A DNA stretch of 64,000 nt, taken from the IMG/VR virus record IMGVR_UViG_3300042340_000379, positions 62,001 through 126,000 of that record; one strand, written 5' to 3'. The first letter of the stretch is position 1; every line of letters starts with the position of its first letter. Below are positions 1 to 64,000 of the stretch, one piece after another. A program made the position numbers and the translations under genes. The notes below the pieces were generated by a model. That model was not told the origin of the DNA, made no database searches, and saw only the letters and a program-made list of their open reading frames with translations.

Positions 1-10
1 TGACCCCTCA

Positions 11-820
11 ATGATGTCAGAACTCAGTAATGTTCACTGGGTTTCTCCAGCTCCTATTACTGGGGAGTCCGAATACAAAGCGGCTCAGCACGCTGTCGAG
101 TCTGTCTTTGAAGCTCCATTTGGCTACGGCTCTGACGGACATCTTTTTCTTGTATTCGAGGAAGCGCAGCAACTACGAAATGACACCCTAACTAAACTGC
201 TGCAGTTTGGTGATGTAGACTGCATCGGTAACCATCTAACAATTATTCTTCTATCCATGTCTCCAGAGCGGATTGAGAGCGATATCCGCCAGGCGTTTAG
301 AGGCAGGGGTCAAGAGATCCAACTGCCTAAACCGTCTACCCGACAGCTAAAAGAATACTTGCAAGAAAACTTTCCCGACATGCCAGAGGAAAGTTGTGAT
401 CTAATCTCGAAATACACACAAAACTATCGAGATGCTTTGTCTCGAGTTGAAGTAGCCCAACATTTAGACAAAAAGCTAAGACCAGAAATGGTGGCTATTT
501 CTATTCAACAAATCCCCCGCCAACGGCGATTGGAAATCTGGGAGAAGCTCGCTAACAAATTCACTAAGCGGGCTGACCTTAGAACACTAATTGAAGATAC
601 CGCTGAACAAGTAGACGCCCGTGCGCTGCTGAATCAAATGCTGCAAGACGCTGAAGAAGCATCTGAGACTTTTGAGAACGATATATTTCTTAATCAGTTG
701 TTTATTCAGGTAAGTCAAAACTGGGCATTTATGAAACCTTACAACCTTCTAGTCCAACTAGTAGATCACCCAATCGCCCAACTTACTGTCGATTATCTTG
801 CTGACCTATGCAATCAATAA
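11..820 (+). CDS. Clamp-loader-like (DnaX/HolB-type AAA+) protein, probably 5'-truncated by the window edge
   Basis: LFLVFEEAQQLRNDTLTKLLQ resembles the DnaX/HolB Walker B region (IIDEAHxL...NALLK). The frame is open back to position 2 and no Walker A is visible. Confidence 0.5.
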   Translation: MMSELSNVHWVSPAPITGESEYKAAQHAVESVFEAPFGYGSDGHLFLVFEEAQQLRNDTLTKLLQFGDVDCIGNHLTIILLSMSPERIESDIRQAFRGRGQEIQLPKPSTRQLKEYLQENFPDMPEESCDLISKYTQNYRDALSRVEVAQHLDKKLRPEMVAISIQQIPRQRRLEIWEKLANKFTKRADLRTLIEDTAEQVDARALLNQMLQDAEEASETFENDIFLNQLFIQVSQNWAFMKPYNLLVQLVDHPIAQLTVDYLADLCNQ

Positions 821-1815
821 GAGAAAGCTTAGAGCCAGGGGTTCTATATCTAGTCACCGGCTCAGCCCAGCAAGTTCGCTATCTTTTGCCTAATCTACCA
901 ATAGAGCACCTCTATAAGCCAACAACTCAACAGTTCTCCAGAGCTGTAACTGATTCAAGAGAAGAAGAAACGCTGGTTATCATCCAGCCTGACCAGCGAG
1001 TGTATCCAAAGCGTAAAGGAAAGAAAACCACCGAGGCGGATTACAAATATGGATTGCCCCAAGCGTTTGAAGATGAACCTGACCCCGCCGCTTATTTCTT
1101 TATATGCTGCGGGATAGATGCCAAGTCATTCTACAAAAAGTTAGAGGGTGGGCCATACCAGCAACTTGACCTTACAAAGGAGTCCTATGACCTCAAAGAA
1201 CTCGCGCCAGACTCAGACATTCCCAACCTTGAGCAGGCGGCAACAGATTATAGACTTTATCCAACTGGTTTTCTCAACTATCTGGTAAGTTACCCAAACA
1301 TTCAAAGTGATACGGTAACCTATTGGGCAGAGCAGTTCATCCAAGCGCTAGCCGCTGGGCCTCGGCAAGTTGCTCAAATCCCGGCGAGTGAATTGCGCCA
1401 GTACTGTCTTGACCATCTATCCATTAGAGTAGAGACAGAGAATGACCAAGAGGTCTATAGAACCAGCATCCTGTTCAAAAACATGACCGCCGCGTTGGGG
1501 CTAGGAAAGAAAAATCTTGTACCATACAAAAGCTCTCCCTGGGGAGCGCATCAAGAACTCGCTGTCTACATCGGCCCTTTCCTAGAGCTAGCATCAACCA
1601 GGTATCGAAGCAATCCTAAGTTACCTGTAATGGCGTTTGCCAGGTGGGTAGCTGCCGCAAGTAGAGAAACAGGTTATAACAATGGCCTTTCCTTTTACAC
1701 AACAGCGAAAGGTATACGGTACAGTCAATTCAGACCTTCGAGCCAGGCTAAGGAAGCGTGGGCGATACTACTCACACAGCTTCAAAATCCAGTACAATTA
1801 ATAAAGGAACCATAG
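808..1815 (+). CDS. Hypothetical replication protein, possibly HolA (delta)-like
   Basis: N-terminal LEPGVLYLVTGS resembles the HolA start; overlaps the DnaX-like gene. Confidence 0.3.
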   Translation: MQSIRESLEPGVLYLVTGSAQQVRYLLPNLPIEHLYKPTTQQFSRAVTDSREEETLVIIQPDQRVYPKRKGKKTTEADYKYGLPQAFEDEPDPAAYFFICCGIDAKSFYKKLEGGPYQQLDLTKESYDLKELAPDSDIPNLEQAATDYRLYPTGFLNYLVSYPNIQSDTVTYWAEQFIQALAAGPRQVAQIPASELRQYCLDHLSIRVETENDQEVYRTSILFKNMTAALGLGKKNLVPYKSSPWGAHQELAVYIGPFLELASTRYRSNPKLPVMAFARWVAAASRETGYNNGLSFYTTAKGIRYSQFRPSSQAKEAWAILLTQLQNPVQLIKEP

Positions 1816-1823
1816 AAAATATT

Positions 1824-3509
1824 ATGACTTCAGAACTCGCTACCGTCCAAAATTTAGGCGCTCTTACAACAGAGCAGAAGTCTCAGCTCGCCAATCTCAT
1901 CGGCGTTGATGGAACTAAGTTAGAACGACTCCTCAAGTCTAATCCATCGGCTGTTATCAAGAAAATGAACCTGCTGAAAAATGCAGGCAGTGAAGGCGGT
2001 ACTCTCGACGTTTATACTTTCCCAGTCGTCAAACCTACAAAGGAAGGCTTTCTTGATTTTATTTGGAACGAACGCGACAACGAAGCTGAGCCGGGTAAGA
2101 AAACTGTCAAGTCTTCTAAGTTCAATACCACTCGTCGATTCTTCAAAGTTAGTATTGACGGTAAGAAGAAGTACATTTCTCACCGCTTTGTAGGATTCTC
2201 TGGTGACCCTATTGAGATGAAGCTAACTGCCCGCATGGGAGCAGGCAAAGATCAAGTTGATGTGTTGGAAGGCGAAAACCCTTGGACTCGCTGCCAGAGC
2301 ATTAGATCCGTACAATTCGGCGCGACCAAAAATGACCCTTATCCCCTAGACCCCTCAGTAATAAGTTGGGATCACTTTACTTTTAAGAAAGACAGTGACA
2401 AAAACACTATTCTTGTTGAGCGCGACGAAGACGGAAAAATCACGGGTGAAATTGTCCTTAAGAGCGAAGACTTCGCTGACGCCAAATCTCTAAGCGAAGC
2501 AATCAGACTTGGTGAGCGTGCAGTAAATCATGGCAAAGTGTTTACCGAATTTGGGGTTCAGCTCTTTGGTCGCCCTGATCCTGTGTGGGCTAAGCGCATG
2601 GGTCAAGATGAAGGCATACGTAGCTGCGAAACTTGTCTTGCCAACTCCTGGTTCCAAGAGCGGGACAAAAAGGGGGCTTGGAATCGTTGCGGCATTGAAG
2701 GTTCTGCCTTCTTCCTAGTGCGGGAACTTCTCATGCCCCATCCCATATCTGCTGATGATTTGGACGAAATTACCCATAGCTGGGTAAAAGTCGAAGATTT
2801 GCATCAGTATGGTGTTGAAGGGATTAATGGCCCATTTGTTGTCATGATCCAAATCTCAAACTCGAACTTCAAGTCCACTGAGGGCATTGGCGAAAAAGGA
2901 TATAGAGCAGTACCTAATGAAATGGTGCCTATGCCCAATAAGTACGCTAAGTCACCCGCCCAGTACTGGCGGGACATTCAGAAATTCGATCCTAATCGCT
3001 TTGACCCATTTGCTGAAATTGAAGATGGCCATGCACTTCCTAACTTTCTCGCCGCCCCTACCATCATTCAGCTAGCAAAGCGTACTGACACTGAGTTGGG
3101 TACAGGTTATGTTATCGTCGCTAGCAAAGACGAGCATGAAGGCATCCAAAGTGAAGCAGTCCAGCGTGCCATGCACGCTAACGTGACTTACCTTTGGGAG
3201 AAGTCACTGTCAGCGGGTAATGAAAAGCCTGAAGACCGTCCCAAGTTTGAGACTGAGTTTTATCATGCTGATGAAAACAAAGTCCAAAAAGAAGAAACGG
3301 CGATCGAGGGAGTTGAAACTGTCAACCAAGAAGAACTAGAGGACTTCTTAGACGACGATGATGAAGACAATGTGGCTGTAACCGTTAATCCTAAAGTCGT
3401 CGCCGCGATTGAGGAAGATGACGATGAAGAGGACACAGATCTCTACGAGGTTCTTATCACCGGCTCAGCAGCCAAAAAAGCAGCCGCTAACAATGGCACA
3501 GCTGTTTAA
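1824..3509 (+). CDS. Putative ssDNA-binding/recombination protein with acidic tail
   Basis: ATG at 1824 preferred over the track start at 1758. Cys cluster (CETC...RCG), very acidic C-terminus, replication-module context. Confidence 0.35.
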   Translation: MTSELATVQNLGALTTEQKSQLANLIGVDGTKLERLLKSNPSAVIKKMNLLKNAGSEGGTLDVYTFPVVKPTKEGFLDFIWNERDNEAEPGKKTVKSSKFNTTRRFFKVSIDGKKKYISHRFVGFSGDPIEMKLTARMGAGKDQVDVLEGENPWTRCQSIRSVQFGATKNDPYPLDPSVISWDHFTFKKDSDKNTILVERDEDGKITGEIVLKSEDFADAKSLSEAIRLGERAVNHGKVFTEFGVQLFGRPDPVWAKRMGQDEGIRSCETCLANSWFQERDKKGAWNRCGIEGSAFFLVRELLMPHPISADDLDEITHSWVKVEDLHQYGVEGINGPFVVMIQISNSNFKSTEGIGEKGYRAVPNEMVPMPNKYAKSPAQYWRDIQKFDPNRFDPFAEIEDGHALPNFLAAPTIIQLAKRTDTELGTGYVIVASKDEHEGIQSEAVQRAMHANVTYLWEKSLSAGNEKPEDRPKFETEFYHADENKVQKEETAIEGVETVNQEELEDFLDDDDEDNVAVTVNPKVVAAIEEDDDEEDTDLYEVLITGSAAKKAAANNGTAV

Positions 3510-3532
3510 GTAAGCTACAACTGCAACACTAT

Positions 3533-3559
3533 AGGGGGCCCTCGCCCCCTTTATTTTTT
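3533..3559 (+). terminator. Intrinsic terminator
   Basis: AGGGGGC-CCTC-GCCCCCT stem-loop followed by TTATTTTTT. Confidence 0.8.
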
Positions 3560-3570
3560 AGAAAAAACCC

Positions 3571-5133
3571 ATGACTCACATAAACTATGACGGGCACCTC
3601 TGCTCTTTAATTGACGCTCCCCCAGCCGTTGAAGACGAACTAAAGCAAACGCTTCAATACGTCAACACGTCAGAGATGGGGGAACACATACAGCGTTATG
3701 GTCTGACCCAAGACCAAGCGCGAGAAAAGGCAACCCATTTTATGTATAAGAATGGGTACTTTCTTAGCGGTTACTTACCAAGGGTCAAAAAGATTCTAAA
3801 GGCTCATGGCGTTAAACCTACAGTTACTTATTTGCACGACGCGCCAGAGTTTGTTGACTACGACTTTGATGAACTTCTCCATCGGCTAGAACTTGATAAA
3901 GTAGAGCACCAAGTTGATCTTCTGGAGACTCTTAAAACCAAAAATAGAGGGATAATCTGGATACCAACAGCAGGTGGCAAAGCGTTCTCAGCAGCGTTTG
4001 AGATTAACTACTTCCCTAACGCTAAGATTCTGGTTACAGTTCCAAAAGAGGATCTCCAAGTTCAGCTAATGGACACCCTGTCGTTAGTGTTAAACGAGCC
4101 TATTGGCAAGTTAGGTGGGAAAGGAAAAAACAAAATGGAGCGAGTGACCGTCGCCACACTACAAACAGCCTCTAAGAAACCAGAACTTCTAGAAGATATT
4201 CAAGTATGGGTGGCTGACGAATGCCACGAAATGCCTGAGATGCAGGAAAAGATTTCTGCTGCCATGCCTCAATGCGCGATTCGTTTTGGCTTCACAGCTA
4301 CTCCAAAACGTAAGGATGGAGCGCACTTTAAGATTGAGGGCATTCAAGGGCCAATTATCTACAAGACAACCCGGTCAGAACTAGAAGAGAATGGGTTTAT
4401 TCTAAAACCTTCCTTCTACAACGTTCGGTTTGTACACGAAGACACACGGCAGATTCCGTTTAGTAACGCGATTTCGATAGGAAGTAGTGGATATATCTAC
4501 CATGATAGGTTTGGACGACTCTCTAAACCTAACGAGGCAGAGCATCATGTTACTACTATCATGGAAAATCATGATAGAAACGACATGATCATAGAGCTAT
4601 TTACGTCGTTTCTAGAGTGGCCGGATAGAACCGGGCCTGGAGCCATATTCACAGGAAGAGTTGGACATGCAGAAGCGCTCGCCCGTCGCTTACGAGACTT
4701 GAAATATGATGCATTTGCAATTTCAGCCCCGAGAAACAAAGCAGAAAGAGAATTGCAAAAAGAGGTAATCAAAAAAGCACGCTGTTCAGATATTGACGCG
4801 GTCATTGCCGCTGATATTCTAAATACAGGAACTGACATTCGGACTTTACAATTTGCTCTTATGGCTGAGAGTTGTGCTAACCACACAATTATTACCCAGC
4901 GCATTGGGCGTATCTTACGTTCACCCCGAAACGGGGAAGTAAAATCTGGTGCGTATGTTGTGTTCATTGAAGACGATGAGTACTGGTGGCTAAACGCCAG
5001 AGCTGGGAAAGCCAAAGAGTTTATCAAAACAGAGTTTCCAGACTCACCTATGTATAATATGTCCGTTGACCAATTCAAAAAGCACTTCTTATGCTCTCAG
5101 AAACAATTGAGTTTAACGGGCCAATCCCGCTAG
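3571..5133 (+). CDS. Superfamily 2 DNA helicase (UvsW-like)
   Basis: Motifs I (PTAGGK), II (DECH), III (TAT) and VI (QRIGR). Confidence 0.9.
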   Translation: MTHINYDGHLCSLIDAPPAVEDELKQTLQYVNTSEMGEHIQRYGLTQDQAREKATHFMYKNGYFLSGYLPRVKKILKAHGVKPTVTYLHDAPEFVDYDFDELLHRLELDKVEHQVDLLETLKTKNRGIIWIPTAGGKAFSAAFEINYFPNAKILVTVPKEDLQVQLMDTLSLVLNEPIGKLGGKGKNKMERVTVATLQTASKKPELLEDIQVWVADECHEMPEMQEKISAAMPQCAIRFGFTATPKRKDGAHFKIEGIQGPIIYKTTRSELEENGFILKPSFYNVRFVHEDTRQIPFSNAISIGSSGYIYHDRFGRLSKPNEAEHHVTTIMENHDRNDMIIELFTSFLEWPDRTGPGAIFTGRVGHAEALARRLRDLKYDAFAISAPRNKAERELQKEVIKKARCSDIDAVIAADILNTGTDIRTLQFALMAESCANHTIITQRIGRILRSPRNGEVKSGAYVVFIEDDEYWWLNARAGKAKEFIKTEFPDSPMYNMSVDQFKKHFLCSQKQLSLTGQSR

Positions 5134-5285
5134 ACAAAGATGCAATTGCAGCTGCCATACTAATTAAATTAGCCAGTAGCTGCGGGCGTGATCAAGAAGC
5201 TTGGCTAGAAGCTGCTCAGTTTCCAGGTAAGCCAAGATCTATACTAGTAAATGCGATTGATTACCTCCCTGAACTCGCCAAATGA
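5091..5285 (+). CDS. Hypothetical protein
   Basis: Fills the gap between helicase and thyA; ATGA overlap with thyA. Confidence 0.5.
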   Translation: MLSETIEFNGPIPLDKDAIAAAILIKLASSCGRDQEAWLEAAQFPGKPRSILVNAIDYLPELAK

Positions 5286-6226
5286 TGAAAACCCTTGCCC
5301 CTCTTTTTTCCAATACTGACACTGTGTTTGTTGACATCGTTAACACAATCCACGGTTACGGAACCTGGGAAAAGAATCATACTGGCGTGGATGCTCTGAC
5401 TGTATTTGGCTTAAGTTACCGACTCAAAATTCGGGAGCAAGCTTTCCCTATTCTTACACTCAAGGAAACTAAGTGGAAAGCTGCTCTCATTGAGTTGATT
5501 TGGTATCTCTCAGGAGACCAAAGCATTAAAGAGTTCAGAAACTACTCCAAGATTTGGGATCAATGGGCAGATCCTGATGGCCAACTAGAATCAGCTTATG
5601 GACGCTACTGGAAATCTTACCCCTTACCAGCCCAGTACGTAGGGCGGATTAAAGGAGAAACTAAACATCTTGTCAAAGGCGAGGCGTTTCCTGCAAGCGA
5701 TCATAATGCTGTCAAGTTTAAGGATGGGCTATTTGTCTTTGACCAAGTGACCCATCTAATCAACACACTCAAGCAGCAAGAACGATCGCGCCGAATGATT
5801 ATCTCGGCCTGGTATCCCCCTAATGCTGCTGTAAGTAAACTTCCGGCTTGCCACCACACCGTTACATTCTCTACCCAAATAATTGGTGGGGTAAAAAGGC
5901 TCAACCTACATCTTAATCAACGCTCGATGGATGTTGGGCTTGGGTTTTCCTTTAATCAAGTAGCCTACTCTATTCTGCTATTATTAGTTGCAAGGGAAAC
6001 AGGCTATGAACCTGGTGAGTTTTGGCACACTATTACTGATGCCCATATTTATAAAGACCATCTTGACCCTCTGTTAGAGTGCATCAAGCGGCCCGCGCAT
6101 AACATGCCGTCTATTAAAATCCCGGACGGACTCAGCGTCCTAAATTTAGGCTACGACGACGCGAAGAAGTTTGAATTAGAAGATTACACGTTTGAGCCCT
6201 TTATCAAACTAAAGTCTCATGAGTAA
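5282..6226 (+). CDS. thyA: Thymidylate synthase
   Basis: Catalytic LPACH, QRSMDVGLG...FN, DAHIY. Confidence 0.95.
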   Translation: MMKTLAPLFSNTDTVFVDIVNTIHGYGTWEKNHTGVDALTVFGLSYRLKIREQAFPILTLKETKWKAALIELIWYLSGDQSIKEFRNYSKIWDQWADPDGQLESAYGRYWKSYPLPAQYVGRIKGETKHLVKGEAFPASDHNAVKFKDGLFVFDQVTHLINTLKQQERSRRMIISAWYPPNAAVSKLPACHHTVTFSTQIIGGVKRLNLHLNQRSMDVGLGFSFNQVAYSILLLLVARETGYEPGEFWHTITDAHIYKDHLDPLLECIKRPAHNMPSIKIPDGLSVLNLGYDDAKKFELEDYTFEPFIKLKSHE

Positions 6227-6272
6227 TTAGCTGCGCTTTATACAAACCTTTATGTTTAATTAAATTCTGCAA

Positions 6273-6782
6273 ATGCAACTAATTATCATCGCGGCGATCG
6301 ATTCAAAAGACGGCCTTGGTAAAAACAACAAGCTTGCCTGGAGCTATCCCCAAGACCTACATAGATTCAAGATGACAACCTTAAATCACACTGTAGTCAT
6401 GGGCCGGAAAACTTGGGAGTCATTACCCAAAGCTCTGCCCGGTCGCCGCAATGTTGTAATTACACGGAACCCAGCCAAAGCGTTCGCTGATTACTACAAG
6501 GGGGATACTTCCCACGAAAAACTCCCCGCCGAGTTTTACAATAACCCCCTTCACCCAGACATCTTTGACTCTCCCTTCCAGCTATTAGAGAAAATCTTTT
6601 ACATAGGGGGAGCTGAAATATACAAGCAAGTCATTAATGAAGTAGACCAGCTCCTACTAACCAGAGTGCCGGGAGATCATAACTGCGATGCTTTCTTTCC
6701 AACCATTCCAGTTGGGTTCGCTTTATCTAGTTCAGAATTAAACCCCCCGCTAACCTATGAGCTTTACAAGAGAAGAGATTGA
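6273..6782 (+). CDS. folA: Dihydrofolate reductase
   Basis: GLGKNNKLAW..PQDL..F, MGRKTWESLP..LPGRRNVV, IGGAEIY, DAFFP. Confidence 0.95.
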   Translation: MQLIIIAAIDSKDGLGKNNKLAWSYPQDLHRFKMTTLNHTVVMGRKTWESLPKALPGRRNVVITRNPAKAFADYYKGDTSHEKLPAEFYNNPLHPDIFDSPFQLLEKIFYIGGAEIYKQVINEVDQLLLTRVPGDHNCDAFFPTIPVGFALSSSELNPPLTYELYKRRD

Positions 6783-7953
6783 GGCCATTAAGAATGATGT
6801 ATCGCTAACTCGAGCCGCCGCCTTTTATAAAATCCCGGTCACAAAAGGACATAGTCGAGGAGGAGGAAATCGAGAGCCCTGCCCGCTATGCCAATCTAGA
6901 ACAGGGTTTGTCACAACCAACGATCGCAACTGGAATTGCTATAGCTGCGGTCAGCATGGAGATGTGTTTACCTTAGTTGGCCTGTGTACAGGAGGAAATG
7001 AGTTCTCCAAAGTAATCCGGCTATCATCAAAGCAGCTAAAGAAAGATGAAACCATTCGGTTGTCTGGAATGGCTGCTGTGTTTAAGCTCTATCAACAAGA
7101 AATTAGACCAGAGCATCTTGAGTATTTTGAAGAGCGCGGGATTCAATTAAAAACTGACGACTGTGGTTTTGCCCCAAGCACCACGTTTCTTCAAGACAAG
7201 GGCTACTCTAAAGAAAATATTGACAAACTCGGGCTATGGTCTGACAGCCAAAAAGAGTTGTTTGAGAATAGAATTGTCTTTCCTATTAAAGATTTCAATG
7301 GTTTCATTACCCATTTTCAAGGGCGCAGTCTAGACCCTAACGAAAAGCTACGATGGAAAGGGTCAAAGGGGGGGCTCCACTCTATTCACGAAATGCTTTA
7401 CAACGCCCATAAACGCTTTAGCAATAAGCACCCGCTGTTTATTACAGAAGGAATTACAGATACTAAATCTCTAGAAACGCTAAGAATGCAAGCGTTAGGC
7501 ACCCTAGGATTAGGGCAGCGGCTAGATGGCTACGCAAATTTGTTAGCCGGACATTCCCTCTACTTTATCTATGACAATACAAAGAAACCCATTGGTCAGA
7601 AAGATGCGGGGAAAGACGTGTCATGGAGCGCTATGCTTCCTAGCATTATTAACCTGCACGCTGCTAGGGGCCCAGGTAGAATCTACTGCCTAAAGATTCC
7701 GCGCTACTCAGGTGTGGAGGATGTTAATGACTTTGCTAACTACATAAACTGGAACTCCAAATACTTTATCCAGTTCGTGAAAGAGAGTCGAGTCTCTATT
7801 GGGCGGTTTGCGCTGGAGTCAAGTTTACCGCTAGAATTAATAGGCAAAGCTGTGGGAGTGAATAAAATCCCAGCTGAGCTAGACGAGTTTTGGGCAAGAG
7901 TGCGTCGTGAGAAAGGTTCGGTTAAACATTACTTATTGGAACTGTTATGCTAA
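6757..7953 (+). CDS. DnaG-like primase
   Basis: N-terminal Zn finger (CPLC...CYSC), RIVFPI...FQGR, TOPRIM ITEGITD, EDVND. Confidence 0.85.
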   Translation: MSFTREEIEAIKNDVSLTRAAAFYKIPVTKGHSRGGGNREPCPLCQSRTGFVTTNDRNWNCYSCGQHGDVFTLVGLCTGGNEFSKVIRLSSKQLKKDETIRLSGMAAVFKLYQQEIRPEHLEYFEERGIQLKTDDCGFAPSTTFLQDKGYSKENIDKLGLWSDSQKELFENRIVFPIKDFNGFITHFQGRSLDPNEKLRWKGSKGGLHSIHEMLYNAHKRFSNKHPLFITEGITDTKSLETLRMQALGTLGLGQRLDGYANLLAGHSLYFIYDNTKKPIGQKDAGKDVSWSAMLPSIINLHAARGPGRIYCLKIPRYSGVEDVNDFANYINWNSKYFIQFVKESRVSIGRFALESSLPLELIGKAVGVNKIPAELDEFWARVRREKGSVKHYLLELLC

Positions 7954-8225
7954 CTTTTGACAAAGAAGCCGCTCTTAAAGAGATGGACATCATCTGGCTC
8001 ATAGATAACGGCTGGACAACAGGAGGAAATCTAGCCTTCCGGCATATTCTGCATGAGATGAACAATAGTCTTCCAGACGGAGGCATTCAGACAGAACGCA
8101 TAGAACAGATTATCATTCAGTATGGGGCCGAGAACCAGACTGAAAAAATTAAACAGTCCTTAAGAGAACTCATTCAACTAAAAGCGGAACTTTCCACTAT
8201 AAGGTTCAACCGAAATGAAAACTAA
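7947..8225 (+). CDS. Hypothetical protein
   Basis: Tightly packed ORF in the operon. Confidence 0.55.
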   Translation: MLTFDKEAALKEMDIIWLIDNGWTTGGNLAFRHILHEMNNSLPDGGIQTERIEQIIIQYGAENQTEKIKQSLRELIQLKAELSTIRFNRNEN

Positions 8226-8246
8226 ATATACCCTTCTGGAATTACT

Positions 8247-8477
8247 ATGAAATTGAAATACATTGTCACGTTTCTTGTCGCTTTAATACTAACCGTCTTC
8301 TTTGCTCATGCTCTTGTTGAGTTAGCTGGGGGCGTTCTCTATTTTAAGGATGGCCCAGTAACTCTCAACCCTCCTGACAGCCTACTATTCCATGCAATTT
8401 GGGTACTCATGTCTTGGTGTTTTGCCTCTCTCGTTTTCTTTATCTGGAGTGTTGTTGAGGTAGTCCTGAAGAAGTGA
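8247..8477 (+). CDS. Small two-TM membrane protein
   Basis: Two hydrophobic segments; GTGA overlap with the next gene. Confidence 0.6.
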   Translation: MKLKYIVTFLVALILTVFFAHALVELAGGVLYFKDGPVTLNPPDSLLFHAIWVLMSWCFASLVFFIWSVVEVVLKK

Positions 8478-9343
8478 TCTACGCTGCAGCCTACGGTGCA
8501 AAAGTTGCAGCGGGCCCAGGCGTTGTGGCTGTCGTGAAATTCCTTAAACCTTTTAGTCTACCTAAGAGAGTTTTAAGGAACGACATTGATGCGCTAGAAG
8601 AGTATCTTGACCAGATAAAGGTTGGAGAAGATTACGAATCTGATTACCATATGGTTGCGGTGGAAGCGATCGACCGGCTGGGCTACTCTCAAGCTGTATC
8701 TGAAGCCACAAACTTTCTTGTTTCAAAGTTTCAGATGCAGCATCATGACTATGAGACAGTCAGGCTAGCCAAAAACAATGAATCCTTCGGCCATATCGGC
8801 GGCAGCTATCTCTACGCCCAAGATGATGAGAGCTTCTTCGCGTCCTCTTTAGCCAAGTACTATCAGATGTGGTGGATGAAATATTACTTCCACTGCTTCT
8901 ACAAGCAATATGGTTGGGACACTAACTACGGATGGCCGACTCGAGAGCACCAGATTGTTATGCTACAAGAAGGGCCTGTCTTAGGAGTGCATCGCCGCTC
9001 AGGCCTGCGCCAGCTCGCGGCACGATGGCTCGACCAGTGTAGAAACAATTCTCTATGGGCGCTGTGCCAGCCTTGGCTGAATACGTACCCAAAGTGGTGG
9101 AAAAAAGCGTATCCTGGGTATAGCTTTTGTCATTGGCTAACCAATGAACAAGTCGCTGAGCTTAGAACAATGATGAGCCCAGTGTACGATCCTGAGGTTA
9201 GTCGCTGGATGTCAAGAGAAATTCTAACCCTGGGCCTCTCTCCATCAGAGTGGCATCGTTTTGAATCACGACGGCATCGACCTGTCAAAGAAGTCGAAGA
9301 TACGCCGCGCCCTATATACAGCCCTATTGAAACTCACATATGA
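8474..9343 (+). CDS. Degenerate RNase HII-like protein (catalytic acids missing)
   Basis: AGPGVVAVV, EAIDRLG, ASSLAK and QYGWDTNYGWPTREH...GP...HRRS align with RnhB motifs, but the N-terminal GVDE motif is absent. Confidence 0.65.
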   Translation: MIYAAAYGAKVAAGPGVVAVVKFLKPFSLPKRVLRNDIDALEEYLDQIKVGEDYESDYHMVAVEAIDRLGYSQAVSEATNFLVSKFQMQHHDYETVRLAKNNESFGHIGGSYLYAQDDESFFASSLAKYYQMWWMKYYFHCFYKQYGWDTNYGWPTREHQIVMLQEGPVLGVHRRSGLRQLAARWLDQCRNNSLWALCQPWLNTYPKWWKKAYPGYSFCHWLTNEQVAELRTMMSPVYDPEVSRWMSREILTLGLSPSEWHRFESRRHRPVKEVEDTPRPIYSPIETHI

Positions 9344-9813
9344 AAGAGCTACTCGTTTTTGCAAACACATTCCAAGTTGTTGGCGACCTGGACAATGTTC
9401 TAGATTTTGCGCAGCAACATAGTGAAGAATTTTCTATCAGAGCTATCCTCACAAGCTGTCGCTCGGCCCGAATACTAAAGAGCGCTATGAATAAGCTAGG
9501 AATTGAGATTCCCGTTGGCTATCTGGCTAGCCTAACTGAAATGCCTCTACTAGACGGAAGCTCTGTAATGGCCCCGCTACGAGAATTAGAAGAAGGGAAG
9601 CCTCTCGCTCTAAAAGTTCTATACGCTACAAAAGAAAAGAACCTAAGTCTTGTTCTCATGGCTGGGTTCAGAGATCTTGGCCCGTTAGTCCTTGGATACC
9701 CCGGCTTGATGCGCTCCCGTGTCAAAGAAGTTCATATTCTAAATGGGAGGGTGAACGAAACTCTCAACTTCTTTATTGACAGCAAAGTTCCTATCTTTGA
9801 GAATGTCCTATGA
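9340..9813 (+). CDS. Truncated, degenerate nucleoside-hydrolase-like protein
   Basis: IRAILTS, LGIEIPVG and LVLMAGFRDLG...YP...VKEVHILNG resemble IU-nucleoside hydrolase motifs; DxDxxxDD is eroded. Confidence 0.4.
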   Translation: MKELLVFANTFQVVGDLDNVLDFAQQHSEEFSIRAILTSCRSARILKSAMNKLGIEIPVGYLASLTEMPLLDGSSVMAPLRELEEGKPLALKVLYATKEKNLSLVLMAGFRDLGPLVLGYPGLMRSRVKEVHILNGRVNETLNFFIDSKVPIFENVL

Positions 9814-10220
9814 ACTCATATCTAAAAACTGCTTTATGGACTACGTCTGCCCTGCTGCTGTTTCCAGAGGCTGCACAAGCTGCTAATTTTCCATTATGCT
9901 CTCAAGCTCAACAGGATCTAAGCAGGATGTTCCCAGGTACACAACTTATTCATAAGGTTGGGCCAACAAGAAATAGTTTCTCAACCAGCTTATACATTAG
10001 TGAAACTGAGCAAGTTGATTGGAGCTCTCCAGATATTCCTAATCTGGTAGAAAGTTTCCTCCAGAGCTGTGGCCTCGTTTCTGTTGAGTTTTACTCTATC
10101 CCAGAGGGCGGCGCGACTGACAACTACCTTCTACCTGGCGCGTTTGGTTTAATCGATGGGCGTGTCTACAGAAAACAAACCTGTCTTGATGCCGCTGGTT
10201 TCCTATCCTACTGTGACTAA
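9810..10220 (+). CDS. Putative exported protein
   Basis: Signal-peptide-like N-terminus ending AQA; four Cys. Confidence 0.55.
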   Translation: MNSYLKTALWTTSALLLFPEAAQAANFPLCSQAQQDLSRMFPGTQLIHKVGPTRNSFSTSLYISETEQVDWSSPDIPNLVESFLQSCGLVSVEFYSIPEGGATDNYLLPGAFGLIDGRVYRKQTCLDAAGFLSYCD

Positions 10221-10229
10221 ATAAAACCT

Positions 10230-10796
10230 ATGACTGACTCAAATTTATATAAGGTTGAAGAATCTTTCGAGCAGCTGCTTAATAAAAAAAAGGCTGAGCT
10301 AACCGCTGAAATGAAAGAAAACCAAAGTTTTGCCATGGAGCTTTGGAATGACGACAAAGTCAAAGTTGATATTATCCCCCAAAAAATAGCTCAACAATAC
10401 CGTTACCTCGGATATGCTTCTTTTAGTACTGTCCGAATAGCTAGGGTTATAGTAAAGCACGACAGTCGGTATACAGTAGACGTAGACATAGAAGGGAACG
10501 ATGAAAATGGAGACTACGCCAACTATAAAGATATAGGCACAATTATTTTAGACTCCGATCAAGCCCAAAAATGTGCTGAAGAGCTATGCAGCAGAGCTAA
10601 ATCAAAAAAGGATATTAAAGATCTGCAAATTCCTTGGGAGTTTTATGTCAAAGACCAGTGGAATGAGTACTTAGATAGCTTAGAACAATACAAAGTCCGC
10701 CAAGAAAAAATTGCAGAGCTAAAAATTACTTCAAACAGCCTGCGCGAACAGCTACGCAAAATAGAAACAGAAATAGAGGAGTTAGATGTTGAATGA
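10230..10796 (+). CDS. Hypothetical protein with C-terminal coiled coil
   Basis: 188-aa ORF in the operon. Confidence 0.65.
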   Translation: MTDSNLYKVEESFEQLLNKKKAELTAEMKENQSFAMELWNDDKVKVDIIPQKIAQQYRYLGYASFSTVRIARVIVKHDSRYTVDVDIEGNDENGDYANYKDIGTIILDSDQAQKCAEELCSRAKSKKDIKDLQIPWEFYVKDQWNEYLDSLEQYKVRQEKIAELKITSNSLREQLRKIETEIEELDVE

Positions 10797-11263
10797 TTCA
10801 ATCTATCAGCCTTGAAAACCTGCAGGCTCTAGTTGATTCCCAAGACGAAGAGCCAGTAGGAAACCTGTTTAGAGTAGACCTCTTGCTTAAACAACATCTA
10901 GAAAAACGGATTAGATGGGGTCTTTACAAACATAAAGACCCTTTCTTTTTTGACTTCTGGTTAATGATGGAGTGGATTACGCTAGAGTATCAGCGACTTG
11001 TGCCAGGCTTAACAGAGAGGCTGTACAGAGAGACCTTCTTAGGACTCAACACACTAGAGCCAGTCCTTGACTACATCACTCGCTACCACACGCTAGCGTT
11101 TAATCCTGAAGTCAAGCTCGACCTTGAAGAGCATATTCCCTACTACACGTTCTACGTCAACCAACTAAGACCTCATCTTTGGGATTCCCTCAAAGATGAA
11201 TTAAAAATCTACAGCTCTACTGTGTTTGGTATGATAGCGCCTGAAGGAAAACCACCGTTTTAG
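10793..11263 (+). CDS. Hypothetical protein
   Basis: ATGA-coupled ORF. Confidence 0.65.
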   Translation: MIQSISLENLQALVDSQDEEPVGNLFRVDLLLKQHLEKRIRWGLYKHKDPFFFDFWLMMEWITLEYQRLVPGLTERLYRETFLGLNTLEPVLDYITRYHTLAFNPEVKLDLEEHIPYYTFYVNQLRPHLWDSLKDELKIYSSTVFGMIAPEGKPPF

Positions 11264-11295
11264 CTTAGAATAGGGTCAACTTTCTATATAAGCAG

Positions 11296-11820
11296 ATGAT
11301 CCTATTCGGAATTGACCCTAGCCTAAGCTCAACTGGGTTAGCTATATTTGACACTGAAAAACTGACCCTTCAAATGGGTGCCCTACCTACCACGGACAAA
11401 AAGAAGTTTAACACCCAAGACAATTTTCAGCGCATGGCTTGGGTAGAAAGTATGATTGACACCTTAATCCTGTCCTATGAACCGAGCATGCTGTTCTTTG
11501 AAGAGCTAATGCAGCGCCCTCTTGGAATCCCTGGGATTAAGATAGACCTTCTTCTGAAGTACAATCTTCTCTACAAAAAATACAACATACCGTTTGAAAC
11601 TATTCCTTGTAGCCGAGATAAGTCATGGTTCAAAATCCTGGGCGCAAAAAGCACTAAGGATAAGTTTGCAGAAGTAATCCAACCCTACTGCAGTTTTACA
11701 ATTACAAAGAAAGATTATGACGCGACAGATGCGACAGGCGTTGTCTTAGCAGGCGCTAAGAATAAAAACTGCTTTGACGGCGACTTGTCTAAATTAACGT
11801 TTACCAAGGAAGTGTTTTAG
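11296..11820 (+). CDS. RuvC-like Holliday junction resolvase
   Basis: GIDPSLSSTGLA, FFEE, DATDA acidic motifs. Confidence 0.8.
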   Translation: MILFGIDPSLSSTGLAIFDTEKLTLQMGALPTTDKKKFNTQDNFQRMAWVESMIDTLILSYEPSMLFFEELMQRPLGIPGIKIDLLLKYNLLYKKYNIPFETIPCSRDKSWFKILGAKSTKDKFAEVIQPYCSFTITKKDYDATDATGVVLAGAKNKNCFDGDLSKLTFTKEVF

Positions 11821-12006
11821 ATGAAGCTACAAGTTCAACGGAAGTTTAACGAGGCGATAGAGATTATAGACCTCGATCTTGACCCTAACAGCAAAATACC
11901 AGTAGGGAACAGCTCGAAAAAAGCCCTCTATCTGAGTAGAGGCGAAGCTATCTACATCCCTGGACAGCAGGATGTAATCCCTTGGACAGTCAAAAAGATT
12001 GGCTAG
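11821..12006 (+). CDS. Hypothetical protein
   Basis: ATG directly after the previous stop. Confidence 0.5.
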   Translation: MKLQVQRKFNEAIEIIDLDLDPNSKIPVGNSSKKALYLSRGEAIYIPGQQDVIPWTVKKIG

Positions 12007-12068
12007 GTCGAACGGTTCCCATAACTTAAATTTTTGTAGCATACAAAAAAGCTATCCCCTAACTCCGC

Positions 12069-12770
12069 ATGTTAATTGAATCAAACGCTCAAACTTACCT
12101 TAAGAAATCTCCAGTTCAAGCCTCTGAGTTAGAACCCTCTCAACTCCACATACTGGAAAAGGGCACCCGACTTACAGTTAAGGCAATTGCTAAAAAAGAA
12201 ACCAGCGGGCACATATTCATTACACTAGACGGCCAATTCAAAGGATTCAATAGCTGGTACATCTACCCACCACACTGGATTAGTGATGAAGGCATTCATC
12301 CTAGCCATGAAGAACCTAAACTAATTCTCCCTGAAAATAAAGGGATTCTAATTGAGATCCCAGGATTAGGGGCTAGATATACAGGCAACCCGATTGATGG
12401 ATGCCCTAACTTTTTGTGGGGAGAAGCAACCGCTAACGGCACGCGCATTCCTGAAAGCCCTGCAATTGCAAACAATATTCTCAAATCAGCAAAAGTGCTA
12501 GAGAATATTCGCTCTGACTACAATGACCGACCTGTAAAAGTTAATAGCTGGTACAGAGATCCGGAGACTAACCGAAGGATAGGCGGGGCATCTCAATCAC
12601 AGCACCTTTCAGGTGGGGCAATCGATTTCAACATTGCTGGCATTAGTCCTTGGGATATTTACGCCCGGTATAACCCAACTTGGACTGGTGGCCTAGCTGC
12701 GGTAGACCGTGGCAGCTACCGTTTTTGTCACATTGATATTCGACCAATTAAATCCCGGTGGAGCTACTAA
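12069..12770 (+). CDS. Peptidase M15A (Zn peptidoglycan peptidase, endolysin candidate)
   Basis: SWYR...N..IGGA..SQH..G.AID and HID Zn ligands; cyanobacterial-type N-terminal domain (TYLKKSPVQASEL). Confidence 0.85.
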   Translation: MLIESNAQTYLKKSPVQASELEPSQLHILEKGTRLTVKAIAKKETSGHIFITLDGQFKGFNSWYIYPPHWISDEGIHPSHEEPKLILPENKGILIEIPGLGARYTGNPIDGCPNFLWGEATANGTRIPESPAIANNILKSAKVLENIRSDYNDRPVKVNSWYRDPETNRRIGGASQSQHLSGGAIDFNIAGISPWDIYARYNPTWTGGLAAVDRGSYRFCHIDIRPIKSRWSY

Positions 12771-12794
12771 GCTTCTGTTTTACCTAATCGACGG

Positions 12795-12837
12795 GAAGCC
12801 TACGCTTATTGGCTAGACAATCAAGCGTAGGTTTCTT
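12795..12837 (+). terminator. Long hairpin, terminator-like
   Basis: GAAGCCTACGCTT...AAGCGTAGGTTTC inverted repeat downstream of the M15 gene; weak T tail. Confidence 0.55.
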
Positions 12838-12922
12838 ACAAGCCACCTAAAAGAAAAATGCAATAAATCATTTACTTCTATAAAGAGGTAAGCTAGAGTA
12901 TAGACACTCTGGTCAATTTCTG

Positions 12923-14044
12923 ATGCAAAAAAGAGAATACCTCTCATTTTCAAGCCTGGAACTGTTTGGCAAATGTCAAACAGCGTATAAGCATAAATAT
13001 CTAGACGAGACCCAAGGGCATGAGACGATACAGCAGCCATTAATCCTTGGCTCTCTCATGCACGTTCTTCTAGAATACAGACTGCGGGATCTTCTCTCTA
13101 TTGATGATGCTCTCCAACTCTGTGCGGCGACTTGGGTAGAAAGCAACTGCGGTCTAAAAGTCGCGGATAGCGAAGAGAGGATGAACGCTGGAAAAGGCAT
13201 TTACCTGCCAGCCTTAATCAACTATGCCTGGGAAGTCTCTGGACTATTGCTTCGATGTGCCCCTAACTATAGAGGCAAAGACGCAATTAGAAATCAAGAT
13301 GGAACTCCCCCAAAAGATCCCATTGCATTTCCATCCAAAGCGTGGAAAGAAGCCTACTCAGAATTAGAAGTTTCGGAAGATAGGTACATGATCGATATCA
13401 TTGCCACCCAGTTAAACCCAGACTTCAAAGCGCTCTCTTTAGCTAACATTGCAGCATGGGCTGTAATGATGGCCCGCAACTTTAAGAAACCGAAGGAGGT
13501 GATGACCGTTGGTGTAGAAGATGAGTTCGGTAAAGAAAATCCTGTGTACACTGAAGGGTATTGGTGGAAAGGAGCAAAAGACTGGACAGCTGACCTACCT
13601 GAAGGTTTAGTCCCTGGAGTAGATGGGAAAGCTCGAGCGATCTTTGACCACAAGTCAGGGAAAAAAGAATTTGCAAAGGTTGCTATTCGTCAGCATCCTC
13701 AGTTAAATCTTTATGCTTGGCTTGAATACGAAACAACCGGACGACTACCTGATGTTATTGGCATCTCTCAGCCTTACTTTGGGCGACTTACCTATGAACC
13801 TGTAAATATCGACAATGTGTTTAGGGTAAAAGAATGGGTCACTAACCAAGCTAAAACTCTAAACGCCGCGATCGAGACAGAGACTTTCTCTCAACATCAC
13901 CCAAATGAATACAATAGCCCTTGTATTAATGGGGATTGGAAGACAGGATTAATCAATAGTAGCTGCCCTTACCTGGCTCATTGCTGGCCTGGCTATGCCG
14001 CCGACCTTTCTGAGTTTGAAGGCATTGAGATTCAAGCGCATTAA
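12923..14044 (+). CDS. PD-(D/E)XK RecB/Cas4-like exonuclease
   Basis: SFSSL...C, GSLMH..LE, IFDHKSG, QLNLYA, C-terminal C...CPY...C. Confidence 0.8.
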   Translation: MQKREYLSFSSLELFGKCQTAYKHKYLDETQGHETIQQPLILGSLMHVLLEYRLRDLLSIDDALQLCAATWVESNCGLKVADSEERMNAGKGIYLPALINYAWEVSGLLLRCAPNYRGKDAIRNQDGTPPKDPIAFPSKAWKEAYSELEVSEDRYMIDIIATQLNPDFKALSLANIAAWAVMMARNFKKPKEVMTVGVEDEFGKENPVYTEGYWWKGAKDWTADLPEGLVPGVDGKARAIFDHKSGKKEFAKVAIRQHPQLNLYAWLEYETTGRLPDVIGISQPYFGRLTYEPVNIDNVFRVKEWVTNQAKTLNAAIETETFSQHHPNEYNSPCINGDWKTGLINSSCPYLAHCWPGYAADLSEFEGIEIQAH

Positions 14045-14088
14045 AAACCCCAACTGTTCAGCTGATTGTTCTATACACATCAGCACAA

Positions 14089-14364
14089 ATGAATCACGAA
14101 TGGAATCAAAGCGGGCTTCTTCGCCTGCTCACGTTTAAGAAGCCAATCACCCGCGCCATGGCTAACGCCATTGTTCAGGAAGTATTTGACTTCATTGCAG
14201 TTGGATTAATTCTTGGTAGGGGCCCTGTGTCCTTACCGAGACTAGGTCAATTCACAATTGAGAATGGTGAAATCAAATTTAGCCCTTCAGCTCATCTTAC
14301 AAATTTAGTTCAAGCAGGCCACCGGAATCCTCGCTCACTAAAGGAATCCACTACCAATGGCTAA
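14089..14364 (+). CDS. HU/IHF-like DNA-binding protein
   Basis: A.AIV..VFD.I...L..G..VSLPRLGQF...IKFSPS..L pattern with a shortened arm. Confidence 0.65.
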   Translation: MNHEWNQSGLLRLLTFKKPITRAMANAIVQEVFDFIAVGLILGRGPVSLPRLGQFTIENGEIKFSPSAHLTNLVQAGHRNPRSLKESTTNG

Positions 14365-15265
14365 AGTTTGTACAGTACAAAAAAAGAAAACACCAAGCTA
14401 TGAAGTTCGGGATATTCAGTTTGCTGAGCCGCCATTAGCGCTGACAGAAGAGGAAGCTGAAAAGCAAGCAGCTAGGATCATTAAAGATTTTCTTGACCCG
14501 GTTAAAAGCAAAAAGTTAGATAGCCGGTGTAATCGACCTGATGCTATTCGAAAGGAGTTTCTTAAATACCTCCGCGCAGGCTTTGGGTATCAAGAAGACT
14601 TTAAGCACCCGATTTTAGACGAAACGTTCTCTAATCAGCTAGTCCATCAAAAGTTGTTTGAGCTAAAGAATCATTTCGCGCTCAAGGAAAGTAGTCAAAG
14701 CAGCCGACTGTCAAGTCACACAATAGCCAGGTCGTGTTCTTCTGCTGATGTGAGAAACGCTTTCTTAAACTACCTAAAGATTGAGTTTCCAACAGGTGCG
14801 GATTGGAGAAACCCTCTTACTAACAGGACGTACACTAGTATTGAGATTCGCACCACGCTCAAGCACTATCAAGAAGCGTATAACGGAATCAGCTCCTTAC
14901 ATTACAAGTCTCTGTGGTGTCTCTTTACAACCCAAGCCAGCCGAGCCTTCATCGCTAATAACTTTGGGTTTGAAGATAACTCAGTCCTTCGGCTTTGGCA
15001 TGACGCTGTTGATGGAGTCATAGTGCTTTTGGAATACAAAGACTTAAATCCAAATGAGGGGGGCAGCTATCATAAAGACTATCATGCACTCTGGTGTCTA
15101 ATCTCAACTCGAACCACGCGATCGCAGGCGTCAGAATACTTTAATCTGTCAGACTCTTCCATAAAACGACTGTGGAATGACCTGATTGACCCCGTGCTGC
15201 TAACCCTCGCCTACCCAGAATTAAGCATAGAGAAAGCGATGGGTATGTATAGAAATCGGGGTTGA
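14357..15265 (+). CDS. Putative transcription regulator with A-A-B-B internal duplication (B is HTH-like)
   Basis: Two copies of D.R..FL.YL...F....D...P....T and two copies of Y..LWCL..T...R......F...D.S..RLW.D..D.V...L.Y..L. Confidence 0.55.
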   Translation: MAKVCTVQKKKTPSYEVRDIQFAEPPLALTEEEAEKQAARIIKDFLDPVKSKKLDSRCNRPDAIRKEFLKYLRAGFGYQEDFKHPILDETFSNQLVHQKLFELKNHFALKESSQSSRLSSHTIARSCSSADVRNAFLNYLKIEFPTGADWRNPLTNRTYTSIEIRTTLKHYQEAYNGISSLHYKSLWCLFTTQASRAFIANNFGFEDNSVLRLWHDAVDGVIVLLEYKDLNPNEGGSYHKDYHALWCLISTRTTRSQASEYFNLSDSSIKRLWNDLIDPVLLTLAYPELSIEKAMGMYRNRG

Positions 15266-15334
15266 GCTACAATAACAATGAATCGTTACCTAAGCGGCGG
15301 GAGAACCTGTCGCTTTTTATATAGGACAAAAATT

Positions 15335-15580
15335 ATGTCAAGACATCCTTATACTTACTCAGCAGATTACATCGCCCATTTTGGGGGCTACGATAAGAAC
15401 GGAATTCAAATAAGCAGGTTCCAAGCGTCTCAAATCCGACAAGGAATTGCAAAAGCGCTTGGTATACCAGATGAAGAGCTAGCTGAAAAACTATCAACGT
15501 ATTACCAAGAAAATATGGATGAACTTTCTCAAGAAGCAGCAAAGCAGCTCTTAAAAGCAATTGGCCTAAATCTTAACTAG
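15335..15580 (+). CDS. Hypothetical phage protein
   Basis: ATG at 15335 follows an AGGA RBS (track start 15278). Confidence 0.65.
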   Translation: MSRHPYTYSADYIAHFGGYDKNGIQISRFQASQIRQGIAKALGIPDEELAEKLSTYYQENMDELSQEAAKQLLKAIGLNLN

Positions 15581-15655
15581 AAAACCCATGAGCGCTATCG
15601 CGGATCTAGAATGAGAGATAGCCGAATCTCTTTTTGTATGCCTATAGGAAAAACC

Positions 15656-15799
15656 ATGAAAGCATTCCACGGAACATCTGCAGACAATCTTGAAAGTATT
15701 TTAAAAATAGGTTTGCGCCCTGACAAAAAGCCAAACTGAACTACTTCTAAGGCTGAGTTGAGCACCAAAGCAAGCGTCTCCTTGGAGACAATAGCGTAG
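15656..15799 (+). pseudogene. Remnant of an ADP-ribosyltransferase-fold (HGT motif) gene
   Basis: AGGA RBS, then MKAFHGTSADNLESILKIGLRPDKKPN-TGA(15737)-TTSK...; truncated. Confidence 0.5.
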
Positions 15800-15814
15800 T
15801 AAGCTATTGAAAAC

Positions 15815-16513
15815 ATGGAAACAGAGAATCAAGCATTAGAGCATGCTTCTCAGGCGCTCGGCGTTCTAGAGCAGCTAGCTATAACTCACAGGGATATGGA
15901 AGATACTGTCCGAAGTATCCCTGCAACCTATAGAGTAAGCTTTGACCCAATCCTCGAGCGCTTCAAACTTCTAATCGAAGTGCTTGAGGAAGATGACGAG
16001 CTGGTGCCAGAGCTGGTTAAAGGCCGAAGACTCGGAGATGTCGCCAGCTCTAAAATCGAAAGGTTAAAGATTGGCAAACAAATTATACGGCTTAGAGAAG
16101 TTGAAGGTCAGACCTACCAACAGATTGCTGAGCGCATGAATATAGAGGCTACCACTGTCTCTAAGTTCTGCAAATTCTATGACAGTCAGAAGCCAGCCGT
16201 GCGCTCTCGCTATCAGCGCACGAGTATCTTTGATACAAGCCAGAATTTTGAAAATCTGGGTGCTATGATTTATAGATGCCTAGGAAACCTCGAAAACCTA
16301 GACCCTGAGAATCACGTCAAGTACATCTCAGAGTTAAGGCAGACCATCGGGGCCGCGCAGAAGTGGATGGAGCAAGTTAGCTCCCACCACAAGTATGACA
16401 TTCTCAAACAGGCGATCATAGACATTCTCTACGACGAGCTGCCTGAAAAGCGAGAAGCTATCATCAAGAGGTTCCAATCCGTTGGGGCCGCTCAAGTTCT
16501 CACGGGAAGTTAA
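15815..16513 (+). CDS. HTH DNA-binding protein (terminase small subunit is one possibility)
   Basis: GQTYQQIAERMNIEATTVSKF HTH followed by a helical C-terminus. Confidence 0.5.
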   Translation: METENQALEHASQALGVLEQLAITHRDMEDTVRSIPATYRVSFDPILERFKLLIEVLEEDDELVPELVKGRRLGDVASSKIERLKIGKQIIRLREVEGQTYQQIAERMNIEATTVSKFCKFYDSQKPAVRSRYQRTSIFDTSQNFENLGAMIYRCLGNLENLDPENHVKYISELRQTIGAAQKWMEQVSSHHKYDILKQAIIDILYDELPEKREAIIKRFQSVGAAQVLTGS

Positions 16514-16523
16514 TTCTATATAA

Positions 16524-18932
16524 ATGCAAACAGATAACATGAGCCAAGCTATACAAGTTCCATATATTTCTCAAAAAGATATCCAGGAAGCATCTGTAGT
16601 CCATGAATTCCCAAAGTTTGGCCCTTTAGGCAGTGTTGTTGACTTGCGTACTTATCGACGTTGGTCAGATACAGACAACCGCCGCGAGAGTTTCTGGGAA
16701 CGGAATGCTCGCGTAGCTAACTATAATGCATCTCTTGCGTCAAAGCTCGATCGTCATGTAGAGCAAGATGCTAGAAAAGTATTTGATTTTATGAATCAAT
16801 TTCTAGCCTTTCCAAGTGGAAGAACAATGTGGGTTGGTGGAACAAAAGTCTCAGATGCCCACCCAGCTGCAAATTTCAATTGCAGTGCCCTCGCAATTAA
16901 CCGACTAGGTGCGTTTACAACCCTGTTTGAACTTCTTATGTTAGGAACAGGAGTCGGTTATAGAGTATTCTCTTCTGACATTAGCCAACTACCCAGCATA
17001 AAAGGGTACCCTAATTTGGTTCTTGAGGATTACGCTCCACTTAAAAAATCGAGCCGACAGCAAGAAACAACACAGCACCAAAACTCAGAAGAAGAAACAA
17101 TTTATGTGACTGTAGGGGACTCAAGGCGAGGCTGGATTCAGTCTGTTGAAATTCTACTCAATGTCTGGTTTGGAATTGATGAGAGTACAGAAAGGCCCAT
17201 TAAAAGAATCTCATTTAACCTAAATTCAATCAGACCCATGGGCGAGAGAATCCAAGGTTTTGGAGGAACTGCTTCCGGCCCAGAAGCTCTTGGAACTATT
17301 CTTACAAATATCCAAGATATTCTAAAAGAGTGCCCAACAAATAGACTCCGCAGTATTGACTGCATGGACATCTGTGACTGCATTGCTAAAGGCGTAGTTG
17401 CCGGTTCCTCACGGCGGTCAGCTCTGATCTGCCTATTTGAAGAAGGAGATGATTTGTGCGCCCACGCAAAACGGGGCCTATATAGCAATCCTGAAATGCA
17501 GAAGAAGCTGTATAGAAATCAATCTAATAACACAGAATGTGTTGGTAGTTCAAGGCTTCCAGCTTTTAGAGAGTTTCTAGAAAACAATCCTGACGCAGAC
17601 TGGTTCGATATAAAAAGTTTTATTGGGAAGCATCGCCCATCTATTGAATGGCTCAAAGATAGATTTGAAGTTGTAAAAGCAGAAGGAGAGCCTGGCTTTA
17701 ACAGCATTCTTATGATGGCAGCTAAGCGTTGGAAAGCAGTTAGAGAACACAGACCTGATTGCCCCGTAGAAGAAATCTGGGTTCGCTACTGTAATGTAGT
17801 CACAAACCCATGTCATGAGATTGTTTTATCAGCAGGGTACAGTGAAAAATTAGAGGACTGCGGAAAAGGAGTCTCCTTCTGTAACCTAACAACAATCCCT
17901 CTTCAAAATTACGTTGTAGATAAAAAGCTTCAAAAAGATCTTCTTAAAGAAGCAATCGAACTATGTGTTCGTATAGGGTTACGGCAAACCTGTGTCACCA
18001 TGCCAACTCAAGAACTCAACGAAACTCAAGCAGAAGAAAGGCTACTTGGAGTTAGCGCAACTGGCTGGAGAATGATGTTTGACCTCCTTGGCTGGACAAC
18101 AACATCAGGGGAAGTCAAAGATCTTCAAGCAGATATGAGAGCTTGGGCAAATAATGAAGCTACTCGGTATGCTTTAGAGTTGGGTGTTCCCAGGCCTCTG
18201 CTTGTCACATGTATTAAACCTGAAGGAACGTCTTCAAAAGTATTTGGCTCTACTGATGGTCTCCACTGGGATTGGGCAGAATACTATATTCGGCGCATTC
18301 AAATGTCTACAACTGATGCGTTAGCAAAAACTCTTAAAGCCCAGGGTTTCCCATGGAATCCTAAAGACTACGACATCAATTACCTAATTAAGCCTGAGAG
18401 TAAGCTAAACACTTGGCAAAAGATCGAAGTATTCAATGCGCTTTCTAACAAAGAAAAAGATGACATTTTTGAGCAATCAATGGCAGTTACATTTGATTTT
18501 CCGATTAAGTCACCAGCAAAGATAGCAAGTAGTTCTGTTTCTGCTATTGAGCAGCTAGAGAACATGCTCTCATTCTCAACTTGGTACACTGACCACATGC
18601 CATCCTCAACTATAACGGTGAAGGCTAATGAGTGGGATGGTGTAGCTAACTGGATTCACAACAATTGGACAGAGTACACGACCACGTCCATGTTCTCATA
18701 CTATAACGAGGCTCATCCTCTTCTACCGTATGAAGACATTACCAAGGAAGAGTACTACCAAATGCTGACTCAATTCAAGGAGAAATACAAACACCAATTC
18801 TCTGATGGACGAGTAACCTTTATGGTAGACGAAACACTGTTAGCCCAGAAAGAATACGAGGATGTTCTTAAAGGGCTAGACATTGATGAGTTATTAGATG
18901 CTGGGTGCTCTGTTGGATGTCCCATTCGATAA
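16524..18932 (+). CDS. nrdJ: Class II adenosylcobalamin-dependent ribonucleotide reductase (RTPR-like)
   Basis: FNCS, TNPCHEI, FCNL, KPEGTSS and C-terminal redox pair CSVGCPIR; no beta-subunit gene adjacent. Confidence 0.9.
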   Translation: MQTDNMSQAIQVPYISQKDIQEASVVHEFPKFGPLGSVVDLRTYRRWSDTDNRRESFWERNARVANYNASLASKLDRHVEQDARKVFDFMNQFLAFPSGRTMWVGGTKVSDAHPAANFNCSALAINRLGAFTTLFELLMLGTGVGYRVFSSDISQLPSIKGYPNLVLEDYAPLKKSSRQQETTQHQNSEEETIYVTVGDSRRGWIQSVEILLNVWFGIDESTERPIKRISFNLNSIRPMGERIQGFGGTASGPEALGTILTNIQDILKECPTNRLRSIDCMDICDCIAKGVVAGSSRRSALICLFEEGDDLCAHAKRGLYSNPEMQKKLYRNQSNNTECVGSSRLPAFREFLENNPDADWFDIKSFIGKHRPSIEWLKDRFEVVKAEGEPGFNSILMMAAKRWKAVREHRPDCPVEEIWVRYCNVVTNPCHEIVLSAGYSEKLEDCGKGVSFCNLTTIPLQNYVVDKKLQKDLLKEAIELCVRIGLRQTCVTMPTQELNETQAEERLLGVSATGWRMMFDLLGWTTTSGEVKDLQADMRAWANNEATRYALELGVPRPLLVTCIKPEGTSSKVFGSTDGLHWDWAEYYIRRIQMSTTDALAKTLKAQGFPWNPKDYDINYLIKPESKLNTWQKIEVFNALSNKEKDDIFEQSMAVTFDFPIKSPAKIASSSVSAIEQLENMLSFSTWYTDHMPSSTITVKANEWDGVANWIHNNWTEYTTTSMFSYYNEAHPLLPYEDITKEEYYQMLTQFKEKYKHQFSDGRVTFMVDETLLAQKEYEDVLKGLDIDELLDAGCSVGCPIR

Positions 18933-19189
18933 AAGCTAGTTACACAAACTGGGAAGGAAGAACGTCTAAGCGAACTTTCCTTCCCATCCTTTTCTACTGG
19001 GGAGCTACAAAATGGCACCCCAGTTTTCAACTTCTCATAGTGGCCTACGACTATGAGAAAAAATCCGTCCGAACATTTGCCCTAAGAGACTTTCATGGAA
19101 TTAAGAGAATCAACCCCGCGTATCACATCAGGCTACTGCGAAGGATCTGGAAAGAAAAAGCCAGGTTACTCAGAAATTCTAAAGGGTGA
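18917..19189 (+). CDS. Stand-alone WYL-like domain protein
   Basis: YTNWEG..SKR...P...YWG.TKWHP..Q.L..AYD.EK..VRTFAL.D pattern. Confidence 0.6.
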   Translation: MSHSIKASYTNWEGRTSKRTFLPILFYWGATKWHPSFQLLIVAYDYEKKSVRTFALRDFHGIKRINPAYHIRLLRRIWKEKARLLRNSKG

Positions 19190-19796
19190 GCAGCTTCCTA
19201 AATCCGACCCAGCTTGCAAGCTTCAGTCTCTCGGCTGGAAAGTCGCAATCCTTTCTGCCCGCTGTGTGGCTGAGATGCCAATACCAGATGCAGAAGCTAG
19301 TCACTTTCTAACTTGGATTAACAGCAACTTCTTCTCGCTAGGAGCATACGCTTTTAATAAAGGGAATACAGACCATAGAGTATTTCCCACTAACTGCGTA
19401 CAGCAACTGGAAGCCGAAGTTCAAAGAATGAAAACCTTCATTACTCGTGAGACAGGCCGAGCAGCAACAGACTTCATTAGACTCAAATCTTCTTATGGTC
19501 TTCTTGTAGAAGAAACCCAGCTAACCGTTAGGGAAACAGAGGCAGAGTTTGTAAGCTGGATGTACGACATCCGAATCGTGTCAGATTTTTACAGTCATCT
19601 AGATAAAGATAGTGAAAGCGCGTTTGTTCGCTACAAACGAATGCGAACCCTTGGTGACTTTCTAAACAGGCTGTCTACCTACCTGTTCTGGATGAATCAG
19701 TATCACGCTCTTCTATTTCAAATAGCTGAAGGACTTCCATTTGAGTACGCTGAGTGGAAATCGAATATTGAAGTCGGCCTTTTATTTCCTGAATAA
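19095..19796 (+). CDS. PduO/MMAB-type cob(I)alamin adenosyltransferase-like protein
   Basis: G.SEIL.GEQLPKSDP, TVRETE and FLNRLSTYLF match PduO motifs (G..V.K.D.R; V.RRAER; YLNRLSD.LF); next to nrdJ. Confidence 0.7.
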   Translation: MELRESTPRITSGYCEGSGKKKPGYSEILKGEQLPKSDPACKLQSLGWKVAILSARCVAEMPIPDAEASHFLTWINSNFFSLGAYAFNKGNTDHRVFPTNCVQQLEAEVQRMKTFITRETGRAATDFIRLKSSYGLLVEETQLTVRETEAEFVSWMYDIRIVSDFYSHLDKDSESAFVRYKRMRTLGDFLNRLSTYLFWMNQYHALLFQIAEGLPFEYAEWKSNIEVGLLFPE

Positions 19797-19799
19797 CCT

Positions 19800-20015
19800 A
19801 TGCATTCACTAGAAATTGATATCTATGATGATGGTATTGACATCGGTTTTGCTGGATACAGCACTGCCTGTGTACCTGAATCAGCAGTTGTGTATATTGA
19901 AATGCGCAATGGCATCCCTTTTGTTTTGATATGGGCTGACATTAATCAAGAAGATCCAACTCATACTATCTCTCTTGAAAATGCTAAAGAGAGCATGCGA
20001 AAAAAGAAAGACTAA
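19800..20015 (+). CDS. Hypothetical phage protein
   Basis: Compact ORF with WADINQEDPTH motif. Confidence 0.6.
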   Translation: MHSLEIDIYDDGIDIGFAGYSTACVPESAVVYIEMRNGIPFVLIWADINQEDPTHTISLENAKESMRKKKD

Positions 20016-20039
20016 CTTCTAGTTGCCCACTTAACCCCC

Positions 20040-20071
20040 AAACCTCCACACTAGAATTAGCGTGGGGGTTT
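20040..20071 (+). promoter_or_regulatory. Inverted repeat enclosing a -10-like TAGAAT
   Basis: AAACCTCCAC-ACTAGAATTAGC-GTGGGGGTTT, 6 nt before the GGDEF/EAL start codon. Confidence 0.4.
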
Positions 20072-20077
20072 AACTAT

Positions 20078-21697
20078 ATGCCAGACACATCTTGGGACGC
20101 TATCTTCAACGCGACTCATACCATTCTTATTTCAGAATCAGGGAGAATCACCAAAAGCTCTCAAGGATTCGCTAATCTTCTAGGCTACACTCAATCAGCC
20201 TTAGAAGAAATGAACTATCGCAACATTGTCCATCTTGCTGATCGCGATCAAGATGAAGCTTTGTTTAAGGATCTTTTTAACGGAAACCAAACTCATTTTA
20301 ATTCCGAAGAGCGCTACATCCATAAAGAGGGATATACCATTTGGGTTCATATCATTAGCACTCTCTATGTTGAAGATGGGGCTAGGTTTATTGTAACTGT
20401 CCATGACATCACTACTCAAAAAGAGAAAGAGCTGTGTGTAGAACATTTATCTACACACGATGGTTTAACAAATCTCTACAACCGAGCCTTTTTCACAGAA
20501 TCCCTAAAGCAGACAATTGTAAAATGCTCGCGCTATTCTTGTGAAGACTATCTGTTCTACCTAGATATCAACACGTTTAAGCAAATTAATGACGACTATG
20601 GCCAAGAGGTCGGTGACCTCTGCTTAAAAATTATTGCCTCTAGGTTAACAAGTATATTTAGAAATACAGATGAAATCTTTAGAGTGAGCGGCGATGAGTT
20701 TGCCATCATTGTTCATAACGTCCAGAGTGAAGAAGCGCTTACGTACCTAATCTCAAGAATACAAAAAGAGCTTGATAAACCCATTCTCTCTGTAGCCAAC
20801 AACTTAACTGTTTCAATAACTCTGTCTCTCAGTCTGGGTGTGTGCAAACTAACTCATATATCCTCTCCATCAGATGCTCTCGCCATTGTTCAAAGATCTC
20901 TTCAGAAATCTAAAGCTGCGGAAGGGCAAACTATAGAGTGGGCATCATCTAAAGAAATCTATGAAGAGATAGAACTTGAACGGGAGATCCGTCAAGCAAT
21001 CCTCAAAGAAGACTTTGTTGTTTATTATCAGCCAATCAGAAATCTAAGTGACATGTCTCTCGCGGGGCATGAAGCGCTGCTCAGATGGCCTAAGAAAAAC
21101 ATATCCCCGATTACTATCTTAGAGATAGCCGAAAAGCTCAATCTAGTAGAACAACTTGAATGGAACTTATTTAAAAAGATTTTGAAGGTTGCTTCTTCTG
21201 AAGGGCTAGCCAAAAGATGGATTTCTGTTAATCTAAATTCACTGCTGCACGCTAAAAACTTTCGGGCAGAACTTACCCAACTTCTAAAAGACTACGATGT
21301 AAATCGAGACAGTATTGCGTTCGAGGTTATTGAAACTATCCGGCATAGCGACCCGGTTGTGCGCCTTTTAATAGACATTCAAAATGACGGCCACTCTCTT
21401 AAGCTAGATGACTTTGCACGCGATTATGCCTCGTTTGTATGGTTAAAGACACTCCCTCTAGATAGCGTAAAAATTGACCGTGAGTTTATCCACGGTATTG
21501 CTAAGGATAAACACAAAAAGCTGCAAGCTATCACCAGCGCTATGATTGATGTCTGCCACTCTCTTGGAATAAAGGTTGTCGCGGAAGGAATTCAAAGAGC
21601 TGATGATCTTGAGTGGCTAAAGCTAGCGGGCTGCGATCAAGGGCAGGGATTTCACCCATCTTTAGGAATACCTAGTAAAGATTTGCAGAAAAGATAG
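20078..21697 (+). CDS. PAS-GGDEF-EAL c-di-GMP cyclase/phosphodiesterase
   Basis: PAS (HKEG..IWV...HDIT), D.LT.LYNR, FKQIND.YG..GD, RNTD I-site, SGDEF, YQPI, EALLRW, DDF, KID, AEG. Confidence 0.92.
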   Translation: MPDTSWDAIFNATHTILISESGRITKSSQGFANLLGYTQSALEEMNYRNIVHLADRDQDEALFKDLFNGNQTHFNSEERYIHKEGYTIWVHIISTLYVEDGARFIVTVHDITTQKEKELCVEHLSTHDGLTNLYNRAFFTESLKQTIVKCSRYSCEDYLFYLDINTFKQINDDYGQEVGDLCLKIIASRLTSIFRNTDEIFRVSGDEFAIIVHNVQSEEALTYLISRIQKELDKPILSVANNLTVSITLSLSLGVCKLTHISSPSDALAIVQRSLQKSKAAEGQTIEWASSKEIYEEIELEREIRQAILKEDFVVYYQPIRNLSDMSLAGHEALLRWPKKNISPITILEIAEKLNLVEQLEWNLFKKILKVASSEGLAKRWISVNLNSLLHAKNFRAELTQLLKDYDVNRDSIAFEVIETIRHSDPVVRLLIDIQNDGHSLKLDDFARDYASFVWLKTLPLDSVKIDREFIHGIAKDKHKKLQAITSAMIDVCHSLGIKVVAEGIQRADDLEWLKLAGCDQGQGFHPSLGIPSKDLQKR

Positions 21698-21734
21698 AAG
21701 CTGTTAGTATAAAAGTAATTAATAGCTTGAGTTT

Positions 21735-22115
21735 ATGGTTGCTCTTAGAAATGCTCCTCCTTTCCGCCAGTCGTCTACACCACGTCCTGCCTACAAAACA
21801 TACTCCCCAACGGCTCGCCTCCAACCTCGGCAGATGGCCCCAAGGAAACAGCAAAACTTGCTGATTTATTCCCTTGTCTGGGGATTTGCTTTTTACCTAG
21901 TGACATCCACCGCATATAGCCTAGCTCTTGGCAAACTCGAGCCTATCTACTTTATGGGATTGATAGCCGTGGCGCTAATTATGGTAATCAACGCATTTGG
22001 GGAGCAGCTTGGCTTGTCGTTATGGTTTAGAATATTAGCTAGCTTCGCGATGGGCTGGCTGATTCCGACCTTTATGAGCGGGCTTTACTTTTTTCAAAAC
22101 CACATCGCGATGTAA
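21735..22115 (+). CDS. Three-TM membrane protein
   Basis: Basic N-terminus and three hydrophobic helices. Confidence 0.6.
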   Translation: MVALRNAPPFRQSSTPRPAYKTYSPTARLQPRQMAPRKQQNLLIYSLVWGFAFYLVTSTAYSLALGKLEPIYFMGLIAVALIMVINAFGEQLGLSLWFRILASFAMGWLIPTFMSGLYFFQNHIAM

Positions 22116-22143
22116 TCCTGTTAACTTTGTATAGTACAAAAAC

Positions 22144-23037
22144 ATGACCCGACCCTTAGATCAAATCGTGGCCGCTGTTCAGGCCGAGCAGTCGATCACC
22201 TGGCACGAATTCTGTCTCGCCGCTAACCGCACCGCCAGCAAAGAGAAATTCCCTTCTGGGTATCCCGCTGACCTTGCTGTCAGCGTTATGGGGCAGTTTA
22301 CCTATATTGGCCAAGAGCTAGATAAACTCAAAAAGGCATTGTTCTATGGAAAGAGTATGCCAGAACTTGTCGCAGCGCATCGCGTAACTATTGGAGAATC
22401 AGACCAGTACTCAGGCGAAGACTGGCCTGATAATATCTCACCTGACATTATTCACTGGATTTTGGGTGAGGCCACTGAGTCTGTTGAGCTAGTTGAAGCA
22501 CTAATCAAAGGGATGGTTGATGGTGAATCCCTTGATGCCATCAATCTTATGGAAGAAGAGGGTGACGGGCACTGGTACCGCGCTCTTCCTTACATTCACG
22601 CATTGGAAACAAAAGGCTTTGACCCAGAAGAACGCAAACAGCTAGTCTGGCGCAAAGTTCTCCTCAAGCTCATCACTCGCTACGGCGATAAGTTTAGCGC
22701 TACCGCTGCAATCGAACGGAATACTAACCTAGAGCGCGAAGTTCTAGAGGCGGGCATTGTTATGCCTAACGGAGAAATCAATTCCGCGATCGAGCAGCAA
22801 ATCATTCTCACCTCAGAACCTGATTTGGAAACTGCCCGCCAGGCACTCTCCGCTCTAGCTCGAGCAGAGCAGCAACTGCAAGACGCTCACACTGAGATCC
22901 TGACAGAAGCCGAGCAATACCTAAACATACTTTTGCTTCAGCATGTACTTCCCAGCACGATCGCTGAAATGGAAATGCCAGTTTTAATAAAGCAGCAAGT
23001 ACTAAAAATGGTACAAGCAGCCTCGACTACAAACTAA
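22144..23037 (+). CDS. MazG-like all-alpha NTP pyrophosphohydrolase with C-terminal extension
   Basis: KKALFYGK, GEATESVELVE, EEEGDGHWY, KL..RYGDKFS. Confidence 0.7.
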   Translation: MTRPLDQIVAAVQAEQSITWHEFCLAANRTASKEKFPSGYPADLAVSVMGQFTYIGQELDKLKKALFYGKSMPELVAAHRVTIGESDQYSGEDWPDNISPDIIHWILGEATESVELVEALIKGMVDGESLDAINLMEEEGDGHWYRALPYIHALETKGFDPEERKQLVWRKVLLKLITRYGDKFSATAAIERNTNLEREVLEAGIVMPNGEINSAIEQQIILTSEPDLETARQALSALARAEQQLQDAHTEILTEAEQYLNILLLQHVLPSTIAEMEMPVLIKQQVLKMVQAASTTN

Positions 23038-23102
23038 TTCGGGTAATAAGCTAAAATGGGCCTAGCTAGTAAACTAGGCCTTTGCCGTATCTGGAGATAA
23101 AA

Positions 23103-23309
23103 ATGTCAGATCAATCACAACCCGTACAACTCTCTTTGGAACAACAGTTTAGTCTGCGATCGTTTGAAGCTCAAGTTAACCGCATGAATCTTGAGCAGGC
23201 CCAGCAGTTTCTAGTCATGCTCTACGAGCAGATGATGTACAGAGAAAATACGTATAAGTCCTTAATCAAATCAGATCTACTAGGCATAAGCCGACCAATG
23301 TACCCATGA
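23103..23309 (+). CDS. nblA: Phycobilisome degradation protein NblA
   Basis: LSLEQQFSLRSFEAQVNRMNLEQAQQFLVMLYEQMMYREN.YK.L; GGAG RBS before ATG 23103. Confidence 0.95.
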   Translation: MSDQSQPVQLSLEQQFSLRSFEAQVNRMNLEQAQQFLVMLYEQMMYRENTYKSLIKSDLLGISRPMYP

Positions 23310-23548
23310 AACAAACAGGCACATTACTTAAAGACAAAGGAATCTTATTTCTTGTTACGGAAGAAGGCAAGTTCAAGATCAACTCTATGGACGCGCCCAA
23401 GTTTGAAAGATATCCTGACGGAACGCCAATGGAAGGAAATATCAGGAACGATTATCCTCCTGACCAACTAGTCAAACTTAAATGGGACTATCAGGGCACC
23501 GTGCATCCAAGCCACATTCGAGTCATCAAACAAGCCGTCGCTCAATAA
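23306..23548 (+). CDS. Hypothetical protein
   Basis: ATGA-coupled to nblA. Confidence 0.6.
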   Translation: MKQTGTLLKDKGILFLVTEEGKFKINSMDAPKFERYPDGTPMEGNIRNDYPPDQLVKLKWDYQGTVHPSHIRVIKQAVAQ

Positions 23549-23554
23549 GCTATC

Positions 23555-23752
23555 ATGACGTTAAAAGTCAAATGAGTTCGTTCAAGCGCAAACGGAACTC
23601 TAATTCCCTACTATCAGGAAAAAGTTGGTGACTTATGGTCAAAATATACCAGCCACCCTCAACGTAAACCAGACATTCCCGGCCACTCCCTAGGAATGGA
23701 AACGTTTAAACATTTGTTAAGTCTTGGGGCCGAGGTAGTTAAAGATGGCTAG
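23555..23752 (+). pseudogene. Small gene with an in-frame TGA at codon 7
   Basis: MTLKVK*VRSSANGTLIPYYQEKVGDLWSKYTSHPQRKPDIPGHSLGMETFKHLLSLGAEVVKDG; fills the gap and overlaps the next ATG by 8 nt. Confidence 0.55.
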
Positions 23753-23945
23753 ATCTAAAACAATTCGCCCGGTTGGATTTAAGCTGACCTTTCACGCGGG
23801 CCAGTGGTACGGCTTCAACTGGAAGGGCGGATTGTTTGTCGGCCTTGTTGGTATTTCATTAACAAGAGAAAATGCTCTATCAAAATCTAAGAGTAGCCTC
23901 CGCCGTTCTAACAACGATGGGCTTTGCTTTCGGCCTAAGCGATAG
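23745..23945 (+). CDS. Hypothetical protein
   Basis: Short ORF; overlap with the next ORF lowers certainty. Confidence 0.4.
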   Translation: MARSKTIRPVGFKLTFHAGQWYGFNWKGGLFVGLVGISLTRENALSKSKSSLRRSNNDGLCFRPKR

Positions 23946-24126
23946 AATTAGCGCTTATAATCAAAGTCGAGACCCGGTAGAGTTCTCGTTAATATTCATC
24001 GCGCTCGCTTTCGCTGTGAACATTTCGATTAACTATCCTTGGGAACGATTTCAATCTACTTATAAACTCATTACACAATTATGTCTGACAAAGAAACTCG
24101 ATACGAACATTCGTCCTACGGATTAA
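23872..24126 (+). CDS. Small membrane protein
   Basis: Two hydrophobic segments. Confidence 0.45.
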   Translation: MLYQNLRVASAVLTTMGFAFGLSDRISAYNQSRDPVEFSLIFIALAFAVNISINYPWERFQSTYKLITQLCLTKKLDTNIRPTD

Positions 24127-24794
24127 TTAGCTTCAGCCGGTTTAATGGCGTAACCAACTTCTTTGGCGTCGAGCCCACCCTCAGTGGTGGGATTTCAATG
24201 ACTATCCACGCCGCTGAAGTTAACCATGACCTAAACCGTGATTGGTATTTTGGAAGATCGCGGCTTGTTGAAATTGAGATGAGCGCTCATCAATTTGCTG
24301 AACTCATCACAAATATGAATCGCGGGCCGGGTATTCCCTGCACAATCAAGCACATCGCGGGGCATGACATAGAAAAGTATGTCCCAATGCCTACCGTTAG
24401 AGAAAAGTTTGACGAAAATTTAACGGATAGTCTTTCTGAGCTTGAACGTAGGGCCGCAGCTCTTCATCAAGAAATTGCCGACCTCAAAAATGATAAAGGT
24501 AAAGCCGGTAAAAAAGATCTGGAAGTTCTTACTGGAAAAGCAGAGATGTTACTCAGGCAAATTAAGAGCAACCTGCCCTTCCTGACGCAATCGTTCTCAG
24601 AACAGCTGGACAACCAAGTGCTTAAAGCAAAGGTTGAGTTTACAGCCTATGTTGATAGTCAAGTCTACGCTCATGGGCTTGACGCCCTGGGAATTCAAGC
24701 AACCCTACCCGCCGCTGAAGAAAGTCCCGAGCAGGTTGACACTCCCCGACCTGAAGGTGCGGGGATTCTTGGTTCACTGACCGGACTTAACTAA
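24081..24794 (+). CDS. Hypothetical phage protein; C-terminus replaced by IS sequence
   Basis: Removing the element at 24736-26058 restores ...ESPEQDKLEG-stop. Confidence 0.75.
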   Translation: MSDKETRYEHSSYGLISFSRFNGVTNFFGVEPTLSGGISMTIHAAEVNHDLNRDWYFGRSRLVEIEMSAHQFAELITNMNRGPGIPCTIKHIAGHDIEKYVPMPTVREKFDENLTDSLSELERRAAALHQEIADLKNDKGKAGKKDLEVLTGKAEMLLRQIKSNLPFLTQSFSEQLDNQVLKAKVEFTAYVDSQVYAHGLDALGIQATLPAAEESPEQVDTPRPEGAGILGSLTGLN

Positions 24795-24890
24795 GCAGGA
24801 TTTCTCCAACTTAGTCAGAGGCTCAATCTCCCCAAGCGTTATAGTTTGGATCTGCCCGACCCTACTTAATCCAAGTTTCAGGATGTTAAT
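24716..24890 (-). ncRNA. Predicted omegaRNA of element 1 (5' end approximate)
   Basis: Established TnpB architecture: scaffold overlaps the tnpB 3' end and right end; guide is the flank CCTGCTCGGGACTTTC.... Confidence 0.5.
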
Positions 24891-26058
24891 GGCTGCATTT
24901 ACGTCTCTATCTTCCATGTAGCCACAGTTAGGGCAAACGTGGGTTCTGACAGAGAGTGCTTTCTTAACTCTTGTTCCACAGTTAGAGCAATCTTGACTGG
25001 TATAGTGTGCGGGAACGGCGACAGCAATCTTTCCGTACTTACCAGCAAAATATTCTAACCATTTACGAAACGTTGACCATCCTGAATCACTAATCGACTT
25101 AGCTAGGTGGCGATTCTTAACCAACCCTTTCACATTCAAGTCTTCATAGGCGATCAAATCGTTAGATTGAACTAAACGCAGTGCCTTATTTTTAAGCCAC
25201 TCAACACGCTGCCTACTTACTCTTAAATGATTTAGGACGTACCGCTTTCTAGCTTTCTGATAGTTCTTGGATTGAGGTTTAGATCCTTTACGGAATTTCT
25301 TAGACTTTCTACGGTTGGCTCTATTCAACTGCTCCTCAGATTTGCGGTAAAACTTGGGGGATTCTACAAACTCGCCATTGCTAGTGGCGAAGAAGTATTT
25401 AATCCCTAAGTCAATCCCGACCGTGTTGTGGGTAGGCTCCGACTCTACTGTGCTGTCTGCCTGAATGCAGAATTGAACGTAGTAACCGTCAGCCCGCTTA
25501 ACCAAACGAACACGCTTGATCTGACTTTCATTATAGAAAGATAGATCATAGGTGCCAATTAAGCGTAACTCCCCAATATCAAAACCATCGGTAAACTTAA
25601 TCCGTTTTGGCTCAAGTAACTTCCATCCAGAGGTTTTGTATTCTACTGAACGTCCATTCTTTTTGAACTTAGGGAATCCTTTCTTACCCTTGGTTTTCTT
25701 TTTGCAGTTGTCATAGAACCGACTGATTGAACTCCAAGCCCTCTCAGCCGAAGCTTGCCGAGCCATAGAGTTGAGTTTTTTAGCAAACGGAAATTCCTCA
25801 GCTAACTCCTTGCAGAGTTTGTTGAGATCATATTTTCCTACTTTCTCATTATCCATCCAGTAACGAAGCGCTTTATTCCTCACGAATTGACTCGTGCGAA
25901 TGGCTTCGTCAATAGCTGACGATTGAGAAGGTTTTGTCCGTGCTTTGAACTCTAGTACAATCATATTCTTATGCTAACAGCTTCAGCATAAAATGACAAC
26001 AAAATAGCTAATTAACTAAGCCGTCCTAGAAGGACGGGGTTTTAGACCCAGTTTTTTG
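24736..26058 (-). mobile_element. Non-autonomous IS200/IS605-family element 1 (tnpB only)
   Basis: Left end TTAT|CAAAAAACTGGGTCTAAAA plus hairpin; right end GAAT-hairpin-TCAA; the empty site restores the interrupted gene. Confidence 0.88.
24774..25964 (-). CDS. tnpB: RNA-guided endonuclease TnpB
   Basis: RuvC GIDLG, YEDL, DRDVNAA and Zn finger CSNC...CPNC all intact. Confidence 0.95.
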   Translation of the reverse strand: MIVLEFKARTKPSQSSAIDEAIRTSQFVRNKALRYWMDNEKVGKYDLNKLCKELAEEFPFAKKLNSMARQASAERAWSSISRFYDNCKKKTKGKKGFPKFKKNGRSVEYKTSGWKLLEPKRIKFTDGFDIGELRLIGTYDLSFYNESQIKRVRLVKRADGYYVQFCIQADSTVESEPTHNTVGIDLGIKYFFATSNGEFVESPKFYRKSEEQLNRANRRKSKKFRKGSKPQSKNYQKARKRYVLNHLRVSRQRVEWLKNKALRLVQSNDLIAYEDLNVKGLVKNRHLAKSISDSGWSTFRKWLEYFAGKYGKIAVAVPAHYTSQDCSNCGTRVKKALSVRTHVCPNCGYMEDRDVNAAINILKLGLSRVGQIQTITLGEIEPLTKLEKSCLVKSGQ

Positions 26059-26091
26059 ATAAACTAGAAGGGTAGCATTCCACGCTCTTCT

Positions 26092-26313
26092 ATGTATGAC
26101 ATCTTGTTCAACTGGAAATCAGGAACCGTTAGATACAGACTCACAGAGCTTGTATTAGTTCCTGTTTCTGTTCTAGCGTGCGCTTTTATGGCGGGCTTAG
26201 TATTCTTTCTTGTCTATAAGCTAATTGGGCTTATCCTCAGCCTTTTTCTGGTCAGCCCAATTAGTCTCGCCATTATTATCTTCGGAGGAATTGTATGGAA
26301 AAAGACGGTGTAG
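26092..26313 (+). CDS. Small membrane protein
   Basis: Long hydrophobic stretch. Confidence 0.55.
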   Translation: MYDILFNWKSGTVRYRLTELVLVPVSVLACAFMAGLVFFLVYKLIGLILSLFLVSPISLAIIIFGGIVWKKTV

Positions 26314-26570
26314 AAAAATATCCGCTTGGAGTCCTGGTTAAAGAGAATTTTCAGTGGGTATTTCACGTTGAGAATTCAGAGAACTATTATCTGTATTTAG
26401 AACTTCGTAAGGGCAGCGATGACATTCGAGTGACTCGAGTATGCACTCTTCGCAATCATGCTGGAGATACGATTTTAGATATTGGGTTTTATACATCCGA
26501 GAAATTCATTGAGTTATGTGAGCGGAATTGCTCAGGAAAACTTTTAGAAGGAGTCGAATTTTTCGGCTAA
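26295..26570 (+). CDS. Hypothetical protein
   Basis: GGAGG RBS before the ATG. Confidence 0.6.
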   Translation: MEKDGVEKYPLGVLVKENFQWVFHVENSENYYLYLELRKGSDDIRVTRVCTLRNHAGDTILDIGFYTSEKFIELCERNCSGKLLEGVEFFG

Positions 26571-26747
26571 GCAAACCCTACCTACTTACCCATGTCCCTA
26601 CTTAATCAAAACTCCATGACAAACTACTGGTGGGACTGCCCCTCTTGTGGAACCACCAAAATCTCTTCTGTGCTTCACTCAGAAAATGGGGAGATTTTAG
26701 GAGCCACAATGTGCTGCCCCGAATGTTCTTACTTGATACTCCCCGCC

Positions 26748-28009
26748 CTAAAGAGACGTGGATTCTTGAGCAATCCAAATTTGGATTCTCAAAGGCGCAA
26801 TCAAAGCACCCCTACTGACTCCATCGAGGTTGACCCTCAACTTTGCCGCTACTTTTCTCAGGATATTCGCCGCGCCATTGCAGTCAGCGTTGATCTTGAT
26901 GCCATCTTTAGATCGATACAGACCACGCTTAACCCGCTTACCAGACTCTTGCCACCCTTCGGGTTTTGCACCGAATGTAGGTAGTTCATCTTGGTCGATA
27001 AAGCTGGCTTTACTAGCGTAGCTTTCCTCAGTCTCGACAAAAACGATCCCGTACTGCTCACATAATTGAGCGATCCGATCCTTTAGTCGGCCTGTTGGGA
27101 TCTGGACAAACTTTTGATTTGTCTTGCTACCCAGGTTGATTCCTTGGCGCTGCCCCTGGTTCCAACCAAAAACAACAGAGCCGATCCTTTTCTCAATGCA
27201 ATGGTTGATCACAATCCGGGCTGTTTTATTTACAGCATCCCTAACTTGACGGTTTCTCTTCTCAGTAATCCCGGCTAGCTGCTTAGACCAAAAACCCTGT
27301 GGTTGATTTTCCTTAAGGATCGAAACCCTTTTGTTATACCACTGGTTCAAAGACTTTAAGTGCAGGCCATCCACAAAAAAGGACGTGCCCACATTGCTGA
27401 CACAAGTGATCCAGTTATTCAGACCTGGGTCAATCCCCAGCACGTTAGCGGGGTCTACGTCAGTCTTTACTGGCTCTACCTTATAGATCAATTCAAGGTA
27501 GAAAACACCATTCCTAGGCAAAATCCGATATTCCCGGATCGACTTAAAATCAAGGTTTGTGGGCATTGGCATATAGAAGGCGTCTAAGCCAAACCACGCT
27601 TTAACCTGACGACCCAGGGGGAACCGTAGACCTTCAGGCTTTAACTCAACGTCAGCCCCTGGGTAGGTGACTAAGTTTAACCCAGGCTTCCGGTAGTTTG
27701 GCAGCTTAGGCTTCTGAGAGACTGTCCCTTTTTCACGCCTTTTAGCAAACCGAAGAAGGACTTAAAAGACTCTGCTACTGTGGTCAAACATTGCTGGGAA
27801 ACGTGAGACTGCATCGCCTTAAAATGGGGGTTCCCTTTTAACTCACGGTGTAAATCAAACTTGGACGGAGCTTTACCTATCTTGAAGTAAAGTTGACGAG
27901 ACAAATAGGTACCACAGTTATGTAGCTTATTTGACTCCCCACAAAGAAACTCAAGGACTCCTTTTAGCTGGGGGTCTGGGTTGATTAAAACTTGCTGGCA
28001 TCCAAACAT
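26748..28009 (-). pseudogene. tnpB: TnpB split by a one-base frameshift near 27725-27733
   Basis: The frame changes at AAA AAG GGA; the -1 frame continues TVSQKPKLPNYRK...GIDPG...EESYAS...INADCNGAANI. Confidence 0.85.
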
Positions 28010-28067
28010 ATTGTTTTATTCCCTCCTATCTCTTATAATAGCATAGTGTTATTACTTTAGGGGCACA

Positions 28068-28220
28068 ATGCCAACAAAAAAACATCCTATCCCTGCTTAC
28101 CTAGATGATGCAGAATTTCAGATGCTAAGGAAGATCGCAGAAGACTGGGGCTGTAGCCTATCGGCAGCAATTAAGCGATTAATCCGGGAAGAAAGCCGTC
28201 CTGAAGGACGGGGCTTGTGA
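28068..28220 (+). CDS. Ribbon-helix-helix (CopG-like) protein inside element 2 (not in ORF track)
   Basis: MPTKKHPIPAYLDDAEFQMLRKIAEDWGCSLSAAIKRLIREE...; divergent from tnpB. Confidence 0.7.
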   Translation: MPTKKHPIPAYLDDAEFQMLRKIAEDWGCSLSAAIKRLIREESRPEGRGL

Positions 28221-28426
28221 CCCATTTATTTAGTGAGCTCACAATTCGGGAAGCTTTGAATATAGACAGGACTAAAGAAACATCAGCAGCCGTTGATAAA
28301 ATTCTCTCTCGCATAGTTGGAATGGGCACCTCTGTTGACACGCCCTTCCTCGAAATGCAAGAAGCAGATTATGATAAAGCCTGCTTAATAGCTGAGCATG
28401 TTCTAGAAGAAATGGAAATAAACTAA
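28217..28426 (+). CDS. Hypothetical protein (true start probably after the IS, e.g. TTG 28256)
   Basis: TAATG coupling to the next gene. Confidence 0.45.
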   Translation: MTHLFSELTIREALNIDRTKETSAAVDKILSRIVGMGTSVDTPFLEMQEADYDKACLIAEHVLEEMEIN

Positions 28427-28758
28427 TGAAACTCAATGATCCCAAGCGCACAACCTGGCCTTATGAGTATGCTTATGGCCTTAATCGCAAAGCTTGTACA
28501 GACCCAACCCAGTTTAGCCATCACTCATATGACCTTCATAGATTAAAAGATAACCCTCTAGAGGCTCAAGCACTTCAGAAGTGGATTGAGATTAACAAAC
28601 GCTCAGATATTCTCGCCTACCTTCTTTCAGACAAAGTAAATGAAGCTCAACATGACAGGCTAAGCCAGCGCGATCTAGAAGTCGCCGCCACGCTTATGCA
28701 ATGGCTTGGCAGTCCTGTTGGGCAAGGATTCTTGCGTGACGCAGGGCTCAAAGACTAA
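28426..28758 (+). CDS. Hypothetical phage protein
   Basis: VAATLMQWLGSPVGQGFL motif. Confidence 0.65.
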   Translation: MKLNDPKRTTWPYEYAYGLNRKACTDPTQFSHHSYDLHRLKDNPLEAQALQKWIEINKRSDILAYLLSDKVNEAQHDRLSQRDLEVAATLMQWLGSPVGQGFLRDAGLKD

Positions 28759-28775
28759 CAAAACGTCACATCTTC

Positions 28776-28811
28776 AAAAAAGCCACCTCTGATTTCTAGA
28801 GGTGGCTTTTT
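28776..28811. terminator. Bidirectional intrinsic terminator
   Basis: AAAAAAGCCACCTCT-GATTTCT-AGAGGTGGCTTTTT. Confidence 0.85.
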
Positions 28812-28818
28812 GCTAAAC

Positions 28819-29134
28819 GGCTGAGAAAAATGGATAACAAGGCTGATAAGAATAGACATAGGAGGTTTAAGTTGAAACTTAGTCTATAGTTTAACCCACT
28901 TTTAAGTAAAGCAGTAAGTAACGCTTTAGTGATATCAACGTCAAGTGCCTAAAACTTATAGCTGACAAGACTTTCAAAATCAACATAATCCTCTGGTGCT
29001 ACCTGCGCAGTAGCACTAGGAAAACAAAAAACTTCTTAGCTTATAAAAGTTGAGAGCCGTGGAACCCTTGATGTGTCTACGTTCCAGCCTTATAAATATA
29101 AAAGGCAGTTCTAAACACAGGATAAGGATAGACA
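28819..29134. other. Candidate intact attP site
   Basis: Core-like inverted repeat CTGGTGCTAC-[CTGCGCA]-GTAGCACTAG (28993-29019); arm-like direct repeats at 28819, 28841 and 29121; integrase about 0.5 kb away. Confidence 0.55.
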
Positions 29135-29270
29135 AAAATTCGTAGAAATTAGTAAAAATCTGCGCCTATTTAAGGAAATTTTTAAGTAAGGGGTTTTTCC
29201 TTAATGTTGGGCAGATGCTTGAAAAGGCAAGAGTGTAAGATTGGAAAGAACATCTAGAGAAAAATCTCCT

Positions 29271-29582
29271 ATGCTATCCCTAGCCAAAGCGTTTGCAATC
29301 CTGAGCATTATGAACAACCTGAAAGGCGAATATGATAAAGCTATGAAAGATGGTGAGCTGACTTTTGAAGAGCTCAGTGACCTTATCATTGGTTTTATCG
29401 TCGGCCTTGCCAAAGCCCTTATGCCCAGCATGCCCGATCAAGTTGTTGCAAAGCTAGAGGCTCTTGTCGAATCTCTAGCAAATTCCAAAGAAAAAGTTGA
29501 AGCTCGAGTTATGGAAGTGACCGCAATTCTTGATAAAGCCGACGGGGTTTACGAGAAGTTTCAGGCCCAAGTTCGAGCCTAG
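29271..29582 (+). CDS. Hypothetical helical protein
   Basis: ATG at 29271; lies between the attP candidate and the integrase. Confidence 0.6.
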   Translation: MLSLAKAFAILSIMNNLKGEYDKAMKDGELTFEELSDLIIGFIVGLAKALMPSMPDQVVAKLEALVESLANSKEKVEARVMEVTAILDKADGVYEKFQAQVRA

Positions 29583-29607
29583 CTTAAAGGCGGTCTCCTT
29601 AAGCAAA

Positions 29608-29616
29608 TGCTAAAAT
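29608..29616 (+). promoter_or_regulatory. Extended -10 promoter candidate for the integrase
   Basis: TGCTAAAAT 16 nt upstream of the ATG, preceded by inverted repeat GCTTAAAGG/CCTTAAGC. Confidence 0.4.
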
Positions 29617-29632
29617 CTGGTTTTACCAGAAC

Positions 29633-30976
29633 ATGGCAAGTAGTATTGAGGCCGACTTAAATCGGGCTAACGAACAGCTTAAATCAGAGAGGGTTTCCGT
29701 TAAGATTAAACGTCGCGGGAACGCTCTCTTTTTAGTTGGTACCCTCCCACCTAAACCTTCCTCTAAAAAACAAAAGCCTCACCAACAAGAAATCTCTCTC
29801 AAGAAACTTCAAGCAGAACACGCCAATATTCTTTACGCGCAAGAACAGGCCCGCCGAGTTGATAGAGACCTGAAGAACAGTAAGTTTGATTGGAGCGAAT
29901 ACTCTTCTAAAATCTATGCAGAAACCCACAAAACAATTGGGGTACTTCTAGAAGAGTTTAAAAAAGACTATTGGCAAATGCACCCAAAAGGTAAGACTAG
30001 CGAGATTAACTGGCATAGATCCTACTGGGCTTTCTTTAAAAAATTAGACTTAAAAGCAGAACTTAGCCTCAAAGAACTTATTAAAGTTATTGAGAAATAC
30101 GAGCCTGATACTCAGAGCCGGTCAAAGTGCTGCCAAAAATTTGTAAAGTTTGCTGAGTGGTGCGATCTACCTACGTCTGACATTAGAAAAATCCGCTCTC
30201 TAAAAGGAAAGTACGGAATCTCCAAAACTAGAAAAAGAAAAATCCTAACTGATCAACAAATTGTAGATCTTAGAGTTCAAATTCCTCCCGGCCCCCTGAG
30301 ATGGATGTTTGAAGTCTTAGTCGTGTGGGGACTTAGACCCCACGAGGTCTATGAGATTGATATGGAGAAACTTGCGGTAGAACGAGACGGCATTATAACA
30401 GTTTTTAGCCAAAAGACTAAACGGGAGCGCATTGTATCAGCCATTTACCCTGAATGGTTTAAGAGGTGGGAGTTGTGGAAAGGAATGCCACCTCCCACCA
30501 ACAGAGAAAGAGAAAAAGGCAAAACAGTTACTTACTACTTTAAGAAACTCAACCTCGAAATTTATCCTTATGATCTAAGGCATGCTTGGGCTGTTAGAGC
30601 TCTCTACTACCCAAAAATTGATGAGGCTCAAGCCGCCGCTCAGATGGGGCATTCTCTAAAAATCCACCAACAAGTTTACGAATACTGGATTACAGAGCAA
30701 CGAGCTCGAGCAGAACAACTTAAGAGAATGTACGGAGATGAAAAGATTGAGGTTCCTGACGACCCTCCAGAAGGAGATTACCGGCAAATTCGCCTTAAAG
30801 ACGACCCCCTTAACGCGGAACGCCACCCACAAAACTACTCTTTAATCCCATGCCCAAAGTGCGGGTCAAACTCAGTCATCTGGAATGGCTGGGCGATCAA
30901 CCAAGATAAACTTTATGGGCGCAGACAGAAATGCCAAGTATGTAATTTCATCAAGACGATCAAGCCCACAGCTTAG
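29633..30976 (+). CDS. Tyrosine integrase (cyanobacterial type) with C-terminal Zn ribbon
   Basis: GLRPHE, KT, YDLRHAWAVR, MGHS...H...Y; C-terminal CPKC...CQVC. Confidence 0.9.
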   Translation: MASSIEADLNRANEQLKSERVSVKIKRRGNALFLVGTLPPKPSSKKQKPHQQEISLKKLQAEHANILYAQEQARRVDRDLKNSKFDWSEYSSKIYAETHKTIGVLLEEFKKDYWQMHPKGKTSEINWHRSYWAFFKKLDLKAELSLKELIKVIEKYEPDTQSRSKCCQKFVKFAEWCDLPTSDIRKIRSLKGKYGISKTRKRKILTDQQIVDLRVQIPPGPLRWMFEVLVVWGLRPHEVYEIDMEKLAVERDGIITVFSQKTKRERIVSAIYPEWFKRWELWKGMPPPTNREREKGKTVTYYFKKLNLEIYPYDLRHAWAVRALYYPKIDEAQAAAQMGHSLKIHQQVYEYWITEQRARAEQLKRMYGDEKIEVPDDPPEGDYRQIRLKDDPLNAERHPQNYSLIPCPKCGSNSVIWNGWAINQDKLYGRRQKCQVCNFIKTIKPTA

Positions 30977-31235
30977 CGCAAGCCTCTACGTTGTACTCGT
31001 AATGAGTATACTTTGGCAGCGGCTGACCGCGCTTGAATTTTGTACTATGCAAAATTCGGAAGTGAGTTCCGGGCTTTAGATACCCACTCTGCCGATAGGC
31101 TTTTAGGGTTGAAGGGCTGACTTTCAGCAGTTTCGCCGCCCGCCCAGGCTTCATCCAGCCAGCAGCCTGACCCGGCAGGTTGGCTTGGCTTAGTCTCTTA
31201 ACAAGCTCAACTAAAAATTCGTCGTTCGCTATCAT
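30960..31235 (-). CDS. Excisionase-like winged-HTH protein
   Basis: WMKPGRAAKLLKVSPSTLKAYR..G.LK.GTHFR; AAGAAGGA RBS; convergent with the integrase. Confidence 0.7.
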   Translation of the reverse strand: MIANDEFLVELVKRLSQANLPGQAAGWMKPGRAAKLLKVSPSTLKAYRQSGYLKPGTHFRILHSTKFKRGQPLPKYTHYEYNVEACAKLWA

Positions 31236-31259
31236 TGTCCTTCTTAAGCTATTATTGAT

Positions 31260-32651
31260 ATGACCCTTTCACAAGATACTAACCCCATGTTTGACGACCA
31301 ACAAGCTACAAGCCCCGCTCTCACTTCCACTCCCTATGATGAAAATGGTCAACCTATTGGCTATCAATGGACTGGTGTAATTACCGGGGCCATGGTTCAC
31401 GGAGACCAAAGTGTTGTTAAAGGCTCAAAAACTTTACAGACCGAATCAACCGCCCTGCGCGACGAAACCAGCGCTACAGACATGAATCTGTACTACGGTC
31501 AAGAGCGGGACTTTATCGGCACCCCTATCGCAACTTCTGTGGATGAGCCAGATGCGGCCAAGTCTATCCTGAATGAAGCTGGCCTGAACTGGCCTGTTCA
31601 CACTCTTGATGGACTAACCGGCTCTTGGGAATACGCCAACAAGCGCGTACCTCGCCACGTCTACCGACTAGTTCCTGGCAAAATGGTCACTAGCGCTGGT
31701 CTACCTACTACTGACCCCGAACAAGCTGATCATGAGCGCTCAGGGAAAAAGCTATTCACTGTTGCGGTTAGTGATCGCTGGAAGCCTGTTCAAAACGATC
31801 GTCTGATTGAGGACATTGTCACCTTTGCCAAAGAGAGTAACACCCAAATCCAACGAGTGGGTACCCTAATGGACGAGACTAAAGTCTTCGCTGTGCTTGA
31901 CGTGGGTGAGGATTTTGTTCTGCGTAATGAAGACCGCACAACCGCAAAGATGATCGTCAGCAATACTCACTGTCCTGGTGGCTTAGACTTCCGTCTTATG
32001 GCCCTTCGCCAAGTTTGCAGCAATACGTTGGTGAACCCTGTTCGCTTGAAGACCAAGAAAATGACGCACGTAACCAACATTACGAGCACTCAAATTCTGG
32101 CTGTGATGCGGGCGATGCGCTCTGAGTTTGAAGGCTTCCATGTTGGAGCTGAACTTACCTCTCAGGTTCCCTCCACTCTTAGTTCGCTAGGCACCATGGC
32201 CAACTACCAAGACAAAGTCTTTAAGGTTCGAGCCTTTGCGCTGGAAAAGTTTGGCAGCAAGAACACTGATGGTACTCCCAAAGCTATGGCTGAACAGCCT
32301 GTATGGCTGCGTGAGATGATCAAAAACGACGAGCATCTTCTGGCCAGCATCGTTGCTATTGCAGCAGTGAAGAAAACCAGTCCCTCTCAATTTGAGCATG
32401 ACACTGAGTTTGAGAATCTCCCTCAAGCCTACAAAGACATCATGGGTCTTTACCAAAAAGAGACCCTCATCAGCAGCTTTAACACTGTCTGGGGAGCGGT
32501 AAACGGAGTGACCGGCTATGTCGATCACTTCTCTCGGACTCGCAACGGGTTGGAAGGCCACTACCAGTCCAACTGGTACGGGGCCAAAGCTGGTGCTAAA
32601 ATGGAAGCGTTCAAAACAGCCCAAACTGTTTCGGCTATGGTTCTAGCCTAG
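31260..32651 (+). CDS. DUF932-family phage/plasmid protein
   Basis: AGLNWPV, VSDRWKPVQN, R.VCSNT, WGAVNGVTGYVDH. Confidence 0.75.
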   Translation: MTLSQDTNPMFDDQQATSPALTSTPYDENGQPIGYQWTGVITGAMVHGDQSVVKGSKTLQTESTALRDETSATDMNLYYGQERDFIGTPIATSVDEPDAAKSILNEAGLNWPVHTLDGLTGSWEYANKRVPRHVYRLVPGKMVTSAGLPTTDPEQADHERSGKKLFTVAVSDRWKPVQNDRLIEDIVTFAKESNTQIQRVGTLMDETKVFAVLDVGEDFVLRNEDRTTAKMIVSNTHCPGGLDFRLMALRQVCSNTLVNPVRLKTKKMTHVTNITSTQILAVMRAMRSEFEGFHVGAELTSQVPSTLSSLGTMANYQDKVFKVRAFALEKFGSKNTDGTPKAMAEQPVWLREMIKNDEHLLASIVAIAAVKKTSPSQFEHDTEFENLPQAYKDIMGLYQKETLISSFNTVWGAVNGVTGYVDHFSRTRNGLEGHYQSNWYGAKAGAKMEAFKTAQTVSAMVLA

Positions 32652-32660
32652 GTTAATTTT

Positions 32661-32692
32661 GTATCGTACAAGAATTGATTCTTGTGCGATAC
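32661..32692. repeat. 15-bp inverted repeat directly upstream of the tRNA
   Basis: GTATCGTACAAGAAT-TG-ATTCTTGTGCGATAC, overlapping the -10-like TGCGATACT. Confidence 0.7.
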
Positions 32693-32696
32693 TCAA

Positions 32697-32769
32697 GCCG
32701 TGTTAGCTCAGTTGGTAGAGCAGTTGGCCTGTACCCAACGTGTCGCGGGTTCGAGCCCTGCATACGGCT
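32697..32769 (+). tRNA. tRNA-Thr(UGU), no encoded CCA
   Basis: Full cloverleaf: GCCGTGT/ATACGGC, GCTC/GAGC, GTTGG-CCTGTAC-CCAAC, GCGGG-TTCGAGC-CCTGC. Confidence 0.9.
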
Positions 32770-32839
32770 TTAACAATCAATAAGAAAATATGAATATCAC
32801 AATACGGCACTGCCTGCGATCTGTAGAAGAAAGAATCAT

Positions 32840-34119
32840 CGAAGAAATGGGTCTGAAACCCCGCCGTTTTAGGGCGGCTTGCATTTTACGTGCTAGAATG
32901 TGAGCATGACACAGAAAGCGTTTAAGTACCGATTCTATCCAACACCTGAGCAGGAATCTTTGCTCAGGCGAACGATGGGCGGCACCCGTCTTGTCTATAA
33001 CCGAGCACTGGCCGCAAGGACTGAAGCTTGGTATGAACGACAGGAACGGGTGGGGTACGTTGAAACGTCGGCTATGCTCACCGAATGGAAAAAAGATGAA
33101 AGTCTTTTGTTCCTGAATGAAGTGAGTTGTGTGCCTCTGCAACAAGGGTTGCGGCATCTGCAAACCGCCTTCACAAATTTCTTTGCGGGTCGGGCGAAAT
33201 ATCCCAACTTCAAGAAGAAGAGGAATGGTGGTAGTGCTGAGTTCACCAAGTCAGCGTTTAGGTTCAAGGACGGTCAGGTATTCCTGGCCAAGTGCTCTGA
33301 ACCATTGCCGATTCGCTGGAGTCGTGCCCTGCCTGAGGGTGCTGAACCCTCCACAATAACGATCAAGCTGACTCCCTCTGGGAAGTGGTTTGTCTCGTTG
33401 TTGGTGGATGTTGAGATTGAACCTTTGCCTACGGTTATGGCCAAGATCGGCCTTGACCTGGGCATCAATAGTTTGTTGGCGCTGAGCACTGGGGAGAAGG
33501 TCGCCAACCCGAAGATCTTTCGGGCTAAGCACAAAGCTCTCAAGAAAGCTCAGAAAGCGCTGGCACGTAAGCAGAAAGGGTCTAACAATCGCTACAAGGC
33601 ACGGCTCAAAGTAGCCCGTGCTCACGAAGCGATTGTCAACGCCCGCAAAGATTTCCTTCACAAGCTGACAACTCGATTGGTGCGCGAAAACCAAACCATC
33701 GCCGTCGAAGACTTGGCTGTGAAGAATATGGTGAAGAACCGTAGCCTCGCCCTCTCCATCAGTGATGCGAGTTGGGGTGAGTTGGTTCGGCAGCTTGAGT
33801 ACAAGTGCGATTGGTACGGCAGGGAATTGGTCAAGATTGACCGTTGGTTCCCATCCTCGAAGCGGTGCAGCCAATGCGGCCACACCGTCGAAAAACTGCC
33901 TCTCAACATTCGCTCTTGGGATTGCCCTAGTTGTGGTGCTCACCATGATCGGGATGTCAATGCTGCAAAAAATGTCTTGGCCGCTGGGCTAGCGGTGTCA
34001 GTCTGTGGAGCGACCGTAAGACCCGAACAGAGTAAGTCTGTGAAGGCTGGTGCTACGAAGCAGAAAAACTCCTGAGCGATCAGGGGAATCCCCTTCCTTT
34101 AGGTGGGGGAGCATGTCAA
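32840..34119 (+). mobile_element. Non-autonomous IS200/IS605-family element 3 (tnpB only)
   Basis: Left end TCAT|CGAAGAAATGGGTCTGAAA plus hairpin; right end GAAT-hairpin-TCAA; higher GC than flanks. Confidence 0.88.
32906..34075 (+). CDS. tnpB: RNA-guided endonuclease TnpB
   Basis: KYRFYPT HTH, GLDLG, VEDL, CSQC...CPSC, DRDVNAA. Confidence 0.95.
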   Translation: MTQKAFKYRFYPTPEQESLLRRTMGGTRLVYNRALAARTEAWYERQERVGYVETSAMLTEWKKDESLLFLNEVSCVPLQQGLRHLQTAFTNFFAGRAKYPNFKKKRNGGSAEFTKSAFRFKDGQVFLAKCSEPLPIRWSRALPEGAEPSTITIKLTPSGKWFVSLLVDVEIEPLPTVMAKIGLDLGINSLLALSTGEKVANPKIFRAKHKALKKAQKALARKQKGSNNRYKARLKVARAHEAIVNARKDFLHKLTTRLVRENQTIAVEDLAVKNMVKNRSLALSISDASWGELVRQLEYKCDWYGRELVKIDRWFPSSKRCSQCGHTVEKLPLNIRSWDCPSCGAHHDRDVNAAKNVLAAGLAVSVCGATVRPEQSKSVKAGATKQKNS

Positions 34120-34139
34120 CGAAGAGTTAAACAATCACG
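33965..34139 (+). ncRNA. Predicted omegaRNA of element 3 (5' end approximate)
   Basis: Scaffold ends at TCAA 34119; guide CGAAGAGTTAAACAATCACG. Confidence 0.5.
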
Positions 34140-34330
34140 GTGAGACTACTCTTCTAGCTGAGTCTCATAAGTACATTTAGTTCGCCAAACAATATATTCT
34201 TAAAAAGAATAAAGTTTGCACAACCAGAGAAACGCAGGGATGCCTCGCTGTAAATACACAACAGGCCGATCAGCTTAACGTTATTGACAAGGATTGCATC
34301 TATTTGTAGTTCCATTAATTAATTTCTCCC

Positions 34331-34371
34331 AAACTCCGCACTAGCATAACTTGCTTGCGGAGTTTCTTTTT
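34331..34371 (+). terminator. Hairpin with T tract
   Basis: AAACTCCGCA...TGCGGAGTTT-CTTTTT. Confidence 0.6.
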
Positions 34372-34399
34372 GCGCAAAGCCTGAGTCGCAATTGAAGTA

Positions 34400-34880
34400 A
34401 GACGATTTTGATTAATCATTAATTTCTTCTGAGTCATTCTGTAACAATGGCTACATTTTAACTTAAAATAGTAGTGAAAGCCACTAGGTTAAACAGATAG
34501 CCGCGCTTACTCCCTACTAGGCTAAGAAGAGTTTTAGGCATAAGCATGGTTGTTCTAACTAAGCTGCCCGGACAAACCGCTATCCACAATGCAAAAACTA
34601 ACATAGGGGCTAGATAGAGACTGATCATCTTTATTAAAAAGGTTTTCTCGATAGAGACTGTCAAAAAAATGTATTTGGCCAGAAAAGGCAAAACTCCATC
34701 TGGGTTCAATAAAACATATCTGGGAATAGCTCCCGATGGAACGAGAGTAGTTTTTGAAAACGCTGTTGAGTTTGCTTCTCAACATCCGCCTCTAGCCGCG
34801 TGTTGTATAAGAGACTGCGCTAGGGGAACGCAAAAAAACATAGAGGATGGACATTCTCTTATTGTTCCCCATAGTCAATT
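34400..34880 (+). pseudogene. Decayed homing endonuclease (GIY-YIG/NUMOD type), boundaries approximate
   Basis: NGYILT fragment, NUMOD3-like FSIETVKKMYLARKGK, and C-terminal IRDCARGTQK/HRGWTF split at an A7 run. Confidence 0.5.
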
Positions 34881-34898
34881 AATTATCCAGAGGTTTTT

Positions 34899-35339
34899 AT
34901 GATTGGAAATGGCGTCTATAACACTGTAATCCACCAAGGCTCAACATTTGAGCTTTCTATCACGCTTACAGACTTTGATTTAACAGATCTCAATGTTCGA
35001 GCCCAGCTTCGTGAAAAGCTTAACAGCTCCGCAGCAACTGATTTTGTATGCAGCGTTGTAGATACAAGTCCCTCTGGTGTAATCAAACTTAGCCTTACTT
35101 CTACAGTAACCGCCGCGCTCAAAGCCAACATTGAAGCCGTGAATTACAAAGCGCTTAAAGCAGCCTTACCCTGGGACTCTCTCATTCAAGAACTCACCCC
35201 TGATGAAAAAAAGAAATATCTCATCAGCGGCAAAGATCCCTACTACTGGGACTTGGAAGTCTTTGAGCTGGGTAGTCCAGAAGTTGTCAACAGATTTTTA
35301 ACAGGACGGGTACTTGTTACAACTGAGGTGACCCGTTGA
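34899..35339 (+). CDS. Virion structural/tail-associated Ig-like protein
   Basis: IHQGSTF...DLT....AQ.R...G.I.LSLT...YYWDLE...G.V.V..EVTR pattern. Confidence 0.6.
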   Translation: MIGNGVYNTVIHQGSTFELSITLTDFDLTDLNVRAQLREKLNSSAATDFVCSVVDTSPSGVIKLSLTSTVTAALKANIEAVNYKALKAALPWDSLIQELTPDEKKKYLISGKDPYYWDLEVFELGSPEVVNRFLTGRVLVTTEVTR

Positions 35340-35824
35340 GCAACGTAGAAATTATACAACCAGAAGAAATTATAGTTTCAATAGAAATTCCTGAAGTTGT
35401 TGAGGTTTCTATTGAGCCCAACGCTGTTGTCGAAGTTTCTATTGAACCTGGAAGCGTATCATACCGACCGATTAGAACAACTCGGCGGGGATTCTTAGCT
35501 GCTGAAAATGTGTCAGCTTTAAGAATAGTCGTATTAAATTCAAACAACACCGTTAGCTATGCCAGCGCATCAAACGTTAATCACTCAAATAGAGTGAAAG
35601 GATTAACCGTTGCAGCTGCTTTAGCTGGGCAGTCAGTTGAAGTCATTGAAGAGGGGCCCTACACAGACTCTAGTTGGGATTGGGGCTCTAATCAAGCTAT
35701 CTTTCTTTCAGAGAATGGGATTATGTCTGTGTTGCCTCCCACATCAGGATTTTACATGCAAGTTGCTCAGTCAGAAACGCCAGATACTCTCTACATTAAT
35801 ATTCAAAGACCTATTCTTATATAA
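35336..35824 (+). CDS. Putative virion cement/fibre protein
   Basis: VEVSIEP repeats; AAENVSALR...W.W......FL..NG. Confidence 0.55.
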   Translation: MSNVEIIQPEEIIVSIEIPEVVEVSIEPNAVVEVSIEPGSVSYRPIRTTRRGFLAAENVSALRIVVLNSNNTVSYASASNVNHSNRVKGLTVAAALAGQSVEVIEEGPYTDSSWDWGSNQAIFLSENGIMSVLPPTSGFYMQVAQSETPDTLYINIQRPILI

Positions 35825-36336
35825 TGGCCACAAACAAATTTTTGACAATTGTTGGCAATGCTGTTCGGCTTGTACAAGCTGTAGTAAGTTCGGCTGGGCC
35901 AAGCGATGCTAACAAACTAATCTCAACTAACTCTGGCGGTGTCATTGACCCTTCTCTTCTTCCCGCTGGCGTAGAACTACAAGTTCAAGCTATTCAAACG
36001 ACAGAAAATCTTTCGGCTGGAAATTTCGTAAATATCTACTTAGACGCAGGAAATAAGCGTTGTCGGCTAGCTGATGCAAGCAATAATCGCCCAGCTAATG
36101 GATATGTAATCGCAGCGTTTACTTTAGGAAATCCTGCTAATGTGTACTTCTCTGGAAAAAACAGCGCTTTAACAGGACTAACTGCTGGAGTCCAGTTTCT
36201 AAGTGCAACTATTGCTGGAACTTCTACTGCAACGGCTCCCTCTGCAGCTGGAACTTTGCGCCAATCTTTAGGAAATGCTATCAGCGCAACCGAACTTACC
36301 TTTGAGTACAACGAACCCATCTACATAGATGCCTAA
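35824..36336 (+). CDS. Putative virion cement/fibre protein
   Basis: ENLSAGNFVNI...LADA...PANGYV...GLTAG..FLS...Q.LG.A. Confidence 0.55.
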   Translation: MATNKFLTIVGNAVRLVQAVVSSAGPSDANKLISTNSGGVIDPSLLPAGVELQVQAIQTTENLSAGNFVNIYLDAGNKRCRLADASNNRPANGYVIAAFTLGNPANVYFSGKNSALTGLTAGVQFLSATIAGTSTATAPSAAGTLRQSLGNAISATELTFEYNEPIYIDA

Positions 36337-36730
36337 CGCGCTCTCCCTTGTTGGCAATCAGGTTAGGGCAGTTAAAGGAGAGCGCACCCTATCTCCTGAG
36401 TACCAGCTCGTCAGCGGGATTCTAGCAAATTACCCTGAAGCTTATACAGAATTTACTTATACTGGGTCAAACTTAACAGGAATTTCTATCTGGGCAAGTT
36501 TAGCAAAAGTAACCCTGCTAGTAACAAAAACTTTTAGTTACTCAGGGGGCAATTTAGTTAGCAAAGTTGTTACTGACGAAATAACCTTAAAAACTATAAC
36601 TGTAACTTACGGATACACGGGTTCAAATTTAACTTCAAAAGCTACTACTTTTTCTTCTTTAGTATATATAAATTTTGATTTTTCTAACAGAAATAGTTCG
36701 TTGACATTTGGTTTGCTAGGAAATTTGTAA
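36329..36730 (+). CDS. Small beta-hairpin repeat structural protein
   Basis: Three repeats: FTYTGSNLT, FSYSGGNLV, YGYTGSNLT. Confidence 0.55.
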   Translation: MPNALSLVGNQVRAVKGERTLSPEYQLVSGILANYPEAYTEFTYTGSNLTGISIWASLAKVTLLVTKTFSYSGGNLVSKVVTDEITLKTITVTYGYTGSNLTSKATTFSSLVYINFDFSNRNSSLTFGLLGNL

Positions 36731-36741
36731 AGTGCCAAAAA

Positions 36742-39700
36742 TTAAAGACCAGCAACCGCAGCATTCTTAGCAGCAGTTGCAATTGTTTTAACTTCAGATA
36801 GCTCATTGATTAGTGCAGATGATGTGGCTAGCCCTGCCACCGCCGAATCAAGCTCTGCCTTAGTTGGGCCATCATAGTCAGCCAAGGCCGCATCAACCTC
36901 CGCGTTGACCTGGGCCGTGCTGAGGTTATTGAGCCCAGCGATCGCCCCTGTGACCGTCCCTATATCGCTGGTCAACTCTGCCCGTGTCGGCGGGTCGTAG
37001 GCGTTGAGGGCCGCTGCTGCCGCCGCCTGGGTAGCCGTAGAATCAAGGGCATTGTTTCGGGCTACCAGGGTATCTAGGTCGGCATCGACACTGCCTGCCG
37101 CTGGAGAGCCCGCTGTAGGTGCCAGCTTAAGAGCATCGCGTACCTGTTGAGCCGTTAGGCCGCCGCCGCCGCCCGAGGGTGCATTAGCCAGGGCCGCTGT
37201 ACTAAATACTCCGGTCGTTTGCAATGTGGCGGCTAGATCGGCTAGGTCTTCAGCCTCACCCGCCGTCAAGCCACTGGTGCCTGATTCAAACGTCAGCAAA
37301 GTTCCTAGGCTCAGTGCGTTCGGGTTAATGCCGCCGGTGCCGGTCTGCGTTGGTGCTACCAGCGAACTGCCATCAGCGCTGGTGGCATTGCCCCCTACAA
37401 TATTCAGCCGGGTGCTGCTGGTGTTGTCAATCTCGAAGTTGGCAAAGACGAAGTTACTTGCGGTAATAGCGATCGAAGTATCCGCATTAATTAATCGAAT
37501 CCCTGGGGCCGTTGAAGATACCCACACACCCCAAATATAAAGGTCTTGCCATAGGCTCAGACCATCTGCGTCAGAAGCGTTTACCTGCACCCTACCGCCA
37601 CCACCCTCTAGCCCAAAACTGTAGGGGCCACCATTAGAAGCATCAAGCGTACTACCGTCATTAGCAGCAGTGAGTTCTGTCACCACCGTACCGCTAGCGT
37701 TTTTGATCCGCCCCCCGAGTTGCACAGAGGTTGAGGCGACAATATCTTCATGCACCAAATTCAATTCAATCGCCGGATTTACCACCACCGGGTCGTTAAT
37801 CCCTGCGGTCGCACTCCACAAAAAATCTTGGATATATAGCGGGGTAGCTGTGGCAATGCCGCCCGGATTATCCCAGTAAATTGCTTTGCGAATCACCCTG
37901 TCTCCATTGGCCAGAGTTAGCACAACACTGGCCCCGCTGCCACCGCTAACCACCGCATTATGCTTCTGGGTTTCAGTGATCAGCGTAAAAATAGAGCCGC
38001 TTGCGTTTGTGCCTGTTGTGGATATTGTGATAGGCGTTGCAGGGATGTCGGCTTCTTTAATAAATAGCGTGATAGCTCCAGCAGAAATGGTGGCATAGTA
38101 ACGCCCGCCATCGACTATCTGCGGGCTAGTCGTGGGCAGTGTGGCCCCTGCTGTGGCCTGGATTTTTACATTGGTGTAGGGGCTACCCGTAGCGAATGCT
38201 GGGGGACGGCTGTTGCTGTCGTTGCCTAGGGTTATGGTATCGGTGCCAGTATTTACGGCTGCGCTGGCGACTAGAAACGATTGTTGATGGGCTAGGTATA
38301 GGCGGGTGCCATCGACTAGGCTGGTGGAGGTGTAGGCGATAACTGGTGCAGATAATGTCACCCCTGTGCCTAAGACCAGTCCCGGATCAGGGTATGGAAT
38401 TGTTAGCGTAAACCCTGACCCTGTAACAGTCACTCCAGACTCTAGAACAAACTCAGATGTAAGAATAGTATTCGCCGTGATTTTTAGCTCAGCGCCACTT
38501 TTCACTGTTACGGAATCTGCATAAGTCCCTTTGCTGCTTAGTCGGCAAAAACGGCCTGAAGCTATATTTATTCTATAATTCCCGATTATGGCAGATGAAG
38601 CCCCGCTCATCTCAAAATCTTCACCATCAAATGTCACGACCGTATCTTCTGAAATAGTGATTTGATAATTAAATGTTGTGGTTGTTGTACCCGTACTTAA
38701 AACGCCTCTACCACTAATTAAATAGCGAAAAAATGAAAAATCATCAATTGATGAATTGCCTAATACAATTGGGCCTGAGCCTGTTTTTCGGATAGGCGAC
38801 GAATCGCCAAATGTTAATGCGCTAATGGTATTACGATTATCAAGAATCCTGGTTAATGCCCCCTTCCAAATACTGATAGCTGGGATACCGGCTCGATTAA
38901 CAGCAACTACAGTGGATAGATCCCCAGCCTCATCTAGTAGCGCATGATTAACAGTCCCTGTAGAGACGTATTCAAAACTTAAAAACTCGTTTAATGTGCT
39001 AAAAGATTGGGGATTTAATATTAAGCCCCCAACAACTGACGGAGCTGGAAGTGATGCTATTAATACATGCCGAGTTGATGAAATTTTAGTTATGTTAAAA
39101 TTGGTAAAACCAAAGTTTTGCGTACCACTCCTAACGATTGCGCTAGGTGCATAAGAAACTGTTCCTAACACTGTATCAGGATTAAATGTTCTAAAAACAA
39201 ATTTTTGCAGACTATCGGAGAGGTCTAGCATCATGGCGGCGATGTAACTGTTTGCCCCATCCACAGCCATATCAATTGCAGCTAAGGGACTTCCAGTATT
39301 GAAAGAGAATGAAGCTGTATGTACTGTTCCAGTCGTGCTAATTGTTGATGGATTAAATCTCCAAAAACGAACAAAAGCAAAATTCAGAGCAGCCAAATAC
39401 CCTACAGTTGCACTTAAGTGATGATACGAACATATTGTCATCCCACCTGTCCCAGCAAATGTGGCACGAAGGAGGGACGCTCTAGTGTTAGCGCTAGTTA
39501 TACCTGTGGCGCTAAACTCCAGCATGTCAACGCGATTGTTAGCGGTGTCCGTTGAAAACAAATAACTGTTGGCACCATTCAAATGAGCTTGGAGTCCTCG
39601 GATAGTGCCCATGCCCGTAATTGTTGCCGTTGATGCTACGGTTCCAGATACAGTGGATGGGTTAAATCTAAAAATAGTAATTGTATCAGTTGAATTTCCA

Positions 39701-39996
39701 GAAGAATGGAATAATAAGCTATTTGCTCCATTTTCTTTGAATAGGATTAAAGCACTCGGACTACCCGTTGGAACTGTAAATGTTGCGACTGGGGTGGGTG
39801 TTCCGCTTGCCACAGTGTCGGGATTGATTTCATGTAGCTCGATAGCAGCGGCTGAAGTCGAACAAGTATAGATTTGGAGCCGGGTCGAGCTTATTTTATT
39901 TAATTGGCAATAAGATGAATTATTGGCCAGCGTTAAAGTTGCGTTAATGTTGGCCAGAGGCAATGTAGCTGGTTGCCGTTTTGTTTGTAGCGCCAT
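36742..39996 (-). CDS. Tail fibre/receptor-binding-like mosaic protein
   Basis: 1084 aa, T/S/G/A-rich; repeated FNP.TV.GT beta units; helical C-terminus with duplicated AAL..YD.PT.AEL. Confidence 0.6.
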   Translation of the reverse strand: MALQTKRQPATLPLANINATLTLANNSSYCQLNKISSTRLQIYTCSTSAAAIELHEINPDTVASGTPTPVATFTVPTGSPSALILFKENGANSLLFHSSGNSTDTITIFRFNPSTVSGTVASTATITGMGTIRGLQAHLNGANSYLFSTDTANNRVDMLEFSATGITSANTRASLLRATFAGTGGMTICSYHHLSATVGYLAALNFAFVRFWRFNPSTISTTGTVHTASFSFNTGSPLAAIDMAVDGANSYIAAMMLDLSDSLQKFVFRTFNPDTVLGTVSYAPSAIVRSGTQNFGFTNFNITKISSTRHVLIASLPAPSVVGGLILNPQSFSTLNEFLSFEYVSTGTVNHALLDEAGDLSTVVAVNRAGIPAISIWKGALTRILDNRNTISALTFGDSSPIRKTGSGPIVLGNSSIDDFSFFRYLISGRGVLSTGTTTTTFNYQITISEDTVVTFDGEDFEMSGASSAIIGNYRINIASGRFCRLSSKGTYADSVTVKSGAELKITANTILTSEFVLESGVTVTGSGFTLTIPYPDPGLVLGTGVTLSAPVIAYTSTSLVDGTRLYLAHQQSFLVASAAVNTGTDTITLGNDSNSRPPAFATGSPYTNVKIQATAGATLPTTSPQIVDGGRYYATISAGAITLFIKEADIPATPITISTTGTNASGSIFTLITETQKHNAVVSGGSGASVVLTLANGDRVIRKAIYWDNPGGIATATPLYIQDFLWSATAGINDPVVVNPAIELNLVHEDIVASTSVQLGGRIKNASGTVVTELTAANDGSTLDASNGGPYSFGLEGGGGRVQVNASDADGLSLWQDLYIWGVWVSSTAPGIRLINADTSIAITASNFVFANFEIDNTSSTRLNIVGGNATSADGSSLVAPTQTGTGGINPNALSLGTLLTFESGTSGLTAGEAEDLADLAATLQTTGVFSTAALANAPSGGGGGLTAQQVRDALKLAPTAGSPAAGSVDADLDTLVARNNALDSTATQAAAAAALNAYDPPTRAELTSDIGTVTGAIAGLNNLSTAQVNAEVDAALADYDGPTKAELDSAVAGLATSSALINELSEVKTIATAAKNAAVAGL

Positions 39997-40140
39997 CTAC
40001 CGCACCCTCCCCAGCCATTGCACCGCCCGATCGCGCCATGCCAGTGCCCACGCTACCGCCAGCGCCAGGTGCCACCGCCAGCCGGATAGGGGGCGGAGTC
40101 GGGCTTTTTCGTCGGGGGTGGGTGGGCCTGGGGTATACAT
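39997..40140 (-). CDS. 47-aa Trp/Arg-rich peptide (not in ORF track)
   Basis: MYTPGPPTPDEKARLRPLSGWRWHLALAVAWALAWRDRAVQWLGRVR; its TAG abuts the next ATG. Confidence 0.5.
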   Translation of the reverse strand: MYTPGPPTPDEKARLRPLSGWRWHLALAVAWALAWRDRAVQWLGRVR

Positions 40141-40286
40141 AAGCGCGATTGCTCTAGACTAATAGCTCAGAAAAATGACTGCTGCAGGGCGGTCAGAGTG
40201 TAGGAATATAAAAGTCAATAAACTTAATAGCTTACTTAGGGAACTGTAGATAAAAGAGCCCAAACTAAGGTGAGCAACCTACACAA

Positions 40287-43200
40287 TTAAACCAAAAGAG
40301 CAACAAAAGATGGATCTGCAGTATTACTAGCCGCTACTCGGTTGCTAGCATGGAAATGATCCGATGCAGACTGTTGTTGTTTAATTGAGATTCTGTTTGA
40401 TTGGGCGTCATAAGAAACTACATGTTCAGTATTTTGAGAAGCTGAAGGCCTTGGATTAGGATTTGAGGGTTGTCTACTTGAAACTTGTTGAACAGAAACA
40501 GTTCCGCGAACAGGCTGAACTTCAGGAGCTTTAACTTCTTGTGGAGTATAAGTTTGAACTGCAGCTCCAACTGTCATTGGTAATTCTTGTGCTCGTTGTC
40601 TCGCTTGAGTTTCACGCACTCTTACTCTTTGAGCCCCTCTTCTAAATAGATCCAATCCAAGAGTTAGGCCAGGAATAAACGTAGAAGCTAAAGCCCGCGC
40701 TGACTGATTAAACAAGTTAAACGCCCGCTTGAAAAACCCTGGCTTCTCTTTTGTGTAAGAAGAGGGGGATCGGTTAGCTACTTGGTCGATATAGCTTTCA
40801 GCATTTGTGTTATCACCAACCAGCCGCTGCTGGATAGATCCTCCCAAAAGTCGGTCAACAGCTTCTCGAGCATCCCTAAGAAGTCGGTCTGGGTGAGATT
40901 TGTAATAGCTAGCTGTTCCTAAAACTGAGCCTAATTTCCGACCTCCATAATTTGCCAGGTCAGAACCAAGAGTGTCAATAGTAACGCCAAGCGCAATCAT
41001 GCCAAGACCAAGGCCCGCACCTACACCAGTTGCCGTTACAGCCGCTCCCGTTGCGTAAAGACTTTTAGCTAAAATTGACATGGGAAGCGTAGCCGCTAAT
41101 CGAAACGCACCCCCAACTGCTTGAGAATAAGCCAGTTGATGCTGCTCTTTTGAAGAGCCATAATTAAGAGAAAAAGCTTTCTTTAAACCAGAGAACACAT
41201 CATAAGCCCCGATGCCATATTCAACAACATCAAAAATCCTCCCAGCAAACCAAGCCCCACTCTTAGCCACCTTAGTCGCACTAATAGCTTTTGTTGTATT
41301 CGCAGTCCAGCTAGCCGCGCCAATGCCTAACCGCCCTAAAGCTCGACCTCCTCGTCCAACCCCTCGGGCTACTCTACTTGATTGCTCAGCCTGTCGAGCT
41401 GCTTGAAGAGAAAGATGGAGTCCAGACTTAGCTGCTTGCTGCACAGCTTGATTTGAATTAACCGCTCCAGCTCGAAGCGCTTCGTACAGGCGAGCAGTTT
41501 TTGTATTCCGGCTAGCAACTGACTGAGTATAAGAACTCATCATATTAAACAGATCGTCGGTCTGATTTAACATCCCAGATTCTCGGGCGTAGCTCATTGA
41601 CCTAGACATTCTGGAAAACTCAGCATTCTGGGCATAATTTACTAAGGGCTCGAGATTACCAGATGCTCTACCTGCTTTAGCCAAAGAGAGAAGTTGGGGA
41701 GCATGTCGAATTAATCGAGAAGTCTTAAGGCTAAAGAGAGTGTTAGACACAGCCCCCACAACTAGATCTGTTTCAGTAGCTCTTCCCTTAGCCATAAATT
41801 CAGCTCGCCGCTCAGACCTAGCTGCTATTAGTGGGGCAAGTCCAATAGAAGCGAGCACACCTACAAGATCATTCTTAAACGCCGCTGTTATACCAAAGGC
41901 CGCTATTGTTTGAAGAGCTGAAGAGTATGTTGATTTAACATATCGTTCGCGAGTACCGCCAGAGAAATTATCGGCTCCCATTAATAACCGCATGTTATTA
42001 GCCATTCCTACGCCAAGAACGCCGTAACTACCAACTCTAAACGCTCCAGAAAGAACTCCCCCTCTGCGCATAGCGTAATCAAGCGCTTTGTGGCGAACTC
42101 CCCCAGTCACCGCGCCTCTAAATAGTTGAGCAAATATTTTGGTGTGCATAGCTTGAGCAGGTTTAGCTAAATACGCTAGCCCTATACCAACCGCAGCTCC
42201 TACATAAGCCCCTTTAGAATCATCATCATCAAGGCTATTTCCAATAAGATGACCCACCATAGCGCCAATGCCAGCCATTCCTATATAACGGTTAAAAACT
42301 CGGAAAGAACTTCTTACCTGATTTCGAGCACCGTATTGAGTTGCGGCAGAAATTCCCCCAGCAATAGCCGCACCTGCTACTCCAGTAACAGAAATCCCAT
42401 CATTTTCTCTACTAGAGAAACGATCACCTATTAGATAACCTAAAGCTCCAAAACCTCCAGTAAATCCAGCCTGAGATAGAGGGGCTAACAGTGAAGACAA
42501 TCGCTTAGCCTGAGACATGTAAGCAGCCCCAGCAAAAGCAGCGACGGTCGCGCCGACCATTACATTAATGTTTCCCTCAAACAATTTGTTGTAAGCGGCT
42601 ACTGAGAGGCCAGCCGCAATTGCTGCCATAGCTGCTGCCGTTCCCAGTTTGAAGCCTTTAGCCAGATTGATAGTAAGAGAACGCTGCTTAGCTAGCTTCT
42701 GAAAAATTCCTGAAGACTTAACCCGATTAAGTAAACCTGAAAACCGGCTTTGTCTAGCTATATGACCAGAAGCTATAAGCTCAATCGCAGTATGGCGAAT
42801 AGACCCGCTATAAACTAAAGCAGCGGTCGCAGCACCCCCGGCCCCCGCCAGTAAAAAACTCTTTTCGTCATCATTTTGTAAGTAGTAAAGTGCAGCCATA
42901 GACAAAGCGCCCGCGACTAGTGATCGCCCACCTCCTGACCTAAAAATTCCCCCTTCTAGGTAGCGTTCATACTCAAAAGCCGCGACTGAGTTTATAACGT
43001 TTTGTAGAGAACGGGTTGCTTGACGCACACCCTTAAACCCAAACTTATGCTTGACCGCGTAAGTGATAAGATTATCAACCGTTCCGCTTAGCTGGGGTAA
43101 AAGTAGATGAGCCTTTTTCTGAGCTAATGAGAGAATCTGGGTTTTGTATAAACCTGAGGCACCCCCAAGTGCTAAACCTAAAACAGTTCCGTACACTCCA

Positions 43201-46200
43201 AAAGTAGAACCAAACTGCGCTCCAATAGCCGCTCCAACAAAACTTGAAGCAGTAAGTGTGGTAGGAGAGCGGTACTTAAGAATTTGAGAAGCACTTAAAG
43301 CGCCAGTCACACCAAACGCGATGTTAGTAAGCTTTTGAGTACTACGGTCGTCCGGACTAGACGCAATTAAACCTAAAGCTGCACCACCCAAAGCTATAGA
43401 GAACACTTTCCGATTCATTAGCCCAAGCTTAATCCGACCTTTAAGATCAGGACGGGTTACAGCCAAAACGTTGCCAGTCGGATTTGTTAGATTTCCTCTA
43501 TATGTCGAGATTGAGGAAGCTTGAGACATGTAACCCGATCGCGCCATGGGAGGAAGAATTGCTATACCAGCTCCAATAGAACCCCCTAACATAATGCCAA
43601 AAGTGTTTCTATCATCGCGGCCCCCATCTCGGGTATAGCCATAACCAAAAGCGTGTCTGGCAAGAATAGAGCCAGCTAAAAACCCGGCTCCTGCTCGTGC
43701 GCCATACTTAGCTGTCTGCTTAGCAAGATACACACCGGGTTTTTCAATCCCTTGCTTGCCAAGATGCTCAGCTACTCTAGTTTTTAACCCTAAAACAACA
43801 CCCTTAACTTTAGGCAGGGTTCTTTGAATATCATCGTTAAGAGCAGGCGCTGCCATCCGAAGCGTGAACTCAGTCGAAACACCCGGCATAATAATACCGT
43901 CAGCCGATGCGTCTCTCATCACCTCGCTAATGTAGTCGTTACCTCGCCCGGTGATGTCAAGACCTAAAAACTGCCCACCAAAACCGATCGCGTATAGAAG
44001 TGCTTTACTCCCTGCTGCTAGGCCTGCCATAGAGCCAATAAAAGAGAGCATTGCGCCCTGGTTTTGACTCACATTAGTTTGAGCAATCTCAACAGCTCGT
44101 GAAACCCGACCTCCAGTTGGTCGGGGATCTAGCATGTACTGATAAAAGTCAGCTCGGTTACGATATGTAGCGAACAAGTTTAGAGCTGGATCAGCGATGC
44201 TCATTACATCCGCCGCGCCCAAACGACTACCAGAGTACAACTTTGCAGCTGGTAAAACACCCTCTGCCTGTTTAACCAGAGCCCCTCCTTGAGAAGCTTC
44301 ATAGTTGTTCTTTGTTTGAAGAAGCTCAGCTTCTAACTCAAGACGCTTATTGTAAGAAAGGTCGGGGTTTAGAAGCTCAGCTTCTATTCGGGTCTTTATA
44401 TTTTCAGACCGCGCCATTTCCTGATTAATCAAATCAAGCTCATCAGCTTTGATGGTATACGAGCGACTCGAAATATCAGGATTATTTAGGTGCTTAATGA
44501 GACCCTGGTAAACATCAACGTTAGCGTTAACGTCAGCCATAGCAGTGTGAGCGTTTTGCAGTGGCTCTCCCGCGATTGCCTCATAAATAGAGCCAAGGTT
44601 GGAGCGAGCAGCACCTAATTCTCTATACCGCTTGGGGTCAATATCATTAAGCGTGTCAATATAGCGGCCTTGAGTTACTGCTTTATCCAGTTTTTTAACC
44701 AAGTCATGCCGACCCAGCCGGTGCATTGTCGCTTGGAGAACTGGAATGTCAAACTTAGAAATGTTGTGGCCAGCTAGAACAGCACCATCAAGCTGACCCA
44801 TTAATTCTTCAAGAACATCTCCTGCTGCCTTACCTTTAGCCAGATCATCTAAGTTAAACTTACCCCCGGTCATTTCACTGGGGTCATAGTAGGGCTGCAC
44901 AAGATAACGATTCTCAGAAAGACTTTGAACCCGCCCAGTTTGAGTGTCTATAGTAATTTTTCGGTAGGCTACTTCCGCAATAGGAGGGCGCGATCCTGGA
45001 TCAGTCTCAGAAAGATCTGTTCGAGCTGAGTAGGATGTTTCAAGGTCAAAGAATAAAAGATTTTGATAGCGGGGTAAGTCTTTGATTGTTTTTAGCTTTG
45101 GCGGATCAGCATGATTTACTAGCTTGTCAATTGGAGTGTTAGTTCTAGACTTTACTGACTGGAGGTCAGGATTCATTACTGAAGTAAACTCAGCGCGATC
45201 AAAATCTCGAATACCATCGCTGCTCTTACTTTGAGAAGATCGTTTGGCTGATTTGCTTTGGTCTTTACGCCCAATCGTCCGCTTAATAGGGTCCTCAGAA
45301 CCACTGGATAAATCGTGGATGCTCTGAACCATGTGACCCGATTCAAACGAGAACGTTCCATCGTGATAAGTAGCCCCCTGCATAAGGCGGTCGAAAATAG
45401 GATGGGTGTTATCTAACTGGATAGCATTAGCACCAAGCTTGTCTAAGTTCCCTTGGAATAGACCAGTCTTAGTGTTCTGATATCCTTCAAATCGGCCCCT
45501 ACTCTGCCGATCATCTATAGTTTGGACAATACGGCTAGCGCGGGAAACACCGTACTTGTTACGCTGCTTGATAAATGCGCGAGAGTTAGCCTCAAACTCC
45601 TGCTCATAAATTTGCTGATAACCAATATGGTCGAGATTTTGATTGTTAGCTAATGCCCCTTGAGCTGAGCGTTGAGCCAACCTATCAATAGATGTAATAA
45701 CGTCAGAAGATGCGCCTGCTTGAGTCAAGAGCTTCTGATTGCCAAGAAGATCCCGACTCGCCGTAAAGCCTGGGCGATTAAATTCCTTAAGATGCTTTCT
45801 AGCCTGGCGAACGTGCATCTTCTCGTGAAGAAGCTCAAATTCAGCCATCTGGTAGCGCATCGAGTTACGGGGAGACTTGAGCCTCGCCTGCAAACTCTCG
45901 CTCATATCGATTCGAGGATTCCCGTTACCATCAAACGACACCTCACTTCTGGAGAGGTTAGCAATCATTCGAGAACGAATAGTCGAGTAAACCGAGAGGC
46001 TTGAAGCGATAATCGCGGAGGCGTAGAGTTTATTGCGGCTATCCTTATATTCATGGACATCATATTGAGCCATCCGGTAGCCCATGCGGTCGCCTATCGC
46101 AAAACCCATGACACCTAAAGCGACAACCGACAAAAGCGATCGCCCTTGAAGCGCACCAATAGAACTGGCGATAGCGCTGAACGAAGAACCCAAAGATTCT

Positions 46201-49200
46201 CTATAAGCCGCAGCGACATTCTCACCCGTCTGCCGGTCAGGCTGACTCTCCATTACTCGGCGGGTCGCGCCAAACATAGAGTACATATCAATAAAAGCTG
46301 GGCCCATGTCTTTAAGAACAGTGCCTGTCTGGCGCAAGTTTCTCCCCATACGAGAAGAAGTCTTACGTAAGCGCATAGCCAAAATCTGACCGTCAGTTAA
46401 AGCAGGGCCAACAGCAGAAGGGGCTGGAGGCAGCAAACCAAAAGGGGTAAACTCTTTAACAGGCTGCAAAAGTCCAAACGGAGTAAAAGCCGCTGGGGCA
46501 TAACCAGGGCTAACAGGTGTCTGGATTTGAGGGACGTTCTTAATCGCGTCGTAGATTTTACCCACTCCGCCCGCCGCTTCATTAATAACAGTGGATGAAA
46601 TAAATGATGAGGCAGTAGAGACACCCAAGAATGCAGCCGTTGCAAGTTTCTGCATTTCAAACAGAGTCTGGCTAGCGACAGGTTCAAAAAACCGCCCGAC
46701 CTGTTGAATAGGTAATAGCACTCCTGGCCGATGAGTAACGTAACGAAGGTTCCTCATCCCTCGGGAAAAGCCTCTCCGCGCAATTCTCGTCTGAACTTTA
46801 AAGCTCGGAATGGTCACATCAGGAAAAATAACTTGCACGTTAGGCAAGTGCATCCCAAACTTAGGTCGCCGCATTAGCATTTGGCGTCTAAATAACTGAC
46901 CGGGATTAGCAGCTTGAAGATTCTTTGCTCCCTTTACATACCCAGAAATGTCGGCAAACTCTTCTCTTAGTTGAGGGAGAATACTGCTGTTCAGTTGCCG
47001 AGCCATTTTTGAAGTGGAAGCATAGGCAGACATTAAGCCTAAAGCTACCCGATTATCTTCAGCAGGCGCAGGCCGACGCATCATTGCACCATATATTGCG
47101 TAATTACCCATGTCCTGACGCCGCTCAAGAGCCATTCTCATCGTCGGACTTAAACGATTCATGCTTGAGATAGAAAAGCTCGAGATAATAGAAGGCATAA
47201 TTCTCTCTCGAGAATTAAAGTAGCGCTCACTGTAGTAGTTGTCTAAAAATCCATAAGCAGAACCACGCACGTTTGCTTGAACCGGAATCTCTCCACCCAC
47301 AGACATAAAACTAGATAAGCCCCGACTCATCTTGTTTCTGTGGTAGATGTCCTGGTTATAAACAAACGGCTCTGAGCCTGTAAACGTTTTTTGGGCTTCT
47401 TTATAAATCTGCTGTTTGTATAGAGATTGGGGTAAAAGAATGCTAGTAGCAATCGCCATCGCCATACTACGGGAGCCCTTAGCATAAGTCTCACCAATCT
47501 TTTCTCCCATAGGCTCAAAGATTGTACCAACTAAAGCATCTCCTAATGGGCCGGTTGCTTTGCTGACTAGGCTGCTAACACCTGAGACTAAGCCAGCTGC
47601 AAAAGATGTAAATCCACGCTCGACAGAAACAATACCTTGGGCTAATCTAGAATTTTTAAAAGACTCAAAGTTGACGGACATGATTGCACCCGCCAAGAGC
47701 ATAGCTGGTAAATTAGCCTTTCCACTAAATAAAACCTTTGAGATAACCCGCTCAAGACCATAGGCAAGACCTAGCTGACTAGACGCTCGAACTAACTGAA
47801 GAGATGCCTGGTCGCGGAGACGATCTTCACTTGATAGTAAGTAAGCAGATGATTCAGCAAGAGTATAAACATCCTGACCGTAGGAAGCATAAAATGCAGT
47901 AACTCTACCTGCTCCCATTACAGCGTTCATCACATCTTCCGTGATAGGTCGAACAGTTGGAGCACCTCTAACAGTCTCAAAGACTTTCTCGACTTTTACA
48001 TTGTTTGTGGTGTCTATCTCACCTAGTCGCATCATATGTTGCTCAAAAGCCTGAGCTTCAAGCTGAGCCCGCCGAATGTTTAGGCGAGACAGCCTATCTC
48101 CAGATGAGAGGCGTCTATTATTCTTGAGCGTATTAGCATAGTCTTCCAGCTCACCATAAGACTCAGGGGCAATCATCGCCTCAAGCTTTTGGGTAAAATC
48201 GCCAGTGTAAAGCACTTCATAGCGCTTTGGATTTAACCCCATTGTTTCTTCTAACAAAGGCTCTTGCATAAACGCATAAATCTTCTGCTGAAAATCTGAT
48301 GCAAGATTACTTTTAACATCCCGGCCCTCTAGCAAATCCTGCATGTACGGAGACATAGAACCAATATGGTCAGCTACCGTGCGCGTTAAAGTACCATAGG
48401 TTTTCATAACCTGATACCAATATGCTCTTTGAGTAAGCTGCATGCCCTCAGGCATAGCAATCTTATAAGCCGCTGTAATAACCTCTTTGTCTTTAGAAAA
48501 GAGCTGGGCGACAGCTTTAGTGTCAGATTTATGAGTATCAAACCGCCCGCTTCGAGCTACTCTATAGAAATCTCGAACAACATCCTTAAGCGCGTCGTTT
48601 CTAAGCCCTATACTCTCACCTAAAAACGCTCGTTCCATCCCACCCGTAACCGTAGCTAATGCAATACCCGTTGAAGCTAAAGTACCAATCGATAAGGCTG
48701 TAGAAATAGAACCAAGCAAAGCGGTTGAACCAGCGGTCTGCCCCTGGTCGCTATAGGCTTTATTTATCCCCCCGATTTGAGTAAAGAAACCGGATTTAGC
48801 AGTGTAATAATGTTGAGATGTAATATTAACTATCAAATCATCTAGGGTTTCGCGGCTCCCTCTTGCTGTGTAAGTTCCCTGAAAAGCGCTGGCTAAGTCA
48901 ATAGATAAAGCCTGAAGTGGGTCATATCCTTGATAGGGAACTTTTCCTAGAGATGTTGAAGTACGCCCTAGAAGAATACCTTCCTTAAGTTGGTCAATCG
49001 CAAGCTCACTTGCCCGCTGCATAGAAATCCAGCGCATGGTAAATTCGCGTCGGGCAAATGCAGTTTGAAGAGTAGAGCTAGTCAGCGCTCGCTGCTCATA
49101 CATTGTTATACCGTCAACCCGCATCTTTTTGCGACGAGAGACAGCGCCTCTATACATCGCAAGAATTTCTTCTGCAGCAGCAGGACTTTCATCAAGCCTA

Positions 49201-52200
49201 TTCATGTTGTAATCAAGAACAGCTGAAAGTTGCTGCATCGCTTCTTTTGACATTTCATAGTTAAACATCCCGTAAGATGCATAAGAAATGTCAGAAGTTG
49301 GAGAGGCTATTTGAGAATAAAACCGAACTTGGGAGTTGGTTTGATCCATTGATGCCCCAGTTGGATAGAGCAACGGCGTAAATAGGTTTGGCGTATCTAC
49401 ATAAAGACCCGTAAGCTTTTCGAGATTCACCCCCGTTAGCTTCTTAATCAAAGAAGATGTAGTTTGAAAGACGGCTCGAAGGGGATTGCCACGCTGCTCA
49501 GCATATTGAGTAGGGTCTGGGCCAGCTAGTCTTAGTGCGGGTAGAAGTTTGTACAATCCTTCAAGACCAGCTTGGCCAAACATTTCTCCTGCAAGACGGG
49601 TGCCCAAAGTAGCTGTAAGACCAGCCGTTACTAGCAACGTGCCCGCAAGTTTCATCCGAGCTGACGAACGACGAAAAAGATTAGTCGAAGAAGCAATCGC
49701 TTGCTGTTGTTCTAAAAGTCCGGGTACAAGCTCAAGTACTTTTTGACTAGGCCCTCTTAGTCTAATCTGAGAAGCAACGTCGCCCGCGCTGGAGTAAACA
49801 CCAGACTGCATTCCAAGATAACCAACATATCCCAACTGCGCAGCCGCAAGCCCGCGCTGAAACGGGTTCTCAAATGCTTCATGACTTCCTGGGCCAGTAT
49901 CAGGATCTGTCAAAGCCAGACTTGCCATCGCGGTTAGATAAAAAGGGAGAGCTCTACCTACACCTTTAGGAATGTTAAATGAGCTATTCAGCTTTTGAGC
50001 AATTCCAGTTCCTTGAATAAATGCTTTACCACCGGCCATCATTGCTTGGGGAACAGCGACTGAGAAGCCAGTCATAATCCCGGTCATCGATTCAATAGTT
50101 CTAAAACCCGTTCCCAAAACCTTCATCATAGGAGAAAGGTACTTTGATTCTCTCTGGGCTAGATTTGAAAGGTTATAAAGCATAGACCCAGGGCGAGAGC
50201 CTTTCATAGCTGCTTGGGTACGCTGAATAGTTCCCCTAGCTAGAGTTGCGGCACCTAAGAATCCAAGCGCTGCTTCTACCTGGCTTCCTTCTGAGTACAC
50301 AAAAGAATTAAAAAAGGCTAGCCCAGCTGCTTGATTTAATAGCTGCTCACCTGTGCCAAGTACTGTCCCTAATGGGCCGTTAGGGTTTATTCCAGAATTA
50401 GCTAAGGTTTGGTTCAGATAGTTGTTTTTTTCGTTAGCTCTTAAACGCAGTGCAATAGGTAGAGTAGGGTTTACACCCATACCTAGCATAGGCAGCAACT
50501 GCATACCAAACGAGAGAGTTGTCTGGTTGCTAGTTGGGTCAGTGCGCAGCAAGGTAGCAAACTGAACAAAGCCTAAGTTTGTCTGCTGAGCAATCGAGTA
50601 AACATTCATTCCAATCGCGGCGGTTGGATCACCTGATTGAAGCTCTTTTAGAACATGCCCTAGCACCCCTCTAGTCGCAACAGAAGAGGGGGTAATATCA
50701 GCAAGCAATCCTTGGCCGGTTGTATATCGAGTTTTGTTTAGGGTTGCTTTAATCAGGCCAGCGACTGATTCAGTCTCAGAGTCTAGCTCACGTCCTGGTT
50801 GCCGATTATGAATATTGTTTAGAAGCGCAGAGACCGCAACGTAAGCAACTTTTGCTGACACCAAACCCATAACCGCGCCGACCGCAGCTGACCTCATGTT
50901 AAACTTAGCCTTAACAGAGACAATGTCTTTAGTAAGCTGCTGAGCTTGGTCAAGTGATCGGGATAAAGCTTTAAGACCAGAAGATTGAGTAGCGACTCTA
51001 TACGTCCGAAGATGGTCACCCATGTGGTAAAGCATCTTACCGACCGTGCTGTTCTCCAGTCGGGTCTTAGCAAAATAGGGGAAGAGACTACCAGTCGCCA
51101 AACCTGCAACACCTGCTACTCCTAAAGCAGTAGCCGCAGGCATCGCCCCGTTAAATTTGAAGGCCATCACTTGGCCTTCATCATTACGGACAGCATCAAA
51201 GAGCTTCATTTGAGAATGGAGTGAAGCGCCTTGAGTCCTTAAAATAAATTGGTCAAAAAGATAATCAGCGCCAAGAACACCCCCGACAACCAGAAGCGTT
51301 CTGATATTCTTTTTGAATCGAGATGATCTAGCCGTAATAATTTGGTCAGCGTCTTGGCCTAGGTTATAACCTACATAGCTGCTGGCCTGAGTGTTCATCA
51401 ACTTTGTTTGCTGAACAAGACTCGACCCTGCCATCGCGTTGGAAGTAGAAACCATTGTCTCTAGCAGTTGGGTTGTGTCCCTCAAAACTTGAGGCCGGGA
51501 AGAAGAGTAATCAGCTTTAATGCCGCGAATGTTGTCTCTAAGAGATTTTGTGTACTGCTGCTCTAATTGAACTAAAGAGCGTGAGTCTTCAAAAAGCTTC
51601 ATAGCTGCACGGTAAGACTGGATAGGCTGCTTAATTATGTTTGCGGTAACCCTGGCCGTCACATCAAATTTAATCAGCATATTCTGCATGAGGTTATCGC
51701 CAAACACCTCAGCAATCGAATTGTCGTCAGCCGTCGTTACGCCCATCCACTGCCGCATACTCGGAATCCAGTAGATAGGATTTGAGGGTACTGCCCGCGC
51801 AATCTTATCTACTTCTTGGGCCAAGTCTTGAACTCGACTACGCCCAAAATTAACCAGACCATCTTCTCGTACAGAAACAGGTTGCTTAATTCTCTTGGCA
51901 AGGTTGGTAAGCGCCTCATTAGCGCCAGCTCTATCGGCAGCAGGTACGACAATATCAATCATCGAGCCACCAATAGTCCGAACAATCTCTGATTCGTATC
52001 GTCTTAAAGAGTTGATAAATCCAAGAGGAGTTCCAATGTCAGCATGCTTTGTAGCAATCCTGACGCTTAATTTGTCGGGATCGTTAAGTGTAACTTGATG
52101 CGCCCGCTTGAGAATCTCAGCGGCTCCAACATTCTCTCCTGTTCCAACAAGCTGATCTTTAACATAGTCAATTGCAGCATCCATCTGCCGAGACTCAGGC

Positions 52201-53492
52201 GTGGAAAATACACCTCGAAATATATTCTGAAGAGGAGTTCTCTGCTGAGTTGTCTGGCTAGAAAGGTAAGCAAGACCCTCCTCTTGGATAGCCATAATAC
52301 CAAGTTGAGAAGCAAACGACGCTCCATATCCAACAATTGCAACCGCAATTCCTTTTGCTGCATCAGTAGAAGCGCCCAGCATCTTCTCGATAGGGCCCGC
52401 TTCTAGAGAATTGTCTCTATACTGAGTACGGTGAAATGCAAGTGGTGTGCCCTCAAGCCGCCCTTCACGCACCATCTTCTCGTACTGAAAAGCATGAAAG
52501 CCTGTCACATTGTCTAGAAAACGCCCAGCTGAACGAGCTGCCGAACCTAGAATGCCGTAACCTTCATGGTAAAACTTAAACCCAAGAGCCCGATTAATTT
52601 GGTGCCCCAAAGAAGGAGTTCCGATCTCCCGATCAGCGGTAATAACGGCGGTAGGTGCTGTCTGAGATGTAAACATCTCATAGGTCGCTGTGGTAGATCT
52701 ATACATGGGTAGAGATCTACCAATATATCGGTCAAAGAAAGATTCCTTTAATTGAGTCGGCATGTAGGGTAAAGAAACTCCCTGCCCTAGTCTATCTTGA
52801 GATAAAGAGTCTACCTGACTATAAGTCGTCTTGCGAAGAGACCCAAACTCGCCTAAATCATAAGAGTTAAGAACGGGAGGCTTAGGAGGACTTGGCTTTA
52901 ATGCCTTTGATTTTTGCTTCTGATAATTTAGTTGCTTCTTAGCCTGAAGAATCTCCTGAGGATCTCCACCCTCCCGTGCTTTCTTCAAATTCTGCTTAGC
53001 AGAATCTAAATACATTACACGCTGACGAAAATCACTGGGCGTTTCACCCAGACCATAAACAGCCCCTCCCTGCTTATACGCTTTGAGAGCTGCCTTAGAA
53101 TAAGCATCAGCTTTATTCCGGTCTGAAAATATAGTTTGGGAAGGGATGTGAGCAAGCCCTGCTTCAACAATCCGAAGGTTTACAGAACCCTGAGCGTTAT
53201 GTATTTCACCAAGAGTTCGTCCGTATTGGTCAGTTCCTTGAGACTCAATCTGAGCTTGGCTTCCAATAGGAGCCAAGCTTCTAGCATAGTCTGTGGCCCT
53301 ATCTCCGTAACGCTGCCCTTTTGTTCCCCTACCATGGGAAGTTTCAGGCGCATCAATATAAGAGAGACGAACTGTGCGCTTCTCTCCAAACTTATCTTGA
53401 ACAACAAAAGTGTCAGCATCTTCAATCCCAACAACAGTCCCTGACATGTCAGGACGATTATGGCTGCTGAGTCTATTGACAAACGAGTCCAT
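40287..53492 (-). CDS. 4401-aa giant virion-module protein: thermonuclease + DEDDh exonuclease + Gly/Ala-rich hydrophobic tracts
   Basis: SNase motifs DADT, VRL..IDAPET, DQYGRTL, EAGLA; DEDDh motifs FDLET, GHNI.KFD, HTAMAD at about 44490-45065. Confidence 0.85.
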   Translation of the reverse strand: MDSFVNRLSSHNRPDMSGTVVGIEDADTFVVQDKFGEKRTVRLSYIDAPETSHGRGTKGQRYGDRATDYARSLAPIGSQAQIESQGTDQYGRTLGEIHNAQGSVNLRIVEAGLAHIPSQTIFSDRNKADAYSKAALKAYKQGGAVYGLGETPSDFRQRVMYLDSAKQNLKKAREGGDPQEILQAKKQLNYQKQKSKALKPSPPKPPVLNSYDLGEFGSLRKTTYSQVDSLSQDRLGQGVSLPYMPTQLKESFFDRYIGRSLPMYRSTTATYEMFTSQTAPTAVITADREIGTPSLGHQINRALGFKFYHEGYGILGSAARSAGRFLDNVTGFHAFQYEKMVREGRLEGTPLAFHRTQYRDNSLEAGPIEKMLGASTDAAKGIAVAIVGYGASFASQLGIMAIQEEGLAYLSSQTTQQRTPLQNIFRGVFSTPESRQMDAAIDYVKDQLVGTGENVGAAEILKRAHQVTLNDPDKLSVRIATKHADIGTPLGFINSLRRYESEIVRTIGGSMIDIVVPAADRAGANEALTNLAKRIKQPVSVREDGLVNFGRSRVQDLAQEVDKIARAVPSNPIYWIPSMRQWMGVTTADDNSIAEVFGDNLMQNMLIKFDVTARVTANIIKQPIQSYRAAMKLFEDSRSLVQLEQQYTKSLRDNIRGIKADYSSSRPQVLRDTTQLLETMVSTSNAMAGSSLVQQTKLMNTQASSYVGYNLGQDADQIITARSSRFKKNIRTLLVVGGVLGADYLFDQFILRTQGASLHSQMKLFDAVRNDEGQVMAFKFNGAMPAATALGVAGVAGLATGSLFPYFAKTRLENSTVGKMLYHMGDHLRTYRVATQSSGLKALSRSLDQAQQLTKDIVSVKAKFNMRSAAVGAVMGLVSAKVAYVAVSALLNNIHNRQPGRELDSETESVAGLIKATLNKTRYTTGQGLLADITPSSVATRGVLGHVLKELQSGDPTAAIGMNVYSIAQQTNLGFVQFATLLRTDPTSNQTTLSFGMQLLPMLGMGVNPTLPIALRLRANEKNNYLNQTLANSGINPNGPLGTVLGTGEQLLNQAAGLAFFNSFVYSEGSQVEAALGFLGAATLARGTIQRTQAAMKGSRPGSMLYNLSNLAQRESKYLSPMMKVLGTGFRTIESMTGIMTGFSVAVPQAMMAGGKAFIQGTGIAQKLNSSFNIPKGVGRALPFYLTAMASLALTDPDTGPGSHEAFENPFQRGLAAAQLGYVGYLGMQSGVYSSAGDVASQIRLRGPSQKVLELVPGLLEQQQAIASSTNLFRRSSARMKLAGTLLVTAGLTATLGTRLAGEMFGQAGLEGLYKLLPALRLAGPDPTQYAEQRGNPLRAVFQTTSSLIKKLTGVNLEKLTGLYVDTPNLFTPLLYPTGASMDQTNSQVRFYSQIASPTSDISYASYGMFNYEMSKEAMQQLSAVLDYNMNRLDESPAAAEEILAMYRGAVSRRKKMRVDGITMYEQRALTSSTLQTAFARREFTMRWISMQRASELAIDQLKEGILLGRTSTSLGKVPYQGYDPLQALSIDLASAFQGTYTARGSRETLDDLIVNITSQHYYTAKSGFFTQIGGINKAYSDQGQTAGSTALLGSISTALSIGTLASTGIALATVTGGMERAFLGESIGLRNDALKDVVRDFYRVARSGRFDTHKSDTKAVAQLFSKDKEVITAAYKIAMPEGMQLTQRAYWYQVMKTYGTLTRTVADHIGSMSPYMQDLLEGRDVKSNLASDFQQKIYAFMQEPLLEETMGLNPKRYEVLYTGDFTQKLEAMIAPESYGELEDYANTLKNNRRLSSGDRLSRLNIRRAQLEAQAFEQHMMRLGEIDTTNNVKVEKVFETVRGAPTVRPITEDVMNAVMGAGRVTAFYASYGQDVYTLAESSAYLLSSEDRLRDQASLQLVRASSQLGLAYGLERVISKVLFSGKANLPAMLLAGAIMSVNFESFKNSRLAQGIVSVERGFTSFAAGLVSGVSSLVSKATGPLGDALVGTIFEPMGEKIGETYAKGSRSMAMAIATSILLPQSLYKQQIYKEAQKTFTGSEPFVYNQDIYHRNKMSRGLSSFMSVGGEIPVQANVRGSAYGFLDNYYSERYFNSRERIMPSIISSFSISSMNRLSPTMRMALERRQDMGNYAIYGAMMRRPAPAEDNRVALGLMSAYASTSKMARQLNSSILPQLREEFADISGYVKGAKNLQAANPGQLFRRQMLMRRPKFGMHLPNVQVIFPDVTIPSFKVQTRIARRGFSRGMRNLRYVTHRPGVLLPIQQVGRFFEPVASQTLFEMQKLATAAFLGVSTASSFISSTVINEAAGGVGKIYDAIKNVPQIQTPVSPGYAPAAFTPFGLLQPVKEFTPFGLLPPAPSAVGPALTDGQILAMRLRKTSSRMGRNLRQTGTVLKDMGPAFIDMYSMFGATRRVMESQPDRQTGENVAAAYRESLGSSFSAIASSIGALQGRSLLSVVALGVMGFAIGDRMGYRMAQYDVHEYKDSRNKLYASAIIASSLSVYSTIRSRMIANLSRSEVSFDGNGNPRIDMSESLQARLKSPRNSMRYQMAEFELLHEKMHVRQARKHLKEFNRPGFTASRDLLGNQKLLTQAGASSDVITSIDRLAQRSAQGALANNQNLDHIGYQQIYEQEFEANSRAFIKQRNKYGVSRASRIVQTIDDRQSRGRFEGYQNTKTGLFQGNLDKLGANAIQLDNTHPIFDRLMQGATYHDGTFSFESGHMVQSIHDLSSGSEDPIKRTIGRKDQSKSAKRSSQSKSSDGIRDFDRAEFTSVMNPDLQSVKSRTNTPIDKLVNHADPPKLKTIKDLPRYQNLLFFDLETSYSARTDLSETDPGSRPPIAEVAYRKITIDTQTGRVQSLSENRYLVQPYYDPSEMTGGKFNLDDLAKGKAAGDVLEELMGQLDGAVLAGHNISKFDIPVLQATMHRLGRHDLVKKLDKAVTQGRYIDTLNDIDPKRYRELGAARSNLGSIYEAIAGEPLQNAHTAMADVNANVDVYQGLIKHLNNPDISSRSYTIKADELDLINQEMARSENIKTRIEAELLNPDLSYNKRLELEAELLQTKNNYEASQGGALVKQAEGVLPAAKLYSGSRLGAADVMSIADPALNLFATYRNRADFYQYMLDPRPTGGRVSRAVEIAQTNVSQNQGAMLSFIGSMAGLAAGSKALLYAIGFGGQFLGLDITGRGNDYISEVMRDASADGIIMPGVSTEFTLRMAAPALNDDIQRTLPKVKGVVLGLKTRVAEHLGKQGIEKPGVYLAKQTAKYGARAGAGFLAGSILARHAFGYGYTRDGGRDDRNTFGIMLGGSIGAGIAILPPMARSGYMSQASSISTYRGNLTNPTGNVLAVTRPDLKGRIKLGLMNRKVFSIALGGAALGLIASSPDDRSTQKLTNIAFGVTGALSASQILKYRSPTTLTASSFVGAAIGAQFGSTFGVYGTVLGLALGGASGLYKTQILSLAQKKAHLLLPQLSGTVDNLITYAVKHKFGFKGVRQATRSLQNVINSVAAFEYERYLEGGIFRSGGGRSLVAGALSMAALYYLQNDDEKSFLLAGAGGAATAALVYSGSIRHTAIELIASGHIARQSRFSGLLNRVKSSGIFQKLAKQRSLTINLAKGFKLGTAAAMAAIAAGLSVAAYNKLFEGNINVMVGATVAAFAGAAYMSQAKRLSSLLAPLSQAGFTGGFGALGYLIGDRFSSRENDGISVTGVAGAAIAGGISAATQYGARNQVRSSFRVFNRYIGMAGIGAMVGHLIGNSLDDDDSKGAYVGAAVGIGLAYLAKPAQAMHTKIFAQLFRGAVTGGVRHKALDYAMRRGGVLSGAFRVGSYGVLGVGMANNMRLLMGADNFSGGTRERYVKSTYSSALQTIAAFGITAAFKNDLVGVLASIGLAPLIAARSERRAEFMAKGRATETDLVVGAVSNTLFSLKTSRLIRHAPQLLSLAKAGRASGNLEPLVNYAQNAEFSRMSRSMSYARESGMLNQTDDLFNMMSSYTQSVASRNTKTARLYEALRAGAVNSNQAVQQAAKSGLHLSLQAARQAEQSSRVARGVGRGGRALGRLGIGAASWTANTTKAISATKVAKSGAWFAGRIFDVVEYGIGAYDVFSGLKKAFSLNYGSSKEQHQLAYSQAVGGAFRLAATLPMSILAKSLYATGAAVTATGVGAGLGLGMIALGVTIDTLGSDLANYGGRKLGSVLGTASYYKSHPDRLLRDAREAVDRLLGGSIQQRLVGDNTNAESYIDQVANRSPSSYTKEKPGFFKRAFNLFNQSARALASTFIPGLTLGLDLFRRGAQRVRVRETQARQRAQELPMTVGAAVQTYTPQEVKAPEVQPVRGTVSVQQVSSRQPSNPNPRPSASQNTEHVVSYDAQSNRISIKQQQSASDHFHASNRVAASNTADPSFVALLV

Positions 53493-53495
53493 AAA

Positions 53496-54044
53496 TTAAT
53501 ACTGGAATCTAGCTAAGCCAGAATTACGTTCAGGAATTTCAATAAGCTGATCAAGAGTAACTGCAGCCGTGTAAGCAATACTAATCTCAGTTCCAACTGG
53601 AGGATTATTTGTAATCCAATTTAATTGATTGCTGAGAATCTCAAAAGTTCCATTCCAACTGGGGTCTAGACTTGAAAAGTAATCATCGGGAAGTGGAATA
53701 GAAGCACCGGATGTAGAGACATGCCAAACAAAATTGCGGGTTCCTTTGCGCTCTGGAACTAGCCACTGCTGACGGTCAATAGGTTGAGGGTTCCCTGGCC
53801 TGTAATAGTTAATTTGATACCGTCCTAATGGAAAGTATCGATCAGAGGGCAAAAGCTTCAAACGCAAATCTTCCCCAACCGTTGCTGTAACTATTACTTT
53901 ATCCTGAATGCTTTGGTATGTCCCTGGTCGATTTCCTCTAGGAAACAGAATCTCTAGAATGTATTCCGTTTCAATAAGCGGATTATCTTCCGCATCCAAA
54001 GCTGGACTCTGGAAGTTAACAAGAATTTCGGTGTACTCAATCAT
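53496..54044 (-). CDS. Hypothetical structural protein
   Basis: Stops 3 nt before the giant gene; beta-rich. Confidence 0.6.
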   Translation of the reverse strand: MIEYTEILVNFQSPALDAEDNPLIETEYILEILFPRGNRPGTYQSIQDKVIVTATVGEDLRLKLLPSDRYFPLGRYQINYYRPGNPQPIDRQQWLVPERKGTRNFVWHVSTSGASIPLPDDYFSSLDPSWNGTFEILSNQLNWITNNPPVGTEISIAYTAAVTLDQLIEIPERNSGLARFQY

Positions 54045-54156
54045 GTTTGTCCCAACGCTGCTGCTAGTTTAGAGTGCGGGCTTAGTAGTTGAGTACCCAA
54101 CTTGCTCACTCTTAGCCTAAAAATAAATATAGGATAGTCCTAGACTAGGAACAGCT

Positions 54157-54393
54157 ATGGCAGAAAACGATTTCTTAGAAGATGTGCAAGACAGGCTCTC
54201 AGACTTAATCTGGAAGGGATTAATTTGGGCCCTAGTTGCTACGTTCGGTTGGGGTGTAAGAACGGCTCTTCAAGTTAATGATCTTGCGGCTCTAGCTAAA
54301 GAGTCTACCGTTGAAGTGAGCGTGCTTAAAGATAAAGTTGATGCTCTAAATCTACGTGTAATCGTGCTTGAAACAAAGTTAGAAAAAAACTAA
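54157..54393 (+). CDS. Single-TM coiled-coil protein (holin/lysis accessory candidate)
   Basis: TM segment then heptad repeat; AGGA RBS; opposite strand to its neighbours. Confidence 0.5.
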   Translation: MAENDFLEDVQDRLSDLIWKGLIWALVATFGWGVRTALQVNDLAALAKESTVEVSVLKDKVDALNLRVIVLETKLEKN

Positions 54394-54698
54394 AACGTTC
54401 CGCCATTAATAAACGAGCTTCTATAATACTCCGTTCCGTTAGCATTCGATGTCACAAAGCTTGCGTAGGTTGCGTTAGTACTTAAAGGCACCTCCAAAAA
54501 ATCCTCAGCGGCAGTAATTTCTAAATAAGTATCTTCAGCATCTTGGGTTGTTAAAAAATCCTCAATACCTGAGTTTGGTGCATAGTTATCTTTAATAAAA
54601 GACAAGACGGCCCTCACCCGTGCAGGCGTAATAAAGTTCTCAACGTTGTCAGGAAGATTGGTTGTAATTAACGCTTGAAGGTCTTCTGGTTCAGCCAT
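54390..54698 (-). CDS. Hypothetical structural protein
   Basis: NLPDN...ITPA.VR; overlaps the terL stop. Confidence 0.55.
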   Translation of the reverse strand: MAEPEDLQALITTNLPDNVENFITPARVRAVLSFIKDNYAPNSGIEDFLTTQDAEDTYLEITAAEDFLEVPLSTNATYASFVTSNANGTEYYRSSFINGGTF

Positions 54699-57600
54699 AG
54701 TCTCGAATTGAGTTCCACTGTTGTTCTATATCTTGCGCTACAGCAGCGTAGCTTTTAGGACGAAACTCATTCAAATACTGATTACGATCTGATACTGAGT
54801 TTGTCTCGCTTGACGTTTGACTAGAATACACGACAGGAGTAACTGCAAAGCGTGCATTCTTACCTGTTAACTGCCAGGCAACCCCAGCGACGGCATCTGC
54901 TAAATCTTTGCTGCCCGTAGAATCGTGATCAATTTTCCTACCTTTTATAAGCTTAAGGCGAGTAAGCTCGTCTAGCAGCAGGTTTTTGAACGCTGAGTTT
55001 GATGGAAACGTAATCCTACTTTCATGCAAAAGCAGTCGCAAGTTGTCATACATCTCGAGCTGTAGCTTCTGAGAGAAGTACAAAGACTCAGACTTAATAC
55101 CATACATCCTAAACCGCTCAAGCGTTTCCCATGAGTTGTGATGGTCAGCGCTTATTTTGCTGATGGGCCTGGAGCTATGAATCTTAAAGATAATATCTTG
55201 AACATTCGTAATAGAGACAGCCGCTGTCGGATCAGGCCTCCACGCGATTAGACCATCAATAACAACAAGTGTTGGGTCTTGATAATCACCGCTTATCGTT
55301 TCGGCATGACCAATAGCAAATCCGTAAGAGTCAGTAACTACAGACGGGTCTAAATGAACTATAGATAGATAGTCGTTGCAGGGTTCAATCTTTTCAATAG
55401 AGACTCTTATAAGACCGTCGGGGTCAGAAGACTGAGTAGTGAAAATCTTGTTTGAGCCACGAAACGCTCGAGTAACTTCATCTTGGTCAAAGAAGGCATC
55501 TTCAGCTACTCCTCGAACTCCTTCACATTCAAGAGCCGCTCGCCTTGGGTCTAGATTATACTCAGAGGCAATAAGGGCATTTTCTCTGTTATAGATTGGA
55601 TTGACATCCCAAGTCCTTAGCCGAAATCCTAACCAAGTATTATCTGATGCCGAGCTTTGGTACAGTTTCTGAATCGCGTCCCCCTCATACCAAGCAGAAG
55701 AGATAGCTAATCGCTTCGCGTCAGCTCCAAAGTTAATTCCACTAATCCCAATGTTGCTCCATAACTCAAGGGCATTAGAGTCTCCATCAATATCCTTAAA
55801 TCTAGTTACCTCGTCCATTGCTAAGAGGATAACTGATTGCCCTACCTGGCTACTAGACTGGGAGTTACCTGAGTAGATGTAGAGAAGCTTTTTCTCAAAC
55901 TTAATCTCTTCTTGACCTACAGTAATTAGTTGTTGCTCAATAAGCCGCTCAAAGTATTTGCATACTCGCATCATCCCAATAACTTGTTTAAAAATGGTTC
56001 GCTTAGCTTGAGCAGCAGACGTAGCTAGAACAAGAATCGAGATAGGAGTTGAGGAGGCTATACCATAGTGTTTTTGGGGTTCGGGAAGGTGGCAAAGTCG
56101 ATAGAACTCATAGACAATAATTACAGACGAGAGCATCGTGTTGTGGTTAGTAAACCCATTCGCGATGTACTGATTGGTTTCGGGCACAGACAAGTCGAAG
56201 CATTCAGCCCGAGACTCCTCTACCAAGACAATAGGGTCAAAGAAGTAATTTAGACTCTGGATCTCCTGAAAGTGTTGAATAGCTTGAGTATCTAAACCAT
56301 GTTTTGTAGAGTACAAAATAAGGTCATCTAGCCTGTAATAGGAAAAATGCTTCTTACATCCAGCTTTAATCGAGTTACCTACAATCGCTCGCAAACCAGC
56401 TCGAATGTTCTCTAGCTTTGGAAGAGACTTTTGGAGCTCTGGGTCATTCGATTTATAAGCATGACTACCAGGCTGCTTACCTCGATTACTCGGAGCTGAT
56501 GCTCTTAGTTGCTTGAGCCAGTCTTGCTGGTAAGGTATCCTCTCAGTATCTCCTCCATCTTTTTTACCCAAAGAGTTCTGAACGTAAGTCTCAAGTCTAT
56601 TTTGTTTCCGTGTTGTTTTTAGCTTAATCTTCCAATAGAAATTCAGAATAGACTTCTTACCACGAACCTGAACTTCGTAGTAACCCTGCCCATCAACTTT
56701 TTTTGTTGTGATGACAGAAACGATCCCTAGGTTTAAGAGCATAACCTGAGTCTCTTCAGCTAACTTAATAGAAGCTGTGGATAATGAGATGGTTTTTCCA
56801 TCTTGGGAAACCGTACCATCCCCGTCAAACAATCCAGCTAGATAGCTACACACAGCTGACATAGATGAACGTCTGATAGCCCAAGGCGTAATTTTACCTC
56901 GAACAGATGACCCAGTTTTCCATCCTAGGTTATCTAAAAACTTTCTAGCTTGGACGCTATTAAGACAAACTTGATAACCATGGTCAGAGGTTTGTTTGAA
57001 TCGAATGTTCCCTTCTGGAAATATTGCCTGGTACGCCGCTTTGTAGATTTCGAGATCTGCATCATAAAGATGGCACTCAACTCTATTGGGTAAATTCCAA
57101 CTTCCATTCGCAGTCAATATGCCAAGTAAATAGCCCAATTGGGTATCTAAAGTGAAAGGAAGATCAAGTATATTCGCATTAGCTGCAAATTCTTTCTCAC
57201 TTGGAAGATAGGTGCTTATATCAAGGTCTTGCTCAGGAAAGCAGAGATTTCCTCGGTTAATACAAGCATAATCTCCTACCTGCAGGTCAGCAAAGTATTT
57301 CCACTGAATAGTTCCATCTTGAGTCATTACCTTAATTCGATGTTCAGGAGTAGCTTCTAGCTTATAACCAGCAGCTGTCTTAATCTTTCGGGTTGCAGTG
57401 ACTCCTTTATAGTAGAGACCGTTTGCTTCAACTGGAAGGGCTTCTCCTGGTTGGGCAACTTTTGAAGAGAAAGATGATAAGTAGGAGGTAGGCTCTAAAT
57501 CTACAACTTTATCAAGTCTGTCTTCAAGTAGCACAAAAGAATCTGTGTTAGGCATATAGTTAGAAAAAAGTTCATAACCATATACCAACCCATGAGACTG

Positions 57601-57954
57601 GTCGATGTGCATGGATGAGAGAGACCGGCATTTGCCCGCCCTTCTTCCGCATTCCAATACAAGTGATTGGTATTGATCGTGGTCTTTAGTCCAAGTAGAG
57701 CGATCTTGCTCTTTCCAGCTCTCAAGAATAGATTCTTCTTCTATTGTGAGCTCAACGCCGTAGAAAGCTTTTAGAATTGCCCACTGCCGAACGTTAGGAC
57801 TTATACCCCACTTCTCTTGGTCAATTTCTGTTTCAATAAACTCAACAATATTTTTAAGAGTACTAGAACTTGCAAACTGAGACGTAAGGTCAAAGGCTAA
57901 ATCTTTAAAAAGCTGATCTGGTTCAATCTCAATGTCGCTCGGTCGTTTAGGCAT
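54691..57954 (-). CDS. terL: Terminase large subunit with intein
   Basis: Walker A GRRAGK|T, Walker B LAMDE, nuclease HLDPS...D and SKDLADA. Confidence 0.9.
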   Translation of the reverse strand: MPKRPSDIEIEPDQLFKDLAFDLTSQFASSSTLKNIVEFIETEIDQEKWGISPNVRQWAILKAFYGVELTIEEESILESWKEQDRSTWTKDHDQYQSLVLECGRRAGKCRSLSSMHIDQSHGLVYGYELFSNYMPNTDSFVLLEDRLDKVVDLEPTSYLSSFSSKVAQPGEALPVEANGLYYKGVTATRKIKTAAGYKLEATPEHRIKVMTQDGTIQWKYFADLQVGDYACINRGNLCFPEQDLDISTYLPSEKEFAANANILDLPFTLDTQLGYLLGILTANGSWNLPNRVECHLYDADLEIYKAAYQAIFPEGNIRFKQTSDHGYQVCLNSVQARKFLDNLGWKTGSSVRGKITPWAIRRSSMSAVCSYLAGLFDGDGTVSQDGKTISLSTASIKLAEETQVMLLNLGIVSVITTKKVDGQGYYEVQVRGKKSILNFYWKIKLKTTRKQNRLETYVQNSLGKKDGGDTERIPYQQDWLKQLRASAPSNRGKQPGSHAYKSNDPELQKSLPKLENIRAGLRAIVGNSIKAGCKKHFSYYRLDDLILYSTKHGLDTQAIQHFQEIQSLNYFFDPIVLVEESRAECFDLSVPETNQYIANGFTNHNTMLSSVIIVYEFYRLCHLPEPQKHYGIASSTPISILVLATSAAQAKRTIFKQVIGMMRVCKYFERLIEQQLITVGQEEIKFEKKLLYIYSGNSQSSSQVGQSVILLAMDEVTRFKDIDGDSNALELWSNIGISGINFGADAKRLAISSAWYEGDAIQKLYQSSASDNTWLGFRLRTWDVNPIYNRENALIASEYNLDPRRAALECEGVRGVAEDAFFDQDEVTRAFRGSNKIFTTQSSDPDGLIRVSIEKIEPCNDYLSIVHLDPSVVTDSYGFAIGHAETISGDYQDPTLVVIDGLIAWRPDPTAAVSITNVQDIIFKIHSSRPISKISADHHNSWETLERFRMYGIKSESLYFSQKLQLEMYDNLRLLLHESRITFPSNSAFKNLLLDELTRLKLIKGRKIDHDSTGSKDLADAVAGVAWQLTGKNARFAVTPVVYSSQTSSETNSVSDRNQYLNEFRPKSYAAVAQDIEQQWNSIRDYG
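56140..57630 (-). mobile_element. 497-aa intein with LAGLIDADG homing endonuclease
   Basis: Starts with Cys (CRSLSS), block B ATPEH, LLGILTANG and LAGLFDGDG, ends HN followed by Thr. Confidence 0.92.
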
Positions 57955-57958
57955 AAAG

Positions 57959-58759
57959 TTAGATTGCGACTACATCTAGCTGATAGGAAAGCCTGACTAA
58001 GTTAATAGGGTTAAAAACCTGCAGATAAACCGCATCATCCTGCTCTACGCCAACAGCGCCAACAGAGTAAGTCTGTCTACCTACCTGAGTGAGCGTATTC
58101 ATTGGGGTGAGGTAAGAAAACTCTTCTCCATTACGAGCGAGCCGAAGTCCCGCCGATCGGTTGACAGAGTTAGTCTCCCACTGCGGTAGGATATGAAACT
58201 TTGTAACTCGAAACTTAAACGGAGCGCTGAGAAACAAAGGAAAAGATTGACTTGGAATTGATAGAGGAGGTTGGCCTAAAAGCGCCATCAAATCACTCAA
58301 ATTTTCAGGTGATAAAATTGACGGGTTACTAGTGCTGACTGGAACTGTGCCAGTAAATGAGTGGGTAAGCGCAGACTTTAGAGTATCAGGACGAATAAAT
58401 CCTGCCTGATCATCTAATCGAGTAAGTTGGTTGCTCCCCTCGGTACAAGAGACAAGCGGATATGTTACGTCATTAATTACTAAATCGCCAACACCGCTCG
58501 CGCTAGCCTGAGTAGTAATTTCGAGGTAGTTTTCTGTTATAGAAAGAACTGTAGGAGTATTTGAAACCCCGGTATAAGCAAGCACTTCCTCACCATCGAT
58601 ATAAAGAGCGGCTTCATCGCCAATCTCTATAGGCTCATAAAGAAAGTTGCTAAAAGCTGCATTGTCGTGGGTGTGACTGTTATATTTCTGAAAGGCTCTA
58701 CGAGTAGAGTCTCCTCCATACCCAGTGGTTGAAGAACCTAAAAAGACTTTTGGCTTCAT
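57959..58759 (-). CDS. Tail-fibre-associated structural protein
   Basis: N-terminal G.GGDS.R.AF.K.N motif typical of fibre proteins. Confidence 0.55.
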   Translation of the reverse strand: MKPKVFLGSSTTGYGGDSTRRAFQKYNSHTHDNAAFSNFLYEPIEIGDEAALYIDGEEVLAYTGVSNTPTVLSITENYLEITTQASASGVGDLVINDVTYPLVSCTEGSNQLTRLDDQAGFIRPDTLKSALTHSFTGTVPVSTSNPSILSPENLSDLMALLGQPPLSIPSQSFPLFLSAPFKFRVTKFHILPQWETNSVNRSAGLRLARNGEEFSYLTPMNTLTQVGRQTYSVGAVGVEQDDAVYLQVFNPINLVRLSYQLDVVAI

Positions 58760-58760
58760 A

Positions 58761-59195
58761 TTAAAATTCTCGAATGGTTAGGTCACCCGGCTTAAAGCTT
58801 TGAGGACTCTCTTTGCTAATGGCAAGACTAGTTTCTAAAGAAGACCAGTACATTAGATAGCCTTCTACTCGCTCTGTCCAAATAGCTATATGAGTTGCAA
58901 GCCACGAACTGGTGTCTGTGGGATACGGAAGAATGATCTCAAGAGTGTTATAAATCAAAGCGTGCTGAGTCTCTCCTGAAGATATAGTTGGAGGAACTTT
59001 TACCCAGCTTGGAATCTTTACTCGAGAGCCCAAAACTCGCAAAGTACCAATCTCAGCATCTTCTGCTAATGGAAAGCTAGAGCTAGCCGTATTTGATAGC
59101 AGCTCTAGCCACCAACAACAAGGAGTCTCTAAAGGCTGTTCCTTAAAAAGGTGGTCTAGGATTTTACTTTCTAGAGTGGCTGATTTTCCAGACAT
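58761..59195 (-). CDS. Tail structural protein
   Basis: S..LE..ILDHLF...THIAIW....G..MYW...F.PG.L pattern. Confidence 0.55.
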   Translation of the reverse strand: MSGKSATLESKILDHLFKEQPLETPCCWWLELLSNTASSSFPLAEDAEIGTLRVLGSRVKIPSWVKVPPTISSGETQHALIYNTLEIILPYPTDTSSWLATHIAIWTERVEGYLMYWSSLETSLAISKESPQSFKPGDLTIREF

Positions 59196-59578
59196 TAAAG
59201 AGGAGCCGTGTACGAAAAACTAAGAATCGCCAAACTCTGATTCTGAAGAATTAGAGCGTCTTCAGTTTCAATCTCCCAGTCTGCTCCAGAATCTGGGCCA
59301 CCCATAGTGCCTTTAAGAATCAGAATTGAAGTACCAGCTTCTAAAATTCGCCAAGCTACACCCTCTCCAGTAGCTAAAACAATTGTAGGAGCAATGGTTG
59401 TTGCCACAATAGTGCCGTTTGTCGGAGTATTAAAAGCTGGAGAACCTAGCGTAAACTCTGCCAGCTTTGTGCCAGTAAAATTTGTCGTGCCCCAAACTTG
59501 AAGAGCAGCTCCAGCAGAGCGGGTTCTAACTAATGAACAAATGTCGTTTCTAACAGTCGGCCCGAACAGAAAGGCCAT
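59195..59578 (-). CDS. Tail structural protein
   Basis: LAEFTLGSPAF...NG...ATG...WRI pattern. Confidence 0.55.
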   Translation of the reverse strand: MAFLFGPTVRNDICSLVRTRSAGAALQVWGTTNFTGTKLAEFTLGSPAFNTPTNGTIVATTIAPTIVLATGEGVAWRILEAGTSILILKGTMGGPDSGADWEIETEDALILQNQSLAILSFSYTAPL

Positions 59579-59636
59579 AGGAAAATATCTCTAGTTACTA
59601 ATTAGAGATTAGTAATTCCATATAGGGAGCTTGTAG

Positions 59637-61787
59637 TCAATCTGTCTCGACTGTTTGATAAGTGCAGATAGTCAGACTAATTCCATAAGGAATTAACCCT
59701 ACCACTTTTCTAAAAACAGGGGGGCTGCTAATTTTTACCTGGGCTGACAAATTGGAGAGGGGAAGAAGGGCAAACGGTGAGTCAGCTGTTATATCTAGAT
59801 GACTCTCAACAGTAAAGTCTGAAGAGGCATCTAAATAATAAGAGAACCCCGGTATAGGCCGAATAACATCTTGGGTCAGGTCACCTTCCCCATCAACTGC
59901 GCGAGTTAGCTCTTGGTAAAATAAATTGTTGACTTCGTTAGGTCGAATAGGATTAAATTGTTTCTCTGTGTAGTCTAAATTGTAATCAAAGTGGTCATAT
60001 AGAATTGGATAGTCCCAAACGTCAACATGCTTATAGCGCAAATTTAAATAAGCATCAGTCGTAGGTTCATCAGCAGATATAAGATCGCTAGCTAACTGGT
60101 CAGAACGGTCAGCCGACAAAAGCAGATGGTCTTCCTGGTAAAACTCAAAGTCTCGCAATCCCCAGTGGTCGGCCTTTTCTGAGAAATCTGTTAGCTTTTT
60201 ACTTCTAATAATCCAAGAAGACCAATATTGGTCTGAGCAAAATAGGGGCTTTTCAAAATAAGCTTGAAGATAGTGAGCTTGAAGGCGATCAACCCGATTA
60301 GCATTCTGGAGCATAAAGAGCTCTAGCGCGTAATCAAAGGCTGAAGCGGCAAACATTTTAAACAGAGCGTAGAGAATACCATAGTTGGTAGATTCCTCAG
60401 AAGGCCACATTCTACCAGTCGGCCACATGTAAACCGCCCACTGGTAAAGATAATCAGTAAATGCTTCAGCTTCATAAGCGTGAAGATAGAACGTAGGCTC
60501 TGAGCATAAGCTTAAAGTTGATTCAGACCATAAGCTTAAAGATTCCTCAGCCAGATTTGATGGGTTAGATATAGATATTTCCTCATGAAGAAGAGCCGCC
60601 CACCAAAATTGGGAGAGTTGATCGCATAAAATGTGAGATTCATGATAGGCCAAACTTTTGCTTGTATCCTGCCCATACATCTGAGCCCACAAAAAACGAG
60701 TGCTCTGTATTAAACTCTCAGATATCTCATCAGATACTTGAGAAGGCCCGTCTAGAGTCAGGAATATTCGGGCAGCTGTGGCGTGAATACTGCGCTCATA
60801 ACTAATAGAAAGGATTTCTCCTAGAGCAATAGAGGCCCAAAGAGTTGAGTACTCAGATGGAACCGGGTCGTAGATCCAAGCAGATAGCTTGTCAGTGCTG
60901 GCCTGGATTAGATTTCCTATCCCTTGTAAAATTGCTCGTAGTGAATCATAAACAGTAATGTCTATGCCAACCGCAGCAGGCCTGTTTCTAAAGTACTTAA
61001 TAACTTGAACTAGAGAGTAAGCTAGAAAACTATTCTGATAAACAGAGACTTCAGCATCATTTACTTTAAGGTCATACCTATAGAATTTTTTAGGAAAACC
61101 TAGTTTATAGGAAGGCTGAAGATTACCCGCTACTCTTTCAATTAAAGAAAACGATTCGGCCATCCGAACGATTGAGAGTAGCTGAGCTCCCATCAGCTCG
61201 TGGTCTTGTTCTGCCAGAGCGTATAGAAGACCATAGCCTAAAGCTTCAGGAGACGTTGTCCTATCTGACAAAGTTAGACTTGGAATAGGTTGATTAAAAA
61301 CCTCAGCAACTAACTCGTCATTTTGATAGAAAGAAACAAAGGTAACTCCATTTTCCGGCATAAACGGAGTTAGGTTTACATTCTCAGAATAGGAAAGCTC
61401 TCTTGGTGAGCGCAAAACAAATCGGTCAAAATCATTAGAAATTCGATGTTGATCATCAATTGGGTCTAGAGAATCTGCCGTGAGTCTTTCTTGTACGGTA
61501 CCAAATTGAGAGTAAGCTGGAATCTCGATTAGATTAGGGTTCTCGATTAATTCACTCCCTGAGGCAGAGACTGTTTCCTCAAGCTGATAGGTTGCCTCCT
61601 GAATTGTACTTATAGAAACTGGGTCATCAGCCGTTAGAACATCAGAACCATAAAAAGGCTTAGAGTACTCAGTTCTTGCTACATACCTAAAAGGAGATTC
61701 TGCTTCAACCTGAAGAGCCAAAGACCCAATAGATAGACTTACCTCAAGACTTCCTGAGTAAAGATGAGTAAAGTAAGGGCTAGTCAT
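59637..61787 (-). CDS. Putative baseplate wedge protein (P2 gpI/Mu gp48 position) with extra helical region
   Basis: Directly follows baseplate J; MWPTGRMWP resembles the gp48-type LP.G.AW motif. Confidence 0.45.
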   Translation of the reverse strand: MTSPYFTHLYSGSLEVSLSIGSLALQVEAESPFRYVARTEYSKPFYGSDVLTADDPVSISTIQEATYQLEETVSASGSELIENPNLIEIPAYSQFGTVQERLTADSLDPIDDQHRISNDFDRFVLRSPRELSYSENVNLTPFMPENGVTFVSFYQNDELVAEVFNQPIPSLTLSDRTTSPEALGYGLLYALAEQDHELMGAQLLSIVRMAESFSLIERVAGNLQPSYKLGFPKKFYRYDLKVNDAEVSVYQNSFLAYSLVQVIKYFRNRPAAVGIDITVYDSLRAILQGIGNLIQASTDKLSAWIYDPVPSEYSTLWASIALGEILSISYERSIHATAARIFLTLDGPSQVSDEISESLIQSTRFLWAQMYGQDTSKSLAYHESHILCDQLSQFWWAALLHEEISISNPSNLAEESLSLWSESTLSLCSEPTFYLHAYEAEAFTDYLYQWAVYMWPTGRMWPSEESTNYGILYALFKMFAASAFDYALELFMLQNANRVDRLQAHYLQAYFEKPLFCSDQYWSSWIIRSKKLTDFSEKADHWGLRDFEFYQEDHLLLSADRSDQLASDLISADEPTTDAYLNLRYKHVDVWDYPILYDHFDYNLDYTEKQFNPIRPNEVNNLFYQELTRAVDGEGDLTQDVIRPIPGFSYYLDASSDFTVESHLDITADSPFALLPLSNLSAQVKISSPPVFRKVVGLIPYGISLTICTYQTVETD

Positions 61788-62838
61788 AACAGATTGAGAT
61801 ATCCGATAGCTGCGGAAGTTGATCAGGTCTTAGTTGGATAGGGCGAGAAGGTTTATCCATCTGAACACTTGAGACATAGGAACTAATTAGAGATCTCAAT
61901 GCTTCAGGATGGACAACTTGCCCTGGTTCAAAAGAAGAGAAGTGCATTTCTAAAGCTTGACGAATATCTAAATCTGGTGTGGTATCTGAATAAGCTTCTA
62001 CCCTTACAGCAATTTCTATGGGGCGAAGACTCGCTCTTTCAAAAGACACTGCTACGCCTAAAGGAAGAAATGGCAAAACTCTCTGGCGGAGCTGATCTTG
62101 AAACTCATCTGTCAGTGGAGAGTCTAAATCAAGATAAACTCTAACAAAGCCAGGAGCTAGCGTTGTTACCCAAGCCCGATTAACTGGGAGATAAGAACTG
62201 ATAGCGCTTTCAAGCGTTGGCCCCTGCCCGTCCTTAAACTCAGCAATCCGTTGACGGAGGGCCACGTCTGTTTCTTGAATTGTCCCGCCTGAAAGATTTC
62301 CGCAGATAGACCCGTCAGAAGCTCTTTCATATCCAACAATCGCCTTTACTTGTAAGAGGCTAGGATTATTTGTCGCATTAAGGTAAAGGGGAGTCCCAGA
62401 GGCTAAATTTGCCTCAGCTCCCTCAGCCACACTTAAAACATCTACAGTTATGTCTAAAGTTGGAGTAACAGTAATCGGGCCTTCAACAGTGATGTACTGA
62501 AGCCCTCGATTAAGCTCTGTAAGAAGTGTGCCTCTAGGTACGATTAAAGAAACATTTGCGTCAGTAGAAAAAATAACAGTACCTCTAGCCAAAGTTCCAG
62601 GCTTTCGGTAGATATTAAATTGAGCCACCGCGTAGTCGTCAAGATATGAACCTGACATTTTAGCTGGGTCTAAATTGTCTAAAGTTTCTTGAAGACGGTT
62701 ATCTTGTTCTAGAGTAACTGAAGAGGCTGAACGGACTATTGCACTTAAAACAGACCCAGGGCTCAGATCATCGGCGGGAGAGTTCGCAATAGTTAGAGCG
62801 GCTATCATAGCCTGCTGAATTTCTTCTAGAGATCTCAT
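61780..62838 (-). CDS. Baseplate J-like protein
   Basis: PGSVL..I, G.YLD.......RKPGT.A.G.V.F, VP.GT, G...N, GG...ETD..LR.R. Confidence 0.88.
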   Translation of the reverse strand: MRSLEEIQQAMIAALTIANSPADDLSPGSVLSAIVRSASSVTLEQDNRLQETLDNLDPAKMSGSYLDDYAVAQFNIYRKPGTLARGTVIFSTDANVSLIVPRGTLLTELNRGLQYITVEGPITVTPTLDITVDVLSVAEGAEANLASGTPLYLNATNNPSLLQVKAIVGYERASDGSICGNLSGGTIQETDVALRQRIAEFKDGQGPTLESAISSYLPVNRAWVTTLAPGFVRVYLDLDSPLTDEFQDQLRQRVLPFLPLGVAVSFERASLRPIEIAVRVEAYSDTTPDLDIRQALEMHFSSFEPGQVVHPEALRSLISSYVSSVQMDKPSRPIQLRPDQLPQLSDISICYD

Positions 62839-63317
62839 AGCTGGTAATTAAGTAATTGAATAGCGTCCCGGCCTCGAATACGGTACTTAATCTCAAATGT
62901 AAGAGGGGAGTTCATAGAACCTTTATTCCCTGTCACATTCAAGATTTCAATCCGGCCATCTATCTCAGCCGCCTTTTTCAAGTAATTAATAATCTCATTT
63001 ACTAAAGCATCTGACTTTAACGAGGATAGCTTTGAGTAAGTCTTATTTTCAAGATTAGAATTAACAAGTCGGATGCCTGTATGAGCTCTATAGTACCGTT
63101 CATAACCTCCAGTCCCTGTGGATAGCCTCCGCATTAGAGAGGTAATAATTGACCGCGCTCCAGATGCTAAGGCAAGATCTCCTTCTGAAATACCTAACTC
63201 AAAGTTCTCGCTTTGGTAATCAATCGTAATGTCAGAGCCTAGCCAAGGCTCAACATCAGCTACCTTAAAGGGTCTCGGTGTGCCAGCAAGAGAAGTAGAG
63301 TTGCGATCGTAGAACAT
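62835..63317 (-). CDS. Baseplate wedge gp25/W-like protein
   Basis: GDLALASG...I...L.RRL.T..G, DGRI; upstream of J. Confidence 0.7.
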   Translation of the reverse strand: MFYDRNSTSLAGTPRPFKVADVEPWLGSDITIDYQSENFELGISEGDLALASGARSIITSLMRRLSTGTGGYERYYRAHTGIRLVNSNLENKTYSKLSSLKSDALVNEIINYLKKAAEIDGRIEILNVTGNKGSMNSPLTFEIKYRIRGRDAIQLLNYQL

Positions 63318-63854
63318 TTACGCCAAGTTTATAGCTGAAATAGCCGCGCCCATCTTACATTCTAAAGTTGATGTTGGACTGGGAACTGTCCAACATTTCT
63401 CAACTTGCTTTATAGGACTCTGATTCAAATACTGAGTAACCCTTAATCTGTACGTGCCTTCCGGAAAAGAACCTCGTACTTGAGCTTTACAGTAGCCAGG
63501 GTTTAGCTCATCATTGCCAGTTAAGATTAATCTAGAGCCATAGAAGAGTTGCCATCTGATTCCACCCTGGCGACTAGTAATGCATTGAGCGCAAAATTTA
63601 GACTCCTCGGTACCAACAAAAAATAACTGGGGAACCAAAATAGTAAATGACGGCTGGGCTAGTTTCCACCAGGTTAAAACTTTTCCAACTGAAACAGAAG
63701 AGGAGTTAGATAGTTTTACACCGTAAGTTGTGTCATTATAAGTTTGGGTAATAATTCCGAAGCTTGACTCAAATTGAACTCGTGCGCCAATAGCTAGCTT
63801 TCTAAAACTAGAAACGGTGGCGTAATCTTCTTCTTGACTTACAACAGTAATCAT
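63318..63854 (-). CDS. Hypothetical structural protein
   Basis: Abuts the gp25-like gene. Confidence 0.55.
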   Translation of the reverse strand: MITVVSQEEDYATVSSFRKLAIGARVQFESSFGIITQTYNDTTYGVKLSNSSSVSVGKVLTWWKLAQPSFTILVPQLFFVGTEESKFCAQCITSRQGGIRWQLFYGSRLILTGNDELNPGYCKAQVRGSFPEGTYRLRVTQYLNQSPIKQVEKCWTVPSPTSTLECKMGAAISAINLA

Positions 63855-64000
63855 AAAGTAGGTCTAGTTATAGATTGATCAGGCAAATTCTCATCTCGGT
63901 TATAAACCGGGGCGGTGATAGGAGAGGTTGAAATTCTTCCAGCAGGAGAGATACCGGCATAAGCTCCTGCTGTTCCCTGAGGTGGTGATACAACTTCTTG
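63851..64000 (-). CDS. 3' end of a gene running off the window
   Basis: Open frame QEVVSPPQG...TRPTL-TGA with ATGA coupling to the next gene. Confidence 0.5.
   Translation of the reverse strand, partial: QEVVSPPQGTAGAYAGISPAGRISTSPITAPVYNRDENLPDQSITRPTL

What the first reader, a model, noticed from the sequence alone, without database searches (positions are those of the whole stretch)
40287..53492. Giant 4401-aa virion-module protein with two intact nuclease domains and membrane-like tracts
Seen: an N-terminal staphylococcal-nuclease domain (about residues 17-150) retains its catalytic D, R, D, E and R. A DEDDh 3'-5' exonuclease domain (about residues 2810-3000) retains D-x-E, D and H-x4-D. 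More than 1000 residues of GxxxG/AxxxA hydrophobic helices follow, with similar tracts earlier. The gene lies between terL/baseplate genes and a fibre gene. Known: tape-measure and ejection proteins enter the host envelope; at about 0.15 nm per residue a pure tape measure would imply a roughly 660 nm tail. Inference: an injected, possibly processed polyprotein that forms a conduit and delivers an endonuclease/exonuclease pair (host DNA/RNA degradation, anti-defence or extracellular-DNA clearing). Best candidate here for an undescribed system.
Basis: partly seen in the sequence, partly recalled or inferred. Interest (0 to 1): 0.85.

Follow-up and report, generated by a model that had tools for sequence, protein, structure and literature searches.

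The report
Giant nuclease-tipped phage tail-operon protein
A 4401-residue protein at the end of the tail operon of a ~208-kb cyanophage-like virus belongs to a rare, undescribed family of giant helical proteins that always start with a DNA-cutting enzyme and often end with cell-wall-cutting enzymes, so it is probably shot into the host with the genome, though this is not proven.

Summary
The ORF (40287-53492, minus strand, 4401 aa) is real. It recurs at 97-100% identity in several independent assemblies. The SNase domain (D27, R42, D47, E50, R92) and the DEDDh exonuclease domain (D2816, E2818, D2915, H2982, D2987) are both significant and keep their catalytic residues.

The stated context is partly wrong. 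The 'terL' neighbour is an intein-bearing protein of unknown function, and the 'fibre' is unverified.

An exhaustive profile search found a family of about eight giants (4073-5747 aa) in large myovirus contigs. All are the last gene of the baseplate/fibre operon and follow a conserved ~190-aa partner. All are nearly cysteine-free, strongly basic (+124 to +209) and apparently helical.

The ends are modular:
- The N-terminus is always a non-specific endonuclease, either SNase or an unrelated PLD/Nuc-type fold.
- The DEDDh domain is an insertion found in two members.
- An HExxH motif is conserved in most members.
- Relatives carry cell-wall hydrolases at the C-terminus.

The phage has no tape-measure gene at the canonical tube-hub position.

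Best reading (~0.5): a tail-borne ejection or tape-measure-like protein that delivers nucleases. It is a new variant of a known kind. Virion location and injection remain untested.

The parts
40287..53492 (-). Giant ORF, 4401 aa (alternative start gives 4386 aa); 0 Cys, 6 Trp, net charge about +129
   Evidence: same protein at 97-100% identity in JGI, NCBI, ENA and Logan assemblies
53043..53444 (-). N-terminal staphylococcal-nuclease (SNase) domain, residues ~17-150; catalytic D27, R42, D47, E50, R92 present
   Evidence: Pfam PF00565 E 1e-12; alignment to S. aureus nuclease chains; same residues invariant in the SNase modules of P0008 and L017
45543..52952 (-). Conserved family core, residues ~181-2650; apparently helical, with many invariant Gly/Pro; best conserved at 201-400, 901-1000 and 1301-1400
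   Evidence: collinear BLASTP to P0007-P0011; alignment A2; low-confidence AF2 secondary structure
50817..51296 (-). Two family-conserved hydrophobic segments, residues 733-751 and 869-892 (candidate membrane-inserting helices)
   Evidence: hydropathy of the protein and family-averaged hydropathy
47406..47942 (-). Mosaic or hypervariable patch, residues 1851-2029: ~60 substitutions in an otherwise >=99% identical variant
45597..45836 (-). HExxH module, residues 2553-2632 (H2556, E2557, H2560 invariant in the five aligned members); candidate zincin metallopeptidase
   Evidence: no Pfam match
44403..45224 (-). DEDDh 3'-5' exonuclease domain, residues 2757-3030 (D2816, E2818, D2915, H2982, D2987); an insertion shared only with P0007
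40893..44045 (-). Gly/Ala-rich region with GxxxG enrichment, residues ~3150-4200, apparently helical; TM-like segments at 3616-3634 and 4150-4175
40290..40895 (-). Polar Q/R/S/P-rich C-terminal tail, residues ~4200-4401; the last ~50 residues are loosely conserved across the family
53496..54044 (-). Conserved 182-aa partner, tightly juxtaposed upstream (the giant starts 3 nt after its stop); candidate chaperone or assembly factor
   Evidence: homologues precede the giant in all loci examined (49%, 31% and 25% identity); juxtaposition
54691..57954 (-).
   Evidence: intein-free homologues of 570-583 aa
61780..62838 (-). Baseplate wedge protein (Baseplate_J / gp6-like), same operon
   Evidence: PHROG 6 E 7.5e-43; Pfam weak hit; homologous to Ma-LMM01 gp101
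36742..39996 (-).
   Evidence: no PHROG or Pfam match; relatives have an M15 peptidase or opposite-strand genes here

Best explanation
The gene encodes a member of an undescribed family of giant (4.1-5.7 thousand residue), nearly cysteine-free, strongly basic, apparently helical proteins. The family belongs to a lineage of large contractile-tailed phages that are distantly related, by sheath and tube proteins, to Microcystis phage Ma-LMM01.

Shown:
- The family exists and its position is conserved: last gene of the sheath-tube-hub-wedge-fibre operon, behind a conserved ~190-aa partner.
- The ends are modular. The N-terminus is always a non-specific endonuclease (SNase or PLD/Nuc-type). A DEDDh exonuclease is inserted in two members. 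An HExxH motif is conserved in most members. Relatives carry cell-wall hydrolases at the C-terminus.
- The catalytic residues of both nucleases in this protein are intact.

Inferred:
- The protein is a virion component stored in extended form in the tail lumen, with or without a true length-measuring role.
- After sheath contraction it is expelled ahead of the DNA, C-terminus first. This brings the wall-hydrolase and hydrophobic or Gly-zipper end to the envelope, where it helps to build or line the DNA conduit.
- The N-terminal endonuclease, and here the exonuclease, follow, refold and degrade nucleic acid at or beyond the entry site. Targets could be host or competitor DNA, or extracytoplasmic DNA.
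- The HExxH module may process the polypeptide or cut wall peptides.
For: - Family and collinearity: five representatives were found by an exhaustive HMMER search and are collinear with the giant. Two further members came from contig scans.
- Conserved synteny in four other phage contigs: Baseplate_J-like, a 650-750-aa protein, MJ0330_N protein, ~190-aa partner, then the giant.
- N-terminal endonuclease in every member: SNase or PLDc_2, whose closest solved relative is the endonuclease Nuc, 1byr. Ours and P0007 share the first ~15 residues ahead of different nuclease folds.
- C-terminal wall enzymes in relatives: M23 plus a DD-peptidase/beta-lactamase fold at E 5e-28 in L017, and weak DPBB lytic-transglycosylase matches in P0011 and P0009.
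- Composition: 0 Cys where 23-47 are expected, 6 Trp where 40-72 are expected, and net charge +129. The same pattern holds in all members; the few Cys are mostly confined to the C-terminal add-on modules.
- About 11 hydrophobic segments are conserved across the family.
- No tape-measure gene lies between tube and hub, unlike the solved cyanomyophage A-1(L) (PMC10966104).
- Precedent for SNase inside an ejection protein: the gp16-position 'internal virion protein' of Alteromonas phage H4/4.
- No copies were found in 185,579 bacterial and archaeal species genomes.
Against: - There is no direct evidence of virion location, ejection or processing.
- No tape-measure, ejection-protein or other structural family in Pfam or PHROGs matches the ~4000 non-nuclease residues, even when scanned in pieces.
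- Both AF2 models are low-confidence (pLDDT ~37), so 'all-helical' is weak evidence and no fold comparison was possible.
- The gene lies after the wedge and fibre genes, not between tube and hub.
- The core has many invariant Gly/Pro, which suggests folded domains rather than one long coiled coil.
- If fully extended, 4401 residues would imply a ~660-nm tail.
- This protein and P0007 lack a wall hydrolase in cis.
- A non-specific nuclease travelling next to the phage genome needs an unexplained self-protection mechanism.
- GxxxG enrichment is not a family-wide feature.
Confidence: 0.5

Rival explanations
1. It is the phage's true length-determining tape measure protein, decorated with enzyme modules. 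This is a narrower version of the best explanation. The helical body templates tube assembly, and the modules are cargo.
For: - No tape-measure gene lies at the canonical tube-hub position. The protein there is a hub with lysozyme and M23 domains.
- The composition is tape-measure-like (Cys-free, Trp-poor, Ala/Gly/Met-rich) and apparently helical.
- A conserved small upstream partner could be a chaperone.
- Hydrophobic segments and wall hydrolases lie towards the C-terminus, and the extreme C-terminus is loosely conserved.
Against: - At ~1.5 A per residue (A-1(L): 689 aa for 1045 A), 4401 aa gives ~660 nm unless the chain folds back.
- Length varies between 4073 and 5747 aa within the family.
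- No tape-measure family matches.
- The many invariant Gly/Pro argue for globular parts.
- A 449-aa helix-prone, Cys-poor protein in the tail module remains an alternative tape measure.
Confidence: 0.3
2. It is a capsid-packaged 'polyvalent' or pilot protein, like P1 DarB or N4 vRNAP in principle. It would be stored with the DNA in the head and injected to disarm the host, without any structural tail role.
For: - The strong positive charge (+124 to +209 in all members) suits co-packaging with DNA.
- The multi-enzyme, shuffled architecture and the candidate peptidase motif match the polyvalent-protein concept (PMC5512222).
- The absence of Cys fits translocation in unfolded form.
Against: - The gene is the last gene of the tail/baseplate/fibre operon in every member, not in a head module.
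- C-terminal wall hydrolases fit a protein that meets the cell wall first.
- None of the domain types catalogued for polyvalent proteins, such as methylases, helicases or ARTs, was detected.
- That paper mentions neither SNase nor DnaQ-type domains.
Confidence: 0.15
3. It is an external, baseplate-attached fibre-like scaffold. Its enzymes would clear extracellular DNA and wall or sheath material around the host (for example cyanobacterial mucilage) before or during adsorption.
For: - It follows the wedge and putative fibre genes, including a Gp80-family protein.
- Both N-terminal nuclease types, SNase and Nuc, are archetypally secreted or periplasmic non-specific nucleases (established knowledge of S. 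aureus nuclease and pKM101 Nuc).
- The absence of Cys also suits extracellular proteins.
- A mosaic patch (residues 1851-2029) resembles cassette exchange in host-interaction proteins.
Against: - The apparently all-helical, Gly/Ala-rich, basic composition with conserved hydrophobic segments is unlike known fibres.
- Peptidoglycan hydrolases cannot reach their substrate from outside an outer membrane.
- No carbohydrate-binding or fibre domains were detected.
Confidence: 0.1
4. It is not a virion protein. It would be a late-expressed, membrane-associated intracellular enzyme scaffold for host-DNA breakdown and nucleotide salvage, or for lysis.
For: - The gene abuts the DUF932, XisAC and ribonucleotide-reductase module.
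- One relative's phage has a free-standing SNase next to RNR.
- In another relative an M15 peptidase gene follows the giant.
Against: - Co-orientation and tight juxtaposition with the tail operon.
- Salvage nucleases are normally small early genes.
- There is no reason for ~4000 Cys-free helical residues or for N-terminal module swapping within a conserved frame.
- SNase-type enzymes need Ca2+ at levels above cytoplasmic ones (established knowledge).
Confidence: 0.08

Closest known systems
Phage tape measure proteins with embedded enzyme or membrane-insertion modules (e.g. T5 Pb2, lambda gpH, A-1(L) gp13)
   Same: - Apparently helical, Cys-poor and Gly/Ala-rich, with hydrophobic segments.
- Wall-hydrolase modules in family members.
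- Encoded in the tail operon, with a small conserved upstream partner.
- Expected to leave the tail ahead of the DNA and help it cross the envelope.
   Different: - No sequence match to any tape-measure family.
- Located after the wedge and fibre genes, not between tube and hub.
- Three to seven times longer than typical.
- Carries nucleases, which I found described for no tape measure in the papers searched.
- The core has many invariant Gly/Pro.
T7 gp16-type internal virion (ejectosome) proteins, specifically the gp16-position protein of Alteromonas phage vB_AspP-H4/4
   Same: A very large ejection protein with an SNase-like domain near the N-terminus, next to a wall hydrolase. PHROGs 37474 and 8809 likewise hold ~2100-2300-aa phage proteins with an embedded SNase region.
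   Different: - It belongs to a podovirus core protein family.
- The family profile shows no homology outside the SNase domain.
- The SNase there is only an annotation-level observation. The genome announcement exists, but I did not read it for this point.
Polyvalent proteins of phages and conjugative elements (Iyer et al. 2017, PMC5512222; prototype P1 DarB)
   Same: - Giant multi-domain polypeptides with shuffled effector domains and frequent zincin peptidase modules.
- Proposed to be injected with the DNA for conflict with the host.
   Different: - The described repertoire mentions no SNase, DnaQ-type exonuclease or tape-measure context.
- Here most of the protein is a conserved non-enzymatic helical body, and the gene sits in the tail operon.
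Ma-LMM01 gp080 (3562 aa, hypothetical), the giant ORF of the nearest characterised phage group
   Same: - A giant ORF in a related myovirus (sheath 29% and tube 42% identical).
- A similar odd composition: 1 Cys, 0.4% Trp, Met-rich, Arg much more frequent than Lys.
   Different: - No detectable homology by BLAST, phmmer or the family HMM.
- Acidic (net -91) rather than basic, and not syntenic.
- In a PHROG of unknown function, which it matches end to end, 1-3562 of 3562.

Membership tests
Staphylococcal nuclease (SNase, PF00565) domain | Significant profile match above the curated threshold | tested here: met
   48.9 bits against a cutoff of 21, E 1e-12
Staphylococcal nuclease (SNase, PF00565) domain | Ca2+-binding and catalytic residues equivalent to D21, D40, R35, E43, R87 | tested here: met
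   D27, D47, R42, E50 and R92 align with them. They are also invariant in P0008 and L017.
DEDDh (RNase T / DnaQ-like, PF00929) 3'-5' exonuclease | Profile match, plus Exo I (DxE), Exo II (D) and Exo III (H-x4-D) motifs | tested here: met
   RNase_T at 28.2 bits against a cutoff of 24 when scanned as a piece; PHROG 192 at E 3e-15; D2816/E2818, D2915 and H2982/D2987
Tape measure protein | Sequence membership of a known TMP family (Pfam/PHROG) | tested here: not met
   No TMP family at E <= 0.5-1, in whole-protein or piecewise scans
Tape measure protein | Gene between tail tube (and chaperones) and baseplate hub | tested here: not met
   The gene is the last of the operon, after the wedge and fibre genes. 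The tube is followed directly by the hub.
Tape measure protein | Protein length proportional to tail length (~1.5 A per residue) | not testable with these tools
   No isolate or micrograph exists. The phage is known only from metagenome contigs.
Tape measure protein | Predominantly alpha-helical, Cys-poor body with hydrophobic or Gly-rich segments and frequent wall-hydrolase modules | tested here: inconclusive
   Composition and family modules fit. The helical prediction rests on low-confidence AF2 models.
Tape measure protein | No other tape measure encoded by the phage | tested here: inconclusive
   None lies at the canonical site. The 449-aa and 923-aa tail-module proteins are unassigned. 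Only ~85 of the contig's 208 kb was inspected.
Polyvalent proteins (Iyer et al. 2017) | Several distinct effector domains in one polypeptide, with variable architecture among homologues | tested here: met
   SNase or PLD; with or without DEDDh; with or without M23, DD-peptidase or DPBB
Polyvalent proteins (Iyer et al. 2017) | Delivered into the recipient cell together with the DNA | not testable with these tools
   Requires virion proteomics or injection assays
Polyvalent proteins (Iyer et al. 2017) | Contains the domain types catalogued for the class | tested here: not met
   No methylase, helicase, ART or similar domain was detected. The paper mentions neither SNase nor DnaQ. The HExxH module is unclassified.
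T7 gp16-like internal virion protein | Homology to the gp16-type body | tested here: not met
   The family HMM finds nothing in the Alteromonas phage gp14-16 region. Only the SNase domain is shared.
Zincin metallopeptidase (HExxH) | HExxH motif conserved across homologues | tested here: met
   H2556, E2557 and H2560 are invariant in five aligned members. P0008 has an intact second copy, and L017 lacks the motif.
Zincin metallopeptidase (HExxH) | Recognisable zincin fold or family, and a third zinc ligand | tested here: inconclusive
   No Pfam or PDB match for the region. No usable structure model.

The most novel reading that the evidence does not exclude
These phages have merged tape measure, membrane conduit and effector delivery into one giant polypeptide. 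It would be a tail-lumen protein that carries interchangeable 'warheads': an endonuclease at the DNA-proximal end and wall hydrolases at the tip end. On this reading a contractile-tailed phage injects a non-specific nuclease effector with its genome, much as secretion systems deliver nuclease toxins. The phage's own DNA would have to be protected, by modification or by spatial or ionic control of the enzyme.
Probability: 0.3. Interest if true: 0.85.

Novelty: new variant of a known kind. Interest (0 to 1): 0.68.

Why it matters
If the protein is ejected, it would be the first family of contractile-tail phage proteins shown to carry nuclease cargo into the cell.

The strongest argument that nuclease activity itself is selected at that position is the replacement of the N-terminal nuclease by an unrelated fold (SNase versus PLD/Nuc) within a conserved frame.

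It would bear on three questions:
- How phages fight at the entry site, which is the mirror image of host membrane nucleases that attack incoming DNA beside the tape measure (bioRxiv 10.1101/2025.11.03.685801).
- How a phage shields its own genome from a non-specific nuclease.
- How far tape-measure-like proteins can be loaded with cargo.

It also gives about 4000 residues of conserved 'dark' sequence a testable context. Finally, it points to the unexplained giant ORFs of the Ma-LMM01 group of bloom-associated cyanophages.

Tried and rejected
- Word-indexed homologue searches, with the whole protein and with the family alignment, returned only the protein itself. They are unsuited to relatives at 24-43% identity.
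- Megablast, blastn and tblastn against deposited phages found nothing apart from weak matches to the two nuclease domains.
- Piecewise Pfam and PHROG scans of the non-nuclease ~4000 residues gave nothing significant. A weak Reprolysin hit (E 0.11) was rejected because the first His of the motif is missing.
- Two single-sequence AF2 models came out at pLDDT ~37. Even the nuclease control domains were poorly modelled, so no fold search was run.
- The family profile against PDB sequences hit only the PLD module (Nuc, 1byr).
- Homology of the family to Ma-LMM01 gp080 or to the T7 gp16-like protein was rejected.
- No prophage copies were found in bacterial genomes.
- The 'terL neighbour' was rejected: all its matches are inteins.
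- The '1024-aa protein is the tape measure' idea was rejected: it is a hub with lysozyme and M23 domains.
- RNA-polymerase-like (DxDxD) and Walker A motifs are absent.
- Internal repeats are absent in a self-BLAST.
- P0008 (5747 aa) exceeded the tools' length limits. Its C-terminal wall-hydrolase-like motifs were seen only by eye and are not claimed.
Full report
**1. The observation**

The window holds one uninterrupted ORF at 40287-53492 on the minus strand, 4401 aa. Its ATG lies 3 nt after the stop of the upstream 182-aa ORF. The same protein, whole or as fragments, occurs at 97-100% identity in JGI, NCBI, ENA and Logan assemblies. It is therefore not an assembly artefact.

The window is positions 62001-126000 of a 207,855-bp viral contig, JGI 3300042340, also held as IMGVR_UViG_3300042340_000379.

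*SNase domain.* The match is significant: PF00565 at E 1e-12. In the alignment with staphylococcal nuclease chains, D27, R42, D47, E50 and R92 fall on D21, R35, D40, E43 and R87.

*DEDDh domain.* It is also significant:
- PHROG 192 at E 3e-15.
- RNase_T at 28.2 bits against a cutoff of 24.
- ~26% identity to DnaQ-like genes of Flavobacterium phages.
- Exo I D2816/E2818, Exo II D2915 and Exo III H2982/D2987 are present.

*'Membrane-like' tracts.* These are only partly borne out. Residues ~3150-4200 are 25-35% Gly+Ala, and GxxxG occurs 66 times against 40 +/- 6 in composition-preserving shuffles. However, only four segments in the whole protein pass a TM-like hydropathy threshold.

**2. The context was partly misread**

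The 1087-aa neighbour taken for terL matches a 'terminase' PHROG only through an intein. Its Pfam hits are Intein_splicing, LAGLIDADG_3 and MJ0330_N. Every PDB match is an intein. Relatives carry an intein-free version of 570-583 aa.

The downstream 1084-aa 'fibre' has no family match and is not conserved at that place.

Walking the contig gave the real operon, in order of transcription:
- sheath (1175 aa, PF17482);
- tube (245 aa);
- a 1024-aa protein;
- seven small opposite-strand genes;
- proteins of 923, 449, 386, 178 and 160 aa;
- Baseplate_J (352 aa);
- a 716-aa protein, then 127 aa, a Gp80-family protein (144 aa) and 266 aa;
- the intein-bearing protein, then 102 aa and 182 aa;
- the giant.

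The nearest characterised phages are the Microcystis myoviruses of the Ma-LMM01 group and a Microcoleus phage. The sheath is ~29% identical and the tube 42%. A cyanobacterial host is therefore likely but not shown.

**3. The protein itself**

It has no cysteine. About 47 would be expected from all window proteins, or 23 from structural proteins only (P ~ 7e-11). It has 6 Trp where 40-72 would be expected, is enriched in Ala, Gly, Met, Arg and Gln, and has a net charge of about +129.

Outside the two nuclease domains nothing matches Pfam, PHROGs or PDB sequences, even in 600-residue pieces at permissive thresholds. There are no internal repeats, no DxDxD motif and no Walker A motif, and there is a single HExxH at 2556.

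Two single-sequence AF2 models (residues 1-1200 and 2757-3956) are low-confidence, with pLDDT ~37. I use them only for the weak statement that everything outside the nuclease domains is predicted as helices of 15-45 residues with no strands.

**4. A family**

The exhaustive HMMER search with residues 1501-2700 found five representatives, all giants: P0007 (4477 aa, 43%), P0008 (5747 aa), P0009 (4352 aa), P0010 (4147 aa) and P0011 (4365 aa), the last four at 26-28% identity. They match at equivalent positions.

BLASTP shows collinearity over residues 208-4382 with P0007 (40% identity) and over about 181-2650 with the others. Profile-guided contig scans added L017 (4073 aa) and L018 (4179 aa). 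None was found in 185,579 bacterial and archaeal species genomes.

All members have 0-3 Cys, and these are mostly confined to the C-terminal add-on modules. Their net charge is +124 to +209.

In the four other loci examined the giant is again the last gene of the baseplate operon. The order is Baseplate_J-like, a 650-750-aa protein, the MJ0330_N protein, a ~190-aa protein homologous to our 182-aa ORF (49%, 31% and 25% identity), then the giant.

**5. Modular ends**

*N-terminus.* It is an SNase in ours, P0008 and L017, with the catalytic residues invariant. It is a PLD-like domain in P0007, P0009, P0010, P0011 and L018 (E values down to 3e-14), with the H-x-K and GSxN motifs invariant.

The family profile's only PDB hit is Nuc (1byr), the PLD-superfamily endonuclease. 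Ours and P0007 share the first ~15 residues ahead of different nuclease folds. The module was therefore replaced in place.

Two unrelated non-specific endonuclease folds at the same position is the best evidence that endonuclease activity is what is selected there. From established knowledge, both archetypes, S. aureus nuclease and pKM101 Nuc, are secreted or periplasmic enzymes. SNase is also a Cys-free protein that refolds spontaneously and needs Ca2+ well above cytoplasmic levels.

*DEDDh domain.* It is an insertion shared only by ours and P0007 (RNase_T at 33.9 bits in P0007). The region is about 50% gaps in the PLD-type relatives.

*HExxH.* H2556, E2557 and H2560 are invariant in the five aligned members. 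P0008 has a degenerate copy at the syntenic place plus an intact second copy. L017 lacks the motif.

*C-terminus.*
- L017 carries Peptidase_M23 (E 1e-5) and a DD-peptidase/beta-lactamase fold (E 5e-28).
- P0011 and P0009 have DPBB lytic-transglycosylase matches below the curated cutoff (E 4e-6 and 1e-3).
- Ours and P0007 have none in cis. In P0007's phage an M15 peptidase gene follows the giant.
- The last ~50 residues are loosely conserved beyond these variable modules.

*Hydrophobic segments.* About 11 are conserved along the family. GxxxG enrichment is significant only in ours (z 4.9) and L017 (z 3.7).

**6. Tape measure or not**

The 1024-aa protein at the canonical position is a hub, not a tape measure:
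- lambda-lysozyme-like, E 8e-23;
- lysostaphin/M23-like;
- a match at E 2e-8 to the solved hub of Anabaena myophage A-1(L), 8kea;
- 11 Cys and 12 Trp.

In A-1(L) the tape measure gp13 (689 aa for a 1045-A tail) lies between tube and hub (PMC10966104). Here no ORF of 40 aa or more lies on the coding strand between them. The tape measure is therefore unassigned.

The giant is compositionally the best candidate. A 449-aa helix-prone, Cys-poor protein remains possible, and only ~85 kb of the contig was inspected.

Against a simple tape measure: the gene position, the length (~660 nm if extended), the length variation within the family, the many invariant Gly/Pro in the core, and the lack of any tape-measure family match.

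**7. Mechanism proposed**

Shown: the family, its synteny, its modularity, intact catalytic motifs and its composition.

Inferred: the protein is a tail-borne component kept extended in the tube lumen. The lumen of known tubes is electronegative, which would suit a basic cargo (general knowledge). After contraction the protein leaves C-terminus first, as tape measures do. The tip end carries the wall hydrolases (in relatives) and the hydrophobic or Gly-zipper segments that would insert into membranes. The N-terminal endonuclease, and here the exonuclease, follow, just ahead of the DNA, and refold.

Whether they act in the periplasm or outside the cell, or in the cytoplasm, is open. The Ca2+ dependence of SNase and the periplasmic nature of Nuc favour the former. 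A Mg2+-dependent DEDDh enzyme favours the latter. How the phage genome escapes a neighbouring non-specific nuclease is unexplained.

An SNase-like domain inside the gp16-position 'internal virion protein' of Alteromonas podovirus H4/4 is an annotation-level precedent, as are PHROGs 37474 and 8809.

**8. Comparison and novelty**

Functionally the closest concepts are tape measure or ejection proteins with enzyme modules, and the 'polyvalent proteins' of Iyer et al. 2017. That catalogue mentions neither SNase, DnaQ-type exonucleases nor tape measures. The papers found by my searches describe no nuclease-bearing tape measure or tail ejection protein.

Membership of any known tape-measure, gp16-like or polyvalent family is not supported by sequence.

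I rate it a new variant of a known kind. The giant family is undescribed and rare, with five 50%-identity clusters among 1.84 billion representatives plus two more from contigs. The nuclease-swap pattern is striking. The key functional claims still need experiments.

Noticed in passing
window 47406-47942 (-), residues 1851-2029 of the giant: An ENA variant is >=99% identical elsewhere but carries ~60 mostly conservative substitutions in this ~180-residue patch. It looks like a recombined cassette or a hotspot of diversification.
   Followed up: partly
giant, around residues 1611-1619 (window ~48636-48662): In the 15,255-bp ENA contig the gene is called as two ORFs (1611 aa and 2783 aa). That implies a stop, a frameshift or an assembly error at this point in that sample.
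   Followed up: no
window 54691-57954 (-): An MJ0330_N-family tail-operon protein is interrupted by a ~500-aa intein with a LAGLIDADG homing endonuclease. Relatives have intein-free versions of 570-583 aa, and one has an intein remnant next to an HNH gene (L013).
   Followed up: partly
window 32696-34075 (+): tRNA-Thr (UGU) at 32696-32770 lies directly upstream of an IS605 OrfB/TnpB-type gene (32900-34075, Cas12f-like TNB domain) inside the phage genome.
   Followed up: no
window 29633-32651 (+): An XisA/XisC-type recombinase (447 aa) and a DUF932 protein (463 aa) flank the end of the tail operon. The same pair sits beside the giant gene in all related contigs.
   Followed up: no
L008 7701-18389 (Ma-LMM01 gp080, NC_008562 57700-68388): The reference Microcystis phage has its own 3562-aa hypothetical protein with 1 Cys, 0.4% Trp and high Met, but net charge -91. 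It has no detectable homology to this family and is not syntenic. It may be an analogous giant virion protein.
   Followed up: partly
L013 31734-32282 (-) and L014 22006-22791 (-): The phage encoding P0009, whose giant has a PLD-type N-terminus, carries a free-standing SNase gene next to ribonucleotide reductase.
   Followed up: no
L006 10297-13371 (-) (contig beyond the window's high end): The baseplate hub (1024 aa) combines M23/lysostaphin-like and lambda-lysozyme-like domains, like the dual-hydrolase hub of Anabaena phage A-1(L). In Ma-LMM01 the homologous parts are split over gp093 and gp095.
   Followed up: partly
L005 8402-10303 (+) (between hub and the 885/923-aa gene): Seven small genes (39-155 aa) on the opposite strand interrupt the tail operon.
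   Followed up: no
window 1-24000 (+): A replication and nucleotide-metabolism block: helicase, thymidylate-synthase-family enzyme, primase, exonuclease and class I/II-type ribonucleotide reductase. The ThyA-like enzyme could relate to DNA modification, which bears on self-protection from the nucleases.
   Followed up: no
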